A stretch of 49,062 nt of DNA, filler included, from Sphacelaria rigidula (GCA_964200075.2; 3 parts of 3 records of this genome joined end to end with filler, not necessarily neighbours in it), one strand, 5' to 3'. Positions 1 through 49,062 are shown, numbered from the whole stretch's first letter. Numbers and translations are program-made. Notes: a model not told the origin generated them from the letters alone.

Positions 1-188
1 TAACGTAATATGTGACATGTCGCGTTACATAATACGTGATATGAACGTTTGGGCAATTGAACGTGACGTGACACATGACGCGTAGTCACGTTCGTGAAAT
101 TCAACGTGACGTGAACGTGACGTGACGCCCAAAATGTCACGTTCACGTCACGTGTCACGCTGTGTCACGTGTCACGTATCCCTCCCTG
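1..188. mobile_element. Right end of a putative non-autonomous DNA transposon with dense ACGTG(AC)/GTCACGT subterminal repeats, truncated by the contig start
   Basis: Many copies of acgtga(c) in 1-125 switch to the inverse tcacgt/gtcacg in 135-177, and the block ends in ...gtatccctccctg (CAGGGAGGGATAC on the minus strand, a CAGG-type terminus). The other end is not in the window. Confidence 0.4.
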
Positions 189-354
189 AACATAACCCCT
201 TGTGAACGAGACGCATCGAGTTTTTGGGGGAAAGAAGCATAAAAAACAAAAGCCTATCCCCAGCTCGACTCGGTACCCTTTTTTGATTGCTTGACGGCGA
301 AAATGTAAAATTGAAATATAACAATCTTTTCGTGAGATTGAAAGTAGAGCGCTG

Positions 355-590
355 ATTGAGAGTGGCTTTGATCATTCGCTTTACCTTAGCCATTTTCCAA
401 TTCCGTGTGTGCTCTTCTCTGCCTCCATCGCTAGCGTGTGTTTACAGCTACACGTTGATATCCTACTCGGGGATATCAAGGGTCTCAGTGGCGAACTACA
501 TAGTTCATATCGTACCTCGTGGAGGGGCATTCCGGAACTGAAACGATTTATTCACCAATTGGCCGCTTTTCACTCTCAATCTCTCACGGA
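355..590 (+). repeat. Dispersed repeat, copy 1 (inverted homolog at 46776-47005)
   Basis: Aligns by eye with the reverse complement of 46776-47005, with shared blocks aattccgtgtgtgct, agcgtgtg-ttacagctacacgt, ggatatcaaggg, cggaactgaaa and ctctcaatc. Confidence 0.7.
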
Positions 591-1060
591 AACATTGTTA
601 TATGTAGCACCCGATAGCGATCTCGCATACACACGCCTGTTGACCGCTCTCGCTCATGCAGCTACCCCGGAGCTCTGCCGAGAGAAATTCATCCCAGTGG
701 GCGAGGGCAGTTGCAAGGGGGCTGGAGAGATCGAGTTGTGCACGCTGGCATACATCGATGTCAGGATTCACCATGAATCGTCGGCGAAAAAACTTGTGAG
801 CACTTCAGGTGTTTGTTCAAAACTGAACATTCGTACAGGCAGGGGCCGGGCAAAGGCAAAACCATACTCAGGAGTCATCCTGCAAAAATGCAAAACTGAA
901 ACGGCGTTGCCGTAAAAATCAAATCAGTCGTTAGGAACCGTCATACTGCACACGACATGGACGCTGCATCGATTCAAAGAGCACGCACGAAACACCCACG
1001 AGACGAAAACAAAACGCGAAACATACGAAACACCAAGACGACAACAAAAACTTGAAAACA

Positions 1061-1091
<31 letters not shown>

Positions 1092-1930
1092 CACCCTCCC
1101 AACAACGGAGAAGACGCATGACTTCTCCAACACCAGTGAGTTGCAACACAAAAAGACAGGGCTGCGATTTGCCGATTTTTCACCGACGAAAAGACTTAGA
1201 CTTTGCCTTCCGCACACCCATATATAAGCCAGTACAATCGACGGCAACCAACCCCGATCTTTGTGCGAGGACCCGAACAAAACCAGACCGCAGCAGGCTT
1301 GACATCACTGCTGCAATCGACGGGGCGCGTTTTTCACCCCTCGCATCGCCAATCCGCTACGGTACCTCTTGTATGCATGCTCCGCCCACAGGGGACCGAA
1401 AAAAAGCCGAACTGATCGGCTCAAAAACAACCAACAAAACACACGCGGTAGGCTTTGCACCCCTGTCCAAAAAAACACGTAGATTACAGTATACCAAAAC
1501 CACAGCTTGGGCAACGCCATGAACCATTCAATGGATGCCATTACCGTCCCACCTGCCCCTCCCCCCCTTCCCCACGACATACGCACATCTCGCCCCCAAT
1601 CGCGTCAAATCGCCTGCTGGTATAAACTCAGCGATTCTTTCTTCTTTGTGAAACACGAAAGCTTCTCTCTGCTTACTCTTCCCCTTTCATCTCCGACATA
1701 TGTCGGAGACATCCTCGTCTTCCTACACAGTCCCAACTCTCGAGATGCGGCGAACGAAATGGAGAAACAAAACAAAACAAAAAATCGCTTGCGGTTCAAC
1801 ACATGTCAAGGCCAATATCCATGACTCCGCACTTTGCGTCGCGTGAGTATATTCGCAAATATTGCAGTTTCACTTCACTCCCTCTTCCCTCTGCTGCAGA
1901 AAAAAGGCAACCACAGTTCATCCATCATCA

Positions 1931-4900
1931 TCACCGCAAATGTTCCCACCCATCAGCCGACCTCACAAGATAATCCGCGTCCATGAGATCAGCGTTCTTG
2001 ATGGCATACCGTAGCTTGTCGAGGCAAACCTCGGCCGAGCTGTACTTGGGTAGAGCCAAACTGAAGAAGCACGTCTGCGCGATCGGCAGATAGTCATCCG
2101 GCTTATCGTAGTCTCTGTGCGGCGCCGTCAGCTTGAAGTTCATGGCGAACTCCGCAGCGGAGCCGGGCAACCGACTTCTGCCCGAACAGAAATTGACGAA
2201 AGCGGCCCGGTCTTCCCGGTCCATCTTTCTCAGTGCTTGCCAGAAGTATTGCACGTGAGTATCGGTGGGCCGAACTCCTTCGTACTCCGTCGCTCGCTGC
2301 AGCAAGTCCACGTCCACCTCGGGCACGCCACAGAACAAAGCCTCTGCCTCCGCGGGAGTGAAGATCGCCAGCAGCTCCACCGGCAGCACGCCGGCCAGCC
2401 CTTGGTACATCATCTCCAGGCACCGCGATCCGCTCGTCAAGCGAAGTTGCTCCACCGCCCTCACCGCTCTCCGCCGCTGTGCCGACGCAAGCGCCTTACC
2501 ACGAGGAGGCAACAGCGCCCCGAGTCCACTCTCCTCAATCCCGCATCCTCCCCCAATGCCTTCCCCGATCGCCGCGTCACCTAGGCTACCGCCGGCACCG
2601 CCGGCACCTACGCCGGACGCTCCGCCGCCCCCACCCGCAGATGATCCACCGGCGCCCCGCTCCTCGGCACACGCCAAGAGGGCCTCCTCCAAAACCTCGC
2701 GTTCCTCGTCCTTGTCCAACCGGCACGCCAAAATATCCCCCAGTCCCTTGGCCAGCATCTTGTCCACCGCTTCCAGATCGCCAGCGCCAAGGGTCGCCCC
2801 GACCAATGGCTTCCACACAAGCGACGGCAGAGCTAGCGGCACATGGATACGGTGCCTTCCCGCCACCCCCAGCAGCCGCCCCATGTGGTGGAACAGGGCC
2901 AAGCGGCCGGGGTCAACGCTCCAACTTCCACCAGCTGAGCTGGGACCGCTGCCGCCTCCGTTGCTGCCCCGAGGGGTGCGTGGATCCAGCAAGAGCTTGT
3001 CCTGGTTCGGGCCGAAACGGTTGCGACCGTTTGGACAGGGCGTTAGAAGGCCCAGCAGACCCGCAGGCTCTTCGCCCATCGCTGTCTGGAATACTGCACG
3101 GTACGGCCCGCCGTGGTCGTCGACTCCCTCGCCTTTGAACTTCACGTAGAAGGCTCGCGGCTGACCGGCATCCTGACAGACATGGATGTGAGGGATTGCG
3201 GTAGACGAGCGTGATGGAGACACGAGTAACCGTTCGGGGGGGGGAGAAGGGGTGAGCGGGATGATTAGCTCGTCTCCCCAAGAGGTGCCGTGCTTGGGTC
3301 TGTTCGTAGCCGAAGGTGAACTCGGGATACAAAACGGCATGCCTCCAGTACAAGTAGTATCACAAATGTGAGAGGATACGACATAGCTGCGCACTCGGTT
3401 CCATAAATTTCGATACAAGCAACCTTGAGTAAGCACAAAGGAAGAAACATCCTTTGACCTTCCCCTCCCCTCCCCTCCCCTCCCCCACCGGAAAAATGAG
3501 CACGTCGTGTACCTGCATGTGCACGAAGCTTCTCCGCAGGTCCCGATCTTCCCAATCCGCAATAGCCTCGTTAAGTTGCCCAAGCAACGAGGCCCTCAGC
3601 TTGTCGCCGAAGTTCAGCGCGTCGCCCTCGACAGCCACACTCCTGGCCTTCACACGATTCACCTCTACCTCGCGGATCTCTTCGGGTCTCTCGTACTCGT
3701 CGGGATTGGGCAGAGTGAAGGTGGTCGTTTCCTGGACGACTAGGTTCCAGTAGCGCATCTGCAGAGGAGAGAGTTGCGCGGCAAACGGGGTCAACCACTG
3801 CTGCGTCAGCCTGCAAGGACTGATCGATTGTCATCATTGTCGCCGTCCCGACGATACGTTAACCCAAAACGCAATAATCACAATCCAGCTTTCCATGGAA
3901 CCGAGTCACGAGGCGGAGAGGGAAGGACGCGGGCAATCAAACCACCCTAACAGAGGAAAACAAAGCAGGACGCAGTTACACCAAGTTACCTTCATCTGCG
4001 TGAACAGCAAACCCCGTAGATCCGCCACAGCACCCCCGGAAGGACTCCGCACGCCCACAGACACCCCTGGCACAAGGGCCGCCTGTCGAAGGTCACCCTT
4101 CGTCAAGGACAGAGGCGCCCTGCTCTCCCGCGCGAGGTCTAGCAAAGGCAAAGCCAGGGCTAAGCGCGCGTTAAGTTCCACAAGCAACAGTAGCCGCGCC
4201 ATGAGCTTCTCCGCACCCATACCCGCCAGCACCGCCACGCCTACGCCAGGCCCCGCCGCCTCCGCAGCGGCCGCTAGCTCCTCCGCCGCTAGGTGTGAAG
4301 GCGGGACGCCCCGACGCCCTGCGACGATGTTGGCAAGGCGTACGAGCGCTTCATCCAGGGCCAGAGAACCCCACCCCTCTGTTACGAGAGCGGAAAACTC
4401 CTCGGCTGTCGCGCGGCGCACCATGGGCAGCGGCGTCTCTTTCATCTCGGTGTGCGCTGCAGGTGTAGTCTCCAAAACCGTCTCAGCAGCAGAGGCAATC
4501 GACAGAGCAGCTACGCTTGAGGTACTGTCTTGGGCGGCGGAGTTGTTTTCAGCCGTGTCATCCGCGGCCCCAGTTGCCGCTACGACAGAGCCGTCCGCAG
4601 AGGGAGTAGCATCAGTAATTGTGGCTGCAGCCGCGGCGTGAGAGGGGGCGGGAGCAGATACATCGTTCGATTCCGACGGTCCGGCATCGCCATTGCTATT
4701 GCCCCTCTCCCCTTCTTCCCCATCTCCCTCGATTAACCGCAAACGGGCGCTGTTGAGAAGGTCGGACAGCTCCTCGCGCGTCCAGTACCACGCCCCAGAG
4801 TCATCCCCGTCGAGGGCAAACCACACGTCTCCCCGCAGGGACCCTAGCACGCGTCCTTCTCCGTAAGGGGTATCTACGCGCTGCTGTACGCGAAGCCCGC

Positions 4901-7900
4901 CAAACCCGTCAGCCACGCCACCCGCCGCTAGCCGAAGCGCCGCGTCCGTCACATCGATATCACAGGAAACGCCGGCGCGTGCAGGGTAGCTGCTGAAGCG
5001 CCCGCATCGCAAGCGGCGATTACGGCGGCGAGCGCCCTCGATGAGCGATGCTGGAGGTGGAACACCGACCAAGAGAGATCGGCGAAGCTCGCGCGCGGCC
5101 ACAATAGCGTCGACGGCCTGTCGCACCCTGCGTGCGTGGCCGAGGCCTTTGCGGCTCAGCCATTTCTGCCCGCGCACCGTCATCTGATCGCCGGCGCTTT
5201 TCATGCCGAAGCAGGGGTACATGGTCAAGCCGTTGCGGCCGGACGCGTCGCTGCGGCCTACCCTCCTCAGGTGGTGGTATGCAATGCCCATGTTGACCAC
5301 CACTGGCCGCCCCATGTTGAAGTCGTCTCCGTCCTTGACGAACGAAAGCGTACCTCGGTCCATGTCCAGCAGCACTCCAACGCGGTCCCCTGCAAGAGAT
5401 AAGAGAAGTTGGAAACCAATGATGTCGGCTCAGTACGGTCGGGTGTAGCGAGGATCAGGTTCCCTGTGCGATTGATGAGGTGTGCCTGTCACAGTGTCAA
5501 CTTTATTGATATCTCGGACGGGTGGCTCGTGGAGTAATGCTCTAGTCATTCCAACTGAACAGGGAGCAGTGTGCATTCTTAGGCTACACGAGGAGCCAGA
5601 GGCGATAAACGCGTGGTGGACGTTCACAACATATACTTACATCGCCGCAACTGTTCAACTACCTCCAATACGGCGGCCGAACGAAATGTCCAAATTCATG
5701 AAACACGCGGAATTAAAAGTAGTAACAATTGGAGATGGCAAAACGACCGAAGTGGGTACATATATACATCACTGGATATTCATCCCAACTAGTTTCACGG
5801 GATGTCAAGACAATTTAGACACACACAGCACTTTGTACTTGGGGGGGAAAGATTGATGCGGCCCAGCTGGTACGCGCTGGGTTTCAGGGATGTTCGACGC
5901 ACAGCGCCAAAAAATACTTTGATGATCGCCGGCTCGCCGCCGAAGTCAACTTTGGGGGCCACCGCATGTTTTGAGACTCGAGGTTGCTGGTTTAGCGAGG
6001 TCGCCGGCTAACACGGTCGCCGCGAGTGTATGTGCAATATATATAAACACGTATATCGCCTGATCAACCACCTCACAGGGGGTCTGACCGCGAACGATAC
6101 CCGGATTTCATGTAGAGTTCAGCGCCATCGTGTAGAGAGTGAGATGCTCGGTTGATTGAGTGTCGCACTTCGACCGATTTCTCAGGGATCCAGCCGTGGT
6201 AATATGATAGACGTACCCGAGACGAAAAAACAAAATTGACACACGCTGAAAAAAATTAGACAGAAAGTGTAGAACAGACCAACAGAGTAGACCAACAAAA
6301 TAAAGTGAGACAAGAAAAGCAAAAAGAAGCAAAAACAAAAGAAGCAAAAGAAATAATGTACGATCATCACTGCAAATCTTGGGGTGGAAGTGCACCGAGT
6401 ACAATGCTCAGCGTCTCTCGTGTAAAACCCACGTCCAAGGAAGGCCGTCGACTCATCGAAAAATGAAGACAAAAATATGACGAAAAATGGTGTATGTTTC
6501 ACGCAGAAACAATTCTCCCTCCGAAAGCTCCTCAGCGCTACGCTTCGATACGGTCGGAGGCCTGTGTCCCCACCCCCATGCCTTGTGCAATTGATTGATT
6601 TATTTATTTTGGTTGATTGCCGCACCTCAGCCGATGCCGCAGGGATCCAGCCGTGATCACTGGAGATCATGTACAATACATCATGATACTATGTCATCAT
6701 GTAGAGGCTTCTCGCACCATTCATGTAGCCACACAACCGAAACCGACTACACGACGAATACGCCACACCATATATTCTTCTCACCTTGGACAAAAATATG
6801 GTCAATAGATCCAATAGACAAAACATATACTGAGCAAAGTGTAGGTCTTTCGTAACTATTGACGCTTGTATGGTCAATAGATGCAATAGACAAAGTATAA
6901 AATGGATAAAGCATAGGTCTATTGCAACTATTGACGACCGACAATAGTTGCAATAGACCTATACTTCACCCAGTACATTTTTGTGTACTGCATCTATTCA
7001 CCACATTTTGCCCAGGGGTTGATATTCTTCCACAACGCCCGCACTACAATACAACGTGAAGCTTCACATCAATACTACTCCACAGGAATCTCTTAACCAC
7101 AACAAGCTGCCCGGCAAAGGAGACCTACATGAGTAAATTCAGACAAGGACGTGAGCACGCGACCGATAGGATGATCGCGATACAGTTGGAAGTCAACTCG
7201 CGATAATACTACACGAGCTAGTCGTCAATTTTTGGCGACATACCTTCGTATCCACTCAATACATGTAGCAGTCGTGTGGAAATTCTGAACAGTGAACTAC
7301 GACGACCCCATCGCACGCAGTGTTACGTTTCAAACAAAAACTCGGAATCTTCAAGTAACGTGATGCTGTAATACATTTTGTGCGCCGAGAGGAGCGATGT
7401 CACTAGTGAAGCTCAAGTGCGCTGAAGATATGTCTCTGGATGCTGCAACGAATTTTTTTGGCGACATACCTTCGTATCCACTCAATACAATGATTAATTT
7501 CGCATCGTATTTGCTCACCTGCAGCATAGTACGCCCCGTACAGGGTCTCCGACCCGTAAGCCTGGCACGCGCGGTAGTTGAGGAAACCGTACCCGTTCCA
7601 CGCTGAGGCATGCCTTGGGGCCACGCCGAGGAACACACTGCCCCAGTTGCAGCGGTCCACCTTCACCTGTGAGGCGTTGGCATCGTACAGTTACACAGGG
7701 GACAAACGAGGGTACATTTGAGGGCATCGGAAAGAAAAGGACCGTCAAGATGATACCCTACTTGTACAGCACACCATCAGAGAACCAGCAAGATTTCAGG
7801 AATTGCTTCTTCGAAGACTCCACGTTCAACAAAATTGAGCATTGCTCCGTTCACCAAAGCGTCACCTGCAACCAGCGGAAAACACAGCACGAAAAGGCTA

Positions 7901-10900
7901 CGTGCGACTAAAGCGACCAGCACCCCAAACCGGGTAGCCCAACCACAACGACAAGAGCGTCGAAAGTGGCACCGGCGGCACATGTGCACAACGGTCCACA
8001 CTGCACGGCGGCACACGAACACCCACCTCCCAATAGTGCACACCGCCACGGAACCCGCGGCTCCCGAGGACCATTCCCCGGCTTCCCGAATTGGAGCACG
8101 CGGCGGTGCCAAGCTCCGACGACAAGCAGACCCCACCGTAGCTTCTCGCACGATCGAACAGGAACAGGCAGCGCGCGCTGACCTCGAAGGTGCCGGTGAC
8201 GTCCACTTCCACCAGTCGGCCGGCGGCTGCCAGGCTTGCGCGGCGCTCCGCGATGCACTTCTCTCTCTCGCAGGCTTCTTTCCTCTTGTCGAGTACCACC
8301 TGGCGACGGAAAGCCTCTGCGGTCAAAGCTTCCTCTGCTTCGGACACCTGTAATGAAAACATATGCGTATGCGTAGCCACGGGAACGAGGGAGGGAGGAT
8401 AGGCGGACAGCGGCGAGGGGGGGAGGGGGGGAGAGGGGAGTGCTCAACGATTTCGTGTTTGAAAAATCAAAACGTGTAGTGTTGTAATTACTCAGTCGTC
8501 TCGCTGCGAAGTGTATCAGATGGAACGAACTAAACCTTTCAACAGTGGGGCCAGACAGTTGATATTACAACACGCTCATGTGCATAGATGAGGGGGGGGG
8601 GGAATACTTGGACATATACCCATATTATTCAGCGTACCGAAGCCTGAAACGGTGATTGTCTTGAGAGAAACGCGAATACGCGCTGGCTTTTTGTAACCTC
8701 TTTGTACACGGTAGCCGTCGCAACCCGATGGTCTGAAGGTAAAACTGATACGATACGGGTAAAAACTAGTGTGGATTCGAGTCCTGCAGATGCCTACAGG
8801 TTTGTTCTTCCAAGTATCTGATTTTCGTGATTAGCAAAAATAGCTTGGTCAACCAAGTCTGACGAGAGTCGACGCGGTGCGGGAGTGCTGATAGCCATGA
8901 TCCAATCCGCGAGACCAAAATACAAAGCGTGTACCGCAGAGAGATGCGTTGACGCCTTGAATCCCCGGACACAATGGACTCGTTGCGAGGAGGGGGAAGG
9001 GTTGAAAGTGTGATCATTATAGAAAAAAAAAAAATTGATTTACTGCAAACGTATGCAAACAAGGTACCTCCAAGCTTGTAAAGGAAGTTCTGATGTCCTC
9101 CGGGCAGTACCTGGCGCATCATGAGCATGCTCTCGTGATGCACTACTACTAAATATATCGTTTCTCCTATTTGTCAGCGTCGTATATCATAGTGCCGACA
9201 GGGCAGTCCATGCTGTGATCATGAACGGCTACACACAGTCAACCCTATGGCCGCGTCTCACTCACTGCATCCAACCATCAATGTTTTACTGTATGCACAC
9301 GTCCTCGGCGAGCAAGATGAGAGCAGGGTGGTGAAAACTGATGAAAAAAAATGTGTGTATACATAGGATTCCTTTTCTCGCGTGGGCATGAACATTAGGC
9401 CACCCCTTGCTATTTTAGCCGCACGAATCCTGTCCCTTGAGATAATTTCCACGAGTCCATATTGAACGGGAACGTCATCATAAGCTTGATTGGTTTATCA
9501 TGAACACCCGCTTATATACTGAGCTATCCCAAGGCGTTCCAAGGACCTCGAAATACGTTATTTTCCCTCAACCTTCCACAGGGTTCAATCAGTTGATCGA
9601 ATGTATATATCGAAGTCTATCGTCAGGTTTTCGACACAATCGAAGCGGTGACGGTGAGTAATGGTACGTGTCATCAGTCTTTCTACCGACACAATACCCT
9701 CAAAATTCTGCAAAAATCGTAATAGCTTCGATCATGTTCGAACACTAGACACTCGTACAATGCACTACGTCATCCCCCTCCTCCCACTCCATTCACCCCA
9801 TTCCTGCGTGTTCTCCACACAAAAAAGGTCGAGGCGGTGTGGCGCCCGGAGCGATGGCGGTACAGGAGTAACACTGAGCAAGCGTTGACGATTGTCCTCA
9901 CTGTGGGTACACCACATACATAAAAGGGGAGAAGAGAATCCACAAATGTCCGTCGAGAAATCACCTTTCTACATTACTCTCTCCATCGGGTGCGCACGAC
10001 GGAGGACATTTATTTTCACGTTCAACTCTGTTTTTTGTTTTTTAATCTAAGATACAACGGTTCATCACACAACGATGACAGATACAAGAAATGCCCCCAA
10101 CAATAAAAAAAAAAAAACTGACACCAATATTTGTGACGACGCAAAGCAAAACATAAAAAAGCAGACCTCGCGGTGGACGATGTGATCCTTCTCCGAAATC
10201 CAGCCAACGTTCTCCGGGGGATCCACAACGCGAAGGCGCATTGTGCCGTCCGGCAGACGCAGCCTCTCCGCCACGCTCACCGTCGTACCCTTGCGGCAAC
10301 CACCGCCCTTAGCTTCAGGGCCCGAGATGTTTGCTGTCTCCCGCACCATGGCGCCTCCGGGACATATGATCTGGTACCTGCGCCGTTGTGTGTGTGGGGG
10401 GGGGGACAAGATATGCGATCATGATCTTAGAATCGTCGAAATTCGTCCCGGGGGTGATGGGCTACCGGCATACGTGCACTGTTGTAGATTTGCTGAAAAG
10501 AGACGCGGTGTTCAACAATAACCTAACGATGGCTTTTGCTTTTTCTGCGGCATGTAGCACGGCAAGGAGCCCAACGAGCGCAGAACAAAGTGTAGAAGAA
10601 TGTTTTCAGTGGGGAAGTCAAGAGCGAACGCGGGGTCGATTTTTTCAAGCGGGAACAGAGCAGGGAACTACGTCATTCATCAAGTGATCCATGAGCTCAG
10701 TTCAACAAATTGTCAAACATGAACGCTCTAGGAGCGAAGTGAGCACCTGCAGTCTCCCATCACTGAACACGCAATCCGTCGTCTACGTGCCGGCCATTGT
10801 GTACACCGCGGCGTGCTAAGACTCACATCACCTTGAATAGTACTCACAACACACGAACACACGCTCTGTACCCTTTCTGGACAACTGGCACAAAAATCGT

Positions 10901-13900
10901 ATCCTCTCTGGACACAACACGCCTTACCTTATCGGCTCCCGCGGACGGTGGTGCAACACCTCCACCACGAGCTCCTCCATGCCCCCCCTGAGCCACTCGC
11001 TGATCCAACCGTCCTTGATCTTGAACCGAGGGATACCGCACGAGCACACGACACGCGCCGACGCCGTTGCGATGGAGCCAAACGCCAAGTTCCCCACAAC
11101 GGAAGCCTCGTCTATCTCCACACCGTCACGCATCGTGGCGCCCTTGCTGTACACCACCTTTAACAGGTATTCCCCAGGGCCGATGTCCGGGGGTTTCTCG
11201 GGCTCCTGCCCTGTCGCGCCGGCGTCAGCCGCGCGGTCATCTTCTGATCGACGTATGCGGTTGGGTACGGGTTTGAGACGGAACTTTAGCTTGTGAGGTA
11301 AATACCGCACCTCGCAAGCATGCGCAGTGATGCCGTGATGCACATATCCTGCTGATGTTTTTGCCCAGTCGCTTGACACGATATACTACGTCCTCAAATC
11401 AACAGCGCTGCCACCTCACACAAACACTACCCGCCGGTTTGCGAACGAACCAGTAAGGACACGGAAACTCTCCAATCTTATGGCATCGCCCTCGTCCGAC
11501 GCAACGCAAGGATATTACGAAGGATTCAAAACGGAGGAGAAAGACACGCACACGAAGACAAAGAAACACGGCACACCTTACCTGCTGGTTTCCCATCCGA
11601 TACCACACCCTCTGCACCCTCGCCGCCCTTCTCTTCCACCACATCCCCTTCATCCTTCGATTCATCACCGCCGCTCCGCACCATGAGATACTCATTATCG
11701 TCATCCTCTTCACTCTCGCGGCGATTGTCGTCACCCCTGTCGCCGGCACCATGTCCATCTGGCTGGACAGGAGCTCCCTCCGCAGCTACGCTATCGCCGG
11801 ATGCCGCAGCCTCGCCGCCACTACCGCCGCCGTCTCCGCTGCTGCCGCCCTCGTTCGGCGAGGCGTCTACCTCCGTGCCGGCAGCTGCGGTCTCGGTCTC
11901 TTCTTCCGCGGCAGCTTTCGCCTCCGCGCGGGCCTTGAACCTGGCCATGATGTGTTGCACCTCGCCAGACATTTCGGCCCCGGCGAGCCCCTCCCTTTCC
12001 TCCCCTTCCTCATCCTCTTCGTCTTCATCATCGTCATCTTCGTCCGAGTCTCGATCTTCGGTTTCCGCCGCTGCTACGGCAGCTGCGGCTGCGGCGGCCA
12101 CTGCCGCCGCGGCACTGTCCGAGCGCCGGGCGTCGGCTGACGTTAGCGCTTGCAGAATCTGGAGTGCGTCGGTGCCGCTACCGAGTAGGCCGCTTGTTGC
12201 CCCTGTATCGCGGCTCTGCCGCACAGCCTCTTGGAGTAGGAGCAGTTGTTCTTGCTCATCGGCCTGGCCGGTCCGTTTTGGCAAGAAGATTGGGTGGGCA
12301 CGCGGGCGAGGGGAAGGCATTACAAGATGGATCGCACATCTCAACATAAAAGCTGCCACCCATGTTTCATATCACGAGAAAACATGGATATTTCAGTAGT
12401 TCAGTATACATCGTGTGAACATTTCTACAAGCACACGTCATTTTCCCGCACCAACACTCAGGTGAATTCACTAGCCCTTCTTTCGGAGAATGTGATTTGA
12501 ACCCTAGTTTGTTTCACCACTTTCGACCGCAACCCTTGTCCTGTCAGGGAATGCTTTCTGAGGAAAGTCATTGAGGAAATCGGAGCGAACACGGAAGTAC
12601 GGCTTGCAAGCGCTACGGAGCACACTGGTACGCCATCCTTATGAACGGATCAGCGATTGCGATAGAAGCCGGAACCGCGGGAGTTAAAAAAAACTACATT
12701 GTACGCTGGCATGAACGTTCGTGTCGGGCAGAAGGCAAGAAGCCAGTCATCTCACGGCACCTCGTCCACAACATGCAGCAGCACCGAGACCAGCAAGCGC
12801 CGAGACACCCGAAGGGGATACTTCACGAGTGTCCTCACCTCTTGCTGTTGCATCTGCAAGAACTCGTTCCGTCGATATTTCTTCCGTCGGTTGCTCACCC
12901 TCCCCTCGTGCTTCGATCTCCGCCCGCTGCCGTGCGACCTACCAGAGCCCTTGCCGTCACCCCTAGGGCCAGGGCTCCCTTTTCCACTGCCGCCGCCTCC
13001 ACCGCCAGACTCTCCAGATTTCTTCGCCGCGTCTTCTCTCTCCTTCCGCTCCTTACGCTTGCGTATCATCAACTCTTGCCATTCGGCTAGCGGAGCCTTC
13101 GCTTCTTCCTCTGTGGCCTCTCGCACCTGTTCATGGCGGGAGTCAATGCGCCGGTGGGAAAATGGTATAAAAAGCGCTTGAGGAACTACAGGTGGATCAC
13201 ACACGGCCTGCGGTGAGTTTGCTCAGCACCAAGCGCATATTCGACATTGTCTCACTCCGCCCTCCACTGGGTTGCAAAACCCCGACAGACACCGCAACCA
13301 TTCCCTCTGGTTGCGTAGAGGTTACACCATTATACATGGATTGACCAACCGTCGGTGAGATAGGGCATATTAATGCCAGTTAATTGGAAATCGCAGAAGC
13401 ATCAGCTTTTGCGGTTTTTGGCAATTGATACACAAGATACACCTTCACCTGAAAAAACGAAAACCAATTCGAAAACAAGGACTTCTAAGATCCTATAACG
13501 CACCTTAGTCCCGCGGTCGAATACCCACGCCGTCGGAGTTCCATCCTCCAACTCTTCTACATGGCTCTTCTTCCCCGAATGCTCGACCAACAGGTGCACG
13601 CCATGCTGCACGCCCTGGAACCACTTACCCTTCCAGTAGCCCCCCTTCCCGCTGAGGCGCAAAACACCCGGGCCATGCTTCAGCCCACGGAGGAACTCCC
13701 CGTGGAAACTGGAAGGGTAATATGACGCAGGCGCCGTCCCCGGCAAGGGTGGCGGCGGTGGTGGCGGCCGCGGTGTCACCTTCGCTGCTTCGGATGTGCT
13801 AGGCGTAGCGGCAGCAGCGTTGGCAGTGGGTGGACTACCCCCGGTACCCGAGCCTGTAACGCACGTCGCGGCAGCACCTCCGTTGTCTTCAGCTTGCTCT

Positions 13901-15960
13901 GAGCCGGCCATTCCCGTTGCGGTGCTCTCTTCTGCCGTACCCTCTACCTCCGATTTCTCTTCTGAAGAAGTATTCCGCCCGTCGGCGGCCCGTTCCGATG
14001 CCACGGCGGCTTCGGCCGCCTCCAACGCGGCCACATCCCCGCCTCCGACAGTGGCTGCGGCGGAGGCCGCTACAGCTTCCGCTGCCGCAGTCGCCGCTGC
14101 CACAGCGGCCGTCAGCGCGGCCGCGAGCCCCTCCCCGCCCCTCGGCGCCGCTGCAGCGTTGCTGCTGTCTTTCTTGTCCCCGCCTCCGCTCACGCCACCC
14201 TTCGCCGGCGGGCGGTACGTGATCGACCCGGGGCCTTCTTTAAGCCCGAGCAACACTGCTGCATCTCCACTTCCTCGCAGAGATATGCACGGATAGAGGC
14301 CTCCGCTCTCGACCAATTTCGACAGCTCCACAATTTTAAACTGTGCGCCCACGTACGAGTCGTTCTTTAGGAAGGCCACGGTTCCGGCATCCGCGTCGAG
14401 TTCAACCCCGATGACATCCTCGCTCTCGAAACCACCTGCCGGGCATACCCGCTCCGTCGACTCACCTCCATGGGACAGATGGCCATCGGACCGATACAGC
14501 CACAAGTCAGGCCGGCTGTTTCCGCTGTCAGAGCCGCCTTCGCTGCCGCCGCCACCCCCACCCCCGCTCCCACTTTGCAGGGGCACGCCGGCGGCGCTCA
14601 CGACAGCCACATCCTGCCCGCACACTCCCACACTGGTCCTGTTTCCGCACGAGACAATACGCCACTCCCACAACCATTTGCCGCTCCGATAACCCCCACT
14701 TACCTCCGGTGCTGATGTATTTGCAACATTCTCCTTGGTCTCAGCAGTTTTTGGACTATCGGAACCAGTGGTGGATTTGCGACCGCGATCGCCAATGTCG
14801 GATGCCGTTTGTCCGTCCTCCGCAGCTTCTTTTTCGTTAGGTGCCACGGTGCCCGTCTCTTTCCAGCTCAGGGGGTCCGGGAATGCATCATCAGCTGGTG
14901 GCTCCGAGTGTACCTCCACCGTGGCGATAAGAGGCCCTGATGGCGGTTGTAGACCCGTGTTGAGCGCCGAGAATCCACGACCGGCGCCCACCTGGCCGCT
15001 ATCATTCCCGCAGCCTGCGACGCAGACATATCTGCTCAAAACAAACGTGCGGCGGTGGAATCATCATCGAGGGAGGGGAATGAGGCGAGGAGGACGAAGG
15101 AGCAGAGAGCCAAGATTCGCTGATGGTACGATTATTTTGCCATGCATACGATGTATTCTAAACACTTTTTTCCCGCGTTCCTTCACCACTAAGTGACTCA
15201 ATCAGACAAAATGATGAAGCGCTCCCAAAAATGTTCATTACATAAACGATCCACGTATTGCCATACGAAAATCTACAAGCGATCACCCTGCTAGCGTTTG
15301 CAACGACGTGCACCTGCACGACGATCCCATGATGGGCTCCATCCCAGGTCCAGGCACGAGCCCCTCACTCGGCGCCGGAGATCTTCCTCCGCTTGGTCCC
15401 GCGCCGTTGGCAGCCACCAGACGATCCGGAAGCAAGCCTACATTGAGGCGCATGCCCCCAGGGCGGAGGGGTTCCAGGGACGTAGCCGGCGCCTTCGCCG
15501 ACCACGACCCCTTGAGAGTGCCGTTCGTTCCGTCCCTGCAGAACGTTCCGCGAATGGTTGCCCCAGCTACCCAGGCTACGCGCTCCGGAGCACCCTGCAA
15601 CACTTCCCCAACCGTACCTTCCAGAGTCAGCACCGTGTCAGCGGTGGCAGCCACGACCGGAGAGGTTTCGGACGATGACGCGGACAAGAGAACGCGACCG
15701 CGAAACTCAGCGGAGGCTTGCTCCTCAGGCCAGTCCAGAGTGCCTTCGACGGGGGTGCCCTCAGTAGCGCTGTCCGCGGGAGAAGCGGCAGCGGCGCCAA
15801 TTTTGGTCGCGGTCGTCGCCCGGCGGAAGCGTAACGTGACCACCTGCGTGCTGGATCGCATCCAGATCCCCTCCACGCCCGGAACAGCGTTTCTGGAGAA
15901 TGTTCCTGTCATCTCGATCACGCCATCACCTTCGGCACCCCAGCCGAACCCGTCGCCGGT
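1931..15960 (-). CDS. Giant HECT-domain E3 ubiquitin ligase (HERC/SPRY-type), 5'-partial; SPRY + MORN-like + 2 SH3-like + SPRY + HECT
   Basis: Eleven phase-consistent GT-AG exons in transcript order: 15960-15287 (alternative donor at 15314), 15031-13504, 13126-12839, 12263-11582, 11243-10928, 10377-10167, 8347-8027, 7666-7519, 5389-3990, 3758-3513, 3172-1931 (stop TGA); 7056 nt, 2352 codons. HECT motifs: FYVKFKGEGVDDHGGPYR, FWQAL..M..EDRAAFVNFCSGRSRLP, LPIAQTCFFSLALPKYSS (catalytic Cys codon 2069-2071). SPRY motifs: VHYWEVKVD..GDRVGVLLDMDRGTLSF and DVIGVELDADAGTVAFLKN..LYPCISL. The most 5' exon begins at an acceptor, so the start codon lies beyond the contig end. Confidence 0.9.
6782..7018. 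mobile_element. Palindromic MITE-like element, degenerate copy with internal duplication, in a HECT gene intron
   Basis: Central hairpin taggtctattgcaactattg-acgaccga-caatagttgcaatagaccta (~6914-6961); same family as 39465-39646. Confidence 0.7.
7229..7489. repeat. 35-bp direct repeat pair in a HECT gene intron
   Basis: tttttggcgacataccttcgtatccactcaataca at 7229-7263 and 7455-7489. Confidence 0.8.
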
Positions 15961-16185
15961 CTGTGACATCACGGGAGCGGGGGAGGGTTGGGGGGTACAA
16001 AATTCAAAATTCGACCTCGTGGCATACATCAGTCGTTAGTTAGTCGTAGCTAAGCGCACTTCTAGTAGTGAGGGCGTTCACATTTCCTCCCAGCTGTAAT
16101 AGCCTTCTGATGACGGGCACAACAGCAGCATGTCGCTTTCATTTTCACCGCAAGCGGATGCGATGTCTTTAATCGGAAATCCGTT

Positions 16186-16292
16186 CACGGTTAGGACAAA
16201 TCATCACGAATCAAAATCACCAAATTCACGATTTCTTCAGCCTGATTGACCAAAAGGGAGAAAAAAGTTGACCGCTGGTCCAAGGGGTATCC
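16186..16292. mobile_element. Truncated terminal arm of the long-TIR element family seen at 39655-40494
   Basis: cacggttaggacaaatcatc...aaatcaccaaattcacgatttcttcagcctgattg...ttgaccgctggtc matches the arm at 39655-39760 and the reverse complement of 40388-40494. The contig ends inside it. Confidence 0.7.
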
Positions 16293-16392
16293 NNNNNNNN
16301 NNNNNNNNNNNNNNNNNNNNNNNNNNNNNNNNNNNNTTAATTAATTAANNNNNNNNNNNNNNNNNNNNNNNNNNNNNNNNNNNNNNNNNNNN
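16293..16392. other. Artificial contig-joining linker (N44-TTAATTAATTAA-N44)
   Basis: Exactly 100 bp; TTAATTAATTAA at 16337-16348 gives stops in all six frames; identical to the linker at 32680-32779. Confidence 0.97.
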
Positions 16393-18988
16393 CTCGGAGT
16401 TCCTTCGGCATCAGGACGGCAGTCTCCCCTCTAGGTCTCTGTCTACTCTAGCGATACGCCTTCCCCACGTACAATTAAGGAACTGCTTATAGGATGAGAA
16501 GACCCATCTTCGGAGTTCGGGAATGCATACCCTGGTGAGTAAAACCCATCTTTTATATTTGTATGTTTCATATTCATGACAAGTGAACCTTTGTCAATAC
16601 TGGTCCAGGAGCTGAATCTCACGAGACTTTCTCAGACATATCCATAGGTGGAGTAAATCATATGAGGGGTACAATAAAGAAATGTCCTGAGGTGAACGGT
16701 TCACGACACTGTGAGGTGTGTTCGCAGCAGAGATGATGGACTCTTTGACCGCCAAGGTGGGGTCATCTGAGTCATAGCCAACTGTCAGATTAAAATAACG
16801 CCGATTCAAGACATAATCGACCTCGATGGTCAAAGGGTTACACCCTTTACCATCAGTATCATTTCGGAACAGTTTCGCCGGCCGATAGTTCAGGGGATCT
16901 AACCTCTTTGCCGCAGGGGAAGGGGAGGGGAGGGGGGTGCAAGTTTCCCGATCGTCAGTGAATACTTCTTGGATCGATCATACGTTTCTGCACATGTCTA
17001 GGACGGGCAACAAAACTCAACACGGGTAAGTATCACATTGATAGTCCAGATTGGTTCAATTATCGATCAAGTTCCTCTACCAATCGCTCAATGTTGCCCA
17101 CCTGGACATGAGGTCGTATCTTAATATGTGGCCATCAACCGTACACAAACAAAATATGCGGTGCTTTTTGCTCTCTGCATAACATTGGCCACCTACCAAC
17201 CCCCTCCTGCGCTGTCAAGGGCTGCGCACTGTAGCATAAAACTGAGGAGATATGAACCGGTATATACTGCATGCAGTGGAGGGCAAGGGCGCTGTACTGC
17301 TGGACCGCTTGTACTATCCAATGGCTGATGCAACGAGTTCGTCTGTACGGTGTAGCAACGGCGCGGTATCATAGAGTGAAGTTGAAATGATCTGACATGC
17401 AGTGTAACATCGAAACATTAAAAAGGTCCGCCGCCAACGCATTTAGAGTAAACGGACTGCTAACCTAAGGGGGGGAAGTACCTTTTCCGGGTACATCGCA
17501 ACAGCAGTATTCACCAGCGTGCACCACTAGATTGCGCATGACAGCATGTACCGCTGACTCGGCACAAAGACGTGTACACTTGTGGCTTTCAAAACGAAAT
17601 GGTTTAGGATCATCATGCACTAAGTTCCAAACAAGCTTACGACATCCGACTTTCCAACTGAAGACTGTTGTGCCTCTTGGAAACCAAAATGTCCGAAACC
17701 GCATTGACCAGCGGTGGACATCATAGGATTGGCAGACAGACAAGGCAGTCGGAGAGATGAAGCGCGGGAAAGAGCGAGTGAACATGTGGGCACCTGCGTT
17801 TGAACGCCATAGTAGTGTCTGTGCGCGGGTCTGGGCGAGAGCGGAGGGGTGGAACACTAGCACTGCCTGTACTCAATGATGCCACAAAGGAGCTGGGTCA
17901 CCCTCTTGTCCACACATCTGCCTCTTGGTAGTGAAGGCGTATGAGATACGCCAAACACTGCGGACGGTAAGGGTGAATCTTGCGTTCGTGTAGTAGTGGC
18001 ATGTGACACAGCCTGTTCGTGTTAAGGGGCTAAGTCGCAGAACCTTTGAGGAAACTCTTTAGAACCCCTTGAGTATGCAAAACACGAGGAACACGCAAAC
18101 GAATGACCCCGGATCAGATTGAACGCCATATTTTACCGTTTTTGAAAGCCTCCGCTCCCGTCCCCGGGCCAGACGCCTCACTATTTTGAGCCCTGACAGA
18201 GGAGAAAAGGTTAGAATAAAAATAGACCAATGGGGACCATTTTCACGGCGGGAGGCGACGGAACACATGCGCGCGTCAAAAATGTCACCCCGGTGCAATC
18301 AGATTAGTTTTGTCCAGTGAGGAACGTAACGGGTCAATTTTGTTCAACTTTTGGTGCACACGGCCAAAATCGGCACTTTCGTGCCTGAAGTCTATACAAA
18401 CAGAAATTGGCACCACCTGTGTATTTTTTAGGAATGGAGTCCCGCGCGCACCGGTCTGAAGAACACGACTCGGGCTTTTAGTTTTGCGTGAAAGCTGTGA
18501 ATACTCAACCACATGTCGTTCAAACACACCACCTTGACATTCACACCTTTCTATTGTACATACTACTACAAGAATAGTTCATGTTTATTGATTCCCGCAG
18601 GTCCCACCCGTAACAAAGAAAATAGACGTGCCCAACATGAACAAATCGGGGAACTAGGATCAGAGCCGGAAGAAAAAAGATCAAGATGCAAAAGTCAGAC
18701 TGAACGAGGAAAAGTTGAATATCAGAACGATATGAATGAGGACAAGGAGAAACCATCAAGCAGAACAAGGATCGAGATAACCAAAAAGGATACAAACTTG
18801 AACAGACATATATACCGCCTGATCAGCTACATACAAGCATAACGACATGACATTGGACACCCGAGAAGATTGCCCACGAAATGAAACGTTCGAGTAAACG
18901 CAACAAACGCAGCTACTACGCTACCCATGAGATCCACCGAGTGGTCTATTGGATTGCAGCAACGACGCATGACACTGAACCCTGTAAC

Positions 18989-19009
18989 CTAAACGGTAAG
19001 CGGGTCTCC
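18989..19009 (-). CDS. Putative terminal exon of the TPR-array gene (GDPLTV-stop)
   Basis: Degenerate copy of the array acceptor (ctacatgtcag|GGA GAC CCG CTT ACC GTT TAG), 286 nt downstream of the last TPR exon donor, close to the normal intron length; phase 0. Confidence 0.45.
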   Translation of the reverse strand, partial: GDPLTV

Positions 19010-19295
19010 CTGACATGTAGTTGACCACCCAGGAGACCCGGGTAATGGTGAAACCTACAACGCCGGCCAGATGCTCAAGCCACCACCCCGCACAGGTGTG
19101 CAGCCGTCTGCGCTGTGTGTATAGGGCCGAGGGTATTATGGCCGATCTCGACGGCCCAGAGCTACAACGGGTTGGCCTCGCCGCACACACCCCGCCAGTT
19201 AACCTTAGCCCACAGGATCAGCGAACAACATCAACACCACACAAGCCATGGCGCACGTGGACATACGACAACTAAAATGCTCCACCGCCTCTTAC

Positions 19296-19421
19296 CTGGG
19301 CTTCCAACAAATCAGCACGACCGTGGAGCGTGGTGACCGAGCTAGGGTGTTCCGAGCCGAGGATCTTCTCATGGATCCTCTGGCAGCGGGCGTATAGTGA
19401 CTCGGCCTCCGCATGCTTGCC
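19296..19421 (-). CDS. TPR exon cassette A (last in transcript order)
   Basis: 126 nt, AG/GT flanked, open: GKHAEAESLYARCQRIHEKILGSEHPSSVTTLHGRADLLEAQ. Confidence 0.85.
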
Positions 19422-19714
19422 CTGAAACATAGCACACGACGCAGAATCATCCTACAATTGTCAACGTCGGACCTACAACGCCACCAGACGCTCAAGCCAC
19501 CGCCCCGCACAGGTGTGCAGCCCGTCTACGCTGTGTGTACAGAGCCGAGGGTACTATGCCCGATCTCGACGGCTCAGAGCTATAACCGGTTAGCCTCGCC
19601 GCACACACCCTGTCAAGTCAACCCTGGCCCGCAGGACTAGCGAACAACATCAACACCACACGAGCTCCTTCGCACGTGAACATACGACTTCAACAAAGCT
19701 CCACCGCCCCTCAC

Positions 19715-19840
19715 CTGAGCTTCGACCAAACCAGCACGACCGTGAAGCGTGCCTGCCAGGTCCGGATGCTCCGGGCCGAGAACCTTCTCCCGGATCGCCT
19801 GGCACCGGTCGTACAGTGACTCGGCCTCTGCGTACTTGCC
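19715..19840 (-). CDS. TPR exon cassette B
   Basis: 126 nt, AG/GT flanked: GKYAEAESLYDRCQAIREKVLGPEHPDLAGTLHGRAGLVEAQ. Confidence 0.85.
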
Positions 19841-20134
19841 CTGGAACAGAGTACACGACGCACAAGCATCCCGCAACTATCAACGTCGGGCCTACAACGC
19901 CGGCCAGACGCGCAAGCCACCGCCCCGCACAGGTTTGCAGCCCGTCCACCCTGTGTGTGTAGAGCCGAGGGTACCATGACCGATCTCTACGGCTCAGAGC
20001 TATAGCGGGTTGACCTCGCCGCACGCACCCTATCAAGTCAACCTTGGCCCACAGGACCAGCGAACAATACCAACACCACACAAGCCATGGCGCACGTGGA
20101 CACACGACCACGAAAAAGCTCCATCGCCTCTTAC

Positions 20135-20260
20135 CTGAGCTTTCAACAAACCAGCACGACCGTGGAGGGTCGCGGCCAAGTCCGGGTGCTCCGGGCCAAG
20201 AACCTTCTCCCGGATCGCCTGGCACCGATCGTACAGTGACTCGGCCTCCGCATACTTGCC
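20135..20260 (-). CDS. TPR exon cassette C
   Basis: 126 nt, AG/GT flanked: GKYAEAESLYDRCQAIREKVLGPEHPDLAATLHGRAGLLKAQ. Confidence 0.85.
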
Positions 20261-20554
20261 CTGAAACGTAGTACACAACGCAGAGCCATCCTACAACTGT
20301 CAACGTCGGGTCTACAACGCCGGCCAGACGCGCAAGCCACCGCCCCGCACAGGTGTGCAGCCCGTCCACGCTGTGTGTACAGAGCCGACGGTACTATGCC
20401 CGATCTCGACGGCTCAGAGCTAAAACGGGTTGGCCTCGCTGAACGCACCCTGTCAAGTCAACCTTGGCCCACGGGACCAGCGAACAACATCAACACCACA
20501 CAAGCCATGCCGCACGTGAACACACGACTACAATGAGGGTCCACCGCCTCTTAC

Positions 20555-20680
20555 CTGAGTTTCCAACAAACCATCACGACCGTGGAGGGTCGCGGCCGAG
20601 TCCGGGTGTTCCAGGCCGAGGACCTTCTCCCGGATCGCCTGGCACCGATCGTGCAGTGACTCGGCCTCCGCATACTTGCC
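20555..20680 (-). CDS. TPR exon cassette D
   Basis: 126 nt, AG/GT flanked: GKYAEAESLHDRCQAIREKVLGLEHPDSAATLHGRDGLLETQ. Confidence 0.85.
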
Positions 20681-20973
20681 CTGAAACGTAGTACACGACG
20701 CATAACCATCCTACAACTGTCAACGTCGAACCTACAATCCTCACCAGACGCCCAAGCCACCGCCCCACACAGGTGCACACCTCGTTTATGCTTTGTGTAC
20801 AAAGCCGAGGGTACTATGGCCGATCTCGACGGCTCAGAGCTATAACGGGTTGGCCTCACCGCACACACCCTGCGGATCAACCCTGGCCCACGCGACCAAC
20901 GAACAACATTAACACCACACAAGCTCCTTCGCACGTGAACACACGACAACAATGAGGTTCCATCGCCTCTTAC

Positions 20974-21099
20974 CTGAGCTTCCAACAGACCAGCACGACC
21001 GTGGAGCGTGGTGGCCAAGCTAGGGTGCTCCGTGCCGAGGACCTTCTCACGGATCACCTGGCACCGGTCGTACAGTGACTCGGCCTCCGCATACTCGCC
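20974..21099 (-). CDS. TPR exon cassette E
   Basis: 126 nt, AG/GT flanked: GEYAEAESLYDRCQVIREKVLGTEHPSLATTLHGRAGLLEAQ. Confidence 0.85.
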
Positions 21100-21360
21100 C
21101 TGAAACGTAGTACATAACGCAGAAGCATCCTACAACTGTCGACGTCGAATCTACAACGTCGGCCAGACGTTCAAGCCAACGCCGCGGACAGGTGTGCATA
21201 CTTGGCCCGATCTCGACGGCTCAGAGCGACAACGTGGTGGCCTCGCCGCACGCACCCTGTCAGTCAACCTTGGCCCACGGGACCAGCGAACAACATCAAC
21301 ACCACACAAGCCATGGCGCAAGTGGACATACGACAACGAGAAAGCTCCATCGCCTCTTAC

Positions 21361-21486
21361 CTGAGCTTTCAACAGACCAGCACGACCGTGGAGCGTGGCG
21401 GCCAAGCTAGGGTGCTTCGGGCCGAGGACCGTTTCCCGTATCGCCTGGCACCGGTCGTGCAGTGACTCGGCCTCCGCATACTTGCC
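21361..21486 (-). CDS. TPR exon cassette F
   Basis: 126 nt, AG/GT flanked: GKYAEAESLHDRCQAIRETVLGPKHPSLAATLHGRAGLLKAQ. Confidence 0.85.
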
Positions 21487-21779
21487 CTGAAACGTAGTAC
21501 ACGACGCAGAATCATCCCGCAACTGCCAACGTCGGACCAGCAACGCCGGCCAGACGCTCTACCCACCGCCCCGCACAGGTGTGCAGCCCATCTGTGCTGT
21601 GTGTACAGGGCCAACGGTACCGTGCCCGATCTCGACGGCTCAGAGCGACAACGTGGTGGCCTCGCCGCACGCACCCTGTCAGTCAACCTTGGCCTACGGG
21701 ACCAGCGAACAACATCAACACCACACAAGCTCCATCGCAAGTGGACATACGACAACGAGAAAGCTCCACCGCCTCTTAC

Positions 21780-21830
21780 CTGAGCTTTCAACAAATCAGC
21801 ATGACCGTGGAGCGCGGCAGCATACTTGCC
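21780..21830 (-). CDS. TPR cassette G, internally deleted in frame (51 nt)
   Basis: tttTAG|GGC...CAG|gtaag; GKYAAALHGHADLLKAQ; 75 nt shorter than the other cassettes, frame preserved. Confidence 0.6.
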
Positions 21831-22123
21831 CTAAAACGTAGTACACCACGCATAACCACCCTACAGCTATCAACGTTGGACCTACAACGCCCGTAAGATG
21901 CTCAAGCCACCGCCCCGCACAGGTGTGCGACCCGCCCACGCCGTGTGTACAAAGCCGAGGGTACTATACCCGATCTCGACGGCTCAGAGCTATAACCGGT
22001 TGGCCTCGCCGCATGCACCCTGTCAGCCAACCCTGGCCCACAGGATCAGCGAACAATATCAATGCTATACAAGCTCCTCCGCAAGTGGACATACGACTAC
22101 GGAAAAGCTCTCCCGCTTCTCAC

Positions 22124-22249
22124 CTGAGCTTCCAACAAATCAGCACGCCCGTGGAGCGTGGCGGCCAAGCTAGGGTGCTCCGGGCCGAGGACCTTCTCAT
22201 GGATCGTCTGGCAGCGGTCGTACAGTGACTCGGCCTCCGCATACTTGCC
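22124..22249 (-). CDS. TPR exon cassette H
   Basis: 126 nt, AG/GT flanked: GKYAEAESLYDRCQTIHEKVLGPEHPSLAATLHGRADLLEAQ. Confidence 0.85.
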
Positions 22250-22540
22250 CTGAAACGTAGTACACGACGCAGAACCATCCTACGGCTGTCAACGTCGGAC
22301 CGACAACGCCGGCCAGACGCTCAAGCCACCGTCCCGCACAGGTGTGCAGCCCGTCTATGCTGTGTACAGAGCCGAGGGTACTATGCCCGATCTCGACGGC
22401 TCAGAGCTATAACGGGTCGGCCTCGCCGCACGCACCCTGTCAAGTCAATCCTGGCCTGCAGGACCAGCGAACAACATCAACACCACACAAGCTCCTTCGC
22501 ACGTGAAAATACAACAACGAGAAGCTCCACCGCCTCTCAC

Positions 22541-22666
22541 CTGAACTTTCAGTAAACCGGCACGACTAAGAAGTGCGGTGGTGACGCTAGGGTGCTCCGG
22601 GCCGAGGACCTTCTCCCGGATCGCCAGGCACCGGTCGTACAGTGACTCGGCCTCCGCATACTTGCC
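22541..22666 (-). CDS. TPR exon cassette I
   Basis: 126 nt, AG/GT flanked: GKYAEAESLYDRCLAIREKVLGPEHPSVTTALLSRAGLLKVQ. Confidence 0.85.
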
Positions 22667-22958
22667 CTGAAACGTAGTACACGACGCAAAACCGTCCCAC
22701 ACCTGTCAACGTCGGACCTAAAACGCCCGCCAGACGCTCGAGCCAGCGACGCACAGGTGTGCTGCCCGTTTATGCTTTGTGTACAGGGCCGAGGGTACTA
22801 TGGCCGATCTCGACGGCTCAGAGCTATAACGGGTTGGCCTCACCGCACACACCCTGTCAAGTCAACCCTGGCCCACAGGACCAGCGAGCATCATTAACAC
22901 CATACAAACTTCTTCGCACGTGGACATACGACTACAAGAAGGTTCCACCGCCTCTCAC

Positions 22959-23084
22959 CTGAGCTTTCAACAAACCAGCACGGTTGTGGAGCGTGGTGGC
23001 CAAGCTAGGGTGCTCCGAGCCGAGGATCTTCTCATGGATCCTCTGACAGCGGACGTATAGTGACTCCGCCTCCGCATACTTGCC
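22959..23084 (-). CDS. TPR exon cassette J
   Basis: 126 nt, AG/GT flanked: GKYAEAESLYVRCQRIHEKILGSEHPSLATTLHNRAGLLKAQ. Confidence 0.85.
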
Positions 23085-23397
23085 CTGAAACGTAGTATAC
23101 GACGCAGAAGCATCCTACAATTGTCAACGTCGAACTTACAACTGTCAACATCGCACCTCGATGCCTGCTAAACGCTCAAGCCACCGTCCCGCACAGGTGT
23201 GCAGCCCGTCCAGGCTGTGTGTACAGAGCCGAGGGTATTATGGCCGACCTCGACGGCCCAGAGCTACAACGGGTTGGCCTCGCCGCACCCACCCTGTCAG
23301 CCAACCTTGGCCCACAGGATCAGCGAACAACATCGACACCGCACAAGTCATGGCGCACGTGGACACACGACAACGAGACGGCCCCCCCGCCTCTCAC

Positions 23398-23523
23398 CTG
23401 AGCTTCCAACAGACCAGCACGACCGTGGAGCGTGGCGGCCAAGCTAGGGTGCTCCGGGCCGAGGACCTTCTCCTTGATCGCCTGGCACCGGTCGTACAGT
23501 GACTCGGCCTCTGCATACTTGCC
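23398..23523 (-). CDS. TPR exon cassette K
   Basis: 126 nt, AG/GT flanked: GKYAEAESLYDRCQAIKEKVLGPEHPSLAATLHGRAGLLEAQ. Confidence 0.85.
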
Positions 23524-23832
23524 CTGAAACGTAGTATACGATGCATAACCACCCTACAACTGTCAACGTCGGACCGACAACGCCCGCAAGACGCTCAAGC
23601 CACTGCCCCGCTCAAGTGTGCGGTCTGTCTACGCCGTGTGTACAAAGCCGAGGGTACTTCACACGAGGGTACTATGCCCGATCTCGACGGCTGTGAGCGA
23701 CAACGGGTTGGCCTCGCCGCACGCACCCTGTCAAATCAACCCTGGCCCACGGGTCCAGCCAACAACATCAGCACCACACAAGCTCCATCGCACGTGTACA
23801 CACGACTACGAGAAAACTCCACTGCTTTTTAC

Positions 23833-23958
23833 CTGAGCTTTCAACAGACCAGCACGGTTGTGAAGCGTGACGGCAAAGCTCGGGTGCTCCGGGCCGAGAA
23901 CCTTCTCTTTGATCGCTTGACACCGGTCGTACAGTGACTTGGCCTCCGTATACTTGCC
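23833..23958 (-). CDS. TPR exon cassette L
   Basis: 126 nt, AG/GT flanked: GKYTEAKSLYDRCQAIKEKVLGPEHPSFAVTLHNRAGLLKAQ. Confidence 0.85.
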
Positions 23959-24249
23959 CTGAAACGTAGTACACGACGCGAAAGCATCCTACAACTGTCA
24001 ATGTCAGGCCTACAACGTCGGTCAGACGCTCAAGCCAGCGCCGCAAAGGTGTGCGGCCCGTCTACGATGTGTATACAGGGTCAAGGGTACCATGCCCGAT
24101 CTCGACGGTTCAGAGCTATAAACGGTTGGCCCAGCCGCACACACCCTGTCAGTCAATCTTGGCCCACAGGACCAGCGAACAACATCAACGCCACACAAGC
24201 TCCTTCGCAGGTGAAAATACGACTACGAAAAAGTTTCAATGCCTCTCAC

Positions 24250-24375
24250 CTGAGCTTTCAACAGACCAGCATGGTTGTGGAGCGTGGCGGCCAAGCTAGG
24301 GTGCGCTGAGCCGAGGGCCTTCTCCTTGATCGCCCGACAGCGGTCGTACAGTGACTCGGCCTCCGCATACTTGCC
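24250..24375 (-). CDS. TPR exon cassette M
   Basis: 126 nt, AG/GT flanked: GKYAEAESLYDRCRAIKEKALGSAHPSLAATLHNHAGLLKAQ. Confidence 0.8.
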
Positions 24376-24406
24376 CTGAAACGTAGTACACGACGCAAAA
24401 CCATCC

Positions 24407-25431
24407 TTGTCGTTGTTGTTGTCTTCACATGAAAAACCGTTCCGATATCTGCGCGGTACATTCGTACTGGGCATCTGATGCGGACACCTTCCGTGGTCAC
24501 AGGCTAGCAAAAAACCAAAAACTAAAATAGACCTAGATTAAAACTCACAAAACGCGATACAAGCAAAACAGGGATAAAAAATAAAGAAGAAAGAAAGTAC
24601 ATATGGCCAACCTCAGGAGATCCGGTGCCGCAGGTGGCCATTCGGACTTCAGGGGGTGGTACCCGGCTTTCCAACTCGACGCGCGACGCCAAGTAAAAGA
24701 TAAACACAGGGTCCGACTACGGGCGAGACTCAAGGCCCCAAATACCGCCAATAAAAAAACTAAGAATCGCAAGGTTTCATCTTTCGGCCTCTCGAGGGAC
24801 AGCCGTACGTACAAGCATACCAGGTGTATCAAGACAAGCCCTGCATGACATAACGACACCCTTCATCGGGGGGGTTCACCCCATCCCCCCCTTCTCTGGA
24901 CCGTCGTCATTGTTGTGTTATGCGGGCTTCGTTGGTCTCCCGTCTAATCGCACGCAGTCGGCTGCCCTCTTTTTTATTTCTGTGCCATGAGATCATGAAC
25001 CTCTCCGCTCCCTGCAGCACTCCCGCGTGCCACGGCAAGCCCCCATTCTTATTTGCTACTGAGGTCCATAGGTCTCGGTCAATTCCGAATGTCTGGGGGT
25101 TGTCGTCCGTAGATCCGTCTGTGGCTCCGAAAGCGTGGAGATCGTCTCTCAGGCACTTTTGCCAGTTTTGTTCCGGGCACCCTGGTCCTGGATCTTCCCC
25201 CGCGACTAGTGTTCCGGATGCTATTCGCTTGGGTAATCGTCCGTCCGGTTGTCTAGCCAGGGCTCCCGCGAACAGCAGTCGTCGTTGCCGGACGACGGCT
25301 TCGGCACTTCGGCATCCGGTCTTCTTGAGGGCCTGTGGATACGACAGCTGTCGGTACGTGCCGCGCACTCGGCGGTACCCGATGGCTCGCAGGAGGAGCC
25401 GGTAGTGCACCTTTCTGAGAAAGTCGTAGTG
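24407..25431 (-). mobile_element. 5'-truncated non-LTR retrotransposon (LINE, RTE-like) inserted in a TPR-array intron
   Basis: ORF remnant 25431-24907 (..HYRLLLRAIGY..LSYPQALKKTGCRSAEAVVRQRRLLFAGALARQPDGRLPKRIASG..PGCPEQNWQKCLRDDL..) resembles the C-terminal region that follows RT in RTE-type LINEs. It has a ~500-nt 3' UTR and a (CAA)n-like tail (gacaacaacaacgacaa) at 24423-24407. Removing 1025 nt restores a 293-nt intron; no clear TSD. Confidence 0.8.
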
Positions 25432-25693
25432 CACAACTGCCAACGTCGGACCTGCAACGCCGGCCAGACGCTCTACCCACCGCCCCGCACAGGTGTGCAG
25501 CTCGTCTACGCTGTGTGTACAGGGTCAACGGTACCATGCCCGATCTCAACGGCTCAGAGCTACAACGTGGTGGCCTCGTCGCACCCACCCTGTCAACCAG
25601 CCCTGACCCACGGGACCAGCCAACAACATCAACACCACACAAGCCCCGTCGCACATGGATATCCTACATCGAGAAAGCTCCACGGCCTCTTAC

Positions 25694-25819
25694 CTGGGCT
25701 TCCAACAGAAAAGCGCGGTTGTGGAGCGTGGCGGCCAAGCTAGGGTGCTCCGGGCCGAGGACCTTCTCCTTGATCGCCTGGCACCGGTCGTACAGTGACT
25801 CGGCCTCCGCATACTTGCC
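25694..25819 (-). CDS. TPR exon cassette N
   Basis: 126 nt, AG/GT flanked: GKYAEAESLYDRCQAIKEKVLGPEHPSLAATLHNRAFLLEAQ. Confidence 0.85.
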
Positions 25820-26000
25820 CTGAAACGTAGTACACGACGCAGAGCCACTCTACAACTGTCAACGTCGGACCGACAACGCCGGCCGGACGCTCAAGCCACC
25901 GCCCCGCACGGGTGTGCGACCCGTCTACGATGTGTGTACAGAGCCGAGGGTACTATGCCCGATCTCGACGGCTCAGAGTTATAACCGGTTGGTCTCGCCG

Positions 26001-27283
26001 CACTTCACATGCTTCAAATCCCAGTGACCGTCATCACCTCAAGAATCTAATGGGAGAAACGGATTTGAAAACGGTTCCAACGGGGTCGAACTATACCCGA
26101 TACCGTAATGTTTCGGTGATGTGGAGTTTGGCGTCGTCTAATTTTCTCTCACGATACGCAGGAAAGGCTCATAGAGTCTCGTGACGATTTCCCTCATATC
26201 TGTTGTAAAAAAGCTCAGATCATCCTCAAACTTGGCAGTTCCGTAGCTATTGATGCTCCAAATGGGAAAATTGTGTTCTTGGCAAGGGTTCAATATTTCT
26301 TCGTTCTATACCAGCTTCCGGGGGTCTCAGTACAAAGACCCCCGGAAGGCGGTACAGAATGCCTCGAAAGAAAAACAAATATCATGATGCATCTCGGGAT
26401 GGTCTAAGGAACACATATACGAAGTTTGGTGGAGAAAATTGAAAATCTCATACGATTTTTCTTACTTTGACGTAAAACTCACCCTAAAATACGTTTTATA
26501 CTCAAACCAAGTAGTTAGAAGTTTGCACGTTTTAAGCTCACATCCTCGCACAAACGCGCAGATCTTCATGCATTTCTTAGGAGTCAGACCCTGAAACTTT
26601 GCACAAATGTGCGATGAATCATACCGCAAGTTTTGATCTACGAGGTTATTCTGATCGTTGAAATTTTTACCGTTTTTCGGGGGTCCGACGGGATCCAAGT
26701 CGTTTTCCCGAAGTCGTCCATTCTGGGATCCCGGAAAACCGGCACTACGGTACTTTTTTCATTTTTTTTGCGAACGCACTGTCGCCGCAAAACCCAAGGT
26801 AGAACGCCACAAAGTTTCGTCCCCGAAATCTATTTACTGGTGCTTGAATTTTTATGTTCACGTCAAAAGAAGGCCCAAAAACGCCATTTTTATATACTAA
26901 AATCTAGGAGTTTGCCGTTTCACCGTGGCACGGCAAGGTTCATCGCACGAACGCGAAGAACTTCACGCCGTTTTGAGGAGTTAGACCCTGAGATTTTGCA
27001 CAGCTATGCTATGGGTCATTACGCAATTTTCGATTGACGAGGGTTTTTTTCTTTTTTTACCGTTTTACGGGGGTCCGACTGGATCACAGTTTCCCCGAAA
27101 AACTGGAACCCCGGAAAAACGATGAAAAAAGACAAAAAGTAAAAAAAAAAACTCGACCTTGGGAAGTTGCGTAATGACCCGAAGAACATCTGTGCAAAAC
27201 TTCAAGGTCTAACTCCTTCAAACGGCGTGAAGTTTTGCCGATGAGTGTTTTGGGTTTTTTTTTCCGTGAACCAGCCGGTACAC
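26001..27283 (+). mobile_element. Non-autonomous AT-rich element with internal direct and inverted repeats, inserted in a TPR-array intron
   Basis: Interrupts the intron consensus after ctcgccgcac and replaces ~90 nt of it. Homologous to the reverse complement of 31402-32288. Carries a ~390-bp internal duplication (e.g. 26575-26700 vs 26962-27085) and an inverted pair at 26962-27050 / 27145-27232. Confidence 0.8.
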
Positions 27284-27304
27284 AAAAGCTCCACCGCCTC
27301 TTAC

Positions 27305-27430
27305 CTGAGCTTTCAATAAACCAGCACGACTGTGAAGCGTGGTGACCGAGCTAGGGTGCTCCGGGCCGAGGACCTTCTCCCGGATCGCCTGGCACCGCTT
27401 GTACAGTGACTCGGCCTCCGCATGCTTGCC
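27305..27430 (-). CDS. TPR exon cassette O
   Basis: 126 nt, AG/GT flanked: GKHAEAESLYKRCQAIREKVLGPEHPSSVTTLHSRAGLLKAQ. Confidence 0.85.
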
Positions 27431-27723
27431 CTGAAACGTAGTACACGACGCACAACCTTCCCACAACAGTCAACGTCCGACCTACAATGCCCGCCAGACG
27501 CTCAAGCCAGCGCCGCACAGGTGTGCGACCCGTCTACGCTGTGTGTACAGGGCCAACGGTACTGTGCCCGATTTCGACGGCTCAGAGCTATAACCGGTTG
27601 GCGTCGCCGCACGCACCCTGTCAGTCAACCTTGACCCTCAGGACCAGCCAACAACATCGACACCACACAAAAGCTCCTTCGCACGTGGACACACGACCAC
27701 GAGAAAGCTCCACCGCCTCTCAC

Positions 27724-27849
27724 CTGAGCTTCCAACAGGCCAGCACGACCGTGGAGCGTGGCGGCCAAGCTAGGGTGCTCCGGGCCGAGGACCTTCTCCC
27801 GGATCGCCTGGCACCGGTCGTATAGTGACTCGGCCTCTGCATACTTGCC
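27724..27849 (-). CDS. TPR exon cassette P
   Basis: 126 nt, AG/GT flanked: GKYAEAESLYDRCQAIREKVLGPEHPSLAATLHGRAGLLEAQ. Confidence 0.85.
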
Positions 27850-28142
27850 CTGAAACGTAGAACACGACGCATAACCATCCCACAACTATCAACGTCGGAC
27901 CGACAACGCCGGCCAGACGCTCAAGCCACCGCCCCGCACAGGTGTGCAGCCCGTCCACGCCGTGCGTACAGGGCCAAGGGTACTATGCCCAATCTCGACG
28001 GCTCAGAGCTATAACGGACTGACCTCGCCGCACGCACCCTGTCAGTCAACCCTGGCCCACGGGACCAGCGAACAACATCAACACCACACAAGCCACGGCG
28101 CGCCTGGACATACGACTACGAAAAAGCTCCATCGCCTCGCAC

Positions 28143-28268
28143 CTGAACTTCCAACAAATCAGCACGCCCGTGGAGCGTGGCGGCCAAGCTAGGGTGCTCC
28201 GGGCCGAGGATCTTCTCATAGATCGCCTGGCAGCGGTCGTACAGTGACTCGGCCTCCGCATACTTGCC
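28143..28268 (-). CDS. TPR exon cassette Q
   Basis: 126 nt, donor gtgcg: GKYAEAESLYDRCQAIYEKILGPEHPSLAATLHGRADLLEVQ. Confidence 0.85.
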
Positions 28269-28562
28269 CTGAAACGTAGTACACAAGGCGAAAACATCCT
28301 ACAACTGTCAACGTCGAACGTACAATGTCGGCCAGACGCGCAAGCCACCGCCCCCCACAGGTGTACAGCCCGTCCACGCCGTGTGTACAGGGCCGAGGGT
28401 ACTATGCCCGATCTCGACGGCTCAGAGCTATAACGGGTCGGCCTCGCCGCACGCACCCTGTCAAGTCAACCTTGGCCCACGGGACTAGCGAACAACATCG
28501 ACACCACACAAACCATGGCACACGTGGACATACGACTACAAGAAGGTTCGACCGCCTCTTAC

Positions 28563-28688
28563 CTGAGCTTTCAACAAACAAGCGAGGTCGTGGAGCGTGG
28601 CGGCCAAGCCGGGGTGCTCCGGGCCGAGGACCTTCTCCCGGATCGCCTGGCACCGGTCGTACAGTGACTCGGCCTCCGCATACTTACC
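28563..28688 (-). CDS. TPR exon cassette R (first visible in transcript order)
   Basis: 126 nt, AG/GT flanked: GKYAEAESLYDRCQAIREKVLGPEHPGLAATLHDLACLLKAQ. Confidence 0.85.
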
Positions 28689-28839
28689 CTGAAATGGAGT
28701 ACACGACGCAGAAGCATCCTACAACTGTCAACATCGGACCTACAACAGCGGCCAGACGCTCGAGCCACCGCCCCGCACAGGTGCGCCGCCCGTCTTGGTC
28801 ATACGAGATCAATCAAGCCTATATGCTCACCAGTTCCGA

Positions 28840-31290
28840 TACATCCGGCATAAGCAGATGGTACGTGATCCTTATTTTTAATTGATGAGGCGCGAGTTCT
28901 TGATAAAAATGTTTTCGTCGTCTGCCATGAAGCGCGACTCTGCTGTATTCACCTCGAACCCCTCATTCGTGAGACACAATCCCTTGCTACATTTTCCGAG
29001 CCTTTTGTTCGTGTGGCTCAACTGCTGCGCACGGTCACAAATCTTATCTGTGAATGATCACATGACATATATTCACGAGGGCTCGGCGGCTTACACCGCG
29101 AAGCGCTGTTGATCGATACGAAGATAGTTGATGAAATTGTGCCATGCCATCATGTATGTTTATGTATGTCTTGGTATAGACGTAGGTAAAACACATTCAT
29201 CGGCGCTTGCAACAGAGACGGATGGGATACGGTATTTTTGATAACGACACAAATATTTCAAAAGCTGAAAAAATCACCCAAGCATGCAGTCATGCAAACT
29301 TCTTTTTGTCAGGTACGTGCAGGACCGTAACCGGGGTATCTACTCGGTTGTTCCCCGTACCTGGATCTTTCATGAGATCTGTAAGATACCCATACCCGGC
29401 CCCGGAATCTCTACAAATTCTGTACATGTTCCTCACAACGCTGGGGGCCCGAGTACATCCTCGTTAAAATACCTGGGCGCGGGTGCAGGCGTCCATACCC
29501 GTACCCCGAGCTTCTGCAAGCTCTGGAAGACGTTTCATTCCGCTAGAATTTGCGTAAGTTGCGTACCACTCCCAAACACGGACCCGGCGTACCCGTAACC
29601 TACAGTACACAACCTTGCAATGGTGGGTAACGATTGTTTTCTTGGGTCCCAGTACGAGCGGCAGCTAGCTCTTCGAAGACAGTCGTGTGGTGTTGAGTTG
29701 ACGCGAAGCAAAGAATTGCCACAGCCAGGCATGCATAATATGTCTGAATGTATCAGGGGAGGCCTTCGGAAAGATGAGTAACAATGGGGGGAAGGCGTGA
29801 ATAATGATCAACTAATAACTTGAAGCGAACGAAAAAACGTTTGAACGAAATGCTCCACCCCTCCGTGCCAGCTCCTAGAGAACGTACATGTAGTCGTCCT
29901 AGCGCTCGAGGCAAAAGTTGCTTTGTCTTCAGATTTGTTCTTGTTGGGAGACGGGGCCGATTTGTTGTTCATGATGGATTCAAAGAATGAAGGGTTAATG
30001 TAAAAGCAGTACACGAAATGAACTACTTGAAGCAAGCATGTCCATCGTGCGACCGCATTTTTGCAAATGGCATGGTTCCTTCGAGTCTTCCAATGTGTTG
30101 GAACCAAACCTATGGTGTTTATCATATGAAAGAAGCTGAATCTGGTTCTCTTCACGCTTGAGAGAAAACTTCCACATTGTCTCACACCCCTGGGAAGGTG
30201 TCTTCATCTGAACCAAATAAGACAGAAAAAAAACAGGGAAACCAACAATAACGGGGGAGAGTGAGCTGGAGATAAAATATCATTACATAATTGTACTGGA
30301 ACGAAATACAACCGACGGGGCCAGTTCCCAAACCAAATAAACCTTCGTTATCGCTCGAGAGAAAAGTTGCATTTCAGTAATTTAACAATGTTATTAGGGC
30401 ACCAAGTTTGTCTACAACAAGGAAAACGAATTGGGGAAGGCTAAAAGCAAAAAAAATAAAGAATGAAGAGAAGAAGTGCTGAAACGACATGTGTCCATTC
30501 CCGTCAGCTCCTAATTTTTAAGAGGAGCGAAATAATGGAGTACTCTTAGTGCTACGAAGAAAAAATGCGCTCCATTTTACGTCCTTGAGAGACTCATTTT
30601 AAAGCAAACACACCCCAGACAAAGGATTACACGGGTGACTAGTGCACTACGCGTACACTATCAAATAATGCATCTGTAATGAAACGCAGTCTTCGATACT
30701 GTACGCAGTACACTTCGCGCCGATGCAATCGATTGCTCAGGGTGCGGAATCAAACGATACAAGGGTGTACTCATGATCATGCTCCCACATCCTCCGACGA
30801 GCATAATGCAGTCACCAAAATGTTGTCTGCTCCAACCTTCGGTTCCCTGTGCGGCTGGAAAGACATGGAGCAGCGCTTCTCTCTTCATGATTTGTCGAAG
30901 TGCAGTATACATGGACACGCGCACGCACCGTAACAAACTTACTCCGACGCAGACCTTCCTTTTCCTGTAGCATCATTCATGTCTCCTCGTGCTCAGCAGT
31001 AGCATTGTTTCATACCAGCAACGTCATGCAGCGGGATATATATCGTTGTCAAGAATGGAACTCTGAGTTCAAGTACAGACGAGCTATACCGTAACGTGGA
31101 CCTAGAACTCATTTTCCGAAACATATTTTCTAGACTGAAAGCCCTGAACATTTTGAGCCATGGTTCATAGTGATTTGGAAATACCGTGACAGGTTCCTCA
31201 TGCTTCTGCAACACAAACAGGCCATACCCGGGACATAATCCGGGGTTGCGATTTCTCACCAACTCTTTGCTCAATTCCAGATGCTCGCAT
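28840..31290 (-). pseudogene. Possible decayed, intron-containing DNA transposase (hAT-like) remnant
   Basis: Frameshifted, stop-interrupted coding-like blocks at ~31290-30660, ~30207-29820 and ~29047-28840. Weak motifs occur in the order expected for hAT: MYTALRQIMKRE..QGTEGWS (cf. TTDGWS) then NAVARWTCLL (cf. V.TRWNS). Resemblance judged by eye only. Confidence 0.3.
29313..29617. repeat. Degenerate MITE-like repeat rich in (t)acccg(t/g) motifs, ending ctacagtacacaaccttg
   Basis: Recurrent tacccg/taccc motifs; the terminus resembles the ends of the element at 46448-46696. Confidence 0.45.
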
Positions 31291-31401
31291 ATGCACCCCG
31301 TGGTGCTGATCGAGAATCCCGCGTGGTCTGAGCTAGTTTTCTAGCATATACAGAACCATCCTATCCAGCTATAGAGCAGTCCGGTATCTATGGACGCTGG
31401 A

Positions 31402-32288
31402 GGCTGGTTCACGCTGATCAACCGAAGAAAACTCATCCGCACAAGTTCACGCCGTTTTTAGGATTTAGACTCTTGAATTTTGCACAATTTTGCTATGGGT
31501 CATTACGCAACTTTCGAAGGTCCGATTTTGTTTTTACCTCTATACTTTCTCACCGTTTTTCGGGGGTCCCCAGGTTTCTGAGGAAGCTTGGATCCCGTTC
31601 GACTCATGAAAAAAAGTGACAAGTCAAGAAGAAAAAAAAAACTCGTTCATCGACAGTTGCATAATGACCCATAGCACATTTGTGCAGAGTTACAAGGTCT
31701 CGCTCCTGAAAACGGCGTGAAGTATTGCGCGTTTGTGCGATAACGCGAGCTTGAAACATGCACACCCGTAACTACTTGTTTATAGTATAAAAACGTATTT
31801 TGGGGGTGGATGTGACCTTCAGGCGACAAAAGCTGCGTGAGGTTTTCGAGTTCCTCGACCGGACTTCGTACATATGTTCCTCGGACTACCCCGGGAGGCA
31901 TCATTTTATTTTATTTTTAGGCATTCCGTTCCGCCTTCCGGGGTCTTTACACTGCGACCCCCGGAAGCCGGTAGAGCACGGAGAAAGTTTGAAAAATGTC
32001 AAGAATACAGTTTTCTATTTGCAGCATCAATACCTATAGAACCGCCAAGTTTGAGGGCGATCTGAGCATTTTTTACGACATGCACAAGGGAAACTGTTAC
32101 GAGGCTCCCTGGGTCTTTCTTGCGTATTATCGGTGGAAATTTGACGACGCCAAAACCCCACATCACATCACCGAAGCATCAAGGTTTCGGGTATAATTCG
32201 ACATTGTCGTAACCGTTCTGAATCTTTTTTTTTTTCGTTAGTTTCCCGAGCTGATGGCGGTCACTACGATTTGAAGCATGTGGAAAGT
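31402..32288 (-). mobile_element. Second, inverted copy of the 26001-27283 element, lacking the internal duplication
   Basis: The reverse complement begins cactttccacatgcttcaaatcgtagtgaccg and ends gtgaaccagcc, colinear with 26001-27277; internal inverted pair at ~31445-31530 / 31635-31722. Confidence 0.8.
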
Positions 32289-32679
32289 GGGTGAAAACTT
32301 GGCTTAAGATTCGTATTTTCCATTTCCGAACAAATTGAAGGGAGCTGATTGGTCGAGGTACGTTTTCGCCCTTAGCGCCACCACTGCAGCCTTGAACACA
32401 AATCCGGCTAGGTCACGCTCTTCAGCTCTCCATGGCAGTCAGTACGATACAATGTATGCGACTACAGTGTAGGTGTTGCGAAGGGCATTTGCTGATGACA
32501 TAATTTGGGGTGATGGCCGTCACCTAGCCTGCACGGCTTTCGAGTGCCAAGAAAGGATATATATATATATATATATATATTTACTCACACTTTGAACCCC
32601 TCCTCTTCCTCGGGATGAATCCGTGGTCTCAAGGGATCAACCCGTTTCTCCCCCGGCACGTGCCTTTCATTTTGGTCTC

Positions 32680-32779
32680 NNNNNNNNNNNNNNNNNNNNN
32701 NNNNNNNNNNNNNNNNNNNNNNNTTAATTAATTAANNNNNNNNNNNNNNNNNNNNNNNNNNNNNNNNNNNNNNNNNNNN
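32680..32779. other. Artificial contig-joining linker (N44-TTAATTAATTAA-N44)
   Basis: 100 bp, TTAATTAATTAA at 32724-32735. Confidence 0.97.
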
Positions 32780-33249
32780 AGGGGTGCTGCTGTAATCCAA
32801 AGGGTAACGTGGACACAATAACTCCAAGCAACACCCGACGCACCACTCGTGCCGAGTGTGCATTCATTGTTGTCCTGTTGGTTACTACTGCGTACTTGGT
32901 TTAAACAACTTTCGGAGAATGCGGGTGTGTAAGAAGGGAGGCTGCCAATCTCCCGTACGCTGTACCTCCGTTCTGTCCTGACTGTCGTAGTGTTGCGGGA
33001 TCTTTTCCCCGAAATCCATCGGAGGCACGAGAAGCAGCACAGAACCGCTGCACACTTCACGCACAAGGGTGGGGGAAAGTGACAAGCTGCACAACTCCAT
33101 CTACAACTAGGGCAACGCTACTATAGTTACGCCTACCATGCATGGCTTGCACGTAAACTTCGGACTTGAAAAAATCGGAACGTTGTCCCGCGTTTCCCGA
33201 CAGACGGTGAGCCTGAACAAAAACTGCGGACCATGGAAGACAAGCGTAC

Positions 33250-33767
33250 CTTCTCATCGAGAGAACCTTCGCGATGGGCGCCTGCATAAAGCTGACGAGT
33301 TTAGGCAGGCGTATGATGTCCGGATCCGCAAACAGATTATACAGAAACGGCTCCACGTCCTCCTGCCTTTCAGGCCCACCCAGATTCAGCAGGAGCACCC
33401 CGAGCTTGAGCTCTTTCCCGTTGCTGAACGCCTGCGCAGCAGGCGTAGGCCCATCTCCCCTCCCGCCCATCAGCTTATCCCCAGCCCAATTACCGCCGAA
33501 CCCCCCCACCATAGATACTGTCCCTTGCCGACTATTGCTGTTTTGGATGCTTGGTGTTGTCGTACGTCGTCGCCTGAACCTAGTGTTCGAGCTCGTTGTT
33601 GTTGATAGCGCGGGGGCGTACTCGCGGCTGCCGATGCTGTTCCTCGAAGAGGGTGCTAGCTTGTTGGTGCCACATCGTGTTGGCGTAGCCCAGTGCCAGC
33701 CGTGAGCCGCCGTCAAACAGCAACACACGGCTAGAAGCGCTGCCGCTGCTGAAGGCGTCGTCTTCAT
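33250..33767 (-). CDS. hemH: Ferrochelatase (protoheme ferro-lyase), exon 1, with bipartite plastid-targeting presequence; 3'-partial
   Basis: [35 protein letters not shown] is the plant/cyanobacterial ferrochelatase N-terminal signature. A hydrophobic signal peptide ([23 protein letters not shown]) precedes an S/T/R-rich transit peptide. Donor AG|gtacgc at 33249; the remaining exons are not on this contig. Confidence 0.93.
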
Positions 33768-35073
33768 TGTTCCGGTGTGGCTCTGTGCCAGAAGCTTCTG
33801 CGCTGACGCAGTGTGCCTCCAATCTCTACCTTCCTTCCTATTGCTGTTGCTACTACTGCGGGTGCTGGACCCCTGTCTCCAGTGAAGTGCAACGTACTAC
33901 AACCCACGTACACTGCCCTTGGTGTGTGTATATTGCAGAGGGGCCGATTTGTGCGTCAGCACAGCAGGCGTACCCACAGAAGGAACGCAAGCAGTTACTC
34001 GTTTGAAACGTGTGCGTTATTTGCGGGATTTTTCCGCGCAAATCCCGAGACCTTTGCGTCTTCCGTGTCGATGTCTCCAGTTTCTGCAGCCCCAGGTAAT
34101 GAAAAGAGATGGTCGGGGAGACTTGCGCAAATACTGCGTCACTGGCGTCAGGGGGTGCAGGGGAGGTTGCGGACGATGCTTTGATGACGGAATACTGTGC
34201 ACTCGGACGCGGCCAGAAGTTGGAAATTTCGTCTTCGGAATAGCTTATGTAGTCATTATTAACTCGTAGACTTGATTACTTTTGGCCATTTTCTATACAC
34301 CATGAGTTTAACGGGTAAATCTCGGGTAAATAGAGAACGAAAGGAAGACAAACGGGAAAAGCACCGAATGACTGAGAAGACGCATCCCATCACATCGTCC
34401 CTGCCGCCTCCTGTACGATATTGCATGAGCTGGTCATATTATGCCGTATATCTTCCTAGTTTCTCACCCGACTTTTCTCCGTCTCGGTTTCAACCCCGCT
34501 CGTTTGCCGTCCGAAACTGCTATATTAATGCAGTATAATAATCACCGAAGATGCCACAATAATCACCGACAATTTCAAGGCGTTACAATACCCACTGAGC
34601 TACGCAGTCAGCGCTGATTGAATGGCTCAGTGGTTACTGCGATATCTTAACAACCTACTCTCCACTGGAGGAGTGGTGTTCACAATAAATATTGAGTGTA
34701 GTACATGTATGTATTCGCGGTTGCCCTCGTCACTCCGAGAATCTCAGACCCATCTTCCGCCCGCGGGTCTGAGCATAACCAGAAAATGGATAATAAAATA
34801 ACACTTTTGGTTTGCATGCTTCATGTGATCTGGAAATCATTGACCTGGCTTTGGCCACAGGAAAACACAAGATATCAAGTGTACTATACGCGTGTGGGCG
34901 TATTAGCACCTTCCACATCCGGGGCAGTGTTGATCAATACCCACTAAGTCTTCAATTCCATTGCGTTCCGTTGTTCGTTCCGAGAGAAAGTACGACGGTG
35001 TCCGGTATCAGACCAACGCCACCCTGCCGGCAATGCACACGACTGATACAGGATAGATAGACAGTATTCCATC

Positions 35074-38000
35074 ATGGGCAGCCGTATCGTATCCCAGGGA
35101 ATGCTCCTTGCGGCACTCTGCTCTCTCAGCGGCCAAGGTTCATCTTTTGTGCCGCAACAACAAGCCTTGTTCGGCAGCTCCAAGTTGGCGAGTGCATGGG
35201 CATCCTCCTGCTCATCGCATAGCTCTTGTGACCCACCATGCCGCAAGCGAGGCAGGGTACGTGTCGGGACTGCTGCACGGATAGATGCTCCTGCCGCTGA
35301 CTGCACGAGTGGGGGGAGACGGGATGGTCGTGCTTCGGGGGTGCAGAGAGGAATGCGAATGGACGGGACAGATATGGGTTTGGACACCGCTGAGGCGCGA
35401 GCTTCGCTCCCTCCTTCGTATCCTGATGTTGGGTGAGCTGGCAATCCTATGTTATGATGTACATACAGATCAGACAAAATATGTACCGTCACTACAGACA
35501 GCACCACCCTCTCTGCTACACGCCTCCGTCCTGCACTTGTGGACTGGCCGGGCGATGAAGAGAGCTCGCGTGTAAGCACGTGTTGTTGATACCGCTTTAA
35601 ATAAGTACAATGCAAAGGGAGATGTCAAGCACGCAGTGGGCAGCATTCGATCTGGTTGCGGAGTTGTTGCGATACTTGATGCAGTAAATAAATACACTAT
35701 GGTAATTTTGTGTTCCGAAATTTACAAGACAGAAAGTAAAACTGTTGTACCGTACGTATACTGACGCGTCCGTTGTACAGCCAAATGTATGCCGTGTAGC
35801 GCTTAGTGATGACCCCGGGCTTATGGGGTGCGCCCCTGTGCTAGCGCACGTTCTGGACTGGAAATGAAGAAAAGCTCACGGAGTACCATGTGCCACGTGC
35901 CACGTGAGGCACTCGCCGTTTTTGTCGCGCACATTTTCGCCGCAGGTGAAAAGAATGTGCGGCGTGACGAAATTCGCCGAAGGCGAGGGGGGGGGGGGGG
36001 GGGGGGGGGGAGACTTATCTTTCCCGGCGGCACGGAAAAAAAAAAATGGTGTCGCTATAAGCNNNNNNNNGCGGGGGGGTGGGGGGGGGGGGGGGGGGGG
36101 GGGGGGGGGAGGGGGTCAGGGGTATCCATATTTGCTCGCCGTGACGCGAGAAAAAATATTAGGCGCCATTTAAGGCTCTCAGGGGGCGCCTGGCGGGGAG
36201 TCTTTTTGCCGCAAACGCTTCCCGACGTCATGTGCGGCAACCACGAAGTTGCGCACATACGGCCTCCTGTCCATCTGAAGCGCTAACCCGAGCCCGTCAT
36301 CCCGGACCTCACCCCGGGACCGTCATTCCCCAATCCCCATTCCGGGTTATAGCCATGCTCTTCAATCTGGACGTGTCACCCAACGCCCACCGTCTATTAA
36401 TTTGTCGTCTATTCTACGCCATGCCTCTGCAAGGCTTATCAACTCCAATTGCACGTCGCATTCCCACGCGCTCCGTACACTAAATGCCGAGTGAGAAACT
36501 ACAACCTGCGCACCCCCTGGCCTGGGTTAGGTAGACCGTACTCGCCGCCCACGAGTCCTGTTCATGCTTGGCTAAGTATACAGCTCAGGCGCACCATGAA
36601 TATGCCATGTACGGTCTGTTGATTACTCTAGAAAGTGATACATACGGTGCCCAATTCCCTGAGCCCTGTTCGCTCCAGTTCGTACCTGCGTTTCCAGGGC
36701 AAATGTAACGTACGATACCACAGCTATCACAGTTGTTAGTGTGATATCTCGAGACGTGAGCAAGGGAAGGCACGTGGTGACGGCGCGTGCCGCGATCCTC
36801 AACAGATGGCATGCAACCGTGCCTTGTAAGGCGTAGCTATTTTACCACGTGAAATTGCAAATATGCCCAAGGTTATCCCTCCTGTCGTGGATCACGGGAA
36901 TGGTGACTCTGTTTCACTCCCTCGAACTTGACCAAACTTATCTTCTCCGATGTGCAGTGGGAGCATACTCAGGACAACAAAATATGGGTACGGACCTACC
37001 ACGCGAGCACCTATCGTGACTTCGGCGCGTAAACGTCGCTAAATAGTGCACTGCGCTGTCTGTCGTTCTGGCTGCGCATTGCTTGGCCGTAGGAGATGTT
37101 GCGCACGAGCGGGATGTTATTCTGCTTTCGCCTGCTTTAGATGACGGTGCGTACGACCCTGTGCTAATCGGTTTTTCGGACTCAAAAACCTATCATCCAG
37201 GAGGGATTTACAAGGGATGTTATACCATGAACATCAATGCAGTAATATATGGTGCCAAAAATGGCGTGTGACTGATTACCCGGGGGTGTTCATCGCGGAG
37301 GGAGTTTCTAGGAAAGTGAACAAGTTCTTATGCAACTTGCTTAGAGCTACCCGGGACGCCCGCCCCCCACCACTCACACACGCACATAATTTATTATTTA
37401 TTTGCACATTTTCTCTTGCGCGTCTGCCTCTTTACCCCGCATACACAAAGCAGCGGCGGCGAGGGGGGTGGAGGTGGGGGAGAGGTGGAGTCATTTTATC
37501 TAGCCGAGCTGAACTTTTGCCTAGGCGCGCAAGATAGCGTTCTCTCCGGGCGATCAATCACGAAGGCTCTCAACACGGCTTCTAATCAGATACTCAAGAA
37601 CCTGCTCATCCTCAACAGTCCAGGTATATTTGCTGTGTACCTTTGGATTGTCGCATCTGCCTTATAGTTCGGGCTGAAGGGGCACACCCAGCAGTTTTTG
37701 TCATGTGAACAAAGTCTTGACTACGGGCGGGCCCCATGCCAGCGCAGTGAGAAGGGTGTCATGCCTTCATTGGCTTGCTACGCCATCATGCTGGAGTGCA
37801 ATGGCCAACCGCGCATGGCCGCTGTTGAAGCGCAATGTTCAGTAGACCGTGACTGGCTCTTGCACTTTCTTGGACCAGAAAGAAGTCATGAACACAAGTG
37901 ACTGTGCGAAGATGAGAGTAAGTGAAGAGTGACTGTCACAGGGCCGCAATTTTCTCTTCTTTTTTCTCCCTTTTGTCCCAGCGAGAATCGGTGTCACACC

Positions 38001-41000
38001 CAAACGGCGATGGCGAGCGTAAAGCTCCGCCCCACCACATTTTCGCCATTCTCCATCCTGTATTAACCAACCTCTGCAAAACATGACCATCCAAACGCTC
38101 ACTGGAAGACGTGCGTCATGCAGTGCCGCGGCGTACCATCAAAATTCCGTCTTCATGGGCGTCCTCATGTCCGCCTCGTGCTCCTTCGCTGTATACAGTA
38201 CCATCGCAGTGATCAACTCAATACGATTAGCCCCCCGCCCCCCCCTCCTCAGACGGCGAAACAGGACGGGGATAACATATGTAAAAGGTTTTTGTGTCAT
38301 GAGCTTTTGAAGAAACATAATGAGCGCCAGAATGTTGAAGGTGTCTCTATCAGGAGTAGGAACGGTGCTGTGTCTCGAAAGGGATGTGTGGTCAACGGTC
38401 AAACGACTAAGACAAGCAACAAATGAGTACGCCCCCCCCCTCCTGGTGCTCGTCTTCTACTCCACAAGCAGAGGATGATGGACCAGCAATACGCGACGTA
38501 GATAAAATTGAGTCAGATTTTGATGCGGAGTTTTCGGAGTCTCCGAGCTATTCCGAGGCAAAGGCATACCTCGCTTGCGTGTGCCAACTTGCCAAGGAAG
38601 GGTGTCCAGCGCAAGAGCAGCTGGAAAACTTGACCGAAGACTACCGGATGGCATTCAAAAGGTGTGTCACACGACAGAGCGGGAGGAGAGGGCGCGGGGC
38701 GGCGTTGGTATTAATCGAAGGAGTGATTCATCGGTGCAATATTGGTGTTACAAGAGACGAGGAGGGGGCAGCGAGGGGAACCTTGGGTGGCAGTCTGTAT
38801 TCTACGTTGGTATATGCGATATGTTGGTGCTTCGGTGGTAAATCAGCGGCACTCTAAGATACGTCCGATCAGGATGGTCCATCGTGACAGACCGTGCCCT
38901 CAGCTGTACTAATATGTACGTGCTGCCGCTACCTCTTTGTGTGAGTGTGCATATCGGACAAGAAGGAGATCGACATCGCCCCAAACATTCGCACGTTCAC
39001 ACAGACACACGAGCGACACATGAGACACACCGCACAGAACTTTAACTCAATCGATTTTTCTCTCTCTCCTATTGTTTCTGCCGTGTTTCCATTCCTATAG
39101 GTACAACCCACTTTTTCTTGTATTCGATGTCATGTCTATTTCTCACCCAACAAACTCTCTCTGATAGCTGTGTTTCATGTTTATTTGGACACAGGCTTGC
39201 CGGAGTTCTGTCTGACTTTGGGTGTACCGTTCTGCCGGGCAAAGAAGGCCGGATAAGGCCGGAAGATAGGGATATCTGTCTGTCGATTTTGGATTACGCC
39301 ACACCCGCGGAGGAGTCCACGCCGACCCGGGCACTCAATACCTTGGCCAACCGCGTCGTCCGAACGGTGTGCGTAGGGGCCGACAATGACTTGCAGGTAC
39401 GATCCCGTGCTGCGACGTGTCGTGCCGAACTGTACGCTACTGTGATTCGAGAGTCAGAATTTTGCACACCCTGGATAATGACAATGTATGGTTGATAGAT
39501 GCAATAAACAAGAAATGTACTCGGTAGAGTCTAGGCCTATTGCAACTATTGACGACCGACAATAGTTGCAATAGGCCTATACTTCACCCAGGACACTTTT
39601 GGTCTATTGCATCTATTGATCATATACTGTCATTATCCAGGGTGTGAAATTTTGCAAGGGTCGGACAAATCATCGCTGCTTAAAATCACCAAATCTTCCA
39701 TCCCTTTGGCCTGATGATGCTCGAAAGAGAGAAACAGAGTTGAGCGCGCTCGGACAAATTCTTTACGCAATTTTTCCTCTAATCCACGTGCCGTACCCGA
39801 AGTGCGCGCGCAACCTTGACCTGGGGGCGCAGTACAACGCTAAAAACAAAGCCCAAGGATTGATTCGTACGGTACGAAACAATCACACTAGAAAACAAGT
39901 AATTTTATCGGACGAATCGCTCTTCGGCCCATCCTTGGAATCTTGGTCGCCACAAACATAAGCACGTGCGTCCTACCACGTGAATCGCCAGGCATGAACT
40001 TCATTTCCATGAAATAGCGTGAACAAAGCGTCGCCGGTGCATGCATCTGTGCGCGTGCGTGTGTGTGCGTGCTCATCATGTCTGTGTCACCAATTTAGCC
40101 GACTCCCTGGTTTTGTGTTGTATCCGGTAGATGCGCACACAAGAAGCTCTCATCTAAGTAGGCGGAAAAAATACCGTTGTCGGAAAAAATACCTGGATAA
40201 CAGCACAGTGTGATGAACTTCGTCAGCAAATCATCCAAGGGTCGGACGAATTGATGATTCGTCTGGAAATTACTCGGTTTTAGTGTAATTGGTTCGTACC
40301 GTACGAATCAATCCTCAGGCTTTGTTTTCAGCGTTGCAAGCCAGGTACGCGCAGCCCAGGCACGTGGAATAGCGCAAGAGTTGCGTGGGAACCTCTTTGA
40401 CCAGCGGTCAAGTTTTTCCTGTCTTTCGAGCAATCAGGCCTGAGAAATCGTGGATTTGGCTATTTGAATCAACAATGGTTCGTCCGAACCGTGGAATCAT
40501 CATCTTCATCATCATCATCGTCACCTGCCACCATCATAATAACTCCCTTTGCCGAGGTCATGGGAGAAAGAAGGGGGGTAACGTAACTTGATGAGGACAT
40601 TTTATTTCACGCAACAACTTTTTCATCATGATACCCAGCTGTCCGCCCTCGTTTTGTCTTCTCCCGTTCAGTTCAGTCCTGTTTGAATTCCACGGCGAAA
40701 TATCTACTCCGCAGTATTTACTTACGCATTCATTCCGTTTTCGTCTGTTACTTTGCTCTTCCCTCCCGTCCTGACAGGGACTAGCGCGCGAGATGGAATC
40801 GAAGCGTGCGAAGTTCATGATGAAGTGGATCGGGAAACAATGGAAAGGCAGTCAGGTGCGTTTAGACTTCCTTGCGCGTTGATGTAAAAGGGAGCCAACT
40901 CCTGTCGCCGTCTGAGAACGCGATCCAACGGGGGGTGTTGCGTACCGTAGACGTACACAGCAAAAGAGTCGCAGGGAGTGATCAACGTGGCGTTTTGTAT

Positions 41001-44000
41001 CGAGACATGAAGCAAAATATCAATCGGTATATTTTGTCATTTCACCTACAACAGCAATCCTTTTTCCCGGCCATTTGTCGATGTTTCGGTTCATGTCTCT
41101 CGCTTGTTTTGGGGTATTCTTCGTCCTCCCCCCTCCTTTTTTTTCTCTCTCTCGGTTTCATAGTACACGTCGGACGTCCGCTTTCCCCTTGGTTTGTGTG
41201 TCCTTCGCGCGTGCGTCAAATTTCATGTGTGTATGTGTGTTGAGACGCATTTTTCCGGAGCCCTCATTTCGCGCCTCTTTTTTTTCTTTTCTGTGTTGTC
41301 ATGGGCACCACCAACAGGAAGATTCGTTCTACGACGCGCTGGTAATTCTGGTGCGGAACGGACTGTCGGATGACCCTCCAGCTCTCCACGGTCCTTACCT
41401 GAATTCCTTCCAGGTGATGACGCGGGGGTACTAAAACGACTTGACGTCCTCCGATGTTGTGTGGTGCACCCACCCACCTAGCCATGAACCTAGTCGAGTT
41501 GTGCTGATCTCCTATCACTCCATATGCCACGTGGGCATTGTAGCATATTTTAATTCATGCACAAGAATGCGCGGTTCGACGCGCGCGCACACATACACAT
41601 ACACATATAACGACCTCCCGTAGCAGGATGCTCTCATTCCGTTTTTTACAAGTCCTGACCGTCGCGCGTGCTTTCACAAACCGTGCTGTACTTGAATCAG
41701 CACGTTCTTGCCGCCAACAGACAGTGATCCCTGGAATTTAGGAAAACAAGAAGAGGCATTATTTTGGGTAATCTCCACGGAAGTGCATCCCCACCCGCTC
41801 CAGGGAGACATAGATTGGATTCATGTACAACCTGCGAGGATACTGGAAGATGAGCGCATGAAAGCGCACAGATGTGTGCGGACGGTATCCTAGCTATAAC
41901 TAATTGCACTTACGACAAGAATATCCCCAGTTTTCCCCTTTTTCTCCGACGATTTGGTTGGCATGTCATGAGTCTTTTTTTTCTTTCCTTTTTTGATGTT
42001 TTGTTGTGTTCAGTGAAACATTGAATAAAGAAAACGGAAGCCATGCCGATGATGCTATGCCGCGATGCTGTGCTGAATAAAAAGCACTTTTGCTCTCTTT
42101 CTTGTCGTCGATTCATATCTTCTTGGCGTCTCCATGATTGTCGGCGGCGTTACTTATGTAGTAACTCTTCATGGGTGCACGTTAATATCTTAGCGCCTCG
42201 TTTCCTTCCAGACCGACGACATGACTTATCAATAGTCGACTGTGAAATCGCTTGTTCACCCCGGGGAATCCGTGTGCAAGTTCTCCTCTCTCTGTCTCTT
42301 TTTTTTGTAGCGATATCCTCCGCCTCAAGGTTGAATCCTCGACCAGCCGGCTCCATCTTCATTCGGCTACTTGGCATACATGTGCATCGGTTCCTTGGTT
42401 TGTTCTTGCGCTTGGCTGTTGTCGTGATGGTGGTGACACCTCCTCTCCCATCTCGCTGCTGCAGCGGCTGATGGGCATCGTGGTGCAGGAGGTGGGCACC
42501 CGAAGCACTCCAGCCAGCGCGATGGTGCTCAAGAGCTTCTTCGCTTGGGAACGAGAGATTCGTAAAGAGCTCACGGAGCCTGCCTGGGAGGTATGCTATC
42601 CACGTTGACGTACTGATGTATGTGCTGCGGCGTTGCGGGTCAACCGAGGACTAGCTGCACTTTTTTGTTCATGGACTACGAGTATTTTGCAGCGGCATTG
42701 TTTATTACGAGTCGGATCAAATGTCGGAGACCATCGCGAATATGAGTTTGAACATTTGATACTCAATTGTGTGGATGAAACACATGAATTGGAGCGCCCT
42801 TCGATCGAGGATTGCGGGCATTTCCCCTGGCGCACTATAGAGATGGTGAAGACTGTAACATACATGCCCCCACAAACCAGTGTACCTGTCCTTTGTTGCT
42901 CCGTGTGTTCATCTATGCCCATGTATTTACCGCATCTTGTCCCATCGTGGTGCCTTCCTTCTGCTGTCTTTTGAGTCCCCTGTCTGCAACTTTGTCCCCC
43001 TGTCAGTTGTCAGTCTTGGTGCAAAGCAACAGGCGAAGATATAGATTAGACCGGTCTCCGAGCATTTTCCTAAATAGCCCATCGCTCCCGACCCTCTCCT
43101 CTTCTCCGTCGTTGAATCTGTTTCCCTCAACCCTAAACCTCAGTCGAACCCGCCCGATTTGGTTGGGTCTTGGGCTCTCGACACGATGGGGTGGGATGGC
43201 CTAAATGACCTCCCCGGTGATGGGTTGGAAGTGGAGGACTATGGGCTGCATGACCTCGTAGTAGCCTTCCGAAAGGACGGGAGGGTGCAGGTGCCCGCGG
43301 AGGCGGGGCTGGGGTTGCAGTGGCGAGTGGAGCCGGGCCCGACGCACTTGGACACGGTATACTTCGAGATGATACCGTCCGCGCCTAAGGTTTGTTTTTT
43401 GTCCTGAAGAGTGGTGCCGCGATAGCGCCCCCCCCCCCCAAACCGACCTCATAACTGTCACGAAGAAAATGATCATACAGCTCATGATAGCTGATTTCAG
43501 ACTGCATGAAACTTCCCGTATAGGTGACATTGGCGAACACGATCCCAAGCATGAGAGTTCCCAGCTGCTCGGTGTGCTCGGCTTCTGTCGTTTTGATTCG
43601 CATGGAGATTATTTTGCCGCCTCAAATCAGCCACTTTTCTGGAGGGGGCTATCGCGGCATCAGCCTAGAGCTGTAATAAAGCTTGTGCGTGTGAATGAAT
43701 GTGTGTGTATCTATGAGAGCTAAAGCAATAATTGCCGAGAAAAGATACGTACGAGTTCAAACTAAGGAAAAAAAAACACTGCACGGGAAAGTTTTCATTT
43801 TTTGGCTTGATCTAGCGCGTTGAAAGATGGGTGCTCGTTGGTTATTCTATTCAAATCCGTTTGTAACATATCGAGGGTATTTATATATATCGTTTGTACA
43901 CCAGCTGGTGGTGCTGTGCTGTGTAATCTACTTTGTCGGTCGTCATGTGTAGGTGGTCAAGGGACATCCCACCGTAAGAGCAAAAGGGGGCCAGCCCTAT

Positions 44001-45084
44001 GTTTACTGCTGCTAGTATGTACGTGTTTGTGCTGTGCCTTTTGTAATATTGTGTGCTGGGGTTTCTGTCCAATACATGAGCGTAGGCAGACCTTGTTTCC
44101 GGTGTCGTACGGTTCGATGAAGATTTTTACTTCCGAAGGCATGATGTCGACTGTACGACCGTTTATTGAATCCCTGTTCCGCGATCGTGTCTCCCTCTCG
44201 CGTATCCCCCATGCCGCACCATACGGTGCTTTTCAACTGCGTCATGTCTCGAAGGATATCAGTGGTGAAAACATGAACCCGTTCTTGCTCCGACGTCCCT
44301 ATCGATATGTCAAGACTAGGAAACTTGCCCCTTTTTTTTTTTTCCTTTGAAGGAAGGAGGAAGCCTGACCCAACACTCACCCCGCAAGCGGCTTCGTGTG
44401 CTGATTACTCGGAGGCTCGGCTAAACTGCCTCATGGCAGTCATGCAGGGTAGCCGCCTGGAGCATTCACAAGCTTTTCTCAATGCCGTGTGGGGGTCAAG
44501 CCCACTGAAACCCCGTGTCAACTTGGCGCAGTACACGCAACTTGAGCAACTTGTACCCCGGTGTTCACGACATGAGCTTTGGAACCCCGACTTTTCCCAT
44601 CATGTTGAGGTCACAAAGTATATAGCTACACACACACACTTGAAACCATTATTTCGGCCGTAGCCCTAGACGCGCCTACAATAGGTATGATTTGCTTGTA
44701 CACAACAGTGCGTCGTGGTCAGTTTGAGAGGAGCACATCCAAATATACGCTGAAAATTGTTATTCGCCCTATTAATACTGCAACTGCAATGCCGCCGGCC
44801 GATATCCCGTGGATCGGCTTAAAAACGCAACGTCTTTTTCTCCAATTATCCGGAACAAATGGACGAAGCAGCTCCAGGGCGCCAGCGATCCGGGAGCCGG
44901 GGGCGGGACGACCATGTCCTACACGGGGTACGTCGACCGCGGCGCGCGAATCGAAGCGCGGTTTTCGAAGCGATTCGTAAAGATGACGGGACGGCTGACT
45001 ACCGTCGTACGAGGACAGGAGCGACCGTCTACACGTTTTGCGATGCGATTGGTGGAGCGAGGGGAAGGGAAGGGGCTCGGGTGA
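35074..45084 (+). CDS. Uncharacterised ~559-aa protein with predicted bipartite plastid-targeting presequence (9 exons)
   Basis: Phase-consistent GT-AG exons 35074-35432, 37454-37623, 38472-38661, 39195-39396, 40778-40855, 41318-41413, 42465-42590, 43144-43389, 44872-45084 (1680 nt, stop TGA). The N-terminus MGSRIVSQGMLLAALCSLSGQGSS-FVP is ASAFAP-like. No family recognised. Confidence 0.8.
39465..39646. mobile_element. 182-bp fully palindromic MITE
   Basis: Perfect 19-bp TIRs cacaccctggataatgaca / tgtcattatccagggtgtg; central hairpin aggcctattgcaactattg-acgaccga-caatagttgcaataggcct; flanked by gaattttg / aaattttg, a candidate 8-bp TSD with one mismatch. Confidence 0.85.
39655..40494. mobile_element. 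Foldback/MITE-like element with long (~260-290 bp) imperfect inverted arms
   Basis: Arms 39655-39940 and 40234-40494, e.g. aggattgattcgtacggtacgaa vs ttcgtaccgtacgaatcaatcct and aacgctaaaaacaaagcc vs ggctttgttttcagcgtt; ~290-bp non-coding centre. Confidence 0.8.
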
Positions 45085-46447
45085 TCGATTGTGCGATCCA
45101 TACTACTTGTGGAGCGGTGGTGACGGGGAGGATGAGGGATGCTAATTGTATTCGATGATGAGAAATTTTTTCGATGGTGATTTGGGGATAGGATGACGGT
45201 AGGGGTGGTGAAAATCGTAGTCGAGACCAGGTGAGCTGTATGCTGGCTCCTGGCGTTTTATAGTATCACGCGAGTTTTCTGGTACGGATGCTCTGTTGCT
45301 GCGGCAGTTGTTGGTTTGTACCAATGCGCGACGCACACTCGATTTTCCTTTGCAATTGATTGTTTTCCGAGAGGGGAGTAATGCGTGCACCACCAAGTCC
45401 TGTAGTTCGAAGATGGGCAGCTGCTCTTTAATGCGGAGGCTGCCGCCTACACTGTTGTCTGTGTAGAACGTTTCCAATTCACCCCAGTGAGTTTCTCGGC
45501 GTAAAATAGATGTACGTATGTCGGTGCGTGTAATATGTACTCGTTCTCGACGATTCAACACGCACGCGATTGAGGTACGTATTGTTTTGGCGAAGGAACA
45601 TGGGCAAATGGCATGTTGAGAGTCGAGGAAGGGGTGGAGAAGTTGTATGAGATGTGACGACGCAAAGACAAACGCGAGTCGGACCTTCGCCACAAACGGA
45701 GAGGCTGCTGCATCGAGAGACACCAGTCGGATAGCTGCCACCGCTAACACGAGGAATCCAGGGTGGAAATGGCCGAGAGAATGACCCGCTTTGTACCCGA
45801 CTAGGGATGAGTGCGAAAAGCTGAGCCAATACGGAAACTAATGTACTCCTGTCTCCACCTATCGACCGCTGACGATATTTTGGACGGTGACGGTGGTCTT
45901 ACGGTGTTTTCTTGGGGTTGCGGCTGTACCTGCTCTACCGTGTCCTTGGGTTTCATGGCTTCCTAGTTTCCTTCTCCTTCGTTCTCTCTTCATCTCTCCG
46001 TATGCCATTGTGTCTGTTTTTTCCTCCTGCGAATGCGAGTAGCAGTTTGGTGCCTCGTTTCCGTAGGGCTCATGGATGAGCTTGTCGAAATAGTTGAGCC
46101 GCGATCTGTTCTCGCAGCAGTAGTTGTGTTTTCTTCTCGACATGGGTGTACTGTTGTATGTACTTTTTTGCCCCGAAATCTTATTCCGCTGAAACCATGT
46201 AGAGGCCGGCCACTTCATTTTTTTTTTCTCCTTTTCCTGCTTGTGTGTGCGTGCTTCTTTTTTTCCCTTCAGTTTACGATGTCTGATTTATCTCTTGTGT
46301 TTTCTTCACTTTTCTTTCCTCCAGCGAGCGTGTCCCCCCTTTTTTTTTACCTTGCTTAGGTTTATGTTATGGATAATGACGACGACTAGGTCCCTCGGGG
46401 GTAAGTTCATGTAGTTCGTGTGCGGCAATCAATCAATTCGCTCATGT

Positions 46448-46696
46448 CAAGGTTTTCAATGCTGTGTTGTGTAGGATAATATACACCGGCTGAAATTCGG
46501 GTATTCACGGAAGTGTGAACGAGATATTGTATCGGTAAATACCCTTCCGAGCCACGCCGGATTGTTCGGAACGAGGTTCGATACCCTGCCGGACCGTGCC
46601 GGAATGTTCGGTACACATTTCCGCATTTCGGTGCAGTGAAGCATGCCAACCAAAATCCTCCACTTGCGGGCATATTCTACAGAAGACACAACTTGG
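46448..46696. mobile_element. Degenerate MITE-like element
   Basis: Imperfect inverted ends caagg..tgtgttgtgtag and ctacagaagacacaacttgg; internal gccgga/gttcgg repeats. Confidence 0.4.
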
Positions 46697-46775
46697 GAGG
46701 CTTTCACTTTCTTGCCGTCGGGTTCAAGGATGGGCATGGAACAACATTTACGTGAGATTGAGAGTAAAGGATACG

Positions 46776-47005
46776 ATTGAGAGTTAGAAGCGGTCAAATA
46801 GTGAGGGAATGAATATTTTCAGTTCCGAAATGTCCCACGCGGCCCAATATGCTTTCTGTAGTAGCGTGCCACTGAAACCCTTGATATCCCTGTGTAGGGT
46901 ATCTACGTGTAGCTGTAAGCACACGCTGGTGATAGAGGTGAAGAAAAGCACACACGGAATTAAAAAAATGGCCAGTGAAAGCCAATGATGAAACCCACGC
47001 TCAGT
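46776..47005 (-). repeat. Dispersed repeat, copy 2 (homolog of 355-590)
   Basis: Colinear with the reverse complement of 355-590. Confidence 0.7.
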
Positions 47006-49062
47006 CTCATGAAAGCATTGTTATGCGAGGATTGTGCCAGGTTCAGCGATGATCCATGTGACAGCTTGTCCTGCACGTTGAACAGCCTCGGATTTTCTGG
47101 AACATCGATGTCGGAAACCTCAGCAGTCGGCCGAGAACGCTACATACAGTAGTTGGGACAAACCAAACGGGATTCGTCATGTACTTGGAGACTCATTCAA
47201 AAATTCAACTCCTTTTTGAATGTCGGGATTCCGGAGGATCTCCGGTTTGGATCTCCCGACCTATACCAACGCGCGATTGAAAAAAAAAAAATCCCCAGGG
47301 CGAGCGGGCAACAAAAATGTTGGGGAAAATGTTGAGGCACTGGAAGAGTGGTAGGTGACTAAACATAATCCAGGGTAAAAATCCCACGGAGAGTATTTTC
47401 CGGGAAAGAGCTAGCTATGGAACCCAACATACGCAGAAAGACATCTGGGAGAGTGCCCACAAAAATCCTCATAGCTACACGCCGAAACAGGCAAGCTATA
47501 CAAGTACAAACCTCTTCTCTTGTCGAAAGATGCACTAAGAGCCTCACGGGGGGGGGATGGTATACTTGATGAGCTTGCATGTCGTTGTCATAATACCCTT
47601 TACGTCGCATTCCTGCAAAGGGCGGGACGAAGTACGCCGGGTTTTCGCTGCAACAGGCCAAGCGCGAAACCGTGACGTGATACGCGAGTTACATGAGGGA
47701 TGAGCTAACATTGTTCGGCCCGAAGCGCACTGTTTGGCTTGCATATGGATGACAGCCTCAAATAAGTTGCCGCTTCATTTATGTCATCACCATTATCGAA
47801 ACATTGCATATAGTAGTACGGTCGTCCACTTTGCGCAACGTTGAGTTTGGTGGGCGGAGGGGGGTTGGGGTGATGTGGATACCACCACATATGGGGTAAA
47901 AGAATCCCCTCAAGTGTTCATCGCGGTTACATCACAGCTGCTGACTTAACGTGAAGAAGACCGGAAGGACAGATTCGAGTTGAAGTAAAACAATCACGTT
48001 TCAACGTGTTCACATACCCCATAGTTCACTGGGGTTATAATTTCCACTCGCTGGGCAGCAAATTGGTCCATCTCTCGGCAGGCGGGAACTTCAAACAGAA
48101 CTCCTGTCGAACCGATTGTTATTTTTGAGCCGCTCCGAGATGTGTTTTAATTCATCAACCGCTTTGTCCCTAGGCAACCCTTCCAGGAGGCCAACACGGT
48201 AACACTCGGGAAAGAACAAATAAACATTGTCAAATGTTCCACCGAGTCGAATTCAAGCACGTGAGAAGTTCTGAACGCCAATTCTTTCGTCCACCTACTT
48301 TTTTCATCATGTGAAATAATCCAGGATATGAAACAAAACAGTACACGAGCAACGTCGCCAAACTCATTTGCCCGATGCCCCGTGCAGTATGTATGTGTCG
48401 CACGCATGACAGGCAACAAACACACACCCTAGACACAGTTTTGATGCACGCAACACACCTCCACGCTACCTGTGCGAGAGCGAGTGAAATATATCCCCCC
48501 CCCGCCCGCCCGCCCGCCCACCTCCCCTCAGTAAACATTGCGATTCACGCTCGGTACGGTACACACTCAGACACTCGACCAAAATACAAATGCGTGAAAC
48601 ACGCACGCAACTCTCATGAGGCAAACACACACGCAACAAACACACGCTTTCAAGTCAACGAAAAGTCCCCACGCCATCAACACAGGGACAGTGCGGGATC
48701 TTCGGGGTTACCGCCAGGGACGCGTATTCTCGAAACGTCACACTCGACAACGACAACGACTCGCACGAGAAGCCCGACAGGCACACCCCGCAATCCAAAG
48801 GAACTCCTGTGCGTCAGAAACAAGGTCGATGCCGGATCAGAAACGCTCTTTGCTCGCACCGCATCGCGGTAAAAAACACTTTCGACCATCAGCACCACTG
48901 CCATTATCCAATATCCACACGCGTGTAATGCACTGCCATTATCCAATCACCCCCCGCAAAAGCCGTATCATACGGCACACACAACCCCCCCCCCCCCCCC
49001 CCCCCCCCCCTCCCTTTTCCTCGGTCACAACACCACAGACGCCACCCCAAACAAAAAACAAC

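What the first reader, a model, noticed from the sequence alone, without database searches (positions are those of the whole stretch)
19054..28795. Array of 18 interchangeable one-TPR exon cassettes: candidate combinatorial receptor-diversification system
Seen: 17 exons of exactly 126 nt plus one in-frame-deleted copy, all phase 0-0, all with intact AG/GT and no stop or frameshift. Each encodes a distinct 42-aa TPR, and the ~293-nt introns are themselves alignable end to end. Established: exon-per-repeat arrays in brown-algal NB-ARC-TPR and ROCO-LRR genes were proposed as shuffled pathogen receptors (Zambounis et al. 2012, Mol Biol Evol), so the class is known, but to my knowledge its mechanism is not settled. 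Inference: any subset of cassettes splices in frame and the homologous introns are recombination substrates, so the locus could build a repertoire of TPR solenoids by exon skipping and/or DNA rearrangement.
Basis: partly seen in the sequence, partly recalled or inferred. Interest (0 to 1): 0.85.

Follow-up and report, generated by a model that had tools for sequence, protein, structure and literature searches.

The report
Brown-alga TPR exon-cassette array

Summary
On the minus strand, 19054-28800 carries 18 phase-0 cassettes: 17 of 126 nt and one of 51 nt. All have AG/GT, none has a stop, and they give 18 distinct peptides.

Each cassette is a kinesin-light-chain-type TPR (Pfam TPR_12/TPR_10; PDB). 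The closest proteins are Ectocarpus NB-ARC-TPR proteins at 83-86% identity.

Units are about 85% alike and neighbours are not closer than non-neighbours. Exons change about as fast as introns, yet there are no stops (P~0.002), no lost splice sites (P~0.004) and no frameshifts. So the cassettes were kept as coding exons.

One exact splice, cassette 17 to 18, appears in two probable RNA runs and not in two DNA runs.

The window is three contigs joined by linkers. The array's 16.3-kb contig holds no NB-ARC.

Cassette skipping and DNA rearrangement were not tested. Both ideas are already in print (Zambounis 2012; Teng 2023, title only). Verdict: new member of a known kind, interest about 0.3.

The parts
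19054..28800 (-). Whole tandem array, about 18.1 units of about 419 nt. It begins inside an intron-like unit (last ~110 nt of the intron, 28689-28800) and ends inside one (first ~241 nt, 19054-19295).
   Evidence: TRF; sequence; unit alignment
28563..28688 (-). Cassette 1, 126 nt
   Evidence: Pfam TPR_12 E 6.6e-11
28143..28268 (-). Cassette 2, 126 nt
27724..27849 (-). Cassette 3, 126 nt
   Evidence: Pfam; queries
27305..27430 (-). Cassette 4, 126 nt
26004..27278 (.). Repeated element inserted in intron 4. It replaces about 88 nt of the intron, has an internal 100-nt hairpin, and has an inverted copy at 31428-32282.
   Evidence: depth in DNA runs hundreds of times the single-copy level; sub-threshold Rfam miRNA-precursor matches
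25694..25819 (-). Cassette 5, 126 nt
   Evidence: Pfam
24407..25431 (-). High-copy repeat inserted cleanly in intron 5. It has a 205-codon open frame (24907-25524 includes some flanking intron) and ends in a CAA-rich tail. My reading, from memory of such elements, is a 5'-truncated retroelement.
   Evidence: no Pfam hit; depth about 5000 times single copy in X5
24250..24375 (-). Cassette 6, 126 nt
23833..23958 (-). Cassette 7, 126 nt
23398..23523 (-). Cassette 8, 126 nt
22959..23084 (-). Cassette 9, 126 nt
22541..22666 (-). Cassette 10, 126 nt
   Evidence: Pfam
22124..22249 (-). Cassette 11, 126 nt
21780..21830 (-). Cassette 12, 51 nt. An in-frame 75-nt deletion removes codons 4-28. It has a TAG acceptor. 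By the 2012 paper's criteria it counts as an inactivated exon.
   Evidence: criterion in PMC3341825 section 16
21361..21486 (-). Cassette 13, 126 nt
20974..21099 (-). Cassette 14, 126 nt. It holds an internal CAG|GT 42 nt from its start.
   Evidence: Pfam
20555..20680 (-). Cassette 15, 126 nt
20135..20260 (-). Cassette 16, 126 nt
19715..19840 (-). Cassette 17, 126 nt. Seen spliced to cassette 18.
   Evidence: joint 19420->19714 (cut +1), skips 293, GT..AG on the minus strand, in X1 and X2
19296..19421 (-). Cassette 18, 126 nt, the last one. If the following intron-like stretch is not removed, the frame stops after 7 more codons.
   Evidence: Pfam
28831..28851 (-). Speculative 21-nt first coding piece: an ATG followed by a GTGAGC donor in phase 0, which would join cassette 1 in frame. 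No cassette holds a Met codon.
   Evidence: read by eye; peptides; no RNA support
16293..16392 (.). Contig linker (44 N, TTAATTAATTAA, 44 N). This is the low-coordinate end of the array's contig.
32680..32779 (.). Contig linker of the same form. This is the high-coordinate end of the array's contig.

Best explanation
The array is the germline TPR repeat domain, or a large part of it, of a brown-algal gene of the exon-per-repeat TPR type found in NB-ARC-TPR candidate receptors.

Each 126-nt phase-0 exon encodes 42 residues of a kinesin-light-chain-type TPR. By the Pfam and KLC alignments, a cassette starts in the middle of a repeat. It holds the second helix of one TPR, the LGPEHP-like turn and the first helix of the next. 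So every TPR is completed across a splice junction, and all junctions are equivalent.

The array arose by duplication of a ~419-nt exon-plus-intron unit. The units then diverged to about 85% identity with some mosaic exchange between them. Selection kept the reading frame, the splice sites and 16 scaffold positions, and replacements piled up at a few positions (17, 40, 34, 23, 28, 30, 37).

In the transcript the cassettes are joined neighbour to neighbour to give a long TPR solenoid that binds a protein or peptide ligand.

Shown: the anatomy, the family of the repeat, the constraint, and one neighbour splice. Inferred: the ligand-binding role, a receptor role, a complete gene, and diversification on an evolutionary rather than a somatic time scale.
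For: Anatomy.

Repeat family: 6 of 6 cassettes pass TPR_12, matching from profile position 17, and TPR_10 matches from position 16. All 16 PDB hits are kinesin light chain TPR domains or related light-chain-type TPR repeats; the best is KLC1 at E 3.5e-21.

Relatives: the best identities are 86% (P0002, carries PF00931 NB-ARC) and 83% (P0003, named NB-ARC and TPR repeat-containing protein of Ectocarpus siliculosus).

Constraint, from parsimony steps per site on the unit tree: codon positions 1.33 / 0.98 / 1.45 against 1.39 for introns, and 0 steps at the 4 GT/AG sites. At intron rates 5.8-6.6 stop-creating events are expected and none is seen (P 0.001-0.003). At the splice dinucleotides 5.45 events are expected and none is seen (P 0.004). 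Introns hold 10 small indel events, 9 of them not multiples of three; exons hold 1, and it is in frame.

Protein-level pattern: 81 replacement and 52 silent steps. Sixteen codons never change, against 6.1 expected under an even rate. Codon 17 has 8 replacements (P 0.037 after correction). Pairwise dN/dS is 0.37 overall.

Expression and splicing: a 215-nt contig of X1 with no mismatch joins cassette 18 to cassette 17 exactly at the GT..AG intron 19422-19714. X2 shows the same joint. DNA runs X5 and X7 have depth 0 for it. Relative to the repeats in the same stretch, array bins are 20-300 times richer in X1 than in the DNA run X5 (my ratio from table 2).
Against: No NB-ARC, no pre-TPR linker and no C-terminal capping repeat lie on the array's contig. 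No cassette has a Met codon. So a complete gene is not demonstrated.

Cassette 12 is truncated and would break the helix register if included.

X1 and X2 are only guessed to be RNA. All runs were Logan contigs, which cannot show level, strand or transcript ends. Several X1/X2 contigs include whole introns, for example 27405-27769 and 21820-22152. Some X1/X2 contigs carry variant letters, so part of the signal may come from an allele or a paralog.

The neutral-rate tests use parsimony on a FastTree tree of sequences that show some recombination (PHI p 0.027). Conversion from functional paralogs could also keep frames open.
Confidence: 0.62

Rival explanations
1. Combinatorial splicing system. 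Cassettes are skipped in many combinations, so that one locus yields a repertoire of TPR solenoids, possibly regulated by pathogen challenge.
For: All 18 cassettes are phase 0-0 with equivalent junctions. The truncated cassette 12 would best be skipped. Cassette 14 holds an in-frame internal donor. Papers that cite Teng et al. 2023 say NB-ARC-TPR genes use alternative splicing of TPR exons, and PMC11378527 reports up to nine transcripts for Ectocarpus ROCO genes (section 15; passages).
Against: Not one skipping joint was listed. The only array joint among the 15 shown is neighbour to neighbour; 44 were not shown. Contigs drop rare forms and break at shared 31-mers, so this is a weak test. Splice sites look uniformly strong, and no intron structure with covariation was found that could direct a choice: 5 of 79 predicted pairs have compensatory changes, and the covariation term is -2.44 of -55.5 kcal/mol.
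Confidence: 0.15
2. Headless orphan array. A fragment of a TPR exon array was copied into repeat-rich DNA. It is now either a decaying relic or an untranslated reservoir of cassettes for gene conversion into NB-ARC-TPR genes.
For: The array starts and ends inside intron-like sequence. The flanks and two introns are full of high-copy repeats. In one search, 13 of the 30 rows I read as brown-algal (by source name, or unnamed eukprot records taken as such by similarity) lack PF00931. The reservoir idea is in print (PMC3341825 section 28; PMC11378527 section 15).
Against: Frames and splice sites were preserved over about 15% divergence against neutral expectation. Replacements avoid scaffold positions. 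One spliced junction is seen. The contig ends only 3.9 kb upstream of the array, so an NB-ARC exon may simply lie beyond it.
Confidence: 0.18
3. Somatic or germline DNA rearrangement. The homologous introns serve as recombination substrates, and cassette number and order change within an individual's lifetime.
For: The introns are 78-91% identical over about 293 nt. Nearest relatives of a unit differ between its exon, its 5' intron half and its 3' intron half, and PHI gives p 0.027, so exchange has happened at some time. The hypothesis was stated by Zambounis et al..
Against: No unit pair exceeds 90% identity and neighbours are not more alike than others (permutation p 0.095), so there is no recent turnover. 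No array-internal DNA joint was listed in X5 or X7. PMC11378527 states that somatic recombinant loci, dedicated recombinases and clonal immune cells have not been reported in brown algae.
Confidence: 0.03
4. Assembly artefact. Dispersed TPR exons were collapsed or chained into one array.
For: The window is stitched from three contigs. DNA depth in 21287-24001 is 3-7 times the flank level, and variant letters occur there.
Against: All 18 units are distinct and at most 90% alike. Both array edges and several inner stretches match DNA-run contigs without a mismatch. The unit phase is perfectly regular.
Confidence: 0.02

Closest known systems
Ectocarpus NB-ARC-TPR genes with repetitive 42-aa TPR exons (Zambounis et al. 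2012, PMC3341825; Teng et al. 2023, Plant J 114:246, not held)
   Same: It has 126-nt, 42-aa, phase-0 exons, one per repeat, and the intervening introns are repetitive. A truncated exon sits on the coding strand. The nearest proteins are 83-86% identical per cassette.
   Different: No NB-ARC domain, pre-TPR linker or C-terminal cap was found on the array's contig. The species is not Ectocarpus: the neighbouring ferrochelatase exon is 78.6% identical to the Ectocarpus sp. 12 protein and 80% to those of Laminaria and Scytosiphon. That exon lies on another contig of the window, so this assumes the three joined contigs come from one genome.
Kinesin light chain TPR domain (PDB 7ai4, 3nf1, 3edt and others); Pfam TPR_12 / TPR_10
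   Same: It has the same 42-residue repeat with a GKY..AE..Y..AL.I.EK.LG..HP pattern. One cassette hits KLC1 at E 3.5e-21 and passes the Pfam cut-offs.
   Different: KLC has six repeats and binds cargo peptides. This array has 17 full repeats, and the helix-A positions that in KLC are Asn-rich (recalled) are variable here.
Fungal NLRs with highly similar TPR/ANK/WD repeats (e.g. Podospora; PDB 4y6c; PMC4986451 seen in a search listing only)
   Same: They have long runs of near-identical KLC-type TPR repeats with a few hypervariable positions, thought to diversify by repeat recombination.
   Different: As I recall, the fungal repeats lie within one exon. Here every repeat is a separate exon with a homologous intron.
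Brown-algal LRR-ROCO genes (PMC3341825; PMC11378527)
   Same: They have one repeat per exon, with in-phase exons, exon shuffling and reported splice variants. Repeat-only loci are proposed as a reservoir.
   Different: They use LRR rather than TPR, with 72-nt phase-2 exons, and shuffled exons also lie on the non-coding strand.
Arthropod Dscam exon arrays and lamprey VLR cassette assembly
   Same: These are works-like comparisons only: tandem interchangeable cassettes that could yield many receptor forms.
   Different: Dscam uses mutually exclusive choice guided by intron RNA pairing, and no such conserved pairing was seen here. VLR uses somatic gene conversion, for which there is no evidence here.

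Membership tests
Kinesin-light-chain-type TPR repeat (Pfam TPR_12 PF13424 / TPR_10 PF13374) | Sequence match above the curated Pfam cut-off | tested here: met
   Six of 6 cassettes score 33.2-42.7 bits against the TPR_12 cut-off of 30.1. Five of 6 exceed the TPR_10 cut-off of 27.5.
Kinesin-light-chain-type TPR repeat (Pfam TPR_12 PF13424 / TPR_10 PF13374) | Similarity to solved TPR domains of that type | tested here: met
   All 16 PDB hits are KLC1, KLC2 or KLC-like TPRs, with E values from 3.5e-21 to 1.5e-11.
Brown-algal exon-per-repeat TPR loci (Zambounis 2012) | Successive phase-0 exons of identical length (126 nt, 42 aa), each carrying one repeat unit | tested here: met
   There are 17 exons of 126 nt and one of 51 nt, all in phase with AG/GT. 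The definition is in PMC3341825 sections 16 and 17.
NB-ARC-TPR gene family (Zambounis 2012) | N-terminal NB-ARC domain (PF00931 / IPR002182) in the same gene | tested here: inconclusive
   No NB-ARC was found among 87 ORFs of 45 aa or more flanking the array, nor in 486 tblastn HSPs from five query proteins (four NB-ARC-TPR proteins plus the TPR-only P0059) over the whole window. But the array's contig ends 3.9 kb upstream at a linker, so the domain may lie beyond it.
NB-ARC-TPR gene family (Zambounis 2012) | Closest relatives of the TPR part are NB-ARC-TPR proteins | tested here: met
   P0002 is 86% identical and P0003 is 83% identical. Both carry PF00931.
NB-ARC-TPR gene family (Zambounis 2012) | Divergent C-terminal capping repeat after the cassettes (seen in P0003, P0005, P0033) | tested here: not met
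   There was no credible match to the last 70 residues of 11 relatives in 16393-19060 or 28796-32679. The best E values, 0.006 and 0.016, belong to alignments with stop codons inside.
Cassette alternative-splicing receptor systems (Dscam-like; Teng 2023 claim for NB-ARC-TPR) | Several transcript forms with different cassette subsets from one locus | not testable with these tools
   Only contigs were available. One neighbour joint was seen, and 44 joints were not displayed. No RNA run is on record for this organism.
Somatic cassette assembly (VLR/VDJ-like) | DNA forms differing in cassette content between cells or tissues | not testable with these tools
   No array-internal DNA joint was listed in X5 or X7, but contigs drop rare variants.

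The most novel reading that the evidence does not exclude
The array is a stand-alone, NB-ARC-less cassette locus kept open by selection. It acts either as a donor reservoir that feeds TPR cassettes into NB-ARC-TPR genes by gene conversion (VLR-like in logic), or as a TPR-only adaptor whose cassette content is varied by splicing. The evidence leaves this open: the locus has no head or tail on its contig and lacks any Met codon, yet it shows preserved frames, preserved splice sites and mosaic exchange between units.
Probability: 0.08. Interest if true: 0.8.

Novelty: new member of a known kind. Interest (0 to 1): 0.3.

Why it matters
Brown algae are the only group known so far in which NLR-like receptors carry one repeat per exon. 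Whether that layout serves splicing-based or recombination-based diversification is still unsettled.

This locus adds one clean, long example: 18 cassettes that have been held open and spliceable through about 15% divergence. It could serve as a good test bed for long-read cDNA and long-read DNA work.

It does not change what is known about the class.

Tried and rejected
RNA runs and read laying:
- No RNA holder was listed for the stretch. X1-X4 are only guessed to be RNA.
- It could not show what follows cassette 18. A 473-nt X2 contig holds cassette 18 plus 342 letters that lie elsewhere. It also could not show what precedes cassette 1.
- Parts without cover in X1/X2 (16943-18028, 18572-19114, 28889-29431) are noted only here.

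Genome and earlier findings:
- No whole genome is held for this window, so paralog counts and NB-ARC loci elsewhere could not be examined.
- Earlier findings of the scan returned nothing by place, by sequence or by words.

Search for the missing head and tail of the gene:
- Sensitive tblastn for NB-ARC, linker or cap remnants in the flanks gave only weak alignments with stops inside. I rejected them as chance.
- Plus-strand frames through the array and frames inside the two insertions: 0 of 8 had a Pfam hit.
- The bacterial promoter and terminator scan upstream of cassette 1 gave counts at the shuffle level, and it does not apply to a eukaryote.

RNA features in the introns:
- Rfam gave only three sub-threshold miRNA-precursor matches, all in repeat hairpins. 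None was in the regular introns.
- The consensus fold of 15 introns showed no meaningful covariation.

Evolutionary tests:
- Higher-order repeat or block duplication: there was no consistent offset between most-similar units.
- Site-wise positive selection: only codon 17 survives correction. I make no claim of positive selection.

Papers:
- Teng et al. 2023 is not held.
- Supplementary tables of Zambounis 2012 are closed. Table 2, which lists other repetitive TPR loci, may name TPR-only loci like this one.

Full report
**1. What is there**

Tandem Repeats Finder reports overlapping arrays of period 417-420 from 19053 to 28794, with 80-86% matches. Reading the reverse strand and scanning it shows that the gene strand is minus and that there are 18 cassettes. 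The scan cut cassette 14 at an internal CAGGT. With its true end at 20974 it is 126 nt.

The tally is 17 exons of 126 nt and one of 51 nt. The short one is cassette 12, at 21780-21830, with an in-frame 75-nt deletion of codons 4-28. All 18 have an AG acceptor (17 CAG, 1 TAG) and a GT donor. None has a stop. All 18 nucleotide sequences and all 18 peptides differ.

Fifteen of the 17 introns are 261-313 nt and align end to end, with mean pairwise identity 0.840 over 105 pairs. The other two are 1485 and 1318 nt because repeated DNA was inserted:
- Intron 4 holds an element at about 26004-27278. It has an internal hairpin and an inverted copy at 31428-32282.
- Intron 5 holds a very high-copy element at 24407-25431 with a 205-codon frame and no Pfam hit.

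**2. The window is stitched**

Two 100-nt blocks, each made of 44 N, TTAATTAATTAA and 44 N, lie at 16293-16392 and 32680-32779. I read these as contig linkers with a six-frame stop; this is my interpretation of the form. The array therefore sits on a 16.3-kb contig (16393-32679).

Its apparent neighbours may not be true neighbours. These are a HECT/SPRY gene at 1931-16035 and a ferrochelatase first exon at 33249-33767. Only the first exon of ferrochelatase is in the window.

**3. What the cassettes are**

Six of 6 cassettes tested pass the Pfam TPR_12 cut-off, and 5 of 6 pass TPR_10. The matches begin at profile positions 17 and 16. One cassette searched against PDB sequences finds 16 chains, all kinesin light chain or KLC-like TPRs. 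The best is E 3.5e-21, with cassette residue 1 aligned to the G of the KLC GKY motif.

From what I recall of KLC structures, this means a cassette holds the second helix of one TPR, the turn, and the first helix of the next. Each TPR is thus completed across a splice junction.

A search of 5.8 billion proteins with one cassette gave 1330 hits. The best identities were 86% for P0002 (carries NB-ARC PF00931) and 83% for P0003 (named NB-ARC and TPR repeat-containing protein, Ectocarpus siliculosus). No hit was identical, so this locus is not in that protein collection.

**4. Is it a complete NB-ARC-TPR gene?**

This is not shown.
- Pfam on 87 open frames of 45 aa or more in 28700-32670 and 16400-19300 found no NB-ARC.
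- tblastn of five Ectocarpus-type proteins (four NB-ARC-TPR proteins plus the TPR-only P0059) gave 486 HSPs. All lay inside 19000-28800, and none came from the N-terminal parts of the four NB-ARC proteins.
- A laxer search with the N-terminal 700 and C-terminal 70 residues of 11 relatives gave only weak alignments with stops inside.
- The array begins in the last ~110 nt of an intron-like unit and ends after the first ~241 nt of one.
- No cassette has a Met codon.

A 21-nt ATG-to-GT piece at 28831-28851 would join cassette 1 in frame, but that rests on my reading alone. Because the contig ends 3.9 kb upstream of the array, an NB-ARC exon beyond it cannot be excluded. In one search, 13 of the 30 rows I read as brown-algal (by source name, or unnamed eukprot records taken as such by similarity) lack PF00931, so TPR-only models are common. 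Some of those are partial.

**5. History and constraint**

Whole units are 79-90% identical, with a mean of 84.6%. Neighbours are no more alike than other pairs (0.851 against 0.846, permutation p 0.095). There is no consistent offset that would indicate block duplication.

Nearest relatives differ between a unit's exon, its 5' intron half and its 3' intron half, and a PHI test gives p 0.027. Cassettes 2 and 11, and cassettes 3 and 8, are 97% identical although their whole units are 88% and 87% identical. So the units are old and have exchanged pieces.

On a FastTree tree, parsimony steps per site are 1.33, 0.98 and 1.45 for the three codon positions and 1.39 for introns. There are no steps at the four GT/AG sites. 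Using intron rates:
- 5.8-6.6 stop-creating changes are expected in the exons and none is present (P 0.001-0.003).
- 5.45 changes are expected at the splice dinucleotides and none is present (P 0.004).
- Introns carry 10 small indel events, 9 of them not multiples of three. Exons carry one, and it is in frame. By my arithmetic about 4 frameshifts would be expected, giving P about 0.02.

Replacements number 81 against 52 silent steps. Sixteen codons never change (6.1 expected), while codons 17, 40, 34, 23, 28, 30 and 37 take 5-8 replacements each. Only codon 17 survives correction. Pairwise dN/dS is 0.37, rising to 0.44 in codons 27-42.

These figures carry caveats. They use parsimony, the tree is a single tree of recombining sequences, and conversion from paralogs could also keep frames open. 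Taken together, they say the cassettes have been kept as spliced coding exons with a fixed scaffold and a few free positions.

**6. Expression**

No run is on record as RNA. Four runs were laid.

X5 and X7 behave as DNA. Depth is flat at about 30 and 15 on unique sequence. Error-free contigs bridge both array edges: 18488-19176 in X5, 18770-19176 in X7, and 28656-31508 in X5.

X1 and X2, which are one study, behave as RNA. There is no cover on several unique flanking bins. By my ratios from table 2, array bins are 20-300 times richer relative to the repeats than in X5. A joint from 19420 to 19714 (cut +1) skips 293 nt with CT..AC ends, which is exactly intron 19422-19714 with GT..AG on the minus strand. 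In X1 it lies in a 215-nt contig without a mismatch. X2 shows it too. X5 and X7 have depth 0 for it.

Against a simple picture, X1 and X2 also hold contigs with whole introns (27405-27769, 21820-22152, 21690-22152). Some carry variant letters that minority DNA contigs share, so an allele or a close paralog contributes. No cassette-skipping joint is among the 15 joints listed, and 44 were not displayed. Contigs cannot show rare isoforms, strand or transcript ends.

**7. Other things looked for**

- The regular introns have no Rfam match.
- Their consensus fold has no meaningful covariation: 5 of 79 pairs, term -2.44 kcal/mol.
- Plus-strand frames have no Pfam hit: 0 of 8.

**8. Comparison with what is known**

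Zambounis et al. 2012 (PMC3341825; I read the abstract and sections 11, 16, 17, 27, 28) describe 24 Ectocarpus NB-ARC-TPR genes. Thirteen of them have 42-aa TPR exons and truncated exons on the coding strand. The paper proposes a reservoir of exons and somatic recombination.

Teng et al. 2024 (PMC11378527; abstract, section 15, passages) state that no somatic recombinant loci or recombinases have been reported. They say that combinatorial alternative splicing is the simpler explanation, as in NB-TPR genes, citing Teng et al. 2023 (Plant J 114:246). That paper is not held; I saw its title only. PMC12879055 (passages only) repeats this.

**9. Verdict**

The array is a new member of the known brown-algal exon-per-repeat TPR kind, from a brown alga that is not Ectocarpus. 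That inference rests on a ferrochelatase exon lying on another contig of the window, 78.6% identical to the Ectocarpus sp. 12 protein and 80% to those of Laminaria and Scytosiphon.

It has been held open and spliceable, and at least one neighbour splice is seen. Membership in the NB-ARC-TPR gene family proper is not established, because no NB-ARC lies on its short contig. Combinatorial splicing and DNA rearrangement remain untested here.

Interest is about 0.3.

Noticed in passing
window 16293-16392 and 32680-32779: Two 100-nt blocks of 44 N, TTAATTAATTAA and 44 N. The window appears to be three contigs joined by stop-codon linkers, so gene neighbourhood across them is not reliable.
   Followed up: yes
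window 33249-33767 (-): Only the first coding exon of a ferrochelatase is present, 78.6-80% identical to brown-algal proteins over 70 residues. The remaining ~400 residues match nowhere in the window.
   Followed up: partly
window 1931-16035 (-): A large gene with SPRY and HECT domains (HECT E 6.5e-46) lies on the first contig. It is probably an E3 ubiquitin ligase.
   Followed up: no
window 26004-27278 and 31428-32282: The repeat inserted in intron 4 has an inverted second copy about 4-6 kb upstream of the array and an internal 100-nt hairpin. It gives sub-threshold Rfam matches to plant miRNA precursors (43 bits against a cut-off of 160). It looks like a hairpin-forming transposon.
   Followed up: partly
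window 24407-25431: The repeat in intron 5 reaches a summed depth of about 170,000 in a DNA run whose single-copy depth is about 30. It is therefore one of the most abundant repeats of this genome.
   Followed up: no
window 20673-22152 and 27844-28082: Contigs of the probable RNA runs carry 4-10 variant letters here. At 21783 and 21788 part of the DNA-run contigs share them. This suggests a second, 97-99% identical copy (allele or paralog) that is the expressed one for these units.
   Followed up: no
window 19295-19425: A 473-nt contig of X2 holds cassette 18 without a mismatch, followed in gene direction by 342 letters that do not lie next to it. This could be a splice to an exon outside the laid stretch, or a paralog.
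   Followed up: no
window 22124-22249 vs 28143-28268; 23398-23523 vs 27724-27849: Cassette pairs 11/2 and 8/3 are 97% identical although their whole units are only 88% and 87% identical. This hints at exon-centred conversion or stronger constraint.
   Followed up: partly
window 36063-36115 and 48985-49014: There is a long G run next to an 8-N gap, and a long C run near the window end. These may be assembly or sequencing trouble spots.
   Followed up: no
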